The notes: generated by a model from the sequence alone, not told the origin. 63,080 nt of DNA from Gemmatimonadales bacterium (GCA_035279705.1 DATEHG010000095.1:1-63080), one strand, 5' to 3'. Numbered from the stretch's first letter, positions 1 to 63,080 are shown. Numbers and translations are program-made.

Positions 1-1346
1 GTGACACAGACGATCAACGAATCCGACGATCCGTTGCGGTAGCCGAAGCGGGCAAAGCTTCGCTGATCGGGCGAAACCCCCAGCGGCGGCACGCTCGGAA
101 TCGGCGTCAGGATGGTGTCGCTGGCAAATCGCGCGGACCGGAGGCTCCGGCTGTCGAACAGCGATCCGGCGAAGAGGTACAATCCCGGATGAGCAAAGGT
201 GACGGTGTCGATCTGCCCGGGAATCGCTTCCGTGGCCGCCGCCTGCCGAAACTCCGCGGAGTCGGTCGTGACCCGCGAAACGGCAATCAGCCGGCCGCCG
301 CAATCGCCCAACCGCTCGGCGCGCTGATTCGACGCGCTGTCGCTGAGGAGGTAACAGCCGGCATTCGCCTCGTCCCGGTCCAGCAATACGATGAGCGCGC
401 CGGGCGTTCCCCCCACCGTGGCGATTGCCTCGGCAAGCAGAGAGGAGGAATCGGCAGTGACATTGCCTGTCACTGCCGAAGTCGTCAGGGCAGCACCGTG
501 GTACCGCAACTCGAATCTGGCCGTGGCCGCATCAGTCGTGCGGATGCCGACCTGCGCGCGGTAGAAGCCCGAGGCTATTGTCAGCACTTCGAAGGGTCCG
601 ACAATCCGTGAACGGATCGGCTGGTCCACCGGCTGGACGCGGTAGCGCACTGCGAACTTCGTCGCCTGTTTCGTCGCGCTGGCGGGACTCTCCGGAAGCC
701 ACTCGCTCCACTCGAATTGCCGGCGCCCCGGGTGGCCCGGCAGATCAAGCAGGAAGCCCTCTCGAGTCGTGTCGTTCCCCACCACCTCGAGCATCCGGTT
801 CCCCCGGCTGGTGAACACCTCGACCGCCCCCGGGACCACCCAGCGACCGTTGACCAGCCGTGCGTCTTCCTTCCAGAGCGGGCCCCGGACAGAGGCGCGC
901 ACCGTCCGCGAGAAACGCGGGGTCGAATGCAGCTGGATGTACGCCTCGGCGGTATCGCCGGCCGGCGGGAGAGCCGGGCTGCGAAGCCAGCGGACCTCCA
1001 CCGCGAGTAGCAATGGCTCCCCGTCGATTTCCGGCGGGACATCGGCCAGAGCCCGCGCGATCCCGCCACTCACGCCCACCACGAGCCAGACCGCCGCCAG
1101 CGCGACGAGCAGCGCTTTGAGGAATCCAGGTTCGTGGCCGGCCGCGACCACTCTCGCGGACAGGACTCCGATGCAGAAGCCGGCGAGAAGGCCGAGTACC
1201 GCGAAGGCAACCACGAAGTAGCCCGATTCGCCTTCGAAACCCGGGACGTGGTACCAGTCCACCGCGAGAATGGCCGTGGCACCGGCGGCCACGCACCCCG
1301 CGGCCGCCGCGAGGATTCCCACGAGAATCGAGGCAATCCACGTCAT
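1..1346 (-). CDS. Hypothetical membrane protein, 3' end runs off the window
   Basis: Not in the ORF track because it has no stop in the window. Read by hand from ATG at 1346: MTWIASILVGILAAAAGCVAAGATAILAVDWYHVPGFEGESGYFVVAFAVLGLLAGF..., open to position 1. About 3 N-terminal hydrophobic helices, then a soluble beta-rich region. Confidence 0.75.
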   Translation of the reverse strand, partial: MTWIASILVGILAAAAGCVAAGATAILAVDWYHVPGFEGESGYFVVAFAVLGLLAGFCIGVLSARVVAAGHEPGFLKALLVALAAVWLVVGVSGGIARALADVPPEIDGEPLLLAVEVRWLRSPALPPAGDTAEAYIQLHSTPRFSRTVRASVRGPLWKEDARLVNGRWVVPGAVEVFTSRGNRMLEVVGNDTTREGFLLDLPGHPGRRQFEWSEWLPESPASATKQATKFAVRYRVQPVDQPIRSRIVGPFEVLTIASGFYRAQVGIRTTDAATARFELRYHGAALTTSAVTGNVTADSSSLLAEAIATVGGTPGALIVLLDRDEANAGCYLLSDSASNQRAERLGDCGGRLIAVSRVTTDSAEFRQAAATEAIPGQIDTVTFAHPGLYLFAGSLFDSRSLRSARFASDTILTPIPSVPPLGVSPDQRSFARFGYRNGSSDSLIVCV

Positions 1347-1646
1347 GAAGGGTCTGGTCGGGGTTCAATCGGGAACGAGGGCCGCGGGCCGCGGCTGGCA
1401 GGTGGTAAGCTATATGGCCTTGGCCGGTCCGGCTCCCCCGCACCGGTCTCTGATTCTGCCTGACTCCCCCTCCATCTGCGGTCCGTCCCAGCCCAGTAGT
1501 TCGCGTCCCGCAAGAGGTTGCGGATCGACGATGGCGGGCATGGCGGTTGCACCCCTTCGGGGGCTGTCCGGTCTGTGCCAATACGTGGGGCAGGCGAGTC
1601 TCCCGATCGAGCCGTCATGCCACGGCTGACCAACGCGGATTAATTC

Positions 1647-2231
1647 ATGCGCTTCCTGTACACGCTCGGCGTGATGTACATCGCGCTCTGCGCCGCCCTG
1701 CTCTACCGGGGTCAGGCGCCGGCGCCCGTACCCGCGCCCTCCACCCCCACGCACCCGAATGCGGCACCGCCCCCCGGCAACGCCGCAGAGTGGTACGGTC
1801 AGATCAAGCCGTATTGCAACAGCCTCGAGGTCGAGTCGCACCTGCGGTACCAGCCGCCGCCGGACGGCGCCGAGGGAGCGGGCTACGCCGCGGCCTGCCT
1901 GGCCCTTGCCGGGAAGATCGATCAGGCGCGCGAGCAGATCGTGGCGCTGCCGGCATCGCAGCGCACCGCGGCGGTGGGAATCGTCTTCGAAATCGGCCAT
2001 CCGGTCGCGGATGCGGGGGACGACAAGTCCGCCGGTCCAATCATGGAGCTGGTCGTGGAGTTCTGGCCGAATCACTACATGGCCCTGTATCACGCCGGCG
2101 CGTCGGAGTTCATCCTCGGCGAGCCGGACCTGGCCCGGAAGCATCTGGAGTCGTTCCTCCAGTACTACCACGAAAACGATGGCTGGCGCACCAATGCCCT
2201 CGTAATGCTGAAGAAGCTCGGCGCCGAATGA
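1647..2231 (+). CDS. Membrane-anchored or secreted TPR-like helical-repeat protein
   Basis: N-terminal hydrophobic helix, Pro-rich linker, TPR-like segment (ALYHAGASEFILGEPDLARKHLESFL). Stop overlaps the next ATG (ATGA). Confidence 0.7.
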   Translation: MRFLYTLGVMYIALCAALLYRGQAPAPVPAPSTPTHPNAAPPPGNAAEWYGQIKPYCNSLEVESHLRYQPPPDGAEGAGYAAACLALAGKIDQAREQIVALPASQRTAAVGIVFEIGHPVADAGDDKSAGPIMELVVEFWPNHYMALYHAGASEFILGEPDLARKHLESFLQYYHENDGWRTNALVMLKKLGAE

Positions 2232-4087
2232 CGGCACCCGGGTCGCCCTACCTGAGTGAAGGCGCCCTGCTCGCCGGTCGCTACCTCATCGGCGGCGAAC
2301 TGGGCCGGGGCGGTTTCTCGGTGGTTTACCGGGGCACGGACCAGTCGATCCGTGGTGCCGTTGCCATCAAGCTGCTCGTTCCTCCGCCGGCCGGCGCCGC
2401 GCTGGCGCGGGAGCGGATGCGGCGCGAGGTCCAGGCCGTCCGCGGCCTGTCCCACCCGAATATCGTGCAGGTCTACGACTTCGCCGAGGATGGCCCCTGG
2501 AGTTTCGTCGTCATGGAGCTGGTCAACGGGCCCGACCTGGCGGAGCGGGTGCGGCGCCGCGGTCCGCTCAGCCCCGAGGAGACGGTCCAGCTCGGCCGCG
2601 AACTGGCGCAGGGACTGGCCACGGCGCATCGCAAGGGTGTGATCCACCGCGACGTGAAGCCGCAGAACATCCTGCTCGATGCCGAAGGCCACTCCCGCCT
2701 TACGGACTTCGGCTCGGCCAAACTTGAAGGCGTCACTGGGGTGACCCGCACGGGCGGCCTGGTCGGCACGCTCGATTACCTGGCCCCCGAACTCCTGGCC
2801 GGCCGCCGGGGTGATGGCCGCGCCGATCTCTACGCCCTCGGACTCACCCTGCATTTCGCCCTCACCGGCCGGCTGCCCGAGCGCCTGTCCGCGCACGCAC
2901 CCGTGGGCGCGGCGCCCGAAGGCCACCGCCCCTCCCGCTTTGCCGGCGCGGCCCGGATCCCCGGCTGGCTGGATGACCTGGTTGCCCAGGCCACCATGGC
3001 GGCCCCGGAAGAGCGGTTTCCGTCGGCCGCGGCTTTGGACGAGGCGCTTGCCGGTGGTGGCAACACGCGAAGCGCACGTCTCGCCCTGGTGGAGGCAGCC
3101 GATCGTTGCGCCCTCTGCCGGGAAGTGGACCCGTTCGGACTTGGCCTGTGCGTGCGCTGCGGGGGCACTTCGCCCAGCGCCGCGGAAGCGGCCATCGTGG
3201 TGCGACCGCCGGCTTCGCGGAGTGCGCGGGAATCGGTTCGGATGGCCGTGCATCAGCTGCTCAACGGCCGCACCAGCAGCGATGCGGCCGATGCCGCCGC
3301 GGCCGGAGAGCGCGCGCTGCTCCGCATTCCGGCGGCGAGTGAATCCGCCGTGCTCGAGCACCTGGCGGGACATGGCGTGCCGGCCCAGGCGGTCGCGCAC
3401 CAGCGCCTCTGGGCCGAGCTGCCCTTCCGCTTCTACGCGCTGGTGACCGCCATCGCAGGGGTGGGCCTCGCGGCAGGCACCGTGATTCCCCTGGTAGGGT
3501 GGGCGAGTCCGGCGGTTGCCGGCCTCTGGTGGATGCTGGCCTTCCGCGAAATCCGCCGTCCAGCGCTGGCATCGGTGGGCCTCGCCACGAAGTTGCCGCC
3601 CGATGTCGAGCGCGAAGTCGTGTCGGCCCTCACCGAGCTGCCCTCCGGCACCGCGCGTGACCTGCTGGCCGACGTGGTGCGCACGGGCCAGCGGATGTCG
3701 CAATCGCTGAGTGCTGCGAGCGGTGAGGACCGGAGCGGGGAAATCGGCCGCGTCCTTGGCGGTGCCAGCCGCGCCGCACGCCAGATCGCGGGTTTGGAGG
3801 AGAGTCTCACGGGTCTAGAATCGCGGCCCGAATGGAGCAGCGATCCGAGACTCATCGGGGCGGCCGACGCGCTGGAACGGGGGCGGGACCGGCTGGTGCA
3901 GGAGATGCTCGAGATTCTGACCTCGCTGGGCCGGACCCAGGGGCGCCTGGCCCTGGCAGGGGCAGCCGCGGCCTCGGGGGGAGATGACCTCGCCACGTTG
4001 GCCGCCGACCTCGAGCAATCGGTGACGTTGCGGGCCGAGGCGCGGCGTGAAGTGGAGGAGCTGCTGACGCCTAGCGGAGTGCCTTGA
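2228..4087 (+). CDS. Hanks-type Ser/Thr protein kinase with Cys4 motif, TM hairpin and helical C-terminal tail
   Basis: LGRGGFSVVY, VAIK, HRDVKPQN, DFG and GTLDYLAPE motifs. True start is the ATG at 2228, coupled to the upstream stop; the track's extension to 1547 overlaps a real gene. Confidence 0.9.
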   Translation: MTAPGSPYLSEGALLAGRYLIGGELGRGGFSVVYRGTDQSIRGAVAIKLLVPPPAGAALARERMRREVQAVRGLSHPNIVQVYDFAEDGPWSFVVMELVNGPDLAERVRRRGPLSPEETVQLGRELAQGLATAHRKGVIHRDVKPQNILLDAEGHSRLTDFGSAKLEGVTGVTRTGGLVGTLDYLAPELLAGRRGDGRADLYALGLTLHFALTGRLPERLSAHAPVGAAPEGHRPSRFAGAARIPGWLDDLVAQATMAAPEERFPSAAALDEALAGGGNTRSARLALVEAADRCALCREVDPFGLGLCVRCGGTSPSAAEAAIVVRPPASRSARESVRMAVHQLLNGRTSSDAADAAAAGERALLRIPAASESAVLEHLAGHGVPAQAVAHQRLWAELPFRFYALVTAIAGVGLAAGTVIPLVGWASPAVAGLWWMLAFREIRRPALASVGLATKLPPDVEREVVSALTELPSGTARDLLADVVRTGQRMSQSLSAASGEDRSGEIGRVLGGASRAARQIAGLEESLTGLESRPEWSSDPRLIGAADALERGRDRLVQEMLEILTSLGRTQGRLALAGAAAASGGDDLATLAADLEQSVTLRAEARREVEELLTPSGVP

Positions 4088-4517
4088 GGGCCGCCGCGTC
4101 CCACTCGAGGATCCGGGGTGGATCCACTCCGAAATCGCTGTAGCGGAGCCAGGTCGGCGTGACGCGGAAGTAGGTCAGCCCCGGCCAGCTCTGCCTGACC
4201 ATACCATCGGGAAAACGGGAGAGATAGAGAGCGGTGAGCGCCGCCAGGGCCTCACCCGAGGGCTCGTCCGCGACGCCCTCGTACTGCACGGTGCCCAGCT
4301 CGCCGTCCGCCGGGCCGCCGACGACGAAGGCCACTCTCGCGTCCCGGCGGAGATTCTGCGCCTTCCGGGTGTCCCCCAGCGTGTCGAAGAACAGTTCGAA
4401 CCGGTCGGACACCACGATACCGACGACGGCGGCCTGTGGCGCCCCCACCGGGGCGACGGACGCTTCGACGGCGTGGTGGTGCCTGCGCATGAACGCGAGG
4501 AGGTCGGCCCGGGTCAC
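4071..4517 (-). CDS. Pyridoxamine 5'-phosphate oxidase-like (split-barrel flavin-binding) family protein
   Basis: PQAAVVG...FDTLGDTRKAQNLRRDARVAFVV pattern and 148-aa size fit PPOX-like proteins. Confidence 0.8.
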   Translation of the reverse strand: MTRADLLAFMRRHHHAVEASVAPVGAPQAAVVGIVVSDRFELFFDTLGDTRKAQNLRRDARVAFVVGGPADGELGTVQYEGVADEPSGEALAALTALYLSRFPDGMVRQSWPGLTYFRVTPTWLRYSDFGVDPPRILEWDAAALKALR

Positions 4518-4629
4518 CAGTGCAGGCTAGCGCAAATCTCGCAGTGGTCAACATCCCCCTGAAAAATACCGGCGCTGGAAGTCCCCGGGGACCGCCAGCG
4601 CCGGTCACGACCCGCTGCCGGCGGGAGTC

Positions 4630-5040
4630 TCAGATCGCGTGATGCGGGATGTCGGCGTGCCAGTGGGCCGTGGCGCCAGGGATCGTGGCAGTCGTGCTGT
4701 CGCCGGCATTGGCGGAGCCGGTGCTCCAGTTGACAACGAGCCTGGCGCTTCCCGCACCGGTGCTGTGCCCGTAGAGGTGCGCCTCCGCCGAAGCGGGAAT
4801 CGTGGTGGAAAAGGTCTTCGTCCAGGTGGTCCCGGGCGCGTTGACCTTGATGAGCGTTCCGTGCCCGTCATCGTAGGTCACGGAATCGAACACTACTGCC
4901 GGGCTCGACGAAGTGGACGCCAGGTAGGAAATCCCCGCTGTGGCCGGACCATTCGAGCCTCCGCCGCTGCCGCCGCACGCGCTCAAGGCACCAGCGGCAA
5001 GCACCATCACCAAGCACAACCGACGTGAAGAAGACGCCAT
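4630..5040 (-). CDS. Small hypothetical lipoprotein
   Basis: Lipobox LSAC after a basic and hydrophobic signal, Gly/Ser linker, beta-rich body. Confidence 0.7.
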   Translation of the reverse strand: MASSSRRLCLVMVLAAGALSACGGSGGGSNGPATAGISYLASTSSSPAVVFDSVTYDDGHGTLIKVNAPGTTWTKTFSTTIPASAEAHLYGHSTGAGSARLVVNWSTGSANAGDSTTATIPGATAHWHADIPHHAI

Positions 5041-5082
5041 GCACGACTCCTGATTGGGGGTTTGAACAGCAAACGCGGGCAG

Positions 5083-7332
5083 CTACTCGTCCTGCTTCGG
5101 CGGTCCCACCGGAGGGGTAACCCGCTTGCGGATCTCGGCCAGCGCCAGCACGATCGACTCCCGCGAGGCGAGCAGGTCCTGCAGCACGAGATCCGGGTGC
5201 CGCCCCGGAGTCGTGCCGGATTCCCGCCGCCCTTCCGGCTCGAGGAAGGGCCACAGCCGCTGGCGGACCCGCTCCGGGAGCACGCTCTCCAGGTACTCGA
5301 GCGCGGTGCCCCGGAGGTTCCGGTCCCTGGTATGGAGCCCGTGGTAGGCCAGACGGAGCGGCTCGGCCGGGAGGATCAGCGCCAGGAGCGTGAACACATG
5401 CTCCAGGCTGCGGTTGGCCTGGAACCGCAGAAACTCCGCCTCCATGGGCGGGGCACCGATGTCGTCCTGGCTGTCGATGAGCTGGCGGCTCTCCCACACA
5501 CCGCGGCCCACCGCCACCTCGTTGAGCACCACCTGCAGCAGGCGTTCACGATCGACCACCAGCCCGGGGATCTGGCTCCGGAGGCGGTGCAGCGCCCGCC
5601 CGGCCCGGTAGCGGACCTCGAAGCGCCTGTCGTCCAGCGCGCGGAACAGCCCCTCGAACACTTCGGGCGTCGGCCACTCGATCAGCACGGGAATCAGCCG
5701 GCGCCGGATCGCGAAATCCTCGCCCTGGTCCAGCAAGTGAGTGATGAGGACGCCCGCTTGCGCGGCCGGCAGGGCCTTGAGGGCCGCGCCGGCTTCCTCC
5801 GCCACGGCGTCCCAGGCCAGCAGGGAGATCGTCGGCTCGATCAAATCGGCGGTCAAGGGGCCGGCGGCCAGGGCGGCGCGCACCTCCTCGGGCACCGTGC
5901 TCTCGAACGCGCGGCGCCGCCGATCACCGGGATTCCACGCCGGTTCCGAATCCACCGGCGCCGTAGTTTCGCCGGATTGTCGCGGAGCCGCCATCGGTTC
6001 CAGCTGGCTCAGGTCGAACCCGCCGACCGATTGCAGCAGGGCGCCGGCGTTGTCGGCTTCGACGGGCACCGCTCCCGAGCGCAGGGCGAGGCTTCGCTCC
6101 AGGGCGCCGACATATCCGCGGTGAAGCTGCCGGGCCACCGCCAGCGCCAGGATGGAGACCAGGATGGTGAAGGCGAGGAGCGGCGGCACCGGAGTCCGGA
6201 GCGGGAGCAGCAGCGCCAGCTGAATGAGAAGCGCGGCGACCGCATCGCCCATCCGGGCGGCGGCTACATCCACGAGGAGCTTGGTCGCCCGTTTTTCCTT
6301 CGGCGGGACCGGGGCAAAAAGCAGCTCATAGGCTCCGCGGAACAGCGAGTTGCGGAGCACGATCTCGGTGCCGCGGGCGATCAGCATCGAGGGAAGACCC
6401 GCGAAGAACAGGCCGCCGAGGGCACCGACGGAGACGCCCGCCGGCAGCAAGGCGGCGCTTCGGGCAATGCCAAGCCGGTTGAGGACCCGCTGCAGCGCCG
6501 TGGTCTGGACCACGATGGTGAGCAGCGCCGTGACGGTATAGAAAACGGCGAAGAGTCTGAGCAGTTCGCCGCCGCCGGGAAGGCTGGCCGTGGCGCGTGC
6601 CTTGAACACGAAGTCGAGCAGGCCCTCCGCCGCGGCGCTCAGGGCAATGAGCAGGACCAGGTTGCGGAGGTACGCCGAGGTCCGGAACGCCTGCCGGGCG
6701 GAGCCGGAGGGTTCGATGGCCGGATCGGCGGAACCTCGGCTGCGGCTGCGCTCGAGCGCTGCCGCCGGTGCAGGCCGCACTCCCAGCACCAGGATGGCCG
6801 AGAGGTAGTGCAGTATGGCCAGCACGGGCAGCATGGCGGTGACCGGCAGGCTGCCGCCGATCTGGGCGGGGAGAATGCCGCCCAGCAATCCCCCAAACGA
6901 GCCTCCCGCCGCAATCCTCCCGATCGTCGCCCGCGCCGTCCGGGCATCGAACCGCTCGGTGACCATGCCCCAGAAGCCCGAGATGAGCAGGGCGCCGAGG
7001 CAGCTGTAGTGGATGTAGAACAGCACGGCGGTAATGGAATGAAACCGGCAGGCGAGGAACCACTCGATCAGGAGCAGGGTGCCGCTCAGGGCAAACAGGT
7101 GCGGCACCAGTCGTCCTGGTCCTATCCGGGAGAGCACCTTCGACAGCACGATGGCCACGAGGGTGGAAAGGCCCGCGGCCAGGATGACCATGCGGGGGAG
7201 CGCGGCCACACCGTAGGTGGAGAGGTAGAGCGCGTCGCGCGTCGCTTTGCCGGCCAGCTGGAAGGCCACCATGACGGCGCTGGCCGCGGTGGCGGCCAGG
7301 GCGGCGTTGCGGTCGGAGAGTTGACGGAGCAC
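5083..7332 (-). CDS. NTT/TLC (Npt1/Npt2-like) MFS nucleotide-transporter homologue fused to HEAT-like repeats
   Basis: About 12 TM segments with KATRDALYL, FWG..TERFD.R.A and R.SLFRGAYELLF.PVP..EKRATKLL motifs of NTT-like proteins. C-terminal alpha-helical repeats (DDRRFEVRYRAGRAL, LRGTALEYLE). Confidence 0.75.
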   Translation of the reverse strand: MLRQLSDRNAALAATAASAVMVAFQLAGKATRDALYLSTYGVAALPRMVILAAGLSTLVAIVLSKVLSRIGPGRLVPHLFALSGTLLLIEWFLACRFHSITAVLFYIHYSCLGALLISGFWGMVTERFDARTARATIGRIAAGGSFGGLLGGILPAQIGGSLPVTAMLPVLAILHYLSAILVLGVRPAPAAALERSRSRGSADPAIEPSGSARQAFRTSAYLRNLVLLIALSAAAEGLLDFVFKARATASLPGGGELLRLFAVFYTVTALLTIVVQTTALQRVLNRLGIARSAALLPAGVSVGALGGLFFAGLPSMLIARGTEIVLRNSLFRGAYELLFAPVPPKEKRATKLLVDVAAARMGDAVAALLIQLALLLPLRTPVPPLLAFTILVSILALAVARQLHRGYVGALERSLALRSGAVPVEADNAGALLQSVGGFDLSQLEPMAAPRQSGETTAPVDSEPAWNPGDRRRRAFESTVPEEVRAALAAGPLTADLIEPTISLLAWDAVAEEAGAALKALPAAQAGVLITHLLDQGEDFAIRRRLIPVLIEWPTPEVFEGLFRALDDRRFEVRYRAGRALHRLRSQIPGLVVDRERLLQVVLNEVAVGRGVWESRQLIDSQDDIGAPPMEAEFLRFQANRSLEHVFTLLALILPAEPLRLAYHGLHTRDRNLRGTALEYLESVLPERVRQRLWPFLEPEGRRESGTTPGRHPDLVLQDLLASRESIVLALAEIRKRVTPPVGPPKQDE

Positions 7333-7336
7333 GGCT

Positions 7337-9892
7337 TCAGATGCCGAAGCCGGCTCTCACATAGAGCTTGGCGCTGTTCTCGCGGCTGGAGGCGATCGCC
7401 GCCGAGATGACGTTGGCGGGGCCGACGAAGGCGATCCAGATACCGCCGCCGAAGGCACTGTGCCACTGGTCGGAGTGTTCACCGGCGACGAACACCCGGC
7501 CGGCGTCCGCCAGGCCGAAGATCCCGACGTCGGCTGGCAGGATGAGCGTGGCATGGAACAGCGGGATGCGGAGCTCGGTGGATCCATAGGCCGACGCGTC
7601 GCCGGCGTAGCGGTCCTGCTCACCCAGCCGGACGGTGTTCACGCTGCCGATGTAGGCGGCGTCGAAGAAGGGATAATTCCCCCAGACCTGCTTGCCCCCG
7701 ACCCGCAGCGAGAGCGTAGGACTGAGCGGAAATCCCTTCGGGGTGAGATAGGCGGATGCCTCGCCGTGAATCTCGCCGAAGGTTTCCTGCACGTCCCACC
7801 ATGGCGGATAGAATCCGCCACCGAGGTCGAGCAGCCCGCCCGTGGTGGCGGCATTGATCCGGTTCCGCCCGTCGAGCCGGTACTGGGCCCGGATTCCGAT
7901 CTCGCCGAACTTTCCGCTGCCATAGGGATTGATGGTCGCGAGGAAGCGGTCGGAGTGTTCGTCCGTCGAGACGTACTTGAGGATCGGCCCCAGCTGCAGC
8001 GTGCCTCTCCGCGCAATCGGCAGCAGCACCGCGGGGGCAATCCCGTACTGCTGCTGGACCAGGCGATAGTACTCGCTGTTTCCGCCGGCCGACGAGGTCT
8101 CGTTGCCGAGACCGTAGAAGCGCAGCACCTCAATACCGCTCGCCGCGGCTCCCAGGACCCAGCCGATCCGGGAATTCTCGTCGTGCCATTCCCCCCGATA
8201 GTCCACCCGGGCTCTCCACGGGCCCGTGGCAATACCCGCGCGGAACCGGTGCTGGCTCGAGAAGGGGCGCTTGCGGAAGCCGTAGTAGGTGAGGGTCCGC
8301 ACCCCACCGATGAACAGGCCCAGGTCCGGCCCGTAACTGGCCCAGGTCGCCGGCTGCCAGCGATGGCCCCAGTCCCTCGGCGGGAGTTCCGTCGGCTTCT
8401 TTTTCGCCGGGAGGATGTAGGCCCGGCGATCGATTGAGCTGGCGTCGGAACCCTCGGTCTTGCCGGCCGCACCGTCGGCGTCGTAGAAGCGATTCTTGCC
8501 GCTGGAAGAGGAGTCGATCAGCCGGTCCGACCCGGAATCCCCGAGGACGCGCACCGTGATGTCGCCGCCGCTGCCGCGAACCGTGGCGGTATCGTTGCCG
8601 CGGCCGAGAAAGAGCCGGATGTCCTTCGTCTCACCGGGCAGGAAGCGGCGCTGGAAGTACGGCGCGCCCGTCGGCGCCCCGCCCCGCGCGACGGCCACCG
8701 TGACGCTCCCGTCGGGATTGCGATCGACCGTGGCGACGTCGGCCTGGTCCGTGGCGTGAATGTCCACCTGCCCGGAGAGCAGGTGATAGAAGTTGCGGGT
8801 CGCTTCGAGCAATTTGTCCCGCCGGGCCTTGAGCCGGGCCGTGAGCACCGCCCCCTCGACCGCGTAGTGCTCCGGCGGCAGGGCGCGGACTGCATCGTCG
8901 ATGACGCTGTCCGTCATGGCGGCCTGCAGGCTCTTTCCTACCGAGTCGAACACTTCGCTGGTGAGGCCGACCAGGAACCGGCGGTCGAGCTCCCGCCCGT
9001 TCCACATCTGGCCGGCCATGTTCGCGTACTTCGAGTCGTAGTTGACCAGTTGCGGCAGGGTGGGCCGGGCAAAATCGAGCAGGAACCCGTCGAACCGGAC
9101 GAAGGCCTGGTCGCGGTCGAGGGGGATCGGGCGCCAGCGGCGCGGCACCGCGTCGTCATAGCGGGCCCAGCGCCACTGGTCGCGATGCCGGTCCCAGTCG
9201 CCGATGAACATGTCGAAGAGCCGCGCCAGCAGGAACGCCCGGGCATCGACCTGGTCGTCGTCGCTCCGGTCGGCCCGGTCGAACAGGGTGTCGCTGTTGA
9301 TGATCTCGGTGGCTCCGTGCCAGTGGGCCGCGGGCCCGCCGCCGCCCACCCGCTCCTCGAGGATGCCCATGAGCCCGGCAAACACCGGACGGTACTCGCC
9401 CAGGATCGGGCTGTCGGGCATGACGACGATGAGGGAGCTGTTGTGCAGGATGCTGGTGGCGTCCATCAGGCGGGCCACCACCACCGGCGCCAGGGGGTTG
9501 GCGGAGCTGATCTGGTCCTGCACCACCCGGTTGGCGATGGTGCCGCGCAACTCCTCGGGCAGCGTGAGCGAGGGATCCTTGTCGATCGAGCGGAAGAAGT
9601 ACTGGTGCCCGTCCTTCGTGCCGAGCCGGAGGCCCGTGGTTTCCTGGCCGCCGGTGCGGCCCAGCGGGGTGAGCCCGCCGCCGAAGTGCTCGAGATCGAG
9701 GACCTCGACGGTGGCCGGCGTGTACCAGAGCTGGCGGTAATCCTTGCCCAGGAAGAAGCGCTGAATGCCGTCGGCCCTGTAGCGCGGCGCCGGAGCCTGG
9801 ACCACCGTGGCCGGCGGTCTGCCGGTGCTGTCCCCCGGCACCTGGGCCGCGAGCGGCGCACCCACCGCCAGCAGCAGGACCGCTCCCCTCAC
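7337..9892 (-). CDS. Signal-peptide protein: atypical kinase-like domain fused to a C-terminal Omp85 (BamA/TamA-like) beta-barrel
   Basis: Signal peptide MRGAVLLLAVGAPLAA/Q. N-terminal GGQETTGLRL, RSIDKD, GDWDRH and PLDRDQAF motifs. C-terminal amphipathic strands, loop-6-like TVRLGEQDRYAGD and terminal LYVRAGFGI. Confidence 0.75.
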   Translation of the reverse strand: MRGAVLLLAVGAPLAAQVPGDSTGRPPATVVQAPAPRYRADGIQRFFLGKDYRQLWYTPATVEVLDLEHFGGGLTPLGRTGGQETTGLRLGTKDGHQYFFRSIDKDPSLTLPEELRGTIANRVVQDQISSANPLAPVVVARLMDATSILHNSSLIVVMPDSPILGEYRPVFAGLMGILEERVGGGGPAAHWHGATEIINSDTLFDRADRSDDDQVDARAFLLARLFDMFIGDWDRHRDQWRWARYDDAVPRRWRPIPLDRDQAFVRFDGFLLDFARPTLPQLVNYDSKYANMAGQMWNGRELDRRFLVGLTSEVFDSVGKSLQAAMTDSVIDDAVRALPPEHYAVEGAVLTARLKARRDKLLEATRNFYHLLSGQVDIHATDQADVATVDRNPDGSVTVAVARGGAPTGAPYFQRRFLPGETKDIRLFLGRGNDTATVRGSGGDITVRVLGDSGSDRLIDSSSSGKNRFYDADGAAGKTEGSDASSIDRRAYILPAKKKPTELPPRDWGHRWQPATWASYGPDLGLFIGGVRTLTYYGFRKRPFSSQHRFRAGIATGPWRARVDYRGEWHDENSRIGWVLGAAASGIEVLRFYGLGNETSSAGGNSEYYRLVQQQYGIAPAVLLPIARRGTLQLGPILKYVSTDEHSDRFLATINPYGSGKFGEIGIRAQYRLDGRNRINAATTGGLLDLGGGFYPPWWDVQETFGEIHGEASAYLTPKGFPLSPTLSLRVGGKQVWGNYPFFDAAYIGSVNTVRLGEQDRYAGDASAYGSTELRIPLFHATLILPADVGIFGLADAGRVFVAGEHSDQWHSAFGGGIWIAFVGPANVISAAIASSRENSAKLYVRAGFGI

Positions 9893-11295
9893 ACCGCTCC
9901 CGTCTTCTGGGCATATCCCCTGCCGACCAGCAGGGCCAGCCCGACCCAGACCAGGGCCAGCGCCAGGTTGACGCGGGCGAAGCCGGTCGTGCCCAGATGG
10001 AGTGAAGTCGTCCCGAGGTAGACCAGGATCGCGGAGAGCACGTCGCCGAAGCGGACGAAGAAGGAGTCGATGGCCTGCTTGGCCTTGTACTTCTCCTGCC
10101 GGCTGGTCGGCAGGAACAACACGTTCCGCACCGTGTTCTGCAGCGAGTAGTCCGTGGCGTTCTCGGCCGTCTTGACCCAGCGCACCACGACCAGGATCGG
10201 GGCGAACGCCAGGAATGCGTAGCCGCTCAGCGCGAGCAGCGGAAGCACCATCACGGCCACCTGCACCCCGAGGTACTTGAGCAGCCGCGACACCACGAAG
10301 AGCTGCAGCAGCATGCCCAGCAGGTTGACCCCGAAGAAGAAGTTGGAATAGAACTCGCCGATGTACTCCTCCTCGGTCAGGCCGTGCGCGGTACCGTGGG
10401 CGACGGCATCCTGCGCGGCCCGGGCGACGGTCTTGCCCAGGATGTACTCGCCGGTCGTGTTGACCCAGTTGAGCACCAGGATCATGACGGCGATCGCCAA
10501 CAGGTACCGGCTGGCGAAGACCAGGCGGAACGTGCCCCTGCGCCCGGTGGTGCCGGTGAACGAGACGGTGGTCTTGGCGTCGGGACCCTTGCCCTCGACC
10601 TGGTATTCCCCGGTCGCGGCGGGGAGTTTCTCGGTCGTGAACCGCGCCGGTATCCCGCTTTCGCAGCGGGCCCGTTCGCGGCGGTCCACCCGGGCGCCCA
10701 GCCAGTTGGCCATCACCAGCATGGCAGCGGCCACGAGCAGGAGCTGGGGCACGCCGATCAGGGGAATCAGCCTGCCGGTGAACGCGCTGCCGACCACGGC
10801 CCCGCAGGACGCGCCAAAACCGACGATCGGGAAGAGGCGCTCGCCCTGTTCCTTGGTGTAGAGATCGTTGGCGAAGGACCAGAACTGGGCCACGATCATC
10901 AGGTTGAAGATGCCGACCCAGAGAAAGAACACCACACCGATGTTGGCATGGGCATGACTGAGCACGTAGAACGCGACGAGACAGGCGGTGAAGAAGCCGG
11001 TGACAACGTTGAGCAGCCGCCGGCGGGGGAGGCGGTCCGCGAGGGCTCCATAGACGGGGACGAGCAGGAGCAGCAGCATCGCCTGCCCCGCGGCCGCGTA
11101 CGATTTCACCTCGGCGCCGCCGCCGGCCAGGATCAGCGCCTCGCGCACCGGCTTGATCACATAGTAGGCGGCGAGAAGCAGGAAGACGTTGAAGCTGAGC
11201 AGGATCGCGGACATCCCCTCCTGCTCATGCACCTCGGTGAAGATGCTGAGCAGTCGGTCGAGCAGCGGCCGATCCCGCTCCGCGGCCGCCGTCAT
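9889..11295 (-). CDS. NTT/TLC (ATP/ADP translocase-like) MFS transporter homologue
   Basis: YYVIKPVREALIL, AQFWSFANDLYTKEQGERLFP and DYSLQNTVRNVLFLPTSRQEKYKAKQAID motifs match the TLC/NTT family. About 12 TM segments. Confidence 0.85.
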   Translation of the reverse strand: MTAAAERDRPLLDRLLSIFTEVHEQEGMSAILLSFNVFLLLAAYYVIKPVREALILAGGGAEVKSYAAAGQAMLLLLLVPVYGALADRLPRRRLLNVVTGFFTACLVAFYVLSHAHANIGVVFFLWVGIFNLMIVAQFWSFANDLYTKEQGERLFPIVGFGASCGAVVGSAFTGRLIPLIGVPQLLLVAAAMLVMANWLGARVDRRERARCESGIPARFTTEKLPAATGEYQVEGKGPDAKTTVSFTGTTGRRGTFRLVFASRYLLAIAVMILVLNWVNTTGEYILGKTVARAAQDAVAHGTAHGLTEEEYIGEFYSNFFFGVNLLGMLLQLFVVSRLLKYLGVQVAVMVLPLLALSGYAFLAFAPILVVVRWVKTAENATDYSLQNTVRNVLFLPTSRQEKYKAKQAIDSFFVRFGDVLSAILVYLGTTSLHLGTTGFARVNLALALVWVGLALLVGRGYAQKTGAV

Positions 11296-12704
11296 TCCGG
11301 GCTGGCTGTCACGAACCGGAGCTGGCCGCGGCGTCCGACCTGGAGAATGGCCGGGGCGTCGGCCGCGACCTGGCCCAGGGCTGTCCTCAGGTCCGCCAGG
11401 GTCCGGGTGGGAATGCCGTTGACGGAGTAGATCACATCACCCGGCCGGAGCCCGGCGGGGCGGGTCGCGTCACTCGACGCCGCCGCGACCACCACCCCCC
11501 ACGCCTCGCGGGCGCCGGGAATGGCGCGGGCCAGTTCCGGGGTCACATCGAGGCCCAGGATGCCGAGCGCCGGAACCAGGTTCTTTTCCGGGGTGACGAG
11601 ACTGCGGAACTCCTCGCCATCGTCCTTGCGCTCCACCACGGCAACCTTGGCCGTGAAGCGCTGCGGACCCCGCACCACGTCCAGGTTCACGGTCTCGCCG
11701 ACCTTGCGGCGGTACAGGGTCACATCCATCTGGCGGCCGTTTTCCATCGGCTTGCCGTCCACGGCCATGATCATGTCTCCCGGCTGCAGCGCCGACTTGC
11801 CGGCGGGGCCGGCGGGGTCGACATCCGCCAGCACCACGCCCCATTCGCGGGGCAGGTGAAGTCCGGCCGCGAGCTCGGGAGTCACGGTCTGGGCGAAGAC
11901 TCCGATCGACCCGCGGCGCACCCGGCCGCTGGCCCTGATCTGGTCGGTCACGAACCGGGCGATGTTCGACGGCGCCGCGAAACCGAGGCCCTCATTGCCT
12001 CCCGACTGGCTCAGGATGAGGGTGTTGATGCCGACGACGGCGCCATCCTCGTTGACCAGGGGACCGCCGCTGTTGCCGGGATTGATCGGGGTATCGGTCT
12101 GGATATAGACCATCCGGTCTTCTTCGCGGAGCTGGCGTCCCAGCGCGCTCACGACGCCCATGCTGACGCTGCCGGCGAGGCCCAGCGGGCTGCCGAAGGC
12201 CATGACGATCTGCCCCGGTGCCAGCGAATCGGAGTCGGCGAATTTCGAAAACGGCAGGCCGGCGAGATCGATCTTGAGGACCGCGAGATCCGTCTCCTCG
12301 TCGGTGCCCACCAGCGTCGCCGAGACCTCCTGCGACACCGGCGCCACCGCGGAGCGCCCGGGCACACTGGCCACGGCCGCGCGGGGCAGGATGACCTTGA
12401 AGCGGCGGCCCCCCTCGACGACATGGTTGTTGGTCACGATGTAGCCGTCGGCGCTCAGAATGACCCCGGAGCCGGTGCTGCGCTGGGTGCCGATCAGCGA
12501 GGCGGCGGTGCCATTGCCGCCGGACACCGGGCCATACGAGACGACCCGGATCTGCACCACCGTGGGTTCCACCTTGTCGACGACCCGCTGGAGCGCCCGG
12601 CTCAGGTTCTTCAGCTCTCCCGCCGCCGGCTGTGCCTGCGCCAGGACGCTGCCGGGGAGCAGCGCCGCGACCGCCACGAGGGCGGCACCAAGAGTACGCC
12701 TCAC
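11292..12704 (-). CDS. HtrA/DegQ-family trypsin-like serine protease with two PDZ domains
   Basis: TNNHVV (His), DLAVLK (Asp), QTDTPINPGNSGGPL (Ser) and PDZ-like C-terminus. GTG start at 12704 gives a signal peptide (MRRTLGAALVAVAALLPGSVLAQ) and overlaps the upstream stop. Confidence 0.92.
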   Translation of the reverse strand: MRRTLGAALVAVAALLPGSVLAQAQPAAGELKNLSRALQRVVDKVEPTVVQIRVVSYGPVSGGNGTAASLIGTQRSTGSGVILSADGYIVTNNHVVEGGRRFKVILPRAAVASVPGRSAVAPVSQEVSATLVGTDEETDLAVLKIDLAGLPFSKFADSDSLAPGQIVMAFGSPLGLAGSVSMGVVSALGRQLREEDRMVYIQTDTPINPGNSGGPLVNEDGAVVGINTLILSQSGGNEGLGFAAPSNIARFVTDQIRASGRVRRGSIGVFAQTVTPELAAGLHLPREWGVVLADVDPAGPAGKSALQPGDMIMAVDGKPMENGRQMDVTLYRRKVGETVNLDVVRGPQRFTAKVAVVERKDDGEEFRSLVTPEKNLVPALGILGLDVTPELARAIPGAREAWGVVVAAASSDATRPAGLRPGDVIYSVNGIPTRTLADLRTALGQVAADAPAILQVGRRGQLRFVTASPE

Positions 12705-14404
12705 GTGTTGGCCGCCAGTTCCGAGTCGGCAGACTCCGGCTCGGGCGTCCACCCTTCCTCCATCGTGCGGCTCAGCAGCAGATCGCAGCGGGTCGGTGCG
12801 CCGCGGGCCGACTCGGGATGGTGCCGGTGCCACCACCGCTGGGCCTTCTCTTCGTTCCAGGGCTCGCCCGACAGGACGGTCGACAGGCGGTGCCCCAGCT
12901 CGGCCGCGGTGGGGGGCCGCTCGTCCGCCCGCTTGGCGAGGCAGGCCAGCACCAGGGCGTCGAGGGCAGGAGGGATCTCGAGTTCGATCCGTTGCGACGG
13001 GGGGACCGGAGGAGTCTGCGAGTGAGCGATCATGAGTTGGATGGCGTTAGGGGCTTCGAAGACCAGCTGCCCGGTCAGCAGCCAGTAGGCGACACAACCG
13101 AGGGCGTAGATGTCGACCCGGTGATCGATGGGGCCATCGCCCCGCACCATCTCGGGAGCGATGTAGGCCGGAGTGCCGGCCGTGGCGTCGGGGGCGGTGA
13201 GCGTGAAGTCCCGGCGCTCGAGCTCGCCCCTGCCCTTGACCAGGCCGAAGTCGAGCACCTTCACGAAATCGGTCTGCAGTCCCAGCCGGCAGGTAAAGAT
13301 GTTGGACGGCTTGATGTCCCGGTGAATCAGCCCGCGCTGGTGGGCTTCCTCCAGCGAGTGGCAGACCTGCCGCAGCAGGTAGACGACCCGCTCGGGCGGC
13401 AGCGGCCCGAACCGCTCGACCAGCGATTGCAGATCGAGCCCGTCGAGCAACTCCATGACGAGAAAAAAGGTGCCGTCGTCCGCCACCCCGAAGTCGTACA
13501 GCCCGATGGTGTGCGGTGAACGGAGCGAAGCCGCCGCCTCCGCCTCGCGGCGGAACCGCTCCACGATGACCCTGGCCCCGTCGGTCGAGGAGTTTCCCAG
13601 CACCTCGGCCCGGATCACCTTGACCGCCGCCGGACGGGCCAGCATCTGGTGGGTGCCGCGATAGACCTCGCCCATCCCGCCCTTTCCCAGCACTTCCTCG
13701 AGACGGTAGCTGCCCAGTTCACGGGCCCGCCGTACCTGGTGGCTGAGCGCCCGGATGATCTTCGCCGGGACCACGGCCACGAACGCGGCGATGTACGTCG
13801 GCACGAAGTCGAAGATGTAGTAGAACGCGGAGTGATCGAACGCGACCCCGCGCAGGTGCGTGATGAACAGGGCGAGCGGGTCCATGGTGGCCGCGATCAG
13901 CGACAGGGCCAGCGTGCGCTCGGGGCCGGCCGGTACGATGGCCGGATACGCCACGATGATGAGGCAGAGCCAGGAGACCCGGGGCGCGAGCGGCGGGGGC
14001 ACCCACTGCGAAACGATCGCCACCATGAAGCAGATGATGAGCATGAACCCGGCGCTCAGGTCCAGCAGCAGTTCCGGGCGGTGGCGAAGCCGCCTGGCCA
14101 GGACGGCAAGGGTCAGCGACAGGACCAGTCCCGTGATCGAAATGGGAAGCCCGGGATACGGCCAGAGGCCGTCGATGATCCCCATCTGCCCGAGCAGCGG
14201 GGCCACGATCCCGTTGGCCAGCAGCGCAAAGCTCCACAGCGCCGAGAACACCAGCGACACGGCAAAGACCCGCCGGCAGGTCTGCAGCAGGACGTCCGGA
14301 GGCAGGCTCGCGCCCGAGTCCCGGGAAGGCTGGGAAGCCTCGACCGGGGTCGGGGGCCTGCGGCGCAGGCGGCGGCGGTGGGTTTGCTCGGTGGCTTCGG
14401 CCAT
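12701..14404 (-). CDS. Membrane Ser/Thr kinase with N-terminal multi-TM domain (paralogue 1)
   Basis: LGKGGMGEVY, AAVK, HRDIKPSN, DFG and GTPAYIAPE motifs after about 5-6 TM helices. Confidence 0.92.
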   Translation of the reverse strand: MAEATEQTHRRRLRRRPPTPVEASQPSRDSGASLPPDVLLQTCRRVFAVSLVFSALWSFALLANGIVAPLLGQMGIIDGLWPYPGLPISITGLVLSLTLAVLARRLRHRPELLLDLSAGFMLIICFMVAIVSQWVPPPLAPRVSWLCLIIVAYPAIVPAGPERTLALSLIAATMDPLALFITHLRGVAFDHSAFYYIFDFVPTYIAAFVAVVPAKIIRALSHQVRRARELGSYRLEEVLGKGGMGEVYRGTHQMLARPAAVKVIRAEVLGNSSTDGARVIVERFRREAEAAASLRSPHTIGLYDFGVADDGTFFLVMELLDGLDLQSLVERFGPLPPERVVYLLRQVCHSLEEAHQRGLIHRDIKPSNIFTCRLGLQTDFVKVLDFGLVKGRGELERRDFTLTAPDATAGTPAYIAPEMVRGDGPIDHRVDIYALGCVAYWLLTGQLVFEAPNAIQLMIAHSQTPPVPPSQRIELEIPPALDALVLACLAKRADERPPTAAELGHRLSTVLSGEPWNEEKAQRWWHRHHPESARGAPTRCDLLLSRTMEEGWTPEPESADSELAANT

Positions 14405-14510
14405 GAGAGTTCGGGCGGCTGACTCTAGTCTAATAGAAGAATGGTCGAGCGACGACTCGGGGACGGCAACTCCCGGCCACCGGTTTCATGCAGCGATGGT
14501 GGGCAGGCAC

Positions 14511-16100
14511 TCACCCCTCGCCGGGACGATTCACCCGCCACCACTGGGCCGCCTGCTCCTGGGTCCAGCCGCTGCTGTCCATCACCTCGAGAGCGCGGGC
14601 CAGCTCGGTGGCGCTCGCCGGCCGCTCCGCCGGCGCCTTGGCCAGCAGCCGGAGCACCAGCGCCTCGAGTGTCGGCGGAATCGGGAGTTCCACCCGCTGG
14701 GAGGGGGGAACCGGGTTGTCGTGCAGGTGCTTGGCGATGATCTGAATGCCGCTGCCGCCATCGAAGACGAGCTGGCCGGTGAGGAGGAAGTAGGCCACGC
14801 AGCCCACGGCGTAGAGATCCGTCCGGCCATCCACTTCCTGCCCCATGGCCAGCTCGGGGGCCATATAGGCGGGGGTGCCCGGGGTGAGGCCGGTCGCGGT
14901 GGCCAGCGAGTTCTCTGGCGCCTTCTGATTGAGCGATTTGACCAGCCCGAAGTCCAGCACCTTCACGAAGTCATACCGCACGCCCAGCCGGCCCAGGTGG
15001 ATGTTGGCCGGCTTCACATCCCGGTGCACGAGTCCGGCGGCATGCGCCTCCTCCAGCGAGTCGCACACCTGCATCAGGATCTGGATGACCCTCGCGGCGG
15101 GGAGCGGCCCCTTCTGGCGCACGAGCGTTTCCAGGTCCATCCCGTCGAGCAGCTCCATGACCAGGTAGAAGGTGTCGCCCCCGGTGACGCCGAAGTCATA
15201 CAGCTGGACCGTGTGCGGCGAGCGGAGGCTGGCCGCCACCTCCGCCTCGCGGCGGAATCGCTTGACGGCCAGCAGGGCCCCCGAGCCCCCCGCGTTCTTC
15301 ATGACCTCGGGACGGATGAGCTTGATGGCCGCCGGCCGCGCCAGCATCAGGTGGGAGGCGCGGTAGACCTCACCCATCCCACCCTTGCCCAGCAGCTCGC
15401 CCAGCCGGTAGCTGCCCAGCTCGCGGGCCTTGGCCACCTGCTCGCCCAGCTGGGTCATCACGTGCGAGATCACCACGGCCACGCAGGCGATGAGGTAGTC
15501 CGGGTAGTGCATCACCAGGATGTTGCTGAGCGGCCCGAAGTCCCAGCGCCCGAACTGCCGTTCCAGCAGCATGCCGACGGGGCTCATCGAGGCGGCGAGC
15601 AGGGAGGCCACGAGGGTCTTGCCCGGCGTGCTGGGAATGATCGCCGCGAAAATCAGGATGACGGGCCCGATCCAGGTGATGGTCGGCACCACCGCCGTCA
15701 CCCCGGGGATGAACACGAAATGCCAGCTCAGCCCCATCGCGAGTCCCGAGAACACCATGTAACAGAGGCCGAGGTCCAGCACGAAACGGGGATTGCGGTC
15801 GGGGCGGCGCGCGTAGGTGAACAGCGCAAGCGAGACCACGACAACGACCACCGCGATCCAGTCCGGAATGTCGAAGGCCAGGTACTTCGGGTCATGCCGG
15901 CTCAGGGACCAGAGGGCCACATGGTAGGCTACGGTCCCGACGAACCAGAGCACCGCCCCCATGGCCGAGATGATCGCCAGCCGCTTCGAAGCCTCCCGGA
16001 GGATGTCCTCCGGAATGGCCCGGCGCCCGACCCGCCGGGTGGCACCCGCCGGCGTCGAGCTGCCGACAGGCGGACCGATCATCTGGGGATTGTCCATCAT
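14511..16100 (-). CDS. Membrane Ser/Thr kinase with N-terminal multi-TM domain (paralogue 2)
   Basis: LGKGGMGEVY, AAIK, HRDVKPAN, DFG and GTPAYMAPE motifs. Confidence 0.92.
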   Translation of the reverse strand: MMDNPQMIGPPVGSSTPAGATRRVGRRAIPEDILREASKRLAIISAMGAVLWFVGTVAYHVALWSLSRHDPKYLAFDIPDWIAVVVVVVSLALFTYARRPDRNPRFVLDLGLCYMVFSGLAMGLSWHFVFIPGVTAVVPTITWIGPVILIFAAIIPSTPGKTLVASLLAASMSPVGMLLERQFGRWDFGPLSNILVMHYPDYLIACVAVVISHVMTQLGEQVAKARELGSYRLGELLGKGGMGEVYRASHLMLARPAAIKLIRPEVMKNAGGSGALLAVKRFRREAEVAASLRSPHTVQLYDFGVTGGDTFYLVMELLDGMDLETLVRQKGPLPAARVIQILMQVCDSLEEAHAAGLVHRDVKPANIHLGRLGVRYDFVKVLDFGLVKSLNQKAPENSLATATGLTPGTPAYMAPELAMGQEVDGRTDLYAVGCVAYFLLTGQLVFDGGSGIQIIAKHLHDNPVPPSQRVELPIPPTLEALVLRLLAKAPAERPASATELARALEVMDSSGWTQEQAAQWWRVNRPGEG

Positions 16101-16133
16101 TTCAAGGTCCGCTTCACGGAACGACTGTCAACG

Positions 16134-17741
16134 TCAGGCGGGGCGGTGTGCCTCCCACCAGCGGCGCGCGTCGGCGGGAGTCCAGGGCGCATGCGGTACG
16201 GTCGCGAGGGCCTCGGCCAGGGCCGCCGCGGATGGCGGCCGGTCGGCGGGCCGTTTGGCGAGACAACTCAGGATGATGCGGTCCAGTTCCGGCGGCACCG
16301 GCATCTCGGACAAGGTCGAGGGGGCGGCCGGCTCGTCCCGCATGTGCCGGGCGACCATTTCAACCGCGCCGTCGGCCTCGAAGACCAGGCGGCCCGTCAG
16401 CAGGAAGAATCCCACGCAGCCGAGCGAGTACAGGTCGGACCGGCCGTCGACCGGTTCAAGCCGCGCCGCTTCCGGCGCCAGGTAGGCGGGAGTTCCGGCG
16501 ACCGAGCCGACCGCGGTGGCCAGTGTCTGCTCCCTGGCCCGCTGGTCGATCATCTTCACCAGGCCGAAATCGAGGACCTTGGCCCAATCCCAGGCGTTCG
16601 CCAGCCGGCCGAGGTGGATGTTGGCCGGCTTGATGTCGCGGTGAACCAGCCCCGCCCCGTGCGCCTCCTCCAGGGACTCACAGACCTGGCGCAGGATGCT
16701 GATGACGCGATTGGCGGGCAGCGGGCCCTTCCGGCGCACCAGCGTCTCGAGATCCATCCCTTCCAGCAGCTCCATCACGAAGTAGAGCGTGTGATCCTCG
16801 GCGACGCCGAAATCGTACAGCTCCACCGTGTGCGGCGAGCGGAGACTGGCCGCCGCGGTCGCCTCGCGGTGAAAACGGCGCACCGCCATCTGGGCGCCCT
16901 CGCCGCCCGGCTCTCCCAGCATCTCGGGACGGATCAGCTTGATGGCGGAAGGACGGGCCAGCATCCGGTGGGTGGCCTTGTACACCTCGCCCATCCCCCC
17001 CCTGCCCAGCAGCTCACCGAGGTGATAGCTCCCCACCTCCCGCGCCGCCTGCACCTGCTTGCCCAGCCCATAGATCATCCGCGCCGCGAACCAGGCAAAG
17101 CCCGCCGAGGCCAGTGGGCCGAAGGTCTGCTCGAACCAGGTCCCCCAGTCGGGCACATGGATCAGCCCGCGGGACTGCAGCAGGTACAGTGAGAGTGGCG
17201 CGGTGAGCGCCGAAGCCACCGCCGCCGCCAGCATCCGCCTGGGCGGCCCCGGCACCATGAGCGGAAAGACGATGACCACTGCCGGCACCCAGGTGAGGTT
17301 GGGCAGCACTCCCTTCGCCGCATAGTAGGACCAGTAGGTGACGATCGAAATCAGGAAACAGATCTCGACTTCAAAAAGCAGGGCAAAGGTATGCAGCACG
17401 CCGGCGCTGATCTTCGTGCTGCGCGAAGCCAGCCAGAGCACGCCGGCGCCCAGCACCGCCACGGCGTTCACCCACTGGAAGTCCCCGGTGCGCACCAGGT
17501 CCACCGGCATCCTGCCGCCGGTCCGGGCCATGATCGCGCCCAGGACCAGGTAGATGACGATGTCGAACCCGAACGCGAGGGCAAACAGCGCCGTCATCAT
17601 CCGGACTCGGCCGCGGACCTGGCCCAGCAGTTCGGGAGGGAGTGTTCCCGAAAATCCTTCCGGACGCGCCTGGACTACCCGCGTCCTGGCGGGGGTGGGG
17701 AGGACAATCGTGGATGAAGTCGTGGGATCAACGGCCGCCAT
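16134..17741 (-). CDS. Membrane Ser/Thr kinase with N-terminal multi-TM domain (paralogue 3)
   Basis: LGRGGMGEVY, SAIK, HRDIKPAN, DFG and GTPAYLAPE motifs. Confidence 0.92.
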   Translation of the reverse strand: MAAVDPTTSSTIVLPTPARTRVVQARPEGFSGTLPPELLGQVRGRVRMMTALFALAFGFDIVIYLVLGAIMARTGGRMPVDLVRTGDFQWVNAVAVLGAGVLWLASRSTKISAGVLHTFALLFEVEICFLISIVTYWSYYAAKGVLPNLTWVPAVVIVFPLMVPGPPRRMLAAAVASALTAPLSLYLLQSRGLIHVPDWGTWFEQTFGPLASAGFAWFAARMIYGLGKQVQAAREVGSYHLGELLGRGGMGEVYKATHRMLARPSAIKLIRPEMLGEPGGEGAQMAVRRFHREATAAASLRSPHTVELYDFGVAEDHTLYFVMELLEGMDLETLVRRKGPLPANRVISILRQVCESLEEAHGAGLVHRDIKPANIHLGRLANAWDWAKVLDFGLVKMIDQRAREQTLATAVGSVAGTPAYLAPEAARLEPVDGRSDLYSLGCVGFFLLTGRLVFEADGAVEMVARHMRDEPAAPSTLSEMPVPPELDRIILSCLAKRPADRPPSAAALAEALATVPHAPWTPADARRWWEAHRPA

Positions 17742-17793
17742 GCTGGAAGCTGGCGTTCACCGGGGCGCTGTCAACCGCCCCGGGGCGGCGGTC

Positions 17794-19719
17794 TCAATGG
17801 AGAATAGTGGGCTGAACGGCGGCGCCTGGCTTGGCAGCCACGGCGCGGACCATGAGGGTGTCCTTCACCTTGCGGTCCTTGAGCGAGGCGGTGAGCAGCT
17901 GCGGGGCGACCCGCCCGCTCAGCGTCCAGCTCGTGACCGCGATGCCGCGGGCATCGGTCGTCACCTTGATCGGGGCGACCCGGCCGTCCTGGGTCGAGAA
18001 CAGCACTTCCTGCCCCTTGAGCGGATTGCCGAACGGATCGAACACGGTGACCCTGACTGGACGAGGCAGGACCTTTCCGGCCGCCGAGGTGGGGCCAGCC
18101 GCCCCGAATTCGACTTTGGAGGCGTGCGCGGCGAGCGCCGTGGCCTCGATGGTCAGCGGGGTGGCAAGGCCCTCGACCCGCGCCACCAGCTTCTGCGCTC
18201 CCGCGGCCCGGCCGAGGGTCCACGGGATCCGGACGGTGCCGGAGGAATCCGTGACGACCGAGCTGTCGGGAACCGTGCCGGCCTCGGGGTGAAGCAGTAT
18301 CCTCGCGAGTGGCACACGATTGCCGCTGCGGTCGTTCACCCGGAGTGTCACGGCCTGGGCCAGGGCGGTGTGCACCGTCCCCTTCTGCCCCGCGCCTGCG
18401 ACGATCGCGGCCGCCGCCGGCCGGCCGGCCGTGGCGGTGCTCTTGATTGCGAAGGCCGGCAGACGGCGAGGATTGCCGACCTGGACCCGGCTCCGCTGCA
18501 GCCCCGCCTTCGGACCGAGAACCCAGATTGCGCGGGCCTCCCCCGCCGAATCGGTCCGCGAGGCCAGTCCGCTGATCTTGCCGCCATCGAGCGCGGTCCA
18601 TGCCACCGGCAAATCGGCGAGCGCGGTGCCCATCGAGTCGGTCACCCGGACCACGACCGGCTGCGGCAGGGAATCGCCTACGACGGCGGCGCCCGGCTCG
18701 GCCCCAAGCACGATCCTCGTGTTTGCGGGCAGGGGATCCGCCTCCGCCACGAGCGAGAGCGAAGTATCGAGACCGGGAACGGAGACACTGAGCCGTTGCC
18801 GCCCCGGCACGGTCCCCAGGCTCCACTCGGCGTGGGCGCGGCCCTGGGCATCGGTGAGCCCGGTCTGGGCCGTCGTCGTCCCCGAGCCGGCCTCGGTCGC
18901 AAAGCGCACCGGCACGCCCTCCATCGCCCGCCGGCCGCGCGACAGCACCTGGATGACGACCGGCTGCGCCAGCCCGGCGCCGGCATCGCCCCGCTGGTGG
19001 TCGCCGGCGACGATGGCGGCGGAACCGGGCATGGGAGTGACCTCGAACTCGATGCGCGCCGAGGCGCCCTCAACCTTTGCTTCGAGCATCGTGCGGCCGG
19101 GCACCAGTGCCTTGACCACGCCATTGCTGTCGACCCGGGCGATGGTGCTGTCGCTCACCTGCCAGGCGGCCGAACTCCGCGCCAGCCGGTGCCCCCGCGC
19201 GTCCATCGCCTTGATGGTGGCGCTGCGGGATTCGCCCTCCGGAATCCGGAAGCTGCTGTCGAAGACCACCTCGATGGTCGCAACCCGCGGCCGCACGGCG
19301 ATGTGCGATCGCGCGATCCGTCCCCCCGCCGCCACCACGATGCTGACGCTGCCCTCGCCATTGGCGACCACCGTCCCCGCCTGGTCGACGGACGCGATCG
19401 ACGGGTCATCGCTGCTCCAGGCGGCGGACGTACCCGGGATCAGCGCGCCATGCGCGTCCTTGAGCGCCGCGGTGAGCTGGATGGTATCGCCAAGTGCACC
19501 CGCCGTGTCCGTCTCCGGCCACACGCCGAGCCAGACGGCCGCCGGTGCGGCCTGGGCGACGACGGCGGCGGGCGGCTCCTCGATCCAGCCGTGTGACCGG
19601 GCAAAGGAGAACACCGAGACCGCCGCCGCTCCCGCGGAAAGCGCCGCGGCCACGACCTTGACCGCCACCGCGGTGCCGCGAGTGAGCGGATGCTGAGTCA
19701 GGTATTTGCGTATTCCCAT
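17794..19719 (-). CDS. Membrane-anchored bacterial Ig-like (Big_1/Big_2-type) repeat protein
   Basis: N-terminal hydrophobic anchor. Two WS/QxSDxxIAxVDxxG.V repeats and four W.L(G/S)...Q repeats. ATG at 19719 lies 4 bp after the upstream stop. Confidence 0.8.
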   Translation of the reverse strand: MGIRKYLTQHPLTRGTAVAVKVVAAALSAGAAAVSVFSFARSHGWIEEPPAAVVAQAAPAAVWLGVWPETDTAGALGDTIQLTAALKDAHGALIPGTSAAWSSDDPSIASVDQAGTVVANGEGSVSIVVAAGGRIARSHIAVRPRVATIEVVFDSSFRIPEGESRSATIKAMDARGHRLARSSAAWQVSDSTIARVDSNGVVKALVPGRTMLEAKVEGASARIEFEVTPMPGSAAIVAGDHQRGDAGAGLAQPVVIQVLSRGRRAMEGVPVRFATEAGSGTTTAQTGLTDAQGRAHAEWSLGTVPGRQRLSVSVPGLDTSLSLVAEADPLPANTRIVLGAEPGAAVVGDSLPQPVVVRVTDSMGTALADLPVAWTALDGGKISGLASRTDSAGEARAIWVLGPKAGLQRSRVQVGNPRRLPAFAIKSTATAGRPAAAAIVAGAGQKGTVHTALAQAVTLRVNDRSGNRVPLARILLHPEAGTVPDSSVVTDSSGTVRIPWTLGRAAGAQKLVARVEGLATPLTIEATALAAHASKVEFGAAGPTSAAGKVLPRPVRVTVFDPFGNPLKGQEVLFSTQDGRVAPIKVTTDARGIAVTSWTLSGRVAPQLLTASLKDRKVKDTLMVRAVAAKPGAAVQPTILH

Positions 19720-19723
19720 GACG

Positions 19724-21628
19724 TTACTTCCGGCCACGGACCACCGCCGGGACGCTGGCCGGGCCGCGCGAGAGTTCGACGGTCACCCCGCCGCTTGCGG
19801 CGATGGTGGCGCTGCCGCCGCGGGCGAAAGCGACGATTGCGCCGCTCGATTCATCGCGCACCACCGCCATCGGGTAGGCGGGATCCCAGCGCAGACTTAC
19901 GTGGCCGGCGCCCGCGGGCTCCACGTCCACCTGGGGAGACGCCGCCGCCGTCGCGGCGCGGCGTACCGACTGGTGGCTGATGCTGCTCAGGCGGATGGTG
20001 GCGAGGCCCGCCGCGCGCGCCTCACTCATCGGGATCACGAAGGCGAAGTGCCGCGCAGGCAGTCCCGGATGGTCGGCCACGAGATCGCCCGCGAAGCTCA
20101 GGTCGAAACTGGTCGACCCATCCGCGGCCGTTCCCGTCAGATGGTACGGACCCGTCGCGGACGGCAGCCGGGCCGGCGCGTTCACCCGGAAGGCGGGCTC
20201 GAGCACGATCGAGTCACCCACGATCCGGCCCCACACCAGGAGACCAGGCGCGGCCGCCACCTGGATCGCCGCACCGCCAGTCAGGAAATTGAAAACCCCC
20301 AGGTAGGTGTAGTCGCTGATCCAGTTGGGAGAGCAGTAGCTCATGAGATCGGTGAAGGCCAGTGGTGCCTTGAGCGCATTGGTGCCCTGGTCGTAGCCCC
20401 ACGCACCGATCACCGCGCCGGGATACGGGTAGCCCGCGTCGGGACTGCCGGGGTTGCCGCACGGCGCGTGCTGCCGCCCGAAGTTGTGCCCCACTTCGTG
20501 CGCTGCCACGCCGTCGACATTTCCCTTGTCCCAGCCGATAGCGGCCGGGAGCCCCACGTAGCCCAGCCCCGCGATGCCGCTGTTGTAGCTGGGATGGACG
20601 ACGCCGTAGTAGTACCGGTCGCCGCCCTCGGAAGCGCGGAGGGCGTTGAGTTCGCTCAGGATCTGGATCCAGGCGCCGTTGCTGTCCCCGCTCACGAGTG
20701 CGGGGGCGCTGGTGGTATACGCCGCCCGCACATCGACGGTCAGCGTGGAGAGCGGGAAGATGCGCTTGATCAGATCGGTGTAGCTGCTCTGATTGGCCGT
20801 GTTGACGTTGCCCAGCGAGCCGTTCACCTGCTGCCGGACCGGCACCAGGCGCAGCCTGACGGGCGGCACCGTCAGCACGGTCGGCGTGAAGCGCCCGGAG
20901 CCGGTGGGGAACCGGTTGTCCGATTCACTCGCCTCCGAATACTGGTCGTCGGGATCGACCATCGCATCGAACGAGAGTCCCGCCGTCATGCGGTTGGCGG
21001 GAATGGTGAAATTCCAGGTGGCGGAGAGGGAGGCCGTGTCGTTGACCTGCGGCACGGGCACCGGGCCCGTTGCCGTCAGGCTGTCAACCAGCGTGCCGCT
21101 TTGGAAGAGGTGAACCCGCACCTTGAGGGGAGCGCTGGAGGACTGGTTGGCCAGCACGAACACCCGCAGCAGGGCGGCGCGCCCCGCCACCATCGGAATC
21201 GAGTTGGTGGCAGTCTGGCTGCTCTGGAAGAGCTGGATCCCGTCGATGCGGAAGTTGATCGAGGGAAGAGCGTTCCCCGTGTAGGTGACCAGCACGGTGT
21301 CCGACTCGCTGCCAGTCAGCGTCACCGTGCCCGGCGCGGCCGAGGCGGTGTAATCCTGCCCGCCCGTGACGACGTGCAGCCCGCTCACCGTGTAGGTGCC
21401 GGCGGCCAGGCCGCTCAGGGTACCCGCGGCCGAGAGGTGGCGGACTTCGACGCCGGGGCCGGCAACCAGGAGGCGCGGAACCGCCCCACCCGGCAGTCCG
21501 GTCACCTGCAGGACCAGCTTGGCGCTCCCGCTGGGCCCCTGCGTTTCGCCCCCGCCGCAGGCCGCGAGGATCGCTGCAATACCCAGCGTGAGCCAGCCCC
21601 CCGCCCTGCGCTGCACCGAGTGCCTCAT
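19724..21628 (-). CDS. Lipoprotein zinc metalloprotease, metzincin of peptidase M66-like type
   Basis: Lipobox LAAC, HEVGHNFGRQH (HExxHxxGxxH) and Met-turn DLMSYC. Start set at the ATG giving MRHSVQRRAGG. Confidence 0.8.
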   Translation of the reverse strand: MRHSVQRRAGGWLTLGIAAILAACGGGETQGPSGSAKLVLQVTGLPGGAVPRLLVAGPGVEVRHLSAAGTLSGLAAGTYTVSGLHVVTGGQDYTASAAPGTVTLTGSESDTVLVTYTGNALPSINFRIDGIQLFQSSQTATNSIPMVAGRAALLRVFVLANQSSSAPLKVRVHLFQSGTLVDSLTATGPVPVPQVNDTASLSATWNFTIPANRMTAGLSFDAMVDPDDQYSEASESDNRFPTGSGRFTPTVLTVPPVRLRLVPVRQQVNGSLGNVNTANQSSYTDLIKRIFPLSTLTVDVRAAYTTSAPALVSGDSNGAWIQILSELNALRASEGGDRYYYGVVHPSYNSGIAGLGYVGLPAAIGWDKGNVDGVAAHEVGHNFGRQHAPCGNPGSPDAGYPYPGAVIGAWGYDQGTNALKAPLAFTDLMSYCSPNWISDYTYLGVFNFLTGGAAIQVAAAPGLLVWGRIVGDSIVLEPAFRVNAPARLPSATGPYHLTGTAADGSTSFDLSFAGDLVADHPGLPARHFAFVIPMSEARAAGLATIRLSSISHQSVRRAATAAASPQVDVEPAGAGHVSLRWDPAYPMAVVRDESSGAIVAFARGGSATIAASGGVTVELSRGPASVPAVVRGRK

Positions 21629-21863
21629 CTCAACTCCAGTCAACGAATTACCACGCCAGGCCCGGCCCCGGAAATGAGAGCCCCCGGGGTGCAATGCAGG
21701 AGCGCGGCCACGAAGCCTGGTGGCGTGGGATAAATCGGGCACCTCGGCAACTCTTCGGCAGAGGGGCATGATTCCAATGTCGGCGGGGACCCCCGGTGCT
21801 TCAAGCCGCGAGGAATCGAACAGTGCAGGAATTTGACAGCGGAAAATGAACGGCTGGAATGGG

Positions 21864-23111
21864 CTAGGCGGAGGGACGGACGAGCTGCTCCCCGGTGTTG
21901 CCGGATTCGGGGCCGATTACCCGGTTTCGGCCCAGATCCTTGGCGTGATAGAGCCGGGCATCCGCCCGGTCGAGCAGATCCTCGACCTCGGTCCCGTCGG
22001 GCTCCCCGTAGCTCGCGATGCCCACGCTGATCGTCATCCCGGGGGCATCCGGCCGGCCCGGAATCATCAGCGGAATTTCGGCGATGGCCTGGCGGATCAG
22101 GTTCATCCGGTTCACGGCACCGGCGGCATCGAGATAGGGAAAGACCACCAGGAATTCCTCGCCGCCGTAGCGGACCAGGATGTCCCGATCCCGCACCATG
22201 CGCCGGAGGGTGGTGGCCACGGCCCGGAGGGCGATGTCCCCCGCGGCGTGACCCATGGTGTCGTTGAACCGCTTGAAATGATCGATATCGAGCATCGCGA
22301 TCGACAGGGAATGCCCGAACCGGCGCGCGCGGGCCAATTCGATCGTGACCCGCTCGTCGAAGTAGCCGCGATTGGGGAGCCCGGTGAGCCGGTCGCTGCG
22401 GGAAAGGAGCCGCAGGTACTGCGAGCGCAGCACCAGGCTGGCGCTGATGCCGGACGCCGCCAGGAGCATGATGACGCGGGCGGCCTGGTCCTGCCACTCG
22501 AAGGTGCCGTAGACGAAGGGGCTGAACGTGGTGTCGTTGAGGTCCCAACGGCTCACGGCCGCCAGCACGATGGCCCCGTACTGGCTGGCCGCGACCAGTC
22601 CGGTCACCACGCAGATCCTGGGATCCGACCGGAGACTCGTCGCGGCGATGACCAGGAAATACGCGTCGAAGATGACCCGGTTGTTGACCGCGGCGTGCGG
22701 CTCGCCCAGGAAGAGCCAGACCGCCAGCCCGGCGCTCACCACGCTGGCATCGAGGCCGCTGGTGGCAAAGCCCAGCCAGGGGCGGTAGAAGCCGCGGGTG
22801 ACGAGCACGAACAGCCCCAGCGAGACGGTGACCAGCGCGAGCACGACCGCGAGCCCCAGCCACGCCTCGGTCCGCTGGCCGCCGAAGAGGCGGAGGATCG
22901 GAATCAGGAGGAGGCTGTTGGCGAACCAGAGGCGGATGCGCGCCACCCGCAGCTCGCCGGCGGCACCGGCGTCCACCTGCAGCGGATCGGGCGCGCGGAA
23001 GAGGCTTTCCCAGATGGCGGAGGCGCCGGCGGCGGGATCGACGACGGCATTGAAGGCGCGGGACTGGCGGCGCTGCGGCTGGAGCTGGAGGCGCGAGGAG
23101 TCCCGGCTCAC
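21864..23111 (-). CDS. Membrane-bound diguanylate cyclase (GGDEF domain)
   Basis: DRLTGLPNR, DIDHFKRFND, RxxD I-site (RDRD) and RYGGEEF. About 5-6 N-terminal TM helices. GTG start at 23111, 1 bp after the ETF-QO stop. Confidence 0.9.
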   Translation of the reverse strand: MSRDSSRLQLQPQRRQSRAFNAVVDPAAGASAIWESLFRAPDPLQVDAGAAGELRVARIRLWFANSLLLIPILRLFGGQRTEAWLGLAVVLALVTVSLGLFVLVTRGFYRPWLGFATSGLDASVVSAGLAVWLFLGEPHAAVNNRVIFDAYFLVIAATSLRSDPRICVVTGLVAASQYGAIVLAAVSRWDLNDTTFSPFVYGTFEWQDQAARVIMLLAASGISASLVLRSQYLRLLSRSDRLTGLPNRGYFDERVTIELARARRFGHSLSIAMLDIDHFKRFNDTMGHAAGDIALRAVATTLRRMVRDRDILVRYGGEEFLVVFPYLDAAGAVNRMNLIRQAIAEIPLMIPGRPDAPGMTISVGIASYGEPDGTEVEDLLDRADARLYHAKDLGRNRVIGPESGNTGEQLVRPSA

Positions 23112-23112
23112 G

Positions 23113-24717
23113 TCACATCGACCGGTACTTGGGGCCGCTGCCGCCTTCGCGCGGAGTCCAGCGCGGCCCGAGTACGTCGGTCGCCTTGCAGTCGACACAA
23201 TTCGGCGCGTTGACGCGCAGCTCGTCCCCCACCCGCTCGTACACCCCGGCCGGACAGAGATGGCTGTAGAACTCCGCCACCTCCGCACTCACGTCCTGGC
23301 CCACGATCAGGTGGGACGGAATCGTATCCCGGGTGGCGTTCCCCGACTTGAAGACCGCATCCACCTTGCTCACGGTGAGCTTCCCGTCGGGCAACAGGGG
23401 TGCCGCCGGCCCGGGCGACTTGGGCACCTCGGCATCGGCCAGCATCTCGATCCGGCCACCGGGAAACCGGCCGCCGGTGATCGTCATGAGTCCCGCCTTG
23501 ATGGCCCCCGGCACGAACCCATCCTTGAAGGCCAGCCGCATGTTCCGGGTCCGGCGCAGGTCCTCGATGACGTAGCTCGCCTCGAGCATCCGGTCATACT
23601 CGGCGAGCGCGGCGGTGGAGGTGTCGTTCCGCTTCAGCGCGTTGAATGCGGCACGGGCGGCATAGATCCCGGACTGCATCGCGTAATGGATGCCCTTGAG
23701 CGAGGGAACGTCCACGAACCCGGCCGTATCTCCCACCAGCATCAGCCCGTCGCTGACTCGCCGCTCGGGGAGGGCGTAGTAGCCGCCTTCGGGAATGGTC
23801 TTGGCGCCCCACTCTAGCAGCTCTCCCCCTTCGAGCACCGGTCGGACCAGCGGATGCAGCTTGAACTGCTGCAGCATCTGGTGGACATCGAGGGCCGCGT
23901 CATGGTAGTCGAGCCCCACCACGAGCCCGATCGCCACCATGTCCTTGCCGAGTGGATAGAAGAAGCTGCCGCCGAAGGCATCGAGCGGCAGCGGCCAGCC
24001 CAGCGTGTGGATGACCCGGTCGAGCGGCTGCCCGACCCGCCAGACCTCCTTGACCCCCAGCGCGAACAGCTGCGGATTCGGCGCGCCCACCTGCTGCCAC
24101 TGCCGCCAGGCCTGCCCCAGCGTTCCCCGGGTTCCCTCCGACAGCACCGTGATCCGCGCGGTGATATCGGTAGGCTCCATGAATCCGGAGCCAGGCTGGC
24201 CATTGCGGTCGAGCCCCTGGGCCGTGGTCCGCACTCCGCGCACCGCCTGCCCGTCGACGAGCAGCGCCTCCGCCGGAAACCCCGGGAAGATGTTGACGCC
24301 CAATGACTCAGCCTGCTCACCGAGCCAGCGCACGATCTCGCAGAGGGAGGCGGTATAGTACCCGCTGTTGTGCATGGTGGGGGGCGTCGGCAGCCGGATG
24401 GAGCCGCCGGAGGTCATGAAATAAACCGCTTCCGCCGGCACGGGCTGACGGAAGGGAAAATCGGCGTCCTTGAGGTCGGGGAACAGTTCGCGGAAGGCAC
24501 GGGGATTGACCACCGCGCCCGAGAGATTGTGCTCGCCCAGGCTGCCGGCCTTTTCGAGCACGCCGATGTTGAGGTCGGGAACGCTCTCGCCCGCGGCTTG
24601 CGCCTTTTTGACCAGGCGGGCCAGCTCGATGGCGCCCGCCAGCCCGGCCGGACCCGCTCCCACGAACAGCACGTCCATCTCAATGGCTTCGGGGTTCGGC
24701 GCCTCGGACAGAATCAA
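23113..24717 (-). CDS. Electron transfer flavoprotein:quinone oxidoreductase (ETF-QO/FixCX-type)
   Basis: VGAGPAGLA FAD motif, GEHNLSGAV, PEGGY and C-terminal CPAGVYE...NCVDCK. The start may lie further upstream (CTG at 24768). Confidence 0.9.
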   Translation of the reverse strand: MILSEAPNPEAIEMDVLFVGAGPAGLAGAIELARLVKKAQAAGESVPDLNIGVLEKAGSLGEHNLSGAVVNPRAFRELFPDLKDADFPFRQPVPAEAVYFMTSGGSIRLPTPPTMHNSGYYTASLCEIVRWLGEQAESLGVNIFPGFPAEALLVDGQAVRGVRTTAQGLDRNGQPGSGFMEPTDITARITVLSEGTRGTLGQAWRQWQQVGAPNPQLFALGVKEVWRVGQPLDRVIHTLGWPLPLDAFGGSFFYPLGKDMVAIGLVVGLDYHDAALDVHQMLQQFKLHPLVRPVLEGGELLEWGAKTIPEGGYYALPERRVSDGLMLVGDTAGFVDVPSLKGIHYAMQSGIYAARAAFNALKRNDTSTAALAEYDRMLEASYVIEDLRRTRNMRLAFKDGFVPGAIKAGLMTITGGRFPGGRIEMLADAEVPKSPGPAAPLLPDGKLTVSKVDAVFKSGNATRDTIPSHLIVGQDVSAEVAEFYSHLCPAGVYERVGDELRVNAPNCVDCKATDVLGPRWTPREGGSGPKYRSM

Positions 24718-24828
24718 GCGTTCGAGAGGCAGCGCGCGCTGGTGCCGCGAAGGCAGGATCGGAGACAGGGCGACACTCCAGGTTCGATTTGGGGCCTGGG
24801 AACCGGTGGGAATATAAGCGGAGAAAGT

Positions 24829-24908
24829 AGATAGGAGATAGCAGATAGGACCAGCAACACCTCTCTGAAGCGGCTTTTCCCATCTCCTATCTCCTCTCTT
24901 CCATCTCC
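24829..24908. repeat. Inverted pair of 7-bp-period arrays (AGATAGG)n ... (CCTATCT)n
   Basis: AGATAGG AGATAGC AGATAGG, a spacer, then CCCATCT CCTATCT CCTCTCT TCCATCT, between divergent genes. Confidence 0.75.
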
Positions 24909-24932
24909 GTGATTCAGCCTAGATTTCAAGAC

Positions 24933-26167
<1,235 letters not shown>

Positions 26168-26186
<19 letters not shown>

Positions 26187-26224
26187 GAGGGAACAGCTTG
26201 TCCCTCTCACTTCTCACGTCTCAC
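26168..26224. repeat. Inverted pair of 7-bp-period arrays (GGTGAGA)n ... (TCTCACC-like)n at a convergent junction
   Basis: GGTGGGA GGTGAGA GGTAGGA ... CCTCTCAC TTCTCAC GTCTCAC. Overlaps both stop codons and could act as a bidirectional terminator. Confidence 0.65.
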
Positions 26225-27558
26225 GCAGTTGCTTTTCCCGCCCTCTTCACCAGCCAGTACACCGGCCAGCTCACCGCCAGCAGGACCAGCGACAACAGCG
26301 TGTTGTTCCGGTCGCCGACGTAGACCCCCACCATGAACAGGATCGCGATCACGGTGAGCAGCACCGGGACCACCGGATAGCCCCACGCCCGGTACGGCCT
26401 CGGCGCATCCGGTTCGCGGCGCCGCAGGACAATGATCGAGACGAACGCCATGGCATACTGGAAGACGTAATACAGCGCCGCGATCGCGATGGCGCGCCCG
26501 AACGTACCCGTGGCGATCAGGGCCACGGTGGCGGCCCAGACGAACAGCAAGGCCAGACTCGGCGTTCCCCCCGCGTTCAGGTCGCCGAGGCGGGCGGGGG
26601 CCAGGCCGTCGCGGGCCATCGAACAGGGAATGCGCTGGACCATGAGGAGGATGGCGTTGGCCGCGCTGACCAGTGAAATCAGGATGACCAGGCGTACTAC
26701 CCGGTCGCCGATCGGACCGAAGACCGCCTGGGCCGCCGTGCCCGCCACCAGGTTCTGCCCCGCCATCCCGCTCAGTCCGAGCACGTGGGAAAAGCCCGCA
26801 ATCAGAAACAGGTAGATCGCGACGACGAGCAGGACGCCGCCGGCCATCCCGCGCGGCACACTGCGGCCGGGATCCTTGACCTCGTCGCCGAAGTAGAGCA
26901 TCCCGTTCCAGCCGTCGTAGGTATAGATCACCGACTGCAGCGCCAGGATGAGGGAGGAGAAGGACAGCGCGGCCGGCAGCGCAACGGCGGGGGGGGCGAC
27001 TTCCCTGACCGGGAGGAGGAGGCAGACCAGCGCCAGCCCGGTCAGGACCACCATCTTGGCGAGGCTGGTCAGCTGCTGCACGGCGTCACCGATCCGGATG
27101 CCGCGCCACTGAACGAGCGCCAGGACCGTCGTGATGACGATCGCGATCTGCGAACCCCTGCCCTGCAGTGCCGGCACCAGCCCTTCGGCGTACTCACCGA
27201 ACGCGATCGTGATCGCGGCCACGGCGGCACAGGTCGAGATCGTGTCTGTCCAGCCGATCGCGAAGCCGGGATATCGCCCCATCGCCCGCAGCACGACCAC
27301 GTACATCCCGCCCGACCGGGGCAGCATGGTGGCCGCCTCGGCCAGCGTCATGGCGCCGAAGAGCGCGTAGATCCCGCCGGCGATCCAGACCCCGATGAAC
27401 CAGGGCAGCGACGGCAGCAGCGCCGCCACATCGCCCGGGGTGCGCATGATGCCGACGCCGATGGTGTTGCCCACGATGATCGCCAGGCCGAAGGCCACGC
27501 CGAGGATCTGGAGGAAGCGGCCTTTCGAGACGGGCTTGGATGTCGGTGAATTGGTCAC
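26221..27558 (-). CDS. APC-family amino acid permease
   Basis: IVGNTIGVGI, GGMYV, YTYDGWN, E.KDPGRSVP and RRREPDAPRPYRAWGYP motifs. About 12 TM segments. Confidence 0.9.
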   Translation of the reverse strand: MTNSPTSKPVSKGRFLQILGVAFGLAIIVGNTIGVGIMRTPGDVAALLPSLPWFIGVWIAGGIYALFGAMTLAEAATMLPRSGGMYVVVLRAMGRYPGFAIGWTDTISTCAAVAAITIAFGEYAEGLVPALQGRGSQIAIVITTVLALVQWRGIRIGDAVQQLTSLAKMVVLTGLALVCLLLPVREVAPPAVALPAALSFSSLILALQSVIYTYDGWNGMLYFGDEVKDPGRSVPRGMAGGVLLVVAIYLFLIAGFSHVLGLSGMAGQNLVAGTAAQAVFGPIGDRVVRLVILISLVSAANAILLMVQRIPCSMARDGLAPARLGDLNAGGTPSLALLFVWAATVALIATGTFGRAIAIAALYYVFQYAMAFVSIIVLRRREPDAPRPYRAWGYPVVPVLLTVIAILFMVGVYVGDRNNTLLSLVLLAVSWPVYWLVKRAGKATA

Positions 27559-27566
27559 GCGGGAGG

Positions 27567-27597
27567 AGCCGTAAGCTCCAAGCCATAAGCCATAAGC
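27567..27597. repeat. Heptamer array (AGCCATA/AGCCGTA)n
   Basis: AGCCGTA AGCTCCA AGCCATA AGCCATA AGC; reverse complement of the GGCTTAY family. Confidence 0.7.
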
Positions 27598-27642
27598 ATG
27601 AGGTCCCGGATTGAGAGTCGGGGGTGAACCGCAAGGGGATTC

Positions 27643-27700
27643 GCACTTCAGTACTTCAGCACTTTAGTACTGGAGTACTGGAGTACTAGAGTGCTCGAGT
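27643..27700. repeat. Self-complementary octamer array centred on AGTACT
   Basis: GCACTTCA GTACTTCA GCACTTTA GTACTGGA GTACTGGA GTACTAGA GTGCTCGA; the right half approximates the reverse complement of the left. Confidence 0.75.
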
Positions 27701-27724
27701 TACACGGGAGTAGGCTTCCGCCGT

Positions 27725-28696
27725 TTACTGCTCCGCCTTCGCCTTCCGAATCTCCTCCGTGAGTTTCGGTACGACTTCGAACAGGTCGCCTACGATCCCG
27801 TAGTCGGCGACCTTGAAGATCGGGGCGTCTTTGTCCCGGTTGATGGCGACGATCACCTTGGCGGTGCGCATCCCCGCCAGGTGCTGAATGGCGCCCGAGA
27901 TTCCGACCGCGACGTAGAGGCCGGGACTTACCGTCTTCCCGGTCTGGCCCACCTGGGCGCCATGGTCCCTCCAGCCGGCATCGACCACGGCTCGGCTCGC
28001 GCCGACTGCGGCATTCCCGAACGCACCGGCCAACGCCTCGAGCAGCGCGAAGTGCTGTGGCTCCTTGAGCCCGCGCCCGCCGGACACGACGACCGGCGCT
28101 TCCGTCACGTCCAGCGCGGCGCTGGCCGGCGCCTTGATGGCCGTGACGGTAACCCGGGCGGTGAATGCGGGTACCGCGAACGCCTCCGAAGCCCCTGCCT
28201 TGCCCGCACTGACCGGCGGGAAGGTGTTGGGCCGGATCGAGACCAGCGCCGGCGTCCCGCCGAGCTGCACCCGCTGCAGCGCCTTGCCGGCATAGACGGG
28301 ACGGGTGGCGACCACCTTGCCGCCCTCGAGCGCCAGCGCCGTCACATCGGTGGCGCAGGATACGCCCAGGCTGGCGGCCACCCGCGGAGCGAGATCGCGA
28401 CCGGTTGCGGTCGCCGCGATGACGACAGCGGCGTGACCCGCCGCAGCGGCGGCGACCGTCGCCGCCTGCCCGTCAGGCGAATAGAGCTTGAAGTCCGCAT
28501 GGGTAGCGAGCAGCACGCGATCCGCACCCGCCACGCCCAGGCTGTCCACACCCGCGACCGCCCCATCGGAGCAGAGGAGCGCATCCACGGTGCCGCCCAG
28601 CCCGTCGGCCAGCTGGCGCGCGGCGGCGAGCACCTCCAGCGAGACTTTGCGGAGGGCGCCGGAGCGGGATTCGAGTACGGCAAGGACTGCGGTCAT
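27725..28696 (-). CDS. etfA: Electron transfer flavoprotein subunit alpha
   Basis: VVVSGGRGL, VGASRAVVDAGW, QVGQTGKTV and GISGAIQHLAGM motifs. Confidence 0.95.
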   Translation of the reverse strand: MTAVLAVLESRSGALRKVSLEVLAAARQLADGLGGTVDALLCSDGAVAGVDSLGVAGADRVLLATHADFKLYSPDGQAATVAAAAAGHAAVVIAATATGRDLAPRVAASLGVSCATDVTALALEGGKVVATRPVYAGKALQRVQLGGTPALVSIRPNTFPPVSAGKAGASEAFAVPAFTARVTVTAIKAPASAALDVTEAPVVVSGGRGLKEPQHFALLEALAGAFGNAAVGASRAVVDAGWRDHGAQVGQTGKTVSPGLYVAVGISGAIQHLAGMRTAKVIVAINRDKDAPIFKVADYGIVGDLFEVVPKLTEEIRKAKAEQ

Positions 28697-28711
28697 TGAA
28701 TGTCGCCTTTG

Positions 28712-28790
28712 GCCGTAAGCCATAAGCCGTAAGCCATAAGCTTGTGCCGTAGCAGCTTTGCTTACGGCTCAAGGCTTATGGCTTAAGGCT
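28712..28790. repeat. Inverted pair of GGCTTAY heptamer arrays
   Basis: GCCGTAA GCCATAA GCCGTAA GCCATAA, an 18-bp spacer, then GCTTACG GCTCAAG GCTTATG GCTTAAG, between etfB and etfA. Confidence 0.8.
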
Positions 28791-29538
28791 AGATCACTTT
28801 CGCTTCGAACCGGAGCAGCTTGACCAGTTCGGGAACCGCATCTGCTCCCTCACCCACGATGCGACCAGCCTTGCGCTCCGGCGGCAAGGTGAGTCCGAGC
28901 ACCGTGGTGGTGCCGGCGCCCAGGGTCACCGGCTTCGTCTCCAGCGGCTTCTTCTTGGCCGCCATGATCCCTTTGAGGGCCGGGAGCCGGGGGGTGTTGA
29001 GCCCCTTGTCGCAGGTGATGAGGGCGGGGAGCTGGCAGGTGGACACCTCGACGCCGCCCTCGATTTCCCGCTCCGCGGTCACGGCTCGGCCCTCGATCTT
29101 GAGCGCCACGGCCGAAGTGATGCAGGGCAGCTCGAGCAGCTCTGCCACCATCACGCCGACCTGGTGGTGGTAATCATCCACTGCGACCTTGCCGCACAGA
29201 ATCAGGTCGTAGTTTCCCGACTTGAGCTCGGCGGCAATGACACGGGCCGCCTCGAGGGGATCCGCGGCCCCGGACGCCTGCAGCAGGATGCCGCGGTCGG
29301 CGCCCATGGCGAGCGCGGTGCGGATGGTTTCCTGCGCCTGGTCCCCGCCCAGACTCACCACCACGACTTCGCCGGCGCCGGCGGCTTCCTTGAGCTTCAG
29401 CGCCTCTTCGACCGCGAACTCGTCATAGGGATTGGCAACGAACTTGACCCCGGCCTCGTTGATCGACTTGCCGTCGGCCGCGATGACGATGTTGGTGGTG
29501 GTGTCGGGAACCCGCTTGAGGCAGACCGCAATGCGCAC
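28789..29538 (-). CDS. etfB: Electron transfer flavoprotein subunit beta
   Basis: CLKRVPDT, NPYDEFAVEEAL, ALAMGADRG and REIEGG motifs. Confidence 0.95.
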   Translation of the reverse strand: MRIAVCLKRVPDTTTNIVIAADGKSINEAGVKFVANPYDEFAVEEALKLKEAAGAGEVVVVSLGGDQAQETIRTALAMGADRGILLQASGAADPLEAARVIAAELKSGNYDLILCGKVAVDDYHHQVGVMVAELLELPCITSAVALKIEGRAVTAEREIEGGVEVSTCQLPALITCDKGLNTPRLPALKGIMAAKKKPLETKPVTLGAGTTTVLGLTLPPERKAGRIVGEGADAVPELVKLLRFEAKVI

Positions 29539-29616
29539 GCTGAACCCTCACGAAACCGATGGGAATTGGTGCAGAACTGGCGCGAGAAGGTAGCGGGGGA
29601 GGCGGGTGATCGCCAG

Positions 29617-32600
29617 TCAAAGTTGCCGGGGCGGACCGTCGAGGAGCGCCCGCAGGCGACGGGCCAACTCCTGCAACCGGAAGGGCTTGGCCAGGAAAGT
29701 CACCCCCGGCTGGCGGATCAGCTCGGGCGGCACTTCCCGCTCGACGTAGCCCGAAACGAGCACAATCCGGCAGCGCTGGCCGTCGGCGCGCATCCGGGTG
29801 GCGAGCTCGAGGCCGCCCATTCGCGGCATGATCAGGTCCGTAATCATCGCGTCGATCGGCTCCTTCTGCTCGGCGATGACGCGGAGCGCTTCCTCGCCCT
29901 CGGCCGCCTCGAGGACCGTGTAGCCGATCCGCCGCAGGAACCGGCTGGCGAGCGACCGAAGCTGCGGCTCGTCCTCCACCAGCAGGATCGTCTCGCTGCC
30001 GCCGGCGGTCGGCACCGGGACGGGTGAGTCCGCCCCGCGGATCTCCTCGAGCGAGCGCGGCAGGATGACCCGGAAGATGGCCCCGGTGCCCCAGTCGCTC
30101 TCCACGATGATGTGGCCGCCACTCTGCTTCACGATGCCGTAGGTCGTGGCGAGTCCGAGCCCGGTGCCCTGCCCCACTTCCTTGGTCGTGAAGAACGGCT
30201 CGAAGATGTGAGGCAGCACGTCCGGCGCGACCCCCGTGCCGGCATCCCGCACCGTCAGCTCGACGTACTCTCCCGCAGGAATGCTCACGCCGCCGAGGAC
30301 GGTGTCCTCGTCGAGACGCAGGTCGCGCGTGGCGAGCCACAGCTTGCCCCCGTCCGGCATCGCATCCCGCGCGTTGGACACGAGGTTGATGACGACCTGC
30401 TCGATCTGCACCGGGTCCACCCGCACGTTCCACAACTCCTCGCCCGGCAGGACCACCAGCTCGATGCTGGCGCCCACGCTCTTGCGGAGCATGGTGTCGA
30501 GGCCGAACAGCACCTCGTTCAGATTGACCACCCGCGGGTTGAAGATCTGGCGCCGCCCGAACGCCAGGAGCTGCTGCGAAACTCCCGCCGCCCGTTCACC
30601 CGCGAGGCGGATCTGCCGGAGATCCTCCCGGAGGCCCGGGGCATCCGGCGCCGACTCCTCGGCCAGCTGCGCGTATCCCAGCACGGCCGTCATCAGGTTG
30701 TTGATGTCGTGGGCCACGCCACCCGCAAGCCGCCCCACGCTTTCGAGTTTCGACGCCTGGGCCAGCTGCTGTTCCAGCCGCTGCCGCTCCGCCAGCTCCG
30801 CCTCGAGCTGCATGGTGCGCTCCCGCACCCGGTGATCCAGCTCGTCCCTCGAGGCCTCGAGTTCGCGGGTGCGCGCCGCCACCAGTTGCTCGAGCTGGCG
30901 GGACTGCAGCACGAGCTGTCGGGTGCGCCAGCGATACCAGGCCGCGACCAGCCCCGCCGCCAGCGTGATCATGAGGACCAGGAACCAGCGCTGCTCGTAC
31001 AGCCTGGGGGCGAGCCGGACGGCGAGTTCGACCGGCGGCGACGGCCAGAGGCCGCCCCCGGGCCCGGCCTGGACCCGGAAGGTGTATTCCCCTCCCCGGA
31101 GGTTCGGGTAGACCGCTTCGCGCACCGGACCCGCCTCGACCCAGCCGGGGTCGACACCGACGAGCTGGTAGCGGAACCGCAGCACGCGGGATTTCCGCGA
31201 TGCCGGCGTGGTGTACCGGATGGTGAGCCGCCCGCCCCGCCAGCTCAGCCGGTCGGCCACGTCGCTGGTGACATCGTGATCATCGAGGAGCACCTGGTCG
31301 ATCACCGCGCGCGGCGGCGCCGAGTCCGCCCGGAACAGCTGCGGGTCAACCTCGACCAGCCCGACGGGCGAAGGGAACCAGAGGTGCCCGTCGGGGGTGC
31401 GGGCCCCGGACGCGCCGCCGGTGCTGTTGAACTCCGCCGAGAGCAGCCCGTCGTCCCGGTCGAACTCCTCCACGAAGGGATCGACCGGGCGTCCCTGCGC
31501 CACGGCCAGGAGATCGGCGGTGCGCACCCGCTGCAGGCCAAGGTTGGAGCTGATCCAGAGGAAGCCGAGGCCGTCCGGCATCACCCGGTGGGCCTCGCGC
31601 AGCAGGCTGGGCACCCGTCCCCGGAAGACGGTGAGATGCCCGCCGCGATACAGCGCGAGTCCCTCCCGGAAGGTGGTGAGCCAGAGGCGCTGGCCGTCCA
31701 CTTCCAGATCCTCGATGCCGGCAAGAACCTTGTCGGCATCCCGGATGAGCGCATGGAAGTGGCCGAGGGTGTCCCGGCGCGAGAGGGCGTTGGCGCCGGC
31801 CAGCCAGAGCTCGCCGTTGGGCGCCTCGCGCATCACATAGATGTCGTGGTCGGCGAGACCGTCCTGCTCCGCATAGCGATGGAAGCCGGTACCGTCGCGC
31901 TGAAAGAGACCCTGACTCGTGGCCACCCAGAGCACACCGTGGCGGTCTTCGAGCAGGGACCGGGCTTCAATCACCTCGGGACCGGGAAGGGTGCCCGCGT
32001 CCGTGTAGTGACCGTCTCGCCAGCGCCCGATGCCGCCGCCTCGCAGGCCGAGCCAGATGCTCCCGTCGCGCGACTGGGCCATGGCGGAGATCAGCCGGTC
32101 CGGCAGCGGCGGCCGGGCCTCGACCGGCGCCAGCCGGCCGTTCTTCAGCCGCAGCGCGCCCCCCGAATTCGTGGCCAGCCAGAGGCTGCTGTCCTCCATC
32201 GCCGACACTTGCCAGATGAAATCCCGGGCCAGGTCCCGGCCGCTGCGGTGAGTGGTGAATCGTGATGGCCAGACATGGGTCAGGCCGGTATTCGAACCGA
32301 CCCACATCGAGCCGTCGGACGCCGCGGCGAGAACCCGGACCGACCCGCCGGCGACCGTGTCCACGGGCACCGGCACGAACTTGCCTTCGCCCCGCCTGAA
32401 GACCCCGCCGCCGTCGAGTGCGACCCAGATCGCGCCGTCGGCTGCGGTAGCCACCGCCCGCAGGGAACCCGCGGGGACCCCCTGGTCCGCACCGATAGCC
32501 TGGTAGGCCCGGCCGCGCTCGATGCTCCGGCGGACGAGGAGGTGGTTGATATCGGTAATCCAGATGGCCCCGGTACTGTCGAGGGCGATGGACCTCTCGT

Positions 32601-33213
32601 ACTCACGCCGGCTGAATACGGTGTCGGGGCTGTCCTCGCTGCCGATGCGGAACAGCTGGCGGGTCAGGCCCCAGACCACTCCGTCCCGGGACTGGACCAG
32701 CCCCTGCGGCGTGCTGTGATCGACGTGCACCGGCACCAGCGTGTCGGGGGAGAAGGTTGCGGTCAGCGCGTTGGTGGTGACTGTCAGGCCGCCATTGGCC
32801 AGCGCCAGCAGGGCGACGATGCGGGAGTTGCGCTCGGAGGGTGGAAGGTCGGCGGGCAGGAACCGGCCGTTGCGGTAGCGGACGAGCCCGGTAACGGTGC
32901 CGACCCAGAGTGTGCTGTCCCTCCCCAGGGCCAGGCAGAGGATCTCATCCGAGGGCAGAGTCGGGTAGTTGTCGTGAGTGAAGACGCGAAAGCCCGCTCC
33001 GTCGAAGCGGGCCAGCCCCCGGCGCGTGCCGATCCAGACAAAGCCGTCGTTGCCGGTGACGATCGACGTGACTCGGCTGTCGGGAAGGCCGTCCAGGCTC
33101 GTCCAGGCCCGGGACAGGAAATGCGGACGGGCCCCTCCCCCACCGGAGGCCTGCGCGGCGAGCGGAGCGACCCAGAGGAGGCTGATGACCAGCGAGGACG
33201 CACGAATCGGCAT
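29617..33213 (-). CDS. Hybrid sensor histidine kinase/response regulator with periplasmic beta-propeller (Reg_prop) and Y_Y_Y domains
   Basis: Signal peptide, repeated DGLP...G.VWIGT propeller blades, FRYQLVG/YTFRV Y_Y_Y domain, one TM, GVAHDINN H-box, PFFTTK and GTGLGL, then a receiver domain (LLVEDE, ITDLIMP, KPF). Confidence 0.92.
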   Translation of the reverse strand: MPIRASSLVISLLWVAPLAAQASGGGGARPHFLSRAWTSLDGLPDSRVTSIVTGNDGFVWIGTRRGLARFDGAGFRVFTHDNYPTLPSDEILCLALGRDSTLWVGTVTGLVRYRNGRFLPADLPPSERNSRIVALLALANGGLTVTTNALTATFSPDTLVPVHVDHSTPQGLVQSRDGVVWGLTRQLFRIGSEDSPDTVFSRREYERSIALDSTGAIWITDINHLLVRRSIERGRAYQAIGADQGVPAGSLRAVATAADGAIWVALDGGGVFRRGEGKFVPVPVDTVAGGSVRVLAAASDGSMWVGSNTGLTHVWPSRFTTHRSGRDLARDFIWQVSAMEDSSLWLATNSGGALRLKNGRLAPVEARPPLPDRLISAMAQSRDGSIWLGLRGGGIGRWRDGHYTDAGTLPGPEVIEARSLLEDRHGVLWVATSQGLFQRDGTGFHRYAEQDGLADHDIYVMREAPNGELWLAGANALSRRDTLGHFHALIRDADKVLAGIEDLEVDGQRLWLTTFREGLALYRGGHLTVFRGRVPSLLREAHRVMPDGLGFLWISSNLGLQRVRTADLLAVAQGRPVDPFVEEFDRDDGLLSAEFNSTGGASGARTPDGHLWFPSPVGLVEVDPQLFRADSAPPRAVIDQVLLDDHDVTSDVADRLSWRGGRLTIRYTTPASRKSRVLRFRYQLVGVDPGWVEAGPVREAVYPNLRGGEYTFRVQAGPGGGLWPSPPVELAVRLAPRLYEQRWFLVLMITLAAGLVAAWYRWRTRQLVLQSRQLEQLVAARTRELEASRDELDHRVRERTMQLEAELAERQRLEQQLAQASKLESVGRLAGGVAHDINNLMTAVLGYAQLAEESAPDAPGLREDLRQIRLAGERAAGVSQQLLAFGRRQIFNPRVVNLNEVLFGLDTMLRKSVGASIELVVLPGEELWNVRVDPVQIEQVVINLVSNARDAMPDGGKLWLATRDLRLDEDTVLGGVSIPAGEYVELTVRDAGTGVAPDVLPHIFEPFFTTKEVGQGTGLGLATTYGIVKQSGGHIIVESDWGTGAIFRVILPRSLEEIRGADSPVPVPTAGGSETILLVEDEPQLRSLASRFLRRIGYTVLEAAEGEEALRVIAEQKEPIDAMITDLIMPRMGGLELATRMRADGQRCRIVLVSGYVEREVPPELIRQPGVTFLAKPFRLQELARRLRALLDGPPRQL

Positions 33214-33303
33214 AGGGCCGAGGTCGAGGGGGCTGCCCCGGAAGCGAGCAGCGAATCTACGCCCCGGACGGACTCGGCAGCAATGCTTGGCGCGGTGCGG
33301 CGC

Positions 33304-35481
33304 CTAGTCGGTGTCCATCCCTCCCCCGCCGTTCCCGCCGCCGAAGCTGCGGCGCACGACCAGGCGGAAGGTGACTTTCTGTCCGGGAGTGAGGAACCGC
33401 TCCAGGGTATCCCCCGCCGGATTCCCCTGGTTGACGTTGTATGTGCCGAAGTTGGCGTACAGCGAGTTGAACAGGTTGTTGACCAGCCCGCTGATCTCCC
33501 ACGGTCCGAAATGCACGGTCGCACGGGCGTCGGCCACGAAGTAGGTGTCGAGCGGCTTGTCCTCGTTGGCCTCATCCCCGCGCAGGTACTGATGGCCGAT
33601 GAAGCGGCCGTCCGCCCCGAGAGTCAGGTGGTTCCCCACCTGGAAAGCCGCACCGAGCTTGACCTGCTGGTCCGGCACCAGCGGAATCCGGTCTCCCGGC
33701 CGGGCCACATTGCTGTCACTCCGAGGGCTCTGGATCGCGGCGATCGTCTGGAACGTGGCGCGGGTCCAGGCGTAGTTCAGGTACACCGAGTGTCCCCGGC
33801 CGAAGCCAAGGTTGAGTCCCAGCTCGGCGCCTTCGCGGCGAGTCTTGTCGATGTTGCCGAAATACCCGTCGATGGTGGAGCCCGACAGGGTGTCGGAGCC
33901 GGGAAAGAGGTAGATGTCGTCCCTCACATCGCTGCGGTAGAGCGAGGCGGTGAAGTCCACGGGCCCCAGCGGGACCTTGCCGCCGATTTCGTAGGTCGTC
34001 GCCACCACCGGCTTGATGGGCGGATCGTCTCCCAGTGAGAACGGCAGCAGACAGGGTTCCGCGGGGTCGGCGCACGCCAGTTCGATGACCGCGGGGGCCC
34101 GGAAGTTCTGCCCCACCGAGGCGTAGATCGACGCTCCGCCGCCCGCATCGACGCTGATCCCGCCCTTGGGGCTGACCCGCGAGAAGTGGCTGGTCGTGTC
34201 GTTGCTGTGGTCGAGCTGGTTTTCGAAGGGGATCTTGATGTAATCGTAGCGCGCGCCGGCCGAGAAGGTCACCCGGCCCACGGTGAGGTCGGCGGTGGCG
34301 AACCCGGCCGCATCCCACAGCGGCGCTTTCACGAACGTGGTCTGGGTCTGGCCGCCACCGAACTTGGTCGAATCGGCAAACAGCTGGACGCTGGTCTGAT
34401 TGATGGTGCCGTCGGCGCCGAAGCGCAGGCCCAGCACGGCGGTTCCCAGGGGCTTGCCACAGCGGTAGTCGAAACTCCAGCCGAAGGTGGAATTGCGGCT
34501 CTTGCCGAGGGCATCGGGATCGGCGGCCTGGTTGACGTTGAACCGGTCCCCGCTGTGGCGCCGGTAGTACAGCCGGGCCGATCCCCGGCCGTCACCCATC
34601 CGCTTGTAGCCGGCCAGCGAGGTCTGGATCAGGTCGAGATTTTCGTAGTCCCCCGGCGTCATGTTCGAATCAGGGTTGGCCTGGAATACCGACTCGGGCA
34701 GCGACCCCGCGGTGCGGGCATCGCCCACTGCGCCGAAGGCCTGGAGGCTCACGCCCCAGGTGTCGGTCAGGCGCCCAAGATTGAGGAGGCCGTTGTACTG
34801 GTGCGCCCCGGTTGCCTGCCGCCAGCCATCTTCACGGTTGTATCCGGCGCCCAGGTAGTAGTCGATGCCGCCGTGCGTCACACCACCGACGGAGCCGTTG
34901 CCGTTGAAGGCCGAGAAGGACCCGCCCTGCACCTCGAGTTCGCCGTGGGCCGGCCCCTCGCCCCGCTGGGTGACGAGGTTGACCGCGCCGCCCAGTGCGT
35001 TCCGCCCCGTCAGCGAGGCGGTGCCGGCCAGCAGCTCCACCCGCTTGATGTACTGCATCGGCAGCAGATCGAAGTTGACCTGCGCCGCGTCCGCCTCATT
35101 CTGGCGCACCCCATCGAGAAAGACCGAAACACCCTGCGGCAGCCCCACTACCGGCGAGGCGAAGAACCCGCGGGTCGAGAGATTCATCTTGTAGGGGGAG
35201 CCCAGGTCGTCATACAGCGAGAAGCTGGGCTGCTGCGAGAGCACCTCGGAGAGCACCCGGGGCTCGTACGCATCCACCTGCTTGCCGGTCAGGATGGTGA
35301 CGCGGGCGGGGATACTGGAGATGACGCCCGGATTGGCCGCCGGCTGGATGCTGCCGACCACCTCGATCGGCGCCAGGGTGACCACGGTGTCCTTCTTGAC
35401 CCTGGTGGTATCGGTCTGCTGGGCAACGAGCGGGGTCACGGTCAGCAGGCTGGCCGCCGAGAGCTGGTACAGCAGGCGCAT
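33304..35481 (-). CDS. TonB-dependent receptor
   Basis: Signal peptide, plug domain (TRGF...DGVRQN...RVELL...NALGGAVNLVT), beta-barrel with VNNLFN..Y near the C-terminus. Confidence 0.9.
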   Translation of the reverse strand: MRLLYQLSAASLLTVTPLVAQQTDTTRVKKDTVVTLAPIEVVGSIQPAANPGVISSIPARVTILTGKQVDAYEPRVLSEVLSQQPSFSLYDDLGSPYKMNLSTRGFFASPVVGLPQGVSVFLDGVRQNEADAAQVNFDLLPMQYIKRVELLAGTASLTGRNALGGAVNLVTQRGEGPAHGELEVQGGSFSAFNGNGSVGGVTHGGIDYYLGAGYNREDGWRQATGAHQYNGLLNLGRLTDTWGVSLQAFGAVGDARTAGSLPESVFQANPDSNMTPGDYENLDLIQTSLAGYKRMGDGRGSARLYYRRHSGDRFNVNQAADPDALGKSRNSTFGWSFDYRCGKPLGTAVLGLRFGADGTINQTSVQLFADSTKFGGGQTQTTFVKAPLWDAAGFATADLTVGRVTFSAGARYDYIKIPFENQLDHSNDTTSHFSRVSPKGGISVDAGGGASIYASVGQNFRAPAVIELACADPAEPCLLPFSLGDDPPIKPVVATTYEIGGKVPLGPVDFTASLYRSDVRDDIYLFPGSDTLSGSTIDGYFGNIDKTRREGAELGLNLGFGRGHSVYLNYAWTRATFQTIAAIQSPRSDSNVARPGDRIPLVPDQQVKLGAAFQVGNHLTLGADGRFIGHQYLRGDEANEDKPLDTYFVADARATVHFGPWEISGLVNNLFNSLYANFGTYNVNQGNPAGDTLERFLTPGQKVTFRLVVRRSFGGGNGGGGMDTD

Positions 35482-35610
35482 GGATTGTCCTGAACTCGGG
35501 GAAAAGAGACCCGCCCGGCGGTGCCATGGTACGAGGGCCGCGAGTACGGCCCTTTCCCGAATCGCCCGCAGCGGGTCCCCCGCGATCCTTCACTCCTACA
35601 ATCCCTCAGA

Positions 35611-35640
35611 CTCTCGTCTCTTGTCTCTCGTCTTTCGACT
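35611..35640. repeat. Heptamer array (CTCTCGT/CTCTTGT)n
   Basis: CTCTCGT CTCTTGT CTCTCGT CTTTCGA; nearly identical to 54491-54520. Confidence 0.7.
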
Positions 35641-36827
35641 CAGAAAGCACTGAGTCCGGTAATCTCCTGCCCCAGAATAAGACCGTGCATGTCATGGGTC
35701 CCTTCGTACGTATACACCGACTCCAGGTTGGCCATGTGCCGCATCGAGTGATATTCGGCCAGGATGCCGTTGGCACCCAGGAGCCGCCGCGCCTCGCGCG
35801 CGATGTTGCAGGCCATGTCGACGTTGTTCCGTTTGGCCAGCGACACCTGCTGCGGCGTCATCGTGCCGCGGTCCTTGAGCCGGCCCAGCTGGAGCGAGAG
35901 GAGCTGGGCCTTGGTGATTTCGGTGAGCATGTCCGCCAGCCGCACCTGCTGCAGCTGGGTCTGCGCGATCGGCTTGTCGAACATGATCCGGTTGCCGGCA
36001 TAGCGCCGGGCCTCGTCGAAGCAGGCCATCGCCGCGCCGGTCGCCCCCCAGGCGATCCCGTAGCGCGCCTGCGTGAGGCACATGAGCGGGCTCTTGAGGC
36101 CGCCGGAGTTTGGCAGGACGGCGTCGGCGGGGAGGCGCACATCGCTCAGCACCAGCTCACTGGTATCGGAGGCGCGGAGCGAGAGTTTGCCTTTCTGGTC
36201 GCGGGCGGAAAAACCGGGAGTATTGGTGGGGACGATGAATCCGCGGACGGACTTCGCGTCGTCAATCGCGCCGGTCTTGGCCCAGATCACGGCCACGGTG
36301 GCCTGGCTGCCATTGGTGATCCACATCTTGGCGCCGTTCAGGATCCAGCCGTCCTTCGTCTGCTTCGCGGTGGTGATCATTCCGGCGGGATTGGACCCGA
36401 AATCGGGCTCGGTGAGCCCGAAGCAGCCGATCGCCTGGCCGCTTGCCAGGATCGGCAGCCATTCCTGCTTCTGCGCCTCGCTGCCGAAGGCGTAGATCGG
36501 ATACATCACCAGCGCGCCCTGTACCGAGGCAAAGGAGCGGATGCCCGAGTCGCCCCGCTCCAGCTCCTGCATGATGAGGCCGTAGGCCACGTTGTTGAGC
36601 CCCGCGCAGCCGTACTCCTCCGGCAGGTTGGCACCCAGGAACCCCAGTTCTGCCATGCCGGGGATCAGTTCCTTCGGGAAGCGGCCGTCGATATAGGCCT
36701 GGCCGATCACCGGCATCAGGTGGTCGTCGACCCAGGTGCGCACCGTGTCCCGCACCGCCCGCTCCTCTTCGGAGAGGAGGCCGTCGACGTCGTAGAAGTC
36801 GGTGCCGGAGAATGAGCCAGACATCAT
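35640..36827 (-). CDS. Acyl-CoA dehydrogenase, glutaryl-CoA dehydrogenase-like
   Basis: CFGLTEPDFGSNP, NGAKMWITNG, LMCLTQARYGIAWG and VYTYEGTHDMH (C-terminal catalytic Glu) motifs. Confidence 0.88.
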   Translation of the reverse strand: MMSGSFSGTDFYDVDGLLSEEERAVRDTVRTWVDDHLMPVIGQAYIDGRFPKELIPGMAELGFLGANLPEEYGCAGLNNVAYGLIMQELERGDSGIRSFASVQGALVMYPIYAFGSEAQKQEWLPILASGQAIGCFGLTEPDFGSNPAGMITTAKQTKDGWILNGAKMWITNGSQATVAVIWAKTGAIDDAKSVRGFIVPTNTPGFSARDQKGKLSLRASDTSELVLSDVRLPADAVLPNSGGLKSPLMCLTQARYGIAWGATGAAMACFDEARRYAGNRIMFDKPIAQTQLQQVRLADMLTEITKAQLLSLQLGRLKDRGTMTPQQVSLAKRNNVDMACNIAREARRLLGANGILAEYHSMRHMANLESVYTYEGTHDMHGLILGQEITGLSAF

Positions 36828-36850
36828 CGTGTTCCTCAGATCGAATTCGA

Positions 36851-36920
36851 GGGAGCAGGGAGCGGTGAGCAGGGAGCGGTGGCTCGTCTCCTGCTCCCCG
36901 CTCCCAGCTCCCCGCTCCCT
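36851..36920. repeat. Inverted pair of heptamer arrays (GGGAGCR)n ... (CCYGCTC)n
   Basis: GGGAGCA GGGAGCG GTGAGCA GGGAGCG ... CCTGCTC CCCGCTC CCAGCTC CCCGCTC. Confidence 0.75.
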
Positions 36921-36921
36921 C

Positions 36922-37635
36922 CTATCCGTCCACCTGAACCGCGCGGGGTGCTATCCCCACCTCGCGCGCCTTTCGCCGGAACGCCCGCCCGTGATCCACC
37001 GCCAGCGCCGACTCCGCCTGCCACTGATGAACCATCTCGTGCAGCAGGGTGTCCCGGAGCGCGGGCCAGCCGTCGCGGCGGAGGTGCCGGCGGCTGAGCG
37101 CGATTTCCAGTGCGGCGCCGCTGTGCCGCTCCATCCGCAGTTCGCCGAGGCGGCTCCGCATCCGTCCCGACAACCGGATGGGAATGGCTGCCAGCCGGCC
37201 CTCAAAGTACTGCCGGTTGAGCGCGGCATGAAGATCGGTGAGCCGGGCCAGGATCGACTCGTCGTCCGGTCTGGCCCGTTCCGGGCGGCGCACCAGCGGC
37301 CGGTCCGGGGGAGCGTACTGTTCGACCGGAAAGGCCAGCAGGGTCTGCTTGTGGCGCATGCGGTCCGAACGCCGCGTGCCGCGCTTGAGAAAGCGGGTGA
37401 TCGCATCGAGCACCGCGTCCGGAGCGTGGGCGTAGCCTTCGTGAAGCCGCAGTACCCCGGCCGGGGTGAGGCTCACCATCACGGTGCGATTGCGATGCAG
37501 GGAAACCCGCGTAATGTGACCCAGGCCGCCGGCGTGGAACCGGGCCAGCAGCTCGGCCGGGGCGCGCGGTGCCGCCGCCGAGTCAGGGCTGAGCGGGAAC
37601 TCGAGCTGAGCCGGATTCGGCAGCGGGACGGGCAA
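36922..37635 (-). CDS. SprT-like zinc-dependent metalloprotease family protein
   Basis: LNRQYFEG, SGRMRSRLG, TLLHEMVHQW (HExxH) and DHGRAF. Start estimated at the TTG at 37635. Confidence 0.85.
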   Translation of the reverse strand: MPVPLPNPAQLEFPLSPDSAAAPRAPAELLARFHAGGLGHITRVSLHRNRTVMVSLTPAGVLRLHEGYAHAPDAVLDAITRFLKRGTRRSDRMRHKQTLLAFPVEQYAPPDRPLVRRPERARPDDESILARLTDLHAALNRQYFEGRLAAIPIRLSGRMRSRLGELRMERHSGAALEIALSRRHLRRDGWPALRDTLLHEMVHQWQAESALAVDHGRAFRRKAREVGIAPRAVQVDG

Positions 37636-38443
37636 AGACGTTGAGATCGGAGGAGAGAAATCGGGACGCGGACTTGTCCCAGCGCTGGAAACCGACTTCG
37701 ACCCGGTCCGGCAGGAGGCGCACGACGTTGAACGAAGCCGGCCGCTCTCCCCGGACCCGGGTGGAGAGGGTGCTCGCGGTGCTGACCACGATCCGGTTCT
37801 CCAGCAGCCCGGTGCCTTCTTCGTGATCATGGCCGCAGAGCACCACATCGGCGCCGCAGGCGACCAGCCTCCGGCCCGCCGAACGCCAGTGCGACAGGCC
37901 CATGCGCTGCGACAGATTGCCGCGGAGCACGTTGTGGTGCAGCACCGCCACCCGGTACTCGTGCTGCGGCGTGCCCTGGAAGACCCTGGTCAGCCGCTTC
38001 GTTTCCGAGCGCGGCAGGTTCCCCTTCACCGCCATGTCGTTGGGGTTGAAGGTGAGCGAACCGAGGGCTATGCCATTGGCCGAGAGGGCGCCGGCAATGT
38101 GCACGCCCGGGATGATCAGGCCGGGGGTGAGGTCCTGGCCGAACCAGCGGCGGTGTTTGCGGTGCAGCACCGAGGTGCCGAGGAGATGGAAGGGGCTCCG
38201 CCACCACTGCACGTCGTGATTGCCGGGTACGGCCAGCACCGGTGCGATCGCCTTGAGGCGGTCGAGGTACAGGTGCGCCGCCTGGAACTCGCCATGCCGG
38301 GCCCGGAGCGTCAGGTCTCCGGAGACCACGACGGCCGCAGGGCGCAGGGCGGCGATTGCCGTCACTGCGCCCTCGAGCACCTGGAGATCCGCGACCTCGC
38401 CGAAGTGGAGATCGGAGAGGTGAGCCAGGAGTACTCCGCTCAC
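37583..38443 (-). CDS. Calcineurin-like metallophosphoesterase (CpdA-like)
   Basis: HLSDLHFG, SGDLT, PGNHD, LHH and GHDH motifs. GTG start overlaps the upstream stop. Confidence 0.9.
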   Translation of the reverse strand: MSGVLLAHLSDLHFGEVADLQVLEGAVTAIAALRPAAVVVSGDLTLRARHGEFQAAHLYLDRLKAIAPVLAVPGNHDVQWWRSPFHLLGTSVLHRKHRRWFGQDLTPGLIIPGVHIAGALSANGIALGSLTFNPNDMAVKGNLPRSETKRLTRVFQGTPQHEYRVAVLHHNVLRGNLSQRMGLSHWRSAGRRLVACGADVVLCGHDHEEGTGLLENRIVVSTASTLSTRVRGERPASFNVVRLLPDRVEVGFQRWDKSASRFLSSDLNVFARPAAESGSARVPAQP

Positions 38444-39870
38444 CAGATGACCTTGACCTTGTACTTGAGCACCGCGTTGCCTCGCGCCGGCACCGGGACC
38501 CGGAACCGGTAGCGGGTCGAAGAGAGCTTCGTGGCAGTCACCGAACTGGAGAGCACCGACCATTCACCGCCCCGCTCCTCCAGCACGTCGATCGTGGCCG
38601 CGCTGTCGGTCGGGTTGGTCAGCGTGACCCGGTAGTCGGCCGTCGCGACCGTCCGCCACCCTTGCGGCAGACTGTCCCGCTTCGTCATGAAGGAGGCCTG
38701 CACCCGCTTGGCCGTCAGGTCGAAGGCGTTGCCGGCATAGAGGCGGAGCTCTTCTCCCGGCGGAGAGTGATCGATCGACGCCTCGCCCACCAGCTGCTGC
38801 CGCCCACCGGAATCGGGCTGGAAGATCCGGACCGTGCCGCCGGGAAGCGGACGATCGCCCAGATCGGTCTTGCGGGGGCGCTGCAGCACGTAGCTCACCT
38901 CGACCGGCGCGTCCTGCTCATCGCCCTGCTGGTAGAGGCCACCCCAGTAGGGAATCTGCCCGCGGACGACGTAACTCTTCTCGTACTTGGCCGAGGCGGG
39001 GTCGAAGAGCGAGATCGTGGTGGTGCGGCCGGGCAGGATCGAACTCTTGCCAGGCAGTGAGTACAGATGGAATTCGCCCACCTTCTGCTCCGAGGCATTG
39101 CGATAATCCGCCTGGGCCCGTGCTGCCTGCAATGACATGACGCCGCTCTTGGCCATCGGCGCCATCTCCGCCACCGCCCGGTTGACCGACCCGGCGAGCA
39201 GCTGCACCTCGGCGTCTTCCGCCTTGAACCCGGATGACTGGATCACCGCACTGCCGCTGACCGTGGCCTGGCCCGCATTGCCCAGCATCACGTGGTAGCT
39301 GGCCTGCCATTGGGCGCCTTCGGAGAAGTAGCCCAGCTTGAGTTCCTTCCGACCCTGCGAGCTGCGCAGCAGCAGATTGGTCACCGGCTCCACCGACACC
39401 AGCTCGGATGGGAAGAGCGGTATGCCGGGAGCCGAGAATGACACCGACCCGTCCGCCAGCTTGTAGATCTCGGGACTGACGCCGAGGATGGTGGCGCTGA
39501 CGGTGTCCTTGCCGTTCTTGAACAGCAGCTTGCGCCCGACCGCGCGGCGCAGCGTCCCGCTGTAGTCACTGGCCGGATCGTAGGTGGCCCCGGCAATGAC
39601 GATGGTCGAATCGAGCGAGAAGAGCGAGGCCGGATCCAGCAGGCCAAGCGCGGCCCACTGACTGGAATTGCCCTTGGGAATGTCCATCGCGAAGGACCGC
39701 CGGACCAGCACCCGGCCGTCGTTGTAGATGGTGACGCTCGACTGAGCGGTGAGAGGTGAGAGGTAAGAGGTGAGAGGGAACAGCACGAGCGCGGCGACTG
39801 CCATCAACTGGCGAACCTGTCCGCCCTGACCGCCCTGTCCGTCCAGACCAGTCCTCAGATGGCTATGCAT
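38440..39870 (-). CDS. DUF4139-domain exported protein
   Basis: VTIYNDGRVLVRR, WQASYHVML, VGEFHLYSL, PLPGGTVRIF...LVGEASIDH and GNAFDL motifs typical of DUF4139 proteins. Confidence 0.8.
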   Translation of the reverse strand: MHSHLRTGLDGQGGQGGQVRQLMAVAALVLFPLTSYLSPLTAQSSVTIYNDGRVLVRRSFAMDIPKGNSSQWAALGLLDPASLFSLDSTIVIAGATYDPASDYSGTLRRAVGRKLLFKNGKDTVSATILGVSPEIYKLADGSVSFSAPGIPLFPSELVSVEPVTNLLLRSSQGRKELKLGYFSEGAQWQASYHVMLGNAGQATVSGSAVIQSSGFKAEDAEVQLLAGSVNRAVAEMAPMAKSGVMSLQAARAQADYRNASEQKVGEFHLYSLPGKSSILPGRTTTISLFDPASAKYEKSYVVRGQIPYWGGLYQQGDEQDAPVEVSYVLQRPRKTDLGDRPLPGGTVRIFQPDSGGRQQLVGEASIDHSPPGEELRLYAGNAFDLTAKRVQASFMTKRDSLPQGWRTVATADYRVTLTNPTDSAATIDVLEERGGEWSVLSSSVTATKLSSTRYRFRVPVPARGNAVLKYKVKVIW

Positions 39871-40183
39871 CACTGGCTTCCTTTCGTGGCTCCCGGGCGA
39901 GATACACCAGCGCCACCCGGCTCGCGATCTGGTACACCAGAAGATAGGTGACCAGCACCGCGATCCCGCCATAGACTCTGAGGGGGGAGTCTCCCGGAAT
40001 CCGGAGCCAGATGTCGAGTCCGAGGAGCAGGGCGGCCACGACAGAGATGCGCGAGGCCAGCCGCCTTGCACGGGTACGGTGCAGCTTCTGACAGTTCCGG
40101 CATTCTTCGCCCCAGGCCAGCCCCGCGACCCGGGTGCCGCAGCGGGCGCAGGGAACTTCAGGCGAGGCGACGAACGATGGCAT
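39863..40183 (-). CDS. Small membrane protein with a CxxC...CxxC motif
   Basis: CARC...CRNC then two hydrophobic helices; fills the gap between coupled genes. Start uncertain. Confidence 0.6.
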   Translation of the reverse strand: MPSFVASPEVPCARCGTRVAGLAWGEECRNCQKLHRTRARRLASRISVVAALLLGLDIWLRIPGDSPLRVYGGIAVLVTYLLVYQIASRVALVYLAREPRKEASDA

Positions 40184-41177
40184 CCCCGAACTCCCGGGTC
40201 GAGGCGGTGCCTCCCAGGTCGCGGGTCCGGACGTTGTCGGTGACGATGACCTGCTCGATGGCCTCGCGGATCCCTTGGGCCGGCTTGAGTTCACCCATGT
40301 GGTCGAGCATCATGGCCGCCGCCAGCATCTGCGCGGCCGGATTGGCGACGCCCTTCCCCGCGATGTCGGGCGCGCTGCCGTGCACCGCCTCGAAGATCGA
40401 GGCGTGGGCCCCGATGTTGGCCCCGGGCGCGAGGCCGAGGCCGCCCACCAGGCCGGACACCTCGTCGCTCAGGATGTCGCCGAACATGTTGGTCGTCACG
40501 ATCACGTCGAACTGCTCGGGCTTGAGCACGAGCTGCATGGCGCAGTTGTCCACGATCAGGTCGTTGGACTGCACCCGGCCCTCGTACTCCTTCTGGATGA
40601 ACTTGCCCACCTCGAGGAAGAGGCCGCTCACCATCTTGAGGATGTTCGCCTTGTGTACGATCGTGACCTTCTTGCGCCCGTGCCGGATGGCGTACTCGAA
40701 TGCGTAACGGATGATCCGCTCGCACCCCGCCCGGCTCACGATCGCGGTGGACTCGCCCACCGCGCGGGGGTCTCCGCCGATCGCGATGAAGTGCTCGACC
40801 CCGACGTAGAGCCCCTCGAGATTTTCCCGCACCAGCACGATGTCCACGTTGGTGAACCGCCCGCCCGGAACGAACGAGCGGGCGGGCCTGAGGTTGGCGA
40901 ACAGCTCGAATTCCTTGCGGAGCGCCACATTCACCGAGCGGAAGCCGGTGCCCACCGGCGTGGTGAGCGGCCCCTTGAGGGCCAGCTTGCGGCGCCGGAT
41001 GCTCTCGATCGTGGCGTCCGGCAGCGGAGTGCCGGTCGCCTCCACCGCCGCGACACCCGCCAGCTGCTCATCCCAGTTGAACTTGATGCCCGTGGCCTCG
41101 AGCACACGCACCGTCTCGGCGGTGATCTCAGGCCCGATCCCGTCGCCGGGAATGAGGGTGACGTCGTAGGTGCTCAT
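40158..41177 (-). CDS. icd: Isocitrate/isopropylmalate dehydrogenase family enzyme, NAD-dependent isocitrate dehydrogenase-like
   Basis: IPGDGIGPE, LKGPLTTP...FRSVNVALR (isocitrate-type S-x-N), HKANI, NMFGDILSD and FEAVHGSAPDIAG motifs. Confidence 0.8.
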   Translation of the reverse strand: MSTYDVTLIPGDGIGPEITAETVRVLEATGIKFNWDEQLAGVAAVEATGTPLPDATIESIRRRKLALKGPLTTPVGTGFRSVNVALRKEFELFANLRPARSFVPGGRFTNVDIVLVRENLEGLYVGVEHFIAIGGDPRAVGESTAIVSRAGCERIIRYAFEYAIRHGRKKVTIVHKANILKMVSGLFLEVGKFIQKEYEGRVQSNDLIVDNCAMQLVLKPEQFDVIVTTNMFGDILSDEVSGLVGGLGLAPGANIGAHASIFEAVHGSAPDIAGKGVANPAAQMLAAAMMLDHMGELKPAQGIREAIEQVIVTDNVRTRDLGGTASTREFGDAIVRRLA

Positions 41178-41860
41178 TTCTTGTCGATCTCGAGAGGAAG
41201 CACGGTGGCCATCGCGGCCTTGAGCGCCCGCTCGGGCGTACTGCCGAGGCCGGGAGCGAGGGTGCGGTAGACCACGTCACCCGTGCGGGTGTCGGTCATG
41301 ACCATCGTAAGTTCGGCCTTGATGCCGCTGTCCGGCACGGTGCTGAAGAGCAGCGAGGCGGGGATCAGCACGTGGCGCCCGCCGGCCATGGCCGCCAGCG
41401 ACCGGAGCGAGCTGCGCAGCGGATCGGGTGTGGTCTTGGTCTCGTGATCGCGCATGATGGCCTGCCCCATCCTGTCCGGATCGCTCACCACGCCGGGGCT
41501 GCGGAGCGCAATCTTGCGGAGCTCCGGCGGCAGGACCCATTTCACCTCGGTGGCACGGGCCTCGAGCTCCTGGCCGATCAGTGAATCGGCCCACTGCAGC
41601 GCCCTGGTCCGGTCGGCCAGCGCCGGAGGGGGAGTCGTGGTGTCGGTAAAGAACAGAAACGTGATCGGGACGACGGCCACCTGCTCGCCCGAGATCGGAA
41701 AGGTGCCGAGGGCGTTGGCCGGATAGACGGGCTTGGGCTTCGGAGTGGCGCCGGTCTCTGCCTGCTTGCCGCCGCATGCGGCCAGGGTAAGCACACCAAT
41801 CGTGCCCCAACGGGCTCCACGCCACAGGACTCGCCGCCGGAGCCACCAGTTGGTCGCCAC
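41174..41860 (-). CDS. Hypothetical lipoprotein
   Basis: Lipobox LAAC after a basic and hydrophobic signal; coupled to icd by ATGA overlap. Confidence 0.7.
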   Translation of the reverse strand: MATNWWLRRRVLWRGARWGTIGVLTLAACGGKQAETGATPKPKPVYPANALGTFPISGEQVAVVPITFLFFTDTTTPPPALADRTRALQWADSLIGQELEARATEVKWVLPPELRKIALRSPGVVSDPDRMGQAIMRDHETKTTPDPLRSSLRSLAAMAGGRHVLIPASLLFSTVPDSGIKAELTMVMTDTRTGDVVYRTLAPGLGSTPERALKAAMATVLPLEIDKK

Positions 41861-41905
41861 GCATCACTCCAAGGGGGGAAAGTGGGGGAAAGGTAATGAC
41901 AGAGT

Positions 41906-42018
41906 GGCAGGGGGGCAGGGGGGCAGGGGGGCAGAAGCAGGGAGGCTAGTTGGCTGGTCGCTTCGACTCGCGCGTCGTGGCTCGCGACCCTCGACCCTCG
42001 ACCCTCGACTCTCGACTC
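41906..42018. repeat. Adjacent arrays (GGCAGGGG)n and (CGACCCT)n
   Basis: GGCAGGGG x3 plus variant at 41906-41942; CGACCCT x3 CGACTCT CGACTC at 41985-42018. Confidence 0.75.
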
Positions 42019-42883
42019 ACTCCAGCGACAGTCCGCCGTCCACCACCAGCGTCTGTCCCGTGATGTGCCGCGCCTCCTCCGAGCAGAGAAACGACACCAC
42101 ATGGGCCACATCATCCGGCTCGGCCACCCGCCCGAGAACGCTGCTCCGCTGCACCCGCTCCACCACCTCCAGGGGCAGCATGGCCATCCGTTCGGTGCGG
42201 ATGAAGCCCGGGGCGACGGCGTTCACATTCACGTTCGCCGGACCGAGTTCCACTGCGGCGGACCGGGTGAGGCCGTGCAGCGCCGCCTTGCTCGCGGCGT
42301 AGTTGGCCACGCCGAATCCGGGACGATCGGCCTGGTGCGCGCTGATGTTCACGATCTTGCCGAAGTGCTGCCGCCGGAAGGTGGGCGCCGCCGCGCGGAT
42401 GCAGTTGAAGCTGCCGGTGATGTTGGTATCCATCACCTCGCGCCAGGCTTCGTCGGTGAGGCGCCAGAGTGCCCCGTCGATGGCGATCCCGGCGTTGTTG
42501 ACCAGGTAGTGCACGCTGCCGAACCGGGCGCGGGTCTGGGTGAAGAAGAGTTCCACCGATGCGCTGTCCCGCACGTCGCAGCGGGCGCTGTACACGTTGG
42601 CGCCGAGGGCGCCGCAGGCGGTTTCGGTAAGCAGCGCCTGCTCCTGCACGTCGCGCCCCTTCATCGGCACCCAGCAGAACGCCACGTCGCAGCCGAGCCG
42701 GGCAAACTCGAGCGCGATGCTCCGGCCGAGGCCGGTGGCCCCGCCGGTAATCACCGCCGTCTTGCCCTTGAAGCCCGGTTCCACCGGCTGGAGCTCGGGC
42801 TGTTCCGCGAGCACCGCACCCGGCTCGGGTGCCGGCGCGGGCCAGCCACTCTCCGCCGAGTAGGAAAACAGGGGGTGAGGCAT
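42017..42883 (-). CDS. SDR-family NAD(P)-dependent oxidoreductase (FabG-like)
   Basis: TGGATGLG, NNAG, YAASK and NAVAPG motifs. Confidence 0.92.
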   Translation of the reverse strand: MPHPLFSYSAESGWPAPAPEPGAVLAEQPELQPVEPGFKGKTAVITGGATGLGRSIALEFARLGCDVAFCWVPMKGRDVQEQALLTETACGALGANVYSARCDVRDSASVELFFTQTRARFGSVHYLVNNAGIAIDGALWRLTDEAWREVMDTNITGSFNCIRAAAPTFRRQHFGKIVNISAHQADRPGFGVANYAASKAALHGLTRSAAVELGPANVNVNAVAPGFIRTERMAMLPLEVVERVQRSSVLGRVAEPDDVAHVVSFLCSEEARHITGQTLVVDGGLSLE

Positions 42884-42978
42884 AAGGGCCCCAACCTACG
42901 GGCCGTCCGGACCTCCGGCAAGCGGAGCGCCGCGGTCTCCCCTACCGCGCCGGACCCGGCCGCCGCCATCTTCCGGGC

Positions 42979-45012
42979 ATGCGGACACTGATCTGGTTTC
43001 TGGTGGCGCTGGCGGGGGCCGCCGGCTGGGCGGTGCTCGCCCTCTCCCGCGGCGAACCGGTGAGTGCGGCGTGGCTGGTCCTGGCCGCCGTCGGCACCTA
43101 TCTCATCGCCTATCGCTTCTACAGCCGCCTCATCGCGACGCGGGTGTTCGAACTGGACGACCGCCGGGCCACCCCCTCCGAGCGACTCGACAACGGCCGC
43201 GATTTCAGCCCCACGGGGCGATGGGTGCTCTTCGGACACCACTTCGCGGCGATCGCCGGCGCCGGGCCGCTGATCGGGCCGGTGCTCGCGGCGCAGTTCG
43301 GCTACCTCCCGGGCACGATCTGGATCGTGGTGGGCGTGGTGCTCGCCGGCGCGGTGCAGGATTTCGTGATTCTCTGCGGCTCCATGCGCCGCGACGGCAA
43401 GTCCCTGGGCCAGATGGCCAAGGAGGAGATCGGTCCCGCCACCGGCGTCATCGCGATGGTCGCCGTGCTCGCCATCATGCTGATCCTCCTTGCCCCCCTC
43501 GGCCTCATCGTGGTCAATGCACTGCGCGGCAGTCCGTGGGGGGTGTTCACCATCGGGTGCACGATTCCGATCGCCTTCATAATGGGCTTCTGGATGAAGG
43601 TCTGGCGGCCCGGCCGCACCATGGAGGCCTCGACCATCGGTGTCGTGCTGCTCATTGCGGCGCTGATCGGCGGCCGCGCGGTCGCCGAGACCCCGGCGCT
43701 GGCCCAGGCCCTGACCTTTTCGGCGGTGACGCTGGCGTGGATGCTGATGGCGTACGGCTTCGTGGCGAGCGTGCTGCCGGTGTGGATGCTGCTGCTCCCC
43801 AGGGACTACCTCTCGACATTCATGAAGATCGGCGCGGTGCTGCTGCTCGCCGCCGGGATTCTCGTCGTCCTGCCCCCGCTCCAGATGCCGGCCGTGACGC
43901 GGTTCGTCGACGGCACCGGGCCGGTCTTCGCCGGCAAGCTCTTCCCCTTCGCGTTCATCACCATCGCCTGCGGCGCGATCAGCGGATTCCACGCTCTCAT
44001 CGCCTCGGGCACGACGCCCAAGATGCTCCGCCGGGAAACCGACGCGCAGCTCATCGGCTACGGCGGCATGCTGATGGAGTCCTTCGTCGCCGTGATGGCC
44101 ATCTGCGCGGCGGCGGTGCTCGATCCGGGCGTCTACTTCGCCATCAATGCCCCGATGGGCGCCCTGGGCGGAGATGCGGCCCACGCGGTGGACACCATCC
44201 GCCAGTGGGGATTCGCGCTGGAACCGGGACAGATGGAGGCGCTGGCCCGCTCGGTGGGCGAGACGACGCTGCTGGGACGCGTAGGCGGGGCGCCGTCCCT
44301 GGCCATGGGCATGGCCCACATCTTCAGCGGCGCCTTCGGCCAGGGGCTCATCGCGCTCTGGTATCACTTCGCCATCATGTTCGAGGCGCTGTTCGTGCTC
44401 ACCACGCTCGATGCGGGCACGCGCGTGGGGCGCTTCATGCTGCAGGACCTGCTGGGCCAGCTCTGGGCCCCCATGGGAAAGACCAGCTGGTACCCCAGCA
44501 TCATCCTCTCGTCGGCGCTGGTCGTGGCGGGGTGGGGCTACTTCCTGGTGCAGGGCGTGCTGGACCCGCTGGGCGGCATCAATTCGCTCTGGCCGCTGTT
44601 CGGCATCAGCAACCAGCTGCTGGCCTGCATCGCGCTCTGCGTGGGCACCACGCTCATCATCAAGCGCGGCAAGGCCCGCTACGCGTGGATCACGCTGGCG
44701 CCGATGGCCTGGGTGCTGCTCGTGACGCTCACCGCCGGCTCGCAAAAGATCTGGGCGGACGATCCCCGTCTCGGCTTCCTGTCCCACGCCACCGCCACCG
44801 CGGCGCAGATTGCCGCCGGAACGATGGACCCGGCCCGCGGCAGCCGCCTCATCTTCAACGACCGGCTCGATGCCGTCATCGCCGCGGGGTTCATGTCGGT
44901 CGTGGTGCTGGTGGTGCTCATCTCGGCGCGGGTGTGGCTCAGGATCCTGGCGGGACAATCGGTGCCGGCGCCCACCGAGACACCGTTCATGGAGACGGTG
45001 TATGAGAGCTAG
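42979..45012 (+). CDS. cstA: Carbon starvation protein A family transporter (CstA/BtsT-like)
   Basis: LFGHHFAAIAGAGPL.GP, GAVQDF, PRDYLSTF, CGAISGFH and TTLDAGTRVGR motifs. Confidence 0.95.
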   Translation: MRTLIWFLVALAGAAGWAVLALSRGEPVSAAWLVLAAVGTYLIAYRFYSRLIATRVFELDDRRATPSERLDNGRDFSPTGRWVLFGHHFAAIAGAGPLIGPVLAAQFGYLPGTIWIVVGVVLAGAVQDFVILCGSMRRDGKSLGQMAKEEIGPATGVIAMVAVLAIMLILLAPLGLIVVNALRGSPWGVFTIGCTIPIAFIMGFWMKVWRPGRTMEASTIGVVLLIAALIGGRAVAETPALAQALTFSAVTLAWMLMAYGFVASVLPVWMLLLPRDYLSTFMKIGAVLLLAAGILVVLPPLQMPAVTRFVDGTGPVFAGKLFPFAFITIACGAISGFHALIASGTTPKMLRRETDAQLIGYGGMLMESFVAVMAICAAAVLDPGVYFAINAPMGALGGDAAHAVDTIRQWGFALEPGQMEALARSVGETTLLGRVGGAPSLAMGMAHIFSGAFGQGLIALWYHFAIMFEALFVLTTLDAGTRVGRFMLQDLLGQLWAPMGKTSWYPSIILSSALVVAGWGYFLVQGVLDPLGGINSLWPLFGISNQLLACIALCVGTTLIIKRGKARYAWITLAPMAWVLLVTLTAGSQKIWADDPRLGFLSHATATAAQIAAGTMDPARGSRLIFNDRLDAVIAAGFMSVVVLVVLISARVWLRILAGQSVPAPTETPFMETVYES

Positions 45013-45220
45013 GGGGGGCAGCGGGACTGGGGGGCAGTGGTTTCGATTGCCTGTGGGATGGGTATCCGTGATCCGGAAGATCGCCGGCATGCCGGACTAT
45101 GAGGCCCATCTCAAGCATTTGCGCACCTGTCATCCCGACGCGGCGACGCCGACCGAACGGGAGTATTTCGACCAGTTTCTCCGCACGAAAAGCGGAAACT
45201 CGGGATCGCGCTGCTGCTAG
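45002..45220 (+). CDS. YbdD/YjiX (DUF466) family small protein
   Basis: GMPDYEAHLKH...HPD...EYF...RCC C-terminus; the usual CstA partner. ATG at 45002. Confidence 0.85.
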   Translation: MRARGGSGTGGQWFRLPVGWVSVIRKIAGMPDYEAHLKHLRTCHPDAATPTEREYFDQFLRTKSGNSGSRCC

Positions 45221-45260
45221 GCTGTCGCTGCCCCGCTGCCCCGCTGCCCCCCTGCCCCGC

Positions 45261-45635
45261 CTATCGCTTCTCGCACATCAGCGCCAGCGTATTCCCCTCC
45301 GTGTCGTCGAAGAACGCCATCCAGAGATCGTGATCCGGCATTTTCGCGATGAGATGCGGCGGCGACTCGAACGCCACCCCCCGGGCCGACAGCTCGTCGT
45401 GCGCCGCCTCGATGTCCGGCACCTTGAAGTAGAGGACGGATCCGGGATGGTCGTGCTCCGGCGCCTCGGGTAGTGAGAGCATGAGCCGCAGCCCTGCCAG
45501 GTCGAAGAAGGCGAGCTTGGGCACCTGGAAAAGGAACCTGACGCCGAGTTTGTCCCGGTAGAAGGCGACCGCCCGGTCGAGGTTGCGGACGTTGGTGGCG
45601 ATCTGACCGAGGGGACCGAGTGCGAGAGGAGGCAT
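45261..45635 (-). CDS. VOC/glyoxalase family protein
   Basis: LGQIA..VRNLDRAVAFYRDKLG, YFKVPDI and FFDDTEGNTLAL motifs. Confidence 0.9.
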   Translation of the reverse strand: MPPLALGPLGQIATNVRNLDRAVAFYRDKLGVRFLFQVPKLAFFDLAGLRLMLSLPEAPEHDHPGSVLYFKVPDIEAAHDELSARGVAFESPPHLIAKMPDHDLWMAFFDDTEGNTLALMCEKR

Positions 45636-45701
45636 GGCGACCGCCTGAGAGGGGAGACGGAAGACGGGAGACGGGGGACGGAGCCACTTCCATCCCCCCA
45701 T

Positions 45702-46592
45702 CTATTTCAGTCGGCCCAGCCACTCCGTCAGCCACCGCCCGGTCCGCGCCAGCACATAGGTGCTGTCGTTGGCCAGGAAGTCCAGGTCGGCATGGTTGAG
45801 TCGGGGGTCGCTGTAGATGCCGCGCGCGCGGGCGGCCGCGCGGGCCTCGAGCAGCCCCTGCAGGGCATCCCGGGTCCCGATCCACAGCAGTCCATCGGAG
45901 GCCCTGACGGCGAGTTGCGGCGGGACACCTAAGCTGTCGGGAGAGACGTAGACCCGCTTGAGCAGCGGGATCAGCCCCGGATCAGTGGAGAACGAAAGCA
46001 GGGTGAGGTAACGGATGCGGAGCTGCCGGTCGGTCGCCGCCAGGAATCGTGCCGCGATCGAGTCACTGGCGCCGGCGCCGAGGCGCCCCGACATCCAGGC
46101 ATCCCCGAGATCATACTGTCCCAGCGGAACTCGGCGGAGGAGATCAGCCAGGAGCGCCGCGTCGCCCTTTGCGCCGCGCTGCCGCTGCAGATCGATCGCA
46201 TGCAAGGCGGGGAGCAGGTCTCCGATGTCCACCCCCGGCGGAGCCTTGAGCGTTCCGCCTGCGATGCCTTTCTGCCAAGCCTTCGCCGAATCGGCCGAGG
46301 CGGGATCGGTCAGCTCGGCGAGACGGGTGAGGGCCTCGATCGCGTCGATCCACGGCCGCTGGTCCGCCAGTGCCTGCCGTGTGGTGGCCCAGAGGCGGGG
46401 CGCGCTCGTCGAGCCGAGGATCGCCAGCAGGGTGTCCGCCGCCGGCTTTCCCTCGACCAGCCCCTCGTGCAGCTCGGAATAGTTGGCCCGGGTGGAGTCA
46501 CCGAACCGCAGCTGGGCCTGGGCGGCGAGTCGAGAAGACAAGAGACAAGAGACGAGAGCAGCGACCAGGCCGCCGCGGATTTGACGAATCAA
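45702..46592 (-). CDS. Hypothetical exported alpha-helical protein
   Basis: Signal-like N-terminus ending AAQAQ; helical body; no family recognised. Confidence 0.65.
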   Translation of the reverse strand: MIRQIRGGLVAALVSCLLSSRLAAQAQLRFGDSTRANYSELHEGLVEGKPAADTLLAILGSTSAPRLWATTRQALADQRPWIDAIEALTRLAELTDPASADSAKAWQKGIAGGTLKAPPGVDIGDLLPALHAIDLQRQRGAKGDAALLADLLRRVPLGQYDLGDAWMSGRLGAGASDSIAARFLAATDRQLRIRYLTLLSFSTDPGLIPLLKRVYVSPDSLGVPPQLAVRASDGLLWIGTRDALQGLLEARAAARARGIYSDPRLNHADLDFLANDSTYVLARTGRWLTEWLGRLK

Positions 46593-46608
46593 GAGTGATT
46601 CCTTTTTT

Positions 46609-46641
46609 GGCTTACGGCTTACGGCTTAAGGCTTATGGCTT
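46609..46641. repeat. GGCTTAY heptamer array
   Basis: GGCTTAC GGCTTAC GGCTTAA GGCTTAT GGCTT. Confidence 0.8.
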
Positions 46642-46646
46642 CCGTC

Positions 46647-48245
46647 TCACTCCTCCATCCCCATCCCCCACCGGATCAGCGACACCGGCAGCCCGCCGTA
46701 GGTCAGCAGCTCATCGTGGAATCGCTTGAGCGAGAAGCCGGCGCCATCCCTTGCCTCAATATCAGCGCGGAGGCGCAGCAACTCCCGGCGGCCGACCGCA
46801 TAGCAGAGCTGATAGGTTGGCCAGGCGCAGTACCGCGCCACCTCGAGCGCCGCCTTGGCCCGGTCCATCCCGAGGCGGTCCACCATCTGGTCGGTGGCCT
46901 GCTCGGGAGTAAGGCCGCGGGTGTGCAGGCCGATATCGACCACGATCCGGAGCGCCCGCCAGAGCAGATGCAGGCGCTGGAACAGCCGCTCCGCCGCGCC
47001 TTCGAAGAAGCCGTGCTCCGCCATCAGCTCTTCGCAGTAGAGCGCCCAGCCTTCCACCATGACCGGCGTCGTCGTGATGCGCCGCACCAGCGAAGGGTTG
47101 TCCTGGGCCATCAGCAGCTGCACGTGATGCCCCGGGTATCCCTCGTGGAGGGCGGTGGCACCGATCTCGAGGCGGCAGGGGTCGTGGGCCTCGCCCTGGC
47201 CCGCACGACTGGACACGTAGAAGCGCCCGACGCGATCGGACCCGAACACCGGCGGCGGCTCGTACGCCGCGAACGGAATCAGCGGCTCCAGGAAGCTCGG
47301 CGTCGGCACGACCTCAAGCGGCCCGTCGGGGATGGTCATCAGGTCCCGTGCCGCGACAAACCGGCGGGCGCGCTCCATCGCCTCCCGCATCGCGACGACG
47401 GGATCGGAGCCGAGCGGGTGGCTCGCGCGCAGGCGTTCGACCACGGTGCGCCAGCCGGCCCGGGGATCGATGGTGCGGGCCAGCGCCTCGACGTCGGCGG
47501 CCACTTCGTCCACGAGGTGCAACCCGTAGCGGTACAGCTCGGGCGCGGTCGACTGCAATGCGTGCTCGTGGTGCAAACGCCGGTTGAACTGCTCCTCGCC
47601 GATGGCGAACGACTGATCGTCGGGATGTACCCGGAGATCGCTCCCCAGCGCCCGGGCAAACCGGTCCAGCGCCGATTCGGCCTCGTCGCAGGCGGTGTCG
47701 AGCTCGCCCGCCAGGTCGGGCGCCTCCGCCGACGCCAGCTCGGTCGCCGCCCGAAGCAGCGAGCGCCCGCCGGAAGACATCGAAACCGCGGTGTCGAGAA
47801 AGATGCGGGGCGGGTCCTTGAGCGTCTCTCGCGCGGCGTCGAGAAAGGCTGGCGCGCCGCGGAGCCGCTCCAGCACGCTCTCCGCGCGGCTGATGTCCTG
47901 CGGGGCGGGACGGACGAGGAGACCGTGGAACGCCCGGAACAGGTGGTGCAGCCAGAAGCCGGGATTGTGCACGTGGGGCTTCTCGTGCTCGAACCGGAGC
48001 ACCGTGATTCGGATCTCGTCCAGGAACGCGGTGCGGTCGATCTCCTCCTGCAGGTCATCCACATCGAGCACCTCCACCGCGCCCGACAGCGAACGGAAGG
48101 CGGCCAGGTGCGCCCGCATCGAGGCGGCATCGAACGATCCCAGCCGGTGGTCCTCGCGGGTTTCGCCAGCGGCGGTCGCCGACGCCGGATCGAAGGCCCA
48201 GCGCAGGTCGAGATAGGAGCGGAACAGGTCGTCAGTAGCTGACAT
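46647..48245 (-). CDS. DUF885 family protein
   Basis: ALHEGYPGHHVQ, EGWALYCE, LWRALRIVVD.GLH and RYC..PTYQLCY..G motifs. Confidence 0.9.
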   Translation of the reverse strand: MSATDDLFRSYLDLRWAFDPASATAAGETREDHRLGSFDAASMRAHLAAFRSLSGAVEVLDVDDLQEEIDRTAFLDEIRITVLRFEHEKPHVHNPGFWLHHLFRAFHGLLVRPAPQDISRAESVLERLRGAPAFLDAARETLKDPPRIFLDTAVSMSSGGRSLLRAATELASAEAPDLAGELDTACDEAESALDRFARALGSDLRVHPDDQSFAIGEEQFNRRLHHEHALQSTAPELYRYGLHLVDEVAADVEALARTIDPRAGWRTVVERLRASHPLGSDPVVAMREAMERARRFVAARDLMTIPDGPLEVVPTPSFLEPLIPFAAYEPPPVFGSDRVGRFYVSSRAGQGEAHDPCRLEIGATALHEGYPGHHVQLLMAQDNPSLVRRITTTPVMVEGWALYCEELMAEHGFFEGAAERLFQRLHLLWRALRIVVDIGLHTRGLTPEQATDQMVDRLGMDRAKAALEVARYCAWPTYQLCYAVGRRELLRLRADIEARDGAGFSLKRFHDELLTYGGLPVSLIRWGMGMEE

Positions 48246-49560
48246 CGGCCGCTCCCGCCGCGATCCGGGTTCCCGCCGCCACGGCGAGCCGGTGGCATTC
48301 CAGGTCGGTCAGCGTCCGCGCCGAATCCTTGGCGGCGGCGAGGATGGCAGAGGCACCCTGCTGGTCCTCGGGATCGTAGCCATTCTCCCGCAGCCAGGAG
48401 CGCACATTGGACAGTCCGCTATGGGCCGAGATGGCGATCTCCTGGCCCCGGCCGAAGAGTCCGGCGGGCACGCTCGAGTAGACGAGATCCTGGAGCTCCG
48501 TCAGCCCCCGCTCGCGGGCCTTGAGGATCGCCGCAGCGTGGGTGCCCGACCCGGTCCGGAATACATCCTGGCCCACCATGGGATAGTTGTCGGGCAGCCT
48601 GACGCCGGTCGCGCGGGAAACCAGCTCGCAATATTCCGGCAGGCGGTCGAGGCCGGGGCGATCCATGCCGAGCAGGTGCAGGTTGAGCAGCAGCAGATCC
48701 ATCTCGGCGTTGCCGGCCCGCTCGCCGATGCCCAGCGCCGTGGCATGGATCCGGTGCGCGCCCGCTTCGATTGCCGCGAGGCAGTTGGCCAGTCCCAGGC
48801 CGCGGTCCCGATGGCCGTGCCAGTCGATGCCCACGGCATTGGCGCCGGCGTGAATGACTTCGTGGCGCACGAACTCGATCAGAGCCCGCACCCCTGACGG
48901 AGTGGCGTGCCCGGCCGTATCGGCCAGGCAGATGCGCCGGGCACCGGCGTCGATGGCGCGGGTGAGCAGCAGGTGCAGCGTCTCGGGGTGGGCCCGGGTG
49001 GCATCTTCGGCCACGAACATCACCGGATGTCCCTCGCCCACGGCGAGCCGGACGGCGCGCTCCACGCCCTCGAGCAGTTCCGCCAGCCGCCACCCTTCGA
49101 TAAAGTGTCTCAGCTCCGAAGCGCCGAGGAAGATGGCCGCCTCGATCGGGCAGCCGCTCTGCTGGGCGATCTCGAAGATCGGCTCGAGATCCCGCGCCAC
49201 CGGCCTGGCGGCGCAACTCGCCGCGATCGGCAGCCCGCGGCCGGCGATCTCGTTGGCCAGCGCGCGCGCCTGCGCCCGCATCCGCGGACCCGCGCCGGGA
49301 AGGCCGACGTCCACGACGTCGATCCCGAGCGCGACCATGAGGTGCAGCAGTTCCCGCTTGGCCTCCGGGGAGGGATCGTGGACCGAGGGGGCCTGCAGGC
49401 CGTCGCGCAGGGTCTGGTCGAACAGCTCGATGCGGGCCGCCGCAAAATCGAAGGAACGCCCTCGGGCGTTCCAGTCGTGAATCAGCCGGCGCGCCGGCAC
49501 CGCGCCGGGATCTCCGGGACGGAGTCGGGGATCAGGCCTGTCCGCCACGGATCTCCGCAT
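48232..49560 (-). CDS. LeuA/HMGL-like DRE-TIM metalloenzyme (2-isopropylmalate/homocitrate synthase-like) without a regulatory domain
   Basis: DQTLRDGLQ, EDATR, LADTAG, HGHRDRG and GIGERAGN motifs; ends after the accessory subdomain. Confidence 0.85.
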   Translation of the reverse strand: MRRSVADRPDPRLRPGDPGAVPARRLIHDWNARGRSFDFAAARIELFDQTLRDGLQAPSVHDPSPEAKRELLHLMVALGIDVVDVGLPGAGPRMRAQARALANEIAGRGLPIAASCAARPVARDLEPIFEIAQQSGCPIEAAIFLGASELRHFIEGWRLAELLEGVERAVRLAVGEGHPVMFVAEDATRAHPETLHLLLTRAIDAGARRICLADTAGHATPSGVRALIEFVRHEVIHAGANAVGIDWHGHRDRGLGLANCLAAIEAGAHRIHATALGIGERAGNAEMDLLLLNLHLLGMDRPGLDRLPEYCELVSRATGVRLPDNYPMVGQDVFRTGSGTHAAAILKARERGLTELQDLVYSSVPAGLFGRGQEIAISAHSGLSNVRSWLRENGYDPEDQQGASAILAAAKDSARTLTDLECHRLAVAAGTRIAAGAADVSY

Positions 49561-50515
49561 CGTCGCCCAGCGTGGCCGATCCCTGGTAACGCTCGACGAC
49601 CACCCGGTCGCCCAGCATCGAGTCGGCCAGCCGTGCGCGATCGATGATGGTCTTCCTGCCGATGACGCTGCTCCGGATTTGGCTGTCGCTGATCCGGGTG
49701 CCGCTCTCCACCGTGACGTTGGGACCGATGGTGCTGCGCTCGATGTGCACCCCGTCCTGGATCAGCACCGGGTCGATGAACGTGACACCGGGCAAGTTTG
49801 GTTTCCGGGCTGCGCCCTTGCGGAGCAGGATTTCGTTGGTCTCGAGCAGGGTGTCCAGCTTGCCGCAGTCGTACCAGCCGCCCACTTCGGCTGTGAGAAT
49901 CCTGCGGCCGTGGTCGATCATGTACTGGAAGGCGTCGGTGAGGTAGTACTCGCCCTTGTTGGCCGGTGCGGCAAGGACGTGATCGATCCCCGCCCAGAGC
50001 GCGGCCACATCCTTGATGTAGTACAGGCCGATGTTGGCCAGCTTCGAGATCGGGGTGGACGGCTTCTCGACGATCTTCGTCATGTAGCCGTCTTTGTCTG
50101 TGACCACCACGCCGAAGCGCTGGTAGTCCTCGACTTCCTTGGCCCAGATGATCCCGTCGGCGCTGCTGCGGTTGATCAGGGTCAGATCCGCCTCGAACAC
50201 CGTGTCGACGAAGATGATCAGGACCGGACCGGTGACGAACGGCCGGGCCAGGTTGATGGCCCCCGCAGTCCCGTCCTGGACCTTCTGCTCGATGAACCGG
50301 CTGGGCCACCGGTAGCGCCCGGGGGTGTAGGCCTCGATCTGCTCCTTGAGGTGACCGGTGATGCAGATCAGCTCCGAAACCTCGAGCCCCTCGAGGGTGT
50401 CCATCACCCAGTCCATGACCGGGCGCCCCGCTACCCTGAGCAGCGGCTTGGGAATCAGGTGGGTGTGGGGCCGGAGCCGGGTGCCCTTCCCCGCGAGCGG
50501 GACGATGACTTGCAT
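49532..50515 (-). CDS. Sugar-phosphate nucleotidyltransferase with C-terminal left-handed beta-helix
   Basis: LAGKGTRLRPHT..PKPL, VEKP, EYYLTDA and WYDCG motifs, followed by hexapeptide-like repeats. Confidence 0.9.
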   Translation of the reverse strand: MQVIVPLAGKGTRLRPHTHLIPKPLLRVAGRPVMDWVMDTLEGLEVSELICITGHLKEQIEAYTPGRYRWPSRFIEQKVQDGTAGAINLARPFVTGPVLIIFVDTVFEADLTLINRSSADGIIWAKEVEDYQRFGVVVTDKDGYMTKIVEKPSTPISKLANIGLYYIKDVAALWAGIDHVLAAPANKGEYYLTDAFQYMIDHGRRILTAEVGGWYDCGKLDTLLETNEILLRKGAARKPNLPGVTFIDPVLIQDGVHIERSTIGPNVTVESGTRISDSQIRSSVIGRKTIIDRARLADSMLGDRVVVERYQGSATLGDDAEIRGGQA

Positions 50516-50517
50516 GA

Positions 50518-50868
50518 TTATTTCCTGCCGTAGCGGTCTTCCAGCCGGACCAGGTCGTCCAGGTCCGGTGTCGAGGCCTCGAGCACGTCGCTGTCGACCA
50601 CGGCTTCGATCTGGTGCACCATGGTGGGCGGGATGTGGACGCTCTCGCCCGCCTTGAACGCCCGGGCCACGAGATCGTTGCCCGTCTTCGTGCGGAGAAT
50701 AAGCTCGCCCCGGAGGACGTGCATCGTCTCGTCCTTCCGGTTGTGATACTGGAGGCTCAGGATCTGCCCGGCCTTCACATGCAGCACCTTGCCCACGTAC
50801 CGGTCGGTGCGTGCCCAGACCAGCTCGTAGCCCCAGGGTTTGTCCACCCGATACGGCACTTCGGCCAT
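50518..50868 (-). CDS. Cupin-domain protein (mannose-6-phosphate isomerase type II C-terminal-like)
   Basis: KPWGYE, LSLQYH..KDE, H.I.A and LEASTP motifs. ATG at 50868. Confidence 0.88.
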   Translation of the reverse strand: MAEVPYRVDKPWGYELVWARTDRYVGKVLHVKAGQILSLQYHNRKDETMHVLRGELILRTKTGNDLVARAFKAGESVHIPPTMVHQIEAVVDSDVLEASTPDLDDLVRLEDRYGRK

Positions 50869-51452
50869 CAGCCCTCGGCTGTCAGGAGATTGAATGACGA
50901 TGGGCTGGTGATGCACGCCCGCACGCAGATCCCGCACCCCACGCACCCTTCCGCCCGGATCACCGGGTGACCGCCCTCGTCCATGCTCAGGGCAGCCTCC
51001 CCCACCGGACAGGCGCGGGCGCAGACCCCGCAGGGAGTGCCGTGGAAGGTCACACAGCGATCCGGAATCAGTTGCAGCGAAGCAAGACGATACCCTGCCC
51101 AGCCATTCGGCGGGAGGGTCAGCGCGTCGGTCGGGCAGGCCTTGGCGCAGGGCATGTCCGGACAGACGGTACAGGGCTGCCGGTCGGGATCGATGTAAGG
51201 CGTCCCTGCCGCCAGCCCTCCGTCGGGCGACACCCGCGCGATCGCGTGCGGGGGACAGACCTCGATGCACGCGCTGCACCGGGTACAGGCCGCCAGGAAG
51301 GCGATTTCGGCCAGGGCACCAGGCGGCCGCATGTAGCGCTTCTGGACCAAACGCTCTTCGGTGCGGGCCACCAGGTCCTCGACCCAGCGCCCCACCGCAC
51401 CGCGGAAGAAGTCGCGGCGGTCTCCACCCGCAAAGTCCCGGAAGTCTACCAT
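50868..51452 (-). CDS. 4Fe-4S dicluster ferredoxin-type protein (NapG/MauM-like)
   Basis: RPPGA..E..F...CTRCSACIEVCP, CTVCPDMPCAKACP, C....GTPCGVCARACP and CVGCGICVRAC. Confidence 0.85.
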   Translation of the reverse strand: MVDFRDFAGGDRRDFFRGAVGRWVEDLVARTEERLVQKRYMRPPGALAEIAFLAACTRCSACIEVCPPHAIARVSPDGGLAAGTPYIDPDRQPCTVCPDMPCAKACPTDALTLPPNGWAGYRLASLQLIPDRCVTFHGTPCGVCARACPVGEAALSMDEGGHPVIRAEGCVGCGICVRACITSPSSFNLLTAEG

Positions 51453-54451
51453 GCCTGCTCGAAGCTGAAGACCCAGCGGAACCGGATTTGCTCGCCGGCG
51501 TGGGCGCCATCGACACCCAGTTCGGGCCGGCTCACATACAACGGCACGTCGAACCGGGTCACGAAATCGGTCTGGCCGATGCGATGGGCCATTCTGACCC
51601 CGAGGCCGGCATCCCCGGCAAACTTGAGCCCGGTTTCTCCCTGGACCGCCGCCACATCGCCGTTGGCCAGCGCCGCATCTCCGAACGCCGCGAGATCGAT
51701 CCGCCGGAACAGCTTCCCCTTCCCCTTCTGGTCGAAGGCATTCCACTCCAGCTCCCCACCGAGCGAGTACGCCTGGGTGGCCGCGGCCAGCGGCGAGAGC
51801 CCGCGGACCCCCGCACCACCCGGCGTCTGATAGTGGAAGTCCTCTCCCGCCAGCGGAGAGCCCGCGGACCGGAGGAATGGGTTGCGGAACTGCTCGTACG
51901 GGTCCGCGCCGGCGAGGAAAATCTGCCGCTGGCGCACCACCGGATCTCCGGATTCGGAGACGCCCGCGAAGGCCCGCCAGTTGGTCCTGAACTTGGTGCC
52001 GAGCGTCCGGCGTGCGGTAAGTTCGGCGGTTCCGTGGAAGTAGAGGCCGGTATCGTAGCGCCGAGCCGTCGAGACACCGGGACCGAGCTGGGAGTACATC
52101 ACGCCGCCGCCCACCGAGGTGGCCGCGGCTACGGTCCAGCGCCCATGCCGGGCTTCGCTCCTGAGGAAGAGCTGTCCTTCGAGCGTGCCGGCGTCATCGT
52201 ACTGGCCCGCCACCAGGTACCGCATGTCGTAGACGTCGAGCCACTGGAGCGAGACGCCGCCGGTTGTCCTCGACCGCGTGCCGAGCCGCTCGAGCTTGTC
52301 CTGGGCAAACTCGACCCGGGCGCCGATCCGGCCTTCCTGGCGCAGGAATTCGAAGGTCTGGCTGGCACCAGGGGCCCGGAGCCAGGTCGGGTTGCCCGCC
52401 CGCAGGAAGAGATGCCAGTCGCTCACGCTGGCGTCGTCGCCGCCGATGTGGGTGTTGTACCCGAAGTAGAGCTGGTTCAGCTCGAACATCCCCAGGTAGT
52501 CCGACCGCACTCGGATGCCGGCCAGGAGCCCGCCCGGATCCGTGTACCAGAGCGTCGGCGCCCACAGCTCGGTCAGGCGGTCCCGCGCCGTCGGTCTCGT
52601 GAAGAGGTAGTCGACCTTCCGGTTGACCCGGTGCGGGGAGAGGTTAAACCCCAGCTTCCGGTCATTGTTCAGCATGTTCCAGTCGTGAGTGCGGATCTCG
52701 GGGTCGAGCACCACCTGCTTCGGCTTGCCCTCCGTCCGTACCTCCACCCACTCCCGCTCGGCGAGGCCGTCCGTCTCTACTCTAGCGGTATCCCGGTCGC
52801 TGATCACTTCGACCGTCACGGGGACCATTCCCGGCGCCTTGCGCAGCACTTCGACGCGGGTGACGTAGCCACTGTCCGCCTGCCCGCCCGCCCGCCTGTC
52901 CGCCTTCACGCGCCCCACCGCATAGTCGTACAGCTCCGTTGAGTGGAGCCACTGAGCGAAGAACGTCGACAGGTCCCGGTGCGACACCTCCTCGGCGACC
53001 TCCCGGAACGCCGCCTCGTCCACATGCTTGAGCTTCCACCGGTCATAATAGGTCCGGAGGATCTGCCGCATCACGGAATCGCCCACGATGCCGCGGAGCT
53101 GGTGGTAGAACAGCTCGCCGCGGCTGTAGATCATCGTGTTGTAGGTGGCAAAATCGCGGTACTTCTCGCTCTGCAGGCTGGTCGGCTCCGACCGGCCGTC
53201 GAGATCGAGGCCCAGGATCCCCTCTTCCAGGCCGTGCCAGTCGCTCCCGCGGCCCGCGGCCTCGTCGAACCAGCTGGTCTGGAAGGAGGTGAACCCCTCG
53301 TCGAGATAGCCCTCCCGCCACTCGTTGTTGGCCAGGATGCCCATGACGTAGTTGTGGCCCACCTCGTGGACGATCAGCCCCTGCCCAGCCGAGCCGTTGT
53401 GCACCATCATGGGGAATTCGGTGCCGCCCCCTTCGATCCGGTGCACGTTGGTGAGCTGGGGCCAGGGAAAGGAGCCGAACAGCTGGTCAAGCCACGTCAG
53501 CGCCGCCACCGTGCGGGTCACGGCAATGCCGCCGCCCCAGCTCTTCTCGTCCCCCGGCTGGTAGAGCACATGCACCGTCGTCTTTCCCGCCTTGCCCTGC
53601 TCGTACTTATAGGCCGGGTTCATTGACATGGCGAAGTGGTGCACATCCTTCGCGTACCAGATCAGCCGCTTGCGGCCCTGGTCCACCGGCGCCGAGCAGC
53701 GCGTCTTCATCGCCGCGTCGGCGGCGTTGCCGTACCAGTCGCGCTGGTATTCGATCGGCTGGTCAGGCACCATCGCGGCGTGCTCCCAGCCCGGATCACC
53801 GCAGACGGGCACGCCCGTCGCCCCCATCACCTCGTCGGCCGGCAGATCGAGATCGACCAGGAACGAGCCGAACTCCCCGTAGAACTCGCCCGCCGGCACC
53901 AGCGCGTGCTCGTTCCAGCCGTGCTTGTCGTAGGTGACCACCCGCGGGTACCACTGGGCAAAGTCGAACCGGCGCCCCTGGCGTCCCTGCCGCCGCGGCG
54001 TGGTCGAAGGCCGGGCGTCCCATTGCATGGTGACCGTGAGCTCGCCGCCCGGCGCCAGCGGCTCCGGCAGCACGAACCGCACGATGGTGCTGTCCGGCGC
54101 GAGGGGATAGATCGGCGTGAGCACATGACCGCCGATTGTCACCTCGCTCACGTGATTGAAGCCGAAGTCGGGATCCTTCAGGTCGTTGAACCGCCGCCGG
54201 CCTTCGACGGAATCAGTGGCCGACCAGCGGGACCCGGGCCGGAAGGCGTTGAGATAGAGATGGAAGGAGATGGTCCGGAGCGTGTCCGGCGAATGATTCT
54301 GGTAGCGCACCGATTCTGTCCCGGCCAGCACCCCGCTCGGCTCGTCGAGCCGGGCCCGGATGTCGTACGCCACCGCCTGCTGCCAGTAAGGGGCCGACGA
54401 CTGCACCGGCGAGGCGATTTGAAGGGCCAGCAGAGTTGTGAAAAATGTCAT
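51446..54451 (-). CDS. M1-family zinc aminopeptidase fused to a C-terminal outer-membrane beta-barrel-like domain
   Basis: Signal peptide; GGTEFP exopeptidase-like motif; HEVGH-x18-E (NEWREGYLDEG); YSRG. C-terminal strands with GVRG loop and aromatic end WVFSFEQAW. Confidence 0.85.
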   Translation of the reverse strand: MTFFTTLLALQIASPVQSSAPYWQQAVAYDIRARLDEPSGVLAGTESVRYQNHSPDTLRTISFHLYLNAFRPGSRWSATDSVEGRRRFNDLKDPDFGFNHVSEVTIGGHVLTPIYPLAPDSTIVRFVLPEPLAPGGELTVTMQWDARPSTTPRRQGRQGRRFDFAQWYPRVVTYDKHGWNEHALVPAGEFYGEFGSFLVDLDLPADEVMGATGVPVCGDPGWEHAAMVPDQPIEYQRDWYGNAADAAMKTRCSAPVDQGRKRLIWYAKDVHHFAMSMNPAYKYEQGKAGKTTVHVLYQPGDEKSWGGGIAVTRTVAALTWLDQLFGSFPWPQLTNVHRIEGGGTEFPMMVHNGSAGQGLIVHEVGHNYVMGILANNEWREGYLDEGFTSFQTSWFDEAAGRGSDWHGLEEGILGLDLDGRSEPTSLQSEKYRDFATYNTMIYSRGELFYHQLRGIVGDSVMRQILRTYYDRWKLKHVDEAAFREVAEEVSHRDLSTFFAQWLHSTELYDYAVGRVKADRRAGGQADSGYVTRVEVLRKAPGMVPVTVEVISDRDTARVETDGLAEREWVEVRTEGKPKQVVLDPEIRTHDWNMLNNDRKLGFNLSPHRVNRKVDYLFTRPTARDRLTELWAPTLWYTDPGGLLAGIRVRSDYLGMFELNQLYFGYNTHIGGDDASVSDWHLFLRAGNPTWLRAPGASQTFEFLRQEGRIGARVEFAQDKLERLGTRSRTTGGVSLQWLDVYDMRYLVAGQYDDAGTLEGQLFLRSEARHGRWTVAAATSVGGGVMYSQLGPGVSTARRYDTGLYFHGTAELTARRTLGTKFRTNWRAFAGVSESGDPVVRQRQIFLAGADPYEQFRNPFLRSAGSPLAGEDFHYQTPGGAGVRGLSPLAAATQAYSLGGELEWNAFDQKGKGKLFRRIDLAAFGDAALANGDVAAVQGETGLKFAGDAGLGVRMAHRIGQTDFVTRFDVPLYVSRPELGVDGAHAGEQIRFRWVFSFEQAW

Positions 54452-54490
54452 TGATACGATCAGTGCAGTGGGAAGGAAGGGAAACCAAGT

Positions 54491-54520
54491 CTCTCGTCTC
54501 TTGTCCCTTGTCTCTCGACT
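54491..54520. repeat. Heptamer array (CTCTCGT/CTCTTGT)n
   Basis: CTCTCGT CTCTTGT CCCTTGT CTCTCGA. Confidence 0.7.
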
Positions 54521-54590
54521 CCAGAAACTAACAAGTGCCGGAGACTCTCGCCCCCGGCACTCGAAATGAAATCGCATCCACGCCGCAGAA

Positions 54591-55124
54591 CTACCGGACC
54601 AGTTGCCTCCGCAGGCTCGCCACCCTCAGCCGGAGCGAACCGTCGTAGATCCGGTCACCCACCCGCACCACCACCCCACCCAGCAGCGACGCGTCTTCCG
54701 AGAACCGGGCCAGCACTTCCTTGCCCGTCACCTCGCTCAGCGCCTTGACGATCTCCTTCTGCAGCGCGGCCGACGCCGGACGCGCCACCGTGACGCTGGC
54801 GCGGACCCGGTTGAGCTTGGTGTCGAGCAGCCCCTGGTATCGCGTGGCGATGAGCGACAGGATGCCCTGGCGCCCCCGCTTGATCACCGCCTGGAGGAAG
54901 AGGATCAGCGGCTTCGGCGCCCTGGGCAGCGACTGGGCCAGGATCTTCCCCTTCTCCGCCTTCGTCACCCGGGGCGACATCAGCACGGCCTCGATGGCCG
55001 GCGTGGTGCTGATTGCCCCCGCCACCGCCTCGATCCACTCGCCGTACACCGTGGCTTTCCCCTCGCGGTCCGCGATCGCGAACAGCGCCTCGGCGTAGTT
55101 GAGCGCTACCGATTCCGCTCTCAA
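54591..55124 (-). CDS. atpH: F0F1 ATP synthase subunit delta
   Basis: VALNYAEALF, SPRV...EK and LLGGVVVRVGDRIYDGSLR motifs; operon position. Confidence 0.95.
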   Translation of the reverse strand: MRAESVALNYAEALFAIADREGKATVYGEWIEAVAGAISTTPAIEAVLMSPRVTKAEKGKILAQSLPRAPKPLILFLQAVIKRGRQGILSLIATRYQGLLDTKLNRVRASVTVARPASAALQKEIVKALSEVTGKEVLARFSEDASLLGGVVVRVGDRIYDGSLRLRVASLRRQLVR

Positions 55125-55675
55125 TTGCGCTCCAGCGAGGCCAGGTAATCGGTCACCAGCTTGCGGTCCGCCTCACTGTCGAGCCGGGTCCCCACCAGCT
55201 TGGTCGCGGCGGCAAGGGAAAGATCCACTGCCTCGCGGCGCAGCTCGATCAGCGCCTTGTCCTTCTCGGCGGCGATGTCCCTCCGGGCCCGGGCCAGCAG
55301 GTCCTCCTGCTCGTTCCGGGTCCGCTCCAGCGCGGCCGCCCGCTCCTTCTCGGTGGCCACCTTGGCCTCGGCCAGCAGCGTCTGGGCCTGCGCCCGGGCG
55401 TCGGCCAGCAGCCGCTTGTTTTCCTCGAGCAGCGCCTGGGCATCGCGGTTGGCCTTGTCGGCCTCCTCCAGCTGCCGCGCGATGGTCCGCTCCCGCTCCT
55501 CGGTGGCCTTCAGGATCGCCGGCCAGGCATATCTCTTCAGCGTGAAGAAGAGCGCCCCGAAGACAATCACGGTCCAGAACATCAGGCCGAAGTTCACCTC
55601 GAAGGGTGACGCCGGCCCGGCGTGCTCGCCGCCCTCCTGGGCCAATGCCAGCAGCGTGAGCATCATGATCCGCAT
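55121..55675 (-). CDS. atpF: F0F1 ATP synthase subunit b
   Basis: FWTVIVF...YAWPAIL...ERE followed by a long coiled coil. Confidence 0.95.
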   Translation of the reverse strand: MRIMMLTLLALAQEGGEHAGPASPFEVNFGLMFWTVIVFGALFFTLKRYAWPAILKATEERERTIARQLEEADKANRDAQALLEENKRLLADARAQAQTLLAEAKVATEKERAAALERTRNEQEDLLARARRDIAAEKDKALIELRREAVDLSLAAATKLVGTRLDSEADRKLVTDYLASLERN

Positions 55676-55678
55676 GTC

Positions 55679-55948
55679 CTACTTGATCAGCTTGTACAGC
55701 AGGGCAAAGACGAGCGCGATGATCGTGACGCCTTCGAGCAGCACGGCGATCAGCAGGCCCGCGCCGCGGATTTCGCCGGCGGCTTCCGGCTGCCGGGCGA
55801 TCGACTCGGCCATCGAGCCGCCGATCCGGCCCAGGCCGATGCCGGCGCCGATCAGCGCGAGGCCCATGCCGATACCGGCACCGAGGGTACCGTAGTTGGG
55901 GGCCACCGCGGCGGCCGCGTCCTGCACCAGGGCGAGCATGTTCAGCAT
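55679..55948 (-). CDS. atpE: F0F1 ATP synthase subunit c
   Basis: GAGIGLG, ARQPE and conserved carboxylate (LLEGV). GGAG RBS before the ATG at 55948. Confidence 0.95.
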   Translation of the reverse strand: MLNMLALVQDAAAAVAPNYGTLGAGIGMGLALIGAGIGLGRIGGSMAESIARQPEAAGEIRGAGLLIAVLLEGVTIIALVFALLYKLIK

Positions 55949-56188
55949 GTAAGGCTCCATTCAGCGTTCGGAAGATTCTGGTCGGTCGCGTCCGCCGGCC
56001 GGTCCGCCGAGTCTTCCGGCTCGGCGCCGTATCCGTGGCCCGTCATCGGTCCGGAGACCAACGGGCTTGGCCCGCCATCCGGCGGGGTACTCACCGGATC
56101 GAGCGGACGCTCAGAATCCGGCTGAAACCTTCTCGTCGATTCAGGGGACAGGCTCGAGAATTCTGCCCGCCTGCCCGCCTGCCCGCCT

Positions 56189-57049
56189 CTAGTGCTCGTG
56201 CTGCATCAACCCGATGAACACCGCGCTGAGCAGCGCGAAGACATAGGCCTGCAGGAAGGCCACGATCAGCTCCAGCATCATGATGCCCAGGACCAGAAGC
56301 GCCGTCGAAATGCCGATCGCCCAGTTCCAGCCCTGCAGGTCGCCGAACAGGAAGATGATGCCGTACAGCGCCAGGATGGCGAAGTGGCCGGCCGTCATGT
56401 TGCCGAAGAGACGGACCGCCAGGGCGAACGGCTTCACCAGCTTGGAGATGATTTCGATCGGCGCCATGGCGATGGACATCACCGTCCCGCCGGCGCCCTC
56501 GATGCCCGGGATGTGCGGAAAGATCGTCCCCAGGTATCCCTTGGCGCCCAGCTTCCGCGCCCCGCCGATTTCGACCGTGAAGAAAACGATCAGCGCCAGC
56601 GTCGCGGTGACAGCGAGGTTGCCGGTGACCGACGCTCCCCACGGCACGAGGCCGAGCAGGTTGGCGTACAGGATGAAGAAGAACAGCGTCATGATCAGCG
56701 GCGCGAACCTGGCGCCGTCGTGGCCGATGCTGGCGATGCAGATCTCGTCCCGCACGTACAGGACCAGCCCCTCCATCGCGGCGCCGAACCCCTTCGGCGC
56801 CTGCTGGCCGGCCCGCTGCCGTTCCAGCGACCGCCCCGCCAGCCACATGGACAGGAACACGAGTCCCGCCGTCAGGAGCATGAACACGACATGCTTCGTC
56901 GGGGAGAGATTGACCGAGATCGGCCCCAGGTGCGTGTCGGGCCAGCGCGGCAGGTGCCACTCGAAGCCGAATGGCAGCTCCACGGTCCAGGCATCGGCCG
57001 TGTGATGCATCAGCATTCCCGAGATGTCGGGCCCCTGGAGCAGCATCAT
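56189..57049 (-). CDS. atpB: F0F1 ATP synthase subunit a
   Basis: NLLGLVP, KPFALAVRLFGNMTAGH and LELIVAFLQAYVF motifs. Confidence 0.96.
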   Translation of the reverse strand: MMLLQGPDISGMLMHHTADAWTVELPFGFEWHLPRWPDTHLGPISVNLSPTKHVVFMLLTAGLVFLSMWLAGRSLERQRAGQQAPKGFGAAMEGLVLYVRDEICIASIGHDGARFAPLIMTLFFFILYANLLGLVPWGASVTGNLAVTATLALIVFFTVEIGGARKLGAKGYLGTIFPHIPGIEGAGGTVMSIAMAPIEIISKLVKPFALAVRLFGNMTAGHFAILALYGIIFLFGDLQGWNWAIGISTALLVLGIMMLELIVAFLQAYVFALLSAVFIGLMQHEH

Positions 57050-57387
57050 CGGACCTGGCGAACCTCCAGAAAAAGCAGGGGGATCAGCACCCCGAGAAAG
57101 CCGAATGCCGTCGGCATCGGCGCAAACCGCGCGGGAGCCACCACGATCGCGAGCAGGATGAGGACGACTCCCGCCATCCGGAGCGCCATCCCGGTACCCA
57201 TGGCGCCGAAGAACTCGGCGTTGCTGCCCCGAAAGTGCCGCTGCAACCGCCGGGTCGCTACCACCTGGATCAGCACCGCCAGCAGACCGGCCGCCAGCCC
57301 TGCCGCCACGGCTTCCGGCCCCCAGACCAGCCAGAAGAGGCTGTTCACGGCGGCGGTCAGTGCGAGGCCGATTCCCAAGGTCCTCAC
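57046..57387 (-). CDS. AtpI-like 4-TM ATP synthase accessory protein
   Basis: Four hydrophobic helices with an LR motif in helix 3; directly upstream of atpB. Confidence 0.75.
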
Positions 57388-57647
57388 CGGCCCGGCCGGC
57401 CCTCGTCCGACTTCCGGGCCTCGCTGTCGGCCTGGAGCTTCAGATACACCCAGTAGAAGCTGAGGCCGGACCCCGCCAGCGTACCCACCACCGTCATGAC
57501 CGGCAGGATGCCCAGCCAGCGGTCCAGCAGGTATCCGCCCCCCATAAACAGCAGGATCCCGCCCGCGAAACTGATCCCCAGGGAGACATACTTGTACCCC
57601 AGGCCCAATTCCTGTCCAACCGGTTCTTCAGGGGGCTTCGGCTTCAT
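57384..57647 (-). CDS. AtpZ/AtpI family 2-TM protein
   Basis: [11 protein letters not shown] motif; first gene of the atp cluster. Confidence 0.85.
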
Positions 57648-57670
57648 TATTCGGGCGCCAATCTACCCGC

Positions 57671-57688
57671 TTGTGAAATTTTTCGCAA
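57671..57688. promoter_or_regulatory. Rex-like operator upstream of the atp operon
   Basis: TTGTGAA-ATTT-TTCGCAA versus the Rex consensus TTGTGAA-N4-TTCACAA (1 mismatch); 23 bp upstream of the atpZ start. Confidence 0.6.
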
Positions 57689-57767
57689 GGAAACTGCCCT
57701 TTGCCCCACCCCTCGGAAACGGCTATGCTCAACCCCCGTAGGAAGCCTGTCCCGAACCCCTGAGATC

Positions 57768-58796
<1,029 letters not shown>

Positions 58797-58838
58797 ACAG
58801 GCGGGCAGGCGGGCAGGCGGACCGAACTTACAGATGCA

Positions 58839-58865
58839 CCTCATCCTGAGCGCAGCGAAGGATCT
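58839..58865. repeat. REP-like palindrome resembling CGTC-tagged REPs
   Basis: CCTCATCCTGAGCGCAGCGAAGGATCT with an ATCCT/AGGAT stem; resembles the widespread GTCATCCTGAGCGAAGCGAAGGATC motif (recalled, not searched). Confidence 0.6.
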
Positions 58866-58892
58866 CCAAGGTTGGGTGCGAAGATAGAACGA

Positions 58893-58920
58893 GGCCCGGA
58901 TCAGATCTCTGACCCGGGCC
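58893..58920. terminator. GC-rich hairpin between convergent genes (putative intrinsic terminator)
   Basis: GGCCCGGATCAGA-TC-TCTGACCCGGGCC, a 13-bp stem with 1 mismatch; U-tract weak. Confidence 0.45.
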
Positions 58921-58932
58921 TCCTTGCTTGCA

Positions 58933-58963
58933 GCTTATGGCTTAAGGCTTATGGCTTACGGCT
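58933..58963. repeat. GGCTTAY heptamer array
   Basis: GCTTATG GCTTAAG GCTTATG GCTTACG GCT. Confidence 0.8.
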
Positions 58964-58967
58964 CTCT

Positions 58968-59927
58968 TCACAGCGCCGCGATCGTCGGCACCGCTCCGCA
59001 CCCGTTGAACTGGATGCTGAAGCCGTGGCTCCGCTTGGCCGCGATCTGCCCCTCGATCGTCCCCGACCCGAAGATCGGTGAATCGACACAGCTCCCGTCG
59101 TAGGCAAGAGGGTCCGTCGAGACCAGGATCAGCGACCACGACTTGCCGTTCACGCTCGCGTTGAAGCTTCCGGCAATCGTAAAGCTGCCGGCCGGCAGTG
59201 CGGTGGCGTTGCCCGGAATCGTGGCCGTCGGGTCGAAGGCGAGCGACCACGCCTCGCTCAGCGTGGCGGAGTTGCCGCTGTTGCTCGACACGGCCACGTG
59301 CAGGTTCTGCCCCACGCTGGCGGCCTGGCTGCCCACGTCGGCCGAGTAGCTGCCGGTGAGGGTGATGGACCCGCTGGCCGACCCGTTGGTCAGGTCATAG
59401 CGCAGGGTGTTGAAGTTGACCTGGAATCCGTAGATCGTGCCCTTGTCCTGCACCCGGATCGACCCCGTGGCAATGACGGTGGTGCCCGTGCCATTCACGT
59501 ACGTGCAGTTGCCCGCCGTGAAGGTGGCCGTGGCGTCGTTGTAGATCCCGTCGTGGTCGCTGTCGGTCGTATCGGAAATGGTGGGCGTGCAGTTGTCCAG
59601 CACGCCGCCGTCCGCCTGCAGCGGCGGGTTCAGCCCCCGCCCCATCCGGGCCCCGGCCCGGAGCGCCGAAAGGAAGATCGAGCGGCCCCGCGGCGCGGCG
59701 CCGGGAGAAAGATCAGGGTCGGTCAGGGTACCGTCGTCGACCGAAAAGCTGGTCAGCGAGGCAGCGGCGCCGTCGATCAGGGTGCCCACCGTGTTACCCA
59801 CGTTGTCGGCCTCGCCCGCCGTCATCGTGTCGCTGCTGCTCGAACCGGTGCTGTCGCTGCCGCCGCAGGCGGCCAGGGCCGCGATGGCCACGATCCCGGC
59901 CAGCAGGGGAAGACGGTGTGGACGCAT
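58968..59927 (-). CDS. Hypothetical beta-rich lipoprotein (paralogue A)
   Basis: Lipobox LAAC, DSDHDG motif, several Cys, Thr/Ser/Gly-rich beta strands. Confidence 0.75.
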   Translation of the reverse strand: MRPHRLPLLAGIVAIAALAACGGSDSTGSSSSDTMTAGEADNVGNTVGTLIDGAAASLTSFSVDDGTLTDPDLSPGAAPRGRSIFLSALRAGARMGRGLNPPLQADGGVLDNCTPTISDTTDSDHDGIYNDATATFTAGNCTYVNGTGTTVIATGSIRVQDKGTIYGFQVNFNTLRYDLTNGSASGSITLTGSYSADVGSQAASVGQNLHVAVSSNSGNSATLSEAWSLAFDPTATIPGNATALPAGSFTIAGSFNASVNGKSWSLILVSTDPLAYDGSCVDSPIFGSGTIEGQIAAKRSHGFSIQFNGCGAVPTIAAL

Positions 59928-60032
59928 CGAGACCTCCGGAGAGAGGAAACGCCGAATGGCAAAAGCGATCCGGCGGCCCGGGAGGGCCGCCGGATCAAAT
60001 GTGCCGGACCGCCAGACCGCTGTAAAGCAGGC

Positions 60033-60938
60033 TCAGCTGGTCGTGGCTGGGACGAACTCCCGGGTCGGCGGCGTGCCGCACGCGGTGAAGGTCAGCTTGA
60101 GCGTGCCGCTCTTGTCACCCCAGGTGCCGGTGAAGTCGAGCTCGCCGGCCTTGATGCGCTGCCGGGTCAGGGTGCAGCTCTTGTCGTACTGCAGCAGCAC
60201 CGGCGTGGTCACGGTGAAGTTGAAGTTTTCATCTCCCCGCTGCCAGGTCTGCATCCCCTCCACATCGAACGTCCCGTCGGGCAGCCGGCGGCTCACGAAC
60301 AGCGATTCCCCTTCGGCCGCGGTGAACGTGATGGTCACCTGGCGGTCGATGGTGGCGTCCGGCTTGCCGGTGCGCTGGCGCACGATGTTCATGTCGATGG
60401 CCAGGCTGGCCGAGGCAAAGGTGCCGGCCCGCTCCCGGGTGCCGTTGCGGGTGGCCTTGAAGCTCCGGTCGCCATGGTTGTCGGTCAGCTGCCAGGCAAA
60501 GCCGGTCAGCGTCTGCTTGAGGTCGAAGGCGTTGTCGGGATTGGTGTCCTGGATCCGCATGTCCCCGGTGCGGCTCAGGGTGAAGGGACCGGCGGTGAAG
60601 CTGCAGTCGAAGGTCAGGGTCACGTCATCCGGAATCCCGTCGCCATCGGTGTCCGCCGGATCGGCGGGATTGACCGTGACACAGGCCGGCGGGCTGATGG
60701 CGTTGGGGCCCTGGATGGCCGCCGCAGGGGCAAAGCCCATCGGGTTGAACGTCTCGTCCATGGTAAACGAGCTGATATCGGCGTCCGTCTCGTCCTCGGC
60801 GGCGTAGGCCACTTCGGTCTGGGTCTGGGCCGTGGGGCCGCCGGTGGTATTCATCGGGGCCGCGTTCTCGCTGCAGGCCGAAAGCCCGAGCAGCGCCAGG
60901 CCGGCCAAGGCCAGAAGGGCCGAAGATTGCTTCTGCAT
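60033..60938 (-). CDS. Hypothetical beta-rich lipoprotein (paralogue B)
   Basis: Lipobox LSAC, DTDGDG motif; same overall layout as the downstream gene. Confidence 0.75.
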   Translation of the reverse strand: MQKQSSALLALAGLALLGLSACSENAAPMNTTGGPTAQTQTEVAYAAEDETDADISSFTMDETFNPMGFAPAAAIQGPNAISPPACVTVNPADPADTDGDGIPDDVTLTFDCSFTAGPFTLSRTGDMRIQDTNPDNAFDLKQTLTGFAWQLTDNHGDRSFKATRNGTRERAGTFASASLAIDMNIVRQRTGKPDATIDRQVTITFTAAEGESLFVSRRLPDGTFDVEGMQTWQRGDENFNFTVTTPVLLQYDKSCTLTRQRIKAGELDFTGTWGDKSGTLKLTFTACGTPPTREFVPATTS

Positions 60939-61244
60939 GGGTCGTCTCCGTCGCTATATGAATGAAGTGAAGCCTCGGCGGGCCATCGCCGAACCAGGCC
61001 CAGAGACGGGGCCGGCCACTTCACGTTAAGTGATGATAGATCGGGGAGGTGTAACGATCTGACAGTGACAGGTGTCACAGAACCTTCCGGCCAATCGGGC
61101 GGGGCCCAGGCCGTCCTTCCGGCGTCCGGAATCCGGGCGCACATTACAAATCCTCTCCCGCCGGCGCCGGGCCGGCAATTCCGGTTTGACGATGGTTTGA
61201 TTCCCGGCCTGCAGCTTCGGACCGCGCTTCACAGGAAGCCTCGG

Positions 61245-63080
61245 ATGCCGCCTCATTACTACCTCCGCTGCCTCGGGAGCCCGACCCTGGTCGGCCCCGC
61301 CGGCGAGCCCATCCAGTTCAAGACCCGCAAACACCTGGCCCTGCTTGTGTACCTCGCGCTGGAGCGCGAGCACGCACACCGGAGGGAGCGGCTGGCCGAT
61401 CTGCTCTGGCCCCGCGGGGGCGAGGCTGAAGCGCGGCATTCGGTGGCCACCGCGATCTCGATGTTCCGCAATCGCCTCGGTCCACGGGCCGTGGCCGCCG
61501 ACCGGGATCATGTGCGGCTCACGCTGGAGGGGCTGGAACTCGACCTCGAGCGACTCGAACGCGGTGAAGTGCTCGGCGATGACATCACGCCGCCGCTCGA
61601 AATCGCCAGCTTCCTCGATCAGTTCGACATCGCCGAGGCGCCCGAATTTGCGCTCTGGCGCGATCGACAGCAGGCCAGGCTGTTTCCGGCAATCCGTGAA
61701 GGGCTTCTCCTGCTCATCGACCGGTGCCGGCGGACCGGAAACTTCCGGCAGATCGAAATCCTGGCCGATCGGCTCCTCGGTATCGATCACCTGAGCGAGG
61801 ACGGGATCCGCGCCAAGATGGAAGCGCGGGCCTTCGATGGAGATCGTCTCTCGGCGCTCAAGTTCTTCGAGCAGTGGAGTGCCCGTCTCAAGGAGGAGCT
61901 CGGCGCATCGCCATCCGCCCAGGTCGAGGGCATTGCGCTTCGACTGAGGCGAAGGGGCTGGGAGCGCTCGACCGGCAACGAAATCCCCACCGTGCCTACC
62001 GATCACTGGCGAGGCCACCGCTTCGTCGGACGGGGCCGTGAGTACCGGGCGCTGTACGAAAGCTGGGAAAAGACCTGCCGCTCCGATCCCACCAATCTCC
62101 TGGTCCTGGGCGATTCGGGTGTCGGCAAGACCACGCTCACCGACCGGCTGATCACTGCCGCAGGCCTCGAGGGCGCCGCCACCATCCGGGTACAGTGCTA
62201 TGAGCTGGACCGGGAGATTCCCTATGCCACACTGGCCGGGCTGATTCGGGGACTGCTCGAGCGACCCGGAGCAACCGGCACCAGACCCGAGGCGCTCGCC
62301 AATCTCTCAGTGTGCATCCCGGAAATCCGGCAACGATTTCCCGACCTCCCGCAACCGGCGTTCGCCGACGGAGAAGGAGTCAGGGTTCAGCTGGCGGAGG
62401 GGATGCATGAGCTGCTGAGCGCAGTGCGGGAGGAAACGCCCGTCATTCTCGTCGTGGACGACCTGCATCTTGCTGACGACGTCAGTATCGCCGTGCTGCA
62501 CCAGGTGCTCAGGAGAACGGCGGCGCAGCCAGTAATGCTGGTCCTGACCGCCCGGCCGAGCGAATTGACCCGTTCTCCCAGCGCCCGCCGGATCCGCGAG
62601 AGTACGGGCGCACTGGGCATCCGGATCGTCGAAGTGCCCCCAATGACCGAAGACGAGAGCCGGGAGCTCCTGGCGGTTCTTCTCGAGAACTCGGCTTCGC
62701 TGCCGAACGCTGCCGAGCGGCACGCTCTGCTGACCGCGGCGTCAGGATACCCCATGGTTCTCGAACTCTTCGTTCGAGACTGGATGGCCAACGGGCGCAA
62801 CGCCATGGCGCTGACCCTGGGCGCCATGACGCCTGAGCCTGGCCACGCCGCCTCGCCCGAGCATCACTACAAGGCGCTCATCGACCGGATCATTCAGGAA
62901 CTTCCCGCAGACACCCGCAGCGTGCTCAATCTGGCTGCCATCCTCGGCAACCGGCTCAACGACCTGGAGATGTATCAGCTGGTGGACCTTACACTCGCAT
63001 CGACGATGACGGGAATGACGGCACTGAATGATTTGCGCTTGCTGCGAGACAACGGTAGGGAGTTGGGATTCAGGAATGAG
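61245..63080 (+). CDS. AfsR/SARP-type (wHTH-BTAD) regulator with STAND-like AAA ATPase, 3' end runs off the window
   Basis: Not in the ORF track. Read by hand: MPPHYYLRCLGSPTL...RKHLALLVYLAL...RERLADLLWP; BTAD helices (EELGASPS); FVGRGRE; Walker A LGDSGVGKT; Walker B VVDDLH. Confidence 0.88.
   Translation, partial: MPPHYYLRCLGSPTLVGPAGEPIQFKTRKHLALLVYLALEREHAHRRERLADLLWPRGGEAEARHSVATAISMFRNRLGPRAVAADRDHVRLTLEGLELDLERLERGEVLGDDITPPLEIASFLDQFDIAEAPEFALWRDRQQARLFPAIREGLLLLIDRCRRTGNFRQIEILADRLLGIDHLSEDGIRAKMEARAFDGDRLSALKFFEQWSARLKEELGASPSAQVEGIALRLRRRGWERSTGNEIPTVPTDHWRGHRFVGRGREYRALYESWEKTCRSDPTNLLVLGDSGVGKTTLTDRLITAAGLEGAATIRVQCYELDREIPYATLAGLIRGLLERPGATGTRPEALANLSVCIPEIRQRFPDLPQPAFADGEGVRVQLAEGMHELLSAVREETPVILVVDDLHLADDVSIAVLHQVLRRTAAQPVMLVLTARPSELTRSPSARRIRESTGALGIRIVEVPPMTEDESRELLAVLLENSASLPNAAERHALLTAASGYPMVLELFVRDWMANGRNAMALTLGAMTPEPGHAASPEHHYKALIDRIIQELPADTRSVLNLAAILGNRLNDLEMYQLVDLTLASTMTGMTALNDLRLLRDNGRELGFRNE

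Follow-up and report, generated by a model that had tools for sequence, protein, structure and literature searches.

NTT/TLC-family carriers encoded beside an exported kinase-fold Omp85 protein in Gemmatimonadota: a possible periplasmic phosphotransferase module

What could two carriers of the nucleotide-transporter (NTT/TLC) family provide to an exported protein that joins a kinase-like domain to an outer-membrane barrel? The question is raised by a gene cluster in a 63,080-nucleotide stretch of DNA from a Gemmatimonadales bacterium (GCA_035279705.1 DATEHG010000095.1:1-63080), which we call the window. The source organism is a soil bacterium, and its habitats comprise soil, rhizosphere, and mine. 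Here, we describe the cluster, the proteins it encodes, and the neighbours that they keep in other genomes.

Layout of the cluster

The genes are tightly packed on the minus strand in the order STK1, HtrA, NTT, KOMP, and NTT-HEAT, where KOMP denotes the exported kinase-fold Omp85 protein (Table 1). They are joined by three overlaps and one 4-bp gap. Read directly in the sequence, the STK1/HtrA junction is GTGA (12704-12701), the HtrA/NTT junction is ATGA (11295-11292), and the NTT/KOMP junction is GTGA (9892-9889). The KOMP stop codon TGA is followed by the gap agcc and then by the GTG of NTT-HEAT. The open reading frames and junctions are thus as described in an earlier note on this DNA, which placed HtrA, NTT, the kinase-Omp85 protein, and NTT-HEAT on one strand with overlapping codons or a 4-bp gap. 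An assembly artefact is excluded for this arrangement because an independent metagenome, from a mine, contains a contig of 9,237 nt that spans positions 4500-13426 gap-free and shows 34 differences. The overlaps between start and stop codons point to translational coupling and suggest that the cluster genes are co-expressed stoichiometrically. KOMP is present as a single copy in the genome, as are NTT and NTT-HEAT, and all three lie within the cluster.

Table 1. Positions of the cluster genes and of the KOMP domains in the window
Feature	Position	Strand	Description or basis
NTT-HEAT	5083..7332	-	TLC/NTT-type MFS carrier with putative C-terminal HEAT-repeat domain; 749 aa
KOMP	7337..9892	-	Exported, 851 aa: signal peptide, kinase-fold domain, beta-rich linker, Omp85 barrel
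KOMP Omp85-type beta-barrel, residues 505-851	7340..8380	-	Pfam, NCBIfam, Foldseek
KOMP linker, residues 376-500	8393..8767	-	AF2 secondary structure
KOMP kinase-fold domain, residues 26-375	8768..9817	-	AF2 model, Foldseek, HMM alignment
NTT	9889..11295	-	468-aa TLC/NTT-family carrier; Pfam TLC
HtrA/DegP-type periplasmic serine protease	11292..12704	-	Signal peptide, two PDZ domains; Trypsin_2
STK1	12701..14404	-	Ser/Thr kinase: N-terminal multi-TM domain, C-terminal Pkinase domain
STK2	14511..16100	-	Tandem paralogue of STK1, 46% identity
STK3	16134..17741	-	Tandem paralogue of STK1, 43% identity

The three membrane Ser/Thr kinases that had been reported upstream are also found. STK1, STK2, and STK3 each have 4-7 predicted TM segments before a C-terminal Pkinase domain, which in STK1 covers residues 233-501 (E 8e-42). 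HtrA matches Trypsin_2 (E 9e-33) and, twice, PDZ_2, and its translation shows the motifs TNNHVV, DLAVLK, and GNSGGP. With a trypsin-like domain, a His-Asp-Ser triad, and PDZ domains, it is assigned by sequence to the HtrA/DegP family; its score against TIGR02037, 343 bits, is under the cut-off of 416.

Folds and motifs of KOMP and the two carriers

Residues 26-505 of KOMP match zero Pfam families even at E 0.1, and no HipA_C, CotH, or PI3_PI4_kinase model is among the hits. The AF2 model of the N-terminal domain (pLDDT 88.5, pTM 0.91) can nevertheless be placed confidently in the protein-kinase-like fold of the HipA/CtkA/CotH/PI4KII type. The top Foldseek matches are CtkA (3akl; E 1.8e-5, probability 1.0, TM 0.53 normalised to the target), HipA (4pu4), CotH (5jd9), and PI4KIIa (4hnd). 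The domain contains the P-loop-like motif RTGGQETT, FRSxDK105, GD232WD234RHxxQ239W, and PxD259RD261QAF. In a profile/HMM alignment, GDWD234RH236xxQ239W is matched to the catalytic loop of CtkA, GNFD155RHNGN160W. The Asp and His are kept, and the Asn is replaced by a Gln (Q239) that is invariant across the family. The earlier description of a kinase-like protein with a GDWDRH motif is therefore borne out; the motif occupies residues 231-236 and is invariant among relatives. The His of the loop is absent in some family members (DRG, not DRH, in P0220). Among 129 KOMP cluster representatives, seven putative catalytic residues (K105, D126, D232, D234, R235, D259, and D261) show a conservation of 95% or more. 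They include presumed counterparts of the catalytic Asp, of the Lys, and, with D259 and D261 downstream of the loop, of the metal-binding Asp. The domain is predicted to be an active-looking phosphotransferase.

The Gln and the missing His are counterpoints to a kinase reading. KOMP could instead act as a scaffold, being a pseudokinase, or its chemistry could be other than ATP-dependent phosphorylation, as in an AMPylase, a polyP-dependent transferase, or another atypical enzyme. There is precedent in SelO and SidJ, kinase-fold families that were found to catalyse other reactions, and polyP synthesis is linked to KOMP in the sister clade described below. We regard this as improbable: the acidic and basic residues at the catalytic positions hardly vary, which speaks for some catalysis. 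Furthermore, nucleotide-dependent variants would need a nucleotide supply and would overlap with the phosphotransferase reading that we prefer.

Residues 376-500 are all-beta in the AF2 models, with about 10 short strands and three GxGxD turns. KOMP has no Pfam match to POTRA, and the linker model is free of POTRA helices. Residues 603-848 match Pfam Omp85 (PF01103; 32.2 bits, cut-off 24) and NCBIfam Omp85_fam, and Foldseek retrieves the BamA and TamA barrels (E ~3e-7). About 16 barrel strands are predicted, with a low pLDDT over the final third of the model. By profile and model, the C-terminus is an Omp85 barrel without POTRA. In PlpD, a patatin-Omp85 protein ('type Vd') of Pseudomonas aeruginosa, the N-terminal enzyme domain stays in the periplasm (PMC11116518). 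By analogy, the kinase-fold domain of KOMP is more likely to face the periplasm than the cell surface, which departs from the surface option of the envelope or surface phosphorylation module proposed in the earlier note.

NTT (P0003) matches Pfam TLC (PF03219) with 45.5 bits against a cut-off of 21, and MFS as well. Twelve TM segments are predicted, and the central loop is rich in Thr. A profile of 18 NTT orthologues matches the solved NTT1 structures 9j3n (E 2.6e-11) and 9j3j (E 3.4e-8). The orthologues and solved NTT1 have in common the TM1 motif Y-x-I/V-K/R-x-x-R/K-D/E, the motif FWxFAN, and, at the C-terminal end, K-x-K-x-K-x-AID. K402, K404, and K406 are invariant among the orthologues. 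This Lys-rich motif sits close to the residue that was found to bind Pi or the gamma-phosphate of ATP (PMC2606016), and it may be equivalent to K527 of AtNTT1. NTT-HEAT (P0001) passes the same TLC cut-off with 22.7 bits, has about 12 TM segments within residues 1-400, and matches the solved AtNTT1 structure 9j3j weakly (E 4e-4). A HEAT_2 match at residues 532-586 is borderline (26.5 bits against a cut-off of 27.7, E 7.7e-6). The C-terminal 350 amino acids are conserved in 19 orthologues, and the putative HEAT-repeat domain is probably cytoplasmic.

Judged from these matches, both carriers are true but divergent members of the TLC/NTT family (PF03219; TC 2.A.12), as had been proposed. In JGI annotation, relatives of NTT are named 'AAA family ATP:ADP antiporter'. 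The TIGR00769 equivalog, which describes characterised ATP:ADP antiporters, has a cut-off of 387.2 bits, and the carriers score 40 and 21.9 bits; therefore, their substrate could differ. Both also match MFS_1. This divergence would suit a role in lipid modification, in which KOMP is a lipid kinase acting on an outer-membrane lipid or LPS component, a phosphoesterase reverses the reaction, and the NTT-like MFS proteins carry a non-nucleotide cargo, such as a precursor that is phosphorylated or linked to a lipid. The top structural matches of KOMP include PI4KIIa, and the closest Omp85-enzyme fusion, PlpD, acts on lipids and changes membrane lipid composition (PMC11116518). A periplasmic lipid kinase would, however, still need a phosphate donor, and the carriers retain motifs specific to NTTs rather than generic to MFS. 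No lipid-biosynthesis genes recur near KOMP, and we consider such a role decidedly unlikely.

Neighbours of KOMP across genomes

A neighbourhood survey, for which the earlier note had called, shows that the linkage recurs, so that the absence of linkage elsewhere, which would have refuted the proposal in that note, does not hold. The NTT carriers adjoin KOMP in 30 of 81 loci, and NTT-HEAT is found beside it in 23. The linked loci belong to at least two KOMP clades that differ in gene order and span about 45% KOMP identity, and the link turns up in two further phyla, Krumholzibacteriota (L030) and Acidobacteriota (L103). On the KOMP tree, the NTT context requires at least five label changes, and 0 of 500 shuffles were equally clustered. 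Among 201 Gemmatimonadota genomes, 22 of the 25 with an NTT orthologue also carry KOMP (Fisher p 4e-9, a statistic that ignores phylogeny). The link between NTT and KOMP is real, and the periplasm may therefore receive a phosphate donor. The NTT literature compared here contains no gene-neighbourhood tie of NTTs to an outer-membrane kinase-like protein.

There are counterpoints to a KOMP fed by NTTs. No NTT orthologue is present in 47 of the 69 KOMP-bearing genomes, and the two are unlinked in 7 of the 22 that hold both. In Acidobacteriota, KOMP is usually alone among housekeeping genes; therefore, it has no strict need for an adjacent supplier. The unlinked genomes and the solitary KOMP, together with HtrA, a classical envelope-stress gene, would fit an operon that answers one envelope signal via the membrane kinases and HtrA, with the carriers and KOMP acting independently and without metabolic coupling. 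This has a low probability in our estimate. The linkage survives gene-order rearrangement, KOMP divergence, and phylum boundaries, and the overlapping codons, the fusion of KOMP to a partner, and the mutually exclusive contexts described below all argue against mere co-regulation. HtrA itself is beside KOMP in just 7-8 of 81 loci, all in one sub-clade. Its inclusion in the system, as first suggested, holds for this locus, where it is co-translated through the ATGA overlap with NTT, but it is a lineage-specific feature.

The commonest partner of KOMP is a metallophosphoesterase (MPE) lipoprotein, found in at least 43 loci. MPE has all metallophosphoesterase motifs and a lipobox, and it is fused to KOMP in P0261. 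The MPE gene is absent from the locus in the window and is encoded elsewhere in the genome. Multi-TM Ser/Thr kinases are the second-commonest partner. Full-length orthologues of STK1 are found in 35 KOMP loci, in NTT and DUF4956 contexts alike, and STK1 is the paralogue conserved alongside the module.

In a third, sister clade of KOMP, the place of the NTTs is taken by a membrane protein with DUF4956 and by CYTH-PPK1, a CYTH-polyphosphate kinase. The two contexts are found together in none of the 81 KOMP loci, and the NTT and DUF4956/PPK1 partners are negatively associated across KOMP-positive genomes (OR 0.14). DUF4956 was searched for in the genome of the window and is absent. The mutual exclusion fits alternative routes of donor supply. 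With DUF4956 and CYTH-PPK1 in the sister clade, the idea therefore widens from ATP to any phosphoanhydride donor.

MPE and PPK1 can also be read in terms of salvage. MPE and KOMP would capture and process nucleotides, polyphosphate, or phosphoesters from outside or in the periplasm, and the NTTs would import nucleotides or phosphate. This is unlikely, in our view, although the characterised bacterial NTTs are all importers (PMC5381601, PMC2606016), the phosphoesterase is the most conserved partner of KOMP, and phosphorus can be limiting in soil, rhizosphere, and mine habitats. In its details, salvage would have PPK1, a phosphate-storage enzyme, store phosphate in the sister clade and the kinase-fold domain bind or process nucleotide or phosphate without being an ATP-consuming kinase, which seems just as unlikely. 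A binding role would not need the strict conservation of Asp, Lys, and the P-loop. Moreover, Pho-type scavenging loci do not typically contain membrane Ser/Thr kinases or HEAT fusions, and the phosphate-regulon genes pstSCAB and phoBR are not among the recurrent neighbours of KOMP.

A proposed module and its known counterparts

Our preferred reading, which is quite possible but short of probable, is a phosphotransferase module that faces the periplasm and receives its donor across the inner membrane; the donor would be ATP here and possibly polyphosphate elsewhere. Gene architecture, folds, conserved motifs, and the recurrent linkage to either NTTs or DUF4956 and PPK1 are observed, whereas topology, nucleotide substrate, transport direction (ATP export included), kinase activity, and target are inferred. 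We hold with equal reserve that the cluster in the window is the form that a conserved envelope module of Gemmatimonadota takes in one lineage. KOMP would be its centre, an outer-membrane Omp85 barrel whose phosphotransferase domain most likely faces the periplasm. The carriers, both in the inner membrane, would most likely be NTT1-type exchangers; NTT1 carriers perform an electroneutral exchange of ATP for ADP and Pi (PMC2606016). The direction would be the one imposed by a free-living cell, with cytoplasmic ATP moving out and periplasmic ADP and phosphate moving in. ATP, at about 500 Da, could escape via porins, a counterpoint to its export. Exported ATP would serve as the phosphate donor for the kinase-fold domain, in a compartment that makes none, to modify a presumed target. 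The MPE lipoprotein would remove the phosphate, freeing Pi, which NTT1-type carriers take along with ADP. The Ser/Thr kinases with their multi-TM domains probably act as regulators from the cytoplasmic side, perhaps on the Thr-rich loop of NTT or on the HEAT domain, and HtrA would be a lineage-specific addition.

A more general form of the idea is doubtful: a diderm periplasmic phosphorylation cycle of an outer-membrane-anchored atypical kinase and an MPE lipoprotein, driven by an exported phosphoanhydride donor, which would be ATP via reversed NTTs or polyphosphate via DUF4956 and CYTH-PPK1, depending on the lineage. If true, NTT and NTT-HEAT proteins of free-living bacteria would gain a first function, and the same logic would explain the sets of CotH, polyP polymerase, and DUF4956 in Gram-positives.

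A conceptual counterpart is seen in eukaryotes. SLC35B1/AXER is an ATP/ADP exchanger that feeds the lumen of the ER and Golgi, where kinases of the secretory pathway (Fam20C) are opposed by phosphatases. As in the proposed module, a compartment without ATP is fed by an exchanger. The likeness is functional only, since SLC35B1/AXER belongs to an unrelated transporter family and a eukaryotic system.

KOMP resembles the HipA/CtkA/CotH/PI4KII atypical kinases in its fold, HipA-like P-loop GGQETT, and Lys and Asp residues, and its putative catalytic loop aligns with that of CtkA. Unlike them, it has no Pfam match, is exported and predicted to be anchored in the outer membrane, and has Gln for the loop Asn. 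With PlpD, whose barrel is 16-stranded, it shares an N-terminal enzyme domain and a C-terminal Omp85 barrel. It differs in having a kinase fold instead of a patatin lipase, an all-beta linker instead of POTRA, and a multi-gene module. An assignment of KOMP to type Vd was rejected, as patatin and POTRA are both missing and the general layout alone is shared.

The carriers are like the NTT1-type exchangers of Chlamydiae, Rickettsia, and plastids in TLC family membership and signature motifs, but they are very divergent from characterised NTT1 (40 against 387 bits) and their host is free-living. NTT-HEAT, with its borderline HEAT_2 match, probably has the architecture of the NTT-HEAT clade of free-living bacteria, which was described by Major et al. 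(2017) and includes two Gemmatimonadetes sequences (PMC5381601). In Gram-positives, accessory genes of pel loci encode a polyP polymerase and DUF4956 together with an exported CotH-like kinase (10.1101/768473; 10.1101/2024.04.20.589940). These pel loci share with the sister KOMP clade an exported atypical kinase, DUF4956, and a polyP-making enzyme with a CYTH/TTM-type domain, but their hosts are monoderm, lack an Omp85 barrel, and have a VTC-like polymerase instead of CYTH-PPK1. In the lineage of the window, NTT and NTT-HEAT replace the DUF4956/polyP set.

Gene order in the cluster

The window has a GC content of 69%, and its close homologues all come from Gemmatimonadales MAGs. Seven of the genes in the table, from three multi-TM Ser/Thr kinases (STK1-3) to NTT-HEAT, run on the minus strand. 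Direct reading of the junctions gave GTGA for STK1/HtrA, ATGA for HtrA/NTT, and GTGA for NTT/KOMP, followed by a 4-bp gap between KOMP and NTT-HEAT. An unrelated metagenome, from a mine, contains one 9,237-nt contig that matches positions 4500-13426 with 34 substitutions and 0 gaps. Since this independent contig spans the region gap-free, the arrangement is not an assembly chimera. The ORFs, the junctions and the mine contig together fully confirm the gene order and the overlapping or 4-bp junctions described in the earlier note. KOMP, NTT and NTT-HEAT are each present in one copy in this genome, all within the cluster. A scan for promoters and terminators gave signals no better than shuffled sequences, and no RNA runs containing the window's sequence were found.

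Features of the cluster, its surroundings and related contigs
Feature	Position	Strand	Description
846-aa kinase	1547-4087	+	Ser/Thr kinase, Pkinase at residues 248-445
NTT-HEAT (P0001)	5083-7332	-	749-aa carrier
KOMP	7337-9892	-	851 aa, exported
NTT (P0003)	9889-11295	-	468-aa TLC/NTT carrier
HtrA	11292-12704	-	after the three STKs
STK1	12701-14404	-	tandem Ser/Thr kinase paralogue
STK2	14511-16100	-	tandem Ser/Thr kinase paralogue
STK3	16134-17741	-	tandem Ser/Thr kinase paralogue
Upstream ORF	17794-19737	-	647-aa Big_1/invasin-like Ig-repeat protein
Upstream ORF	19724-21769	-	681 aa, weak M66/reprolysin metalloprotease matches
Peptidase ORF	51446-54577	-	1,043 aa, Peptidase_M1 at residues 399-543
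Fourth STK paralogue	C18:1-1518		contig end, same genome
MPE orthologue	C224:1757-3112	+	metallophosphoesterase, same genome
KOMP homologue	L097:6910-10365	-	1,151-aa ORF, Acidobacteriota

The three STKs are 43-46% identical to one another. Each has 4-7 predicted TM segments within the first ~215 residues and a C-terminal Pkinase domain, a reversed arrangement. Together with the 846-aa kinase on the opposite strand, they give the first 18 kb an unusually high kinase density. The two ORFs directly upstream of the STKs overlap by 14 nt. Of the KOMP loci, just 6 also carry the metalloprotease-like protein, and none carries the Ig-repeat protein. The downstream ORFs of 136 and 129 aa match no family in Pfam or NCBIfam, and the Peptidase_M1 ORF has no Omp85 match in Pfam at E 0.1.

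The kinase-fold domain of KOMP

The Omp85 barrel at residues 603-848 is the only part of KOMP that Pfam recognizes. Pfam has no match for residues 26-505 up to E 0.1, NCBIfam has none for the N-domain, and the full-length protein gave no phmmer match to PDB sequences. In Foldseek, the full-length model matches only the barrels of BamA and TamA, and the N-domain stays hidden. When the N-domain was re-folded alone with 60 orthologues from the fetched loci, the model reached a pLDDT of 88.5 and a pTM of 0.91, and its best PDB matches were all atypical kinases, namely H. pylori CtkA (E 1.8e-5), HipA, Bacillus CotH, and human PI4KIIalpha. The domain that the earlier note had called kinase-like thus has an atypical-kinase fold. 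Independently of structure, a sequence profile aligns LIGDWDRHxxQW of KOMP with the catalytic loop GNFDRHNGNW of CtkA, so that D234 is the predicted equivalent of the catalytic Asp. Its counterpart in CtkA is presumably D155, and we take the RTGGQETT motif of KOMP to be akin to the P-loop of HipA. The linker at residues 376-500 is all-beta, has three GxGxD turns, and is not a POTRA domain.

At E <= 1e-3 the family comprises ~2,985 clusters (50% identity), and the majority of its members share this layout and a length of ~850 aa. Among 129 representatives of clusters at 50% identity, K105, D126, D232, D234, R235, D259, and D261 are conserved at >=95%. Beside this conservation stands one systematic departure, an invariant Gln (Q239) in place of the metal-binding Asn of kinases, which counts against a supply of phosphoryl donor to KOMP. 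That KOMP is a pseudokinase or performs other chemistry is very improbable in our judgement. The Acidobacteriota homologue on L097 carries an extra N-terminal region of ~300 aa with no Pfam match.

The nearest precedent for an enzyme domain joined to Omp85 is PlpD, whose enzyme is a patatin and whose N-terminal enzyme domain was found experimentally to be periplasmic (PMC11116518). By analogy, the N-domain of KOMP most likely lies on the periplasmic side.

Partners of KOMP across loci and genomes

Neighbours of KOMP were mapped in 80 fetched loci with KOMP relatives by tblastn and clustering of called ORFs, and their families were identified by Pfam. The most frequent was a ~380-aa metallophosphoesterase (MPE, 43 loci), followed by the STK1-type multi-TM kinase (35), NTT-HEAT (23), NTT (22), a DUF4956 membrane protein (22), a fusion of CYTH and polyphosphate kinase 1 (PPK1; 16), and a TPR Ser/Thr kinase (13). 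HtrA, counted by the earlier note as part of the system, is a lineage-specific passenger found in 7 loci (7-8) and was rejected as a core member. MPE has a lipoprotein signal and a full set of phosphoesterase motifs, and its subfamily has no family in Pfam or NCBIfam. The STK1 type accompanies KOMP in NTT and DUF4956 contexts alike. KOMP, MPE and the multi-TM kinase make up the module's core.

The sole MPE orthologue in the window's genome (55% identity; lipobox, GD, GDNxY, GNHD, and GHDH) lies apart from the cluster on a contig of 3.3 kb, which stops 165 bp past the gene, so its wider neighbourhood is beyond the contig. In the 1,335-aa relative P0261, an MPE lipoprotein is naturally fused to the N-terminus of a full KOMP with kinase-fold domain and barrel. 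Between MPE and KOMP or DUF4956, ~10 loci encode an exported protein of 281 aa that Pfam does not recognize (cluster c8, e.g. L025, L028, L035, L050, L055, and L063). The PPK1 that adjoins KOMP and the DUF4956 protein in 16 loci (cluster c6: L031, L042, L048, L056, L062, L080, and others) has a ~450-aa N-terminal extension containing the CYTH (triphosphate-tunnel) domain. The VTC polyphosphate polymerase is also of the CYTH/TTM type; the fusion therefore joins two polyphosphate-related catalytic folds.

The tree of the KOMP kinase domain has three broad groups. In the first, 24 of 28 rows are NTT-linked, and the basal sequence is from Krumholzibacteriota. The second is mixed and includes another NTT-linked sub-clade with a different order, KOMP-STK-(HtrA)-NTT, and NTT-HEAT on the opposite strand. 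In the third, 25 of 33 rows are linked to DUF4956/PPK1. The two contexts never share a locus. Well-supported branches require at least 5 changes of the NTT label, which nonetheless clusters far more strongly than under shuffling. Loci with KOMP alone were considered as paralogues, and this was rejected, since KOMP is single-copy in the window's genome and the tree gives separate clades with other partners.

Linkage of NTT and the kinase-barrel gene in other genomes, on which the earlier note had staked its idea, is present and robust: it appears in the fetched loci, in two gene orders, and in Krumholzibacteriota and Acidobacteriota. The carriers are not a fixed partner, being replaced by DUF4956/PPK1 in another clade. 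The inner-membrane partner of KOMP thus takes two mutually exclusive forms.

A survey of 201 Gemmatimonadota genomes (NTT orthologues at >=49% identity) found KOMP in 69. NTT occurs in 25, 22 of them with KOMP (Fisher p 4e-9, ignoring shared ancestry), and DUF4956 in 85, 48 of them with KOMP. One or other partner is present in 61 of the 69 KOMP-positive genomes, among which the two are negatively associated (OR 0.14, p 7e-4, again ignoring shared ancestry). The window's genome has no DUF4956, and its PPK1 is without the CYTH extension. By hand collation of coordinates, NTT lies <=5 kb from KOMP in 15 of 22 genomes and DUF4956 within about 8 kb in ~33 of 48. NTT and KOMP are unlinked in the other 7, and 47 of the 69 KOMP genomes are missing an NTT orthologue. 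In Acidobacteriota, one KOMP of only 33% identity has an NTT orthologue as its divergently oriented neighbour; otherwise KOMP stands alone there, with no conserved partner. The unlinked genomes, the missing NTT orthologues and the solitary KOMP genes of Acidobacteriota speak against donor supply by the carriers. That the genes are merely co-regulated is, set beside the recurrent linkage, distinctly unlikely.

The carriers and a possible donor supply

The periplasm is taken as ATP-free, and we know of no established dedicated periplasmic protein or lipid kinase system. The alternation between NTT and DUF4956/PPK1 suggests that a donor crosses the inner membrane, and supply of a phosphoanhydride donor is the simplest common denominator of the two forms. 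We favour, tentatively, the reading that an extracytoplasmic kinase-fold enzyme may receive such a donor from the cytoplasm: ATP by way of NTT exchangers in this bacterium and possibly polyphosphate in others.

Free-living bacteria also have NTT and NTT-HEAT carriers, catalogued in 2017, for which, to our knowledge, no function has since been established. At 45.5 bits, P0003 clears the Pfam TLC cut-off of 21. A profile built from 18 orthologues matches the solved NTT1 structures 9j3n (E 2.6e-11) and 9j3j (E 3.4e-8), and the family motifs line up, namely the one in TM1, FWxFAN, and K-x-K-x-K-x-AID in the C-terminal part. P0001 scores lower as a TLC member (22.7 bits), and its match to HEAT_2 is borderline; it has the NTT-HEAT architecture of Major et al., who give it no function (PMC5381601). 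On TIGR00769, which describes characterised ATP:ADP antiporters, the two score 40 and 22 bits, far off the cut-off of 387. Such extreme divergence weighs against the supply of ATP. KOMP might instead be a lipid kinase of the outer membrane, with MFS partners that move another cargo, a reading we consider improbable.

The exchange of ATP for ADP plus Pi by NTT1-type carriers is electroneutral and involves a conserved Lys in contact with the gamma-phosphate or Pi (PMC2606016). If donor supply is right, ATP would leave the cytoplasm through the NTT exchangers, KOMP would use it and yield ADP, and MPE would release Pi. ADP and Pi would then return through the carriers, and with the NTT1 stoichiometry the cycle would be complete. 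A further point against this scheme is that porins could let ATP escape. The same carriers and phosphoesterase could also form a salvage module moving nucleotides or phosphate inward, which we regard as unlikely.

The link between KOMP and NTT is well founded and unusual. The analysis defines a large family of Omp85 barrels (~3,000 clusters at 50% identity) with a conserved kinase-fold domain outside Pfam models, its recurrent partners, and the alternation of NTT with DUF4956/PPK1. A long-standing question, whether bacteria can energise chemistry outside the cytoplasm, can now be tested on four proteins. A search of an incomplete literature collection found no report on a kinase-Omp85 family, nor on an association of such proteins with NTT carriers. 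All parts of the module fall into known superfamilies, and PlpD is an earlier case of an enzyme fused to Omp85; should the supply idea be wrong, the KOMP family would still be a new class of enzyme-bearing Omp85 protein beside PlpD. The DUF4956/PPK1 form has a counterpart in Gram-positives, reported but as yet unexplained: DUF4956 and a VTC-like polyphosphate polymerase are encoded there together with an exported CotH-like kinase (10.1101/768473; 10.1101/2024.04.20.589940). CotH is among the structural matches of KOMP.
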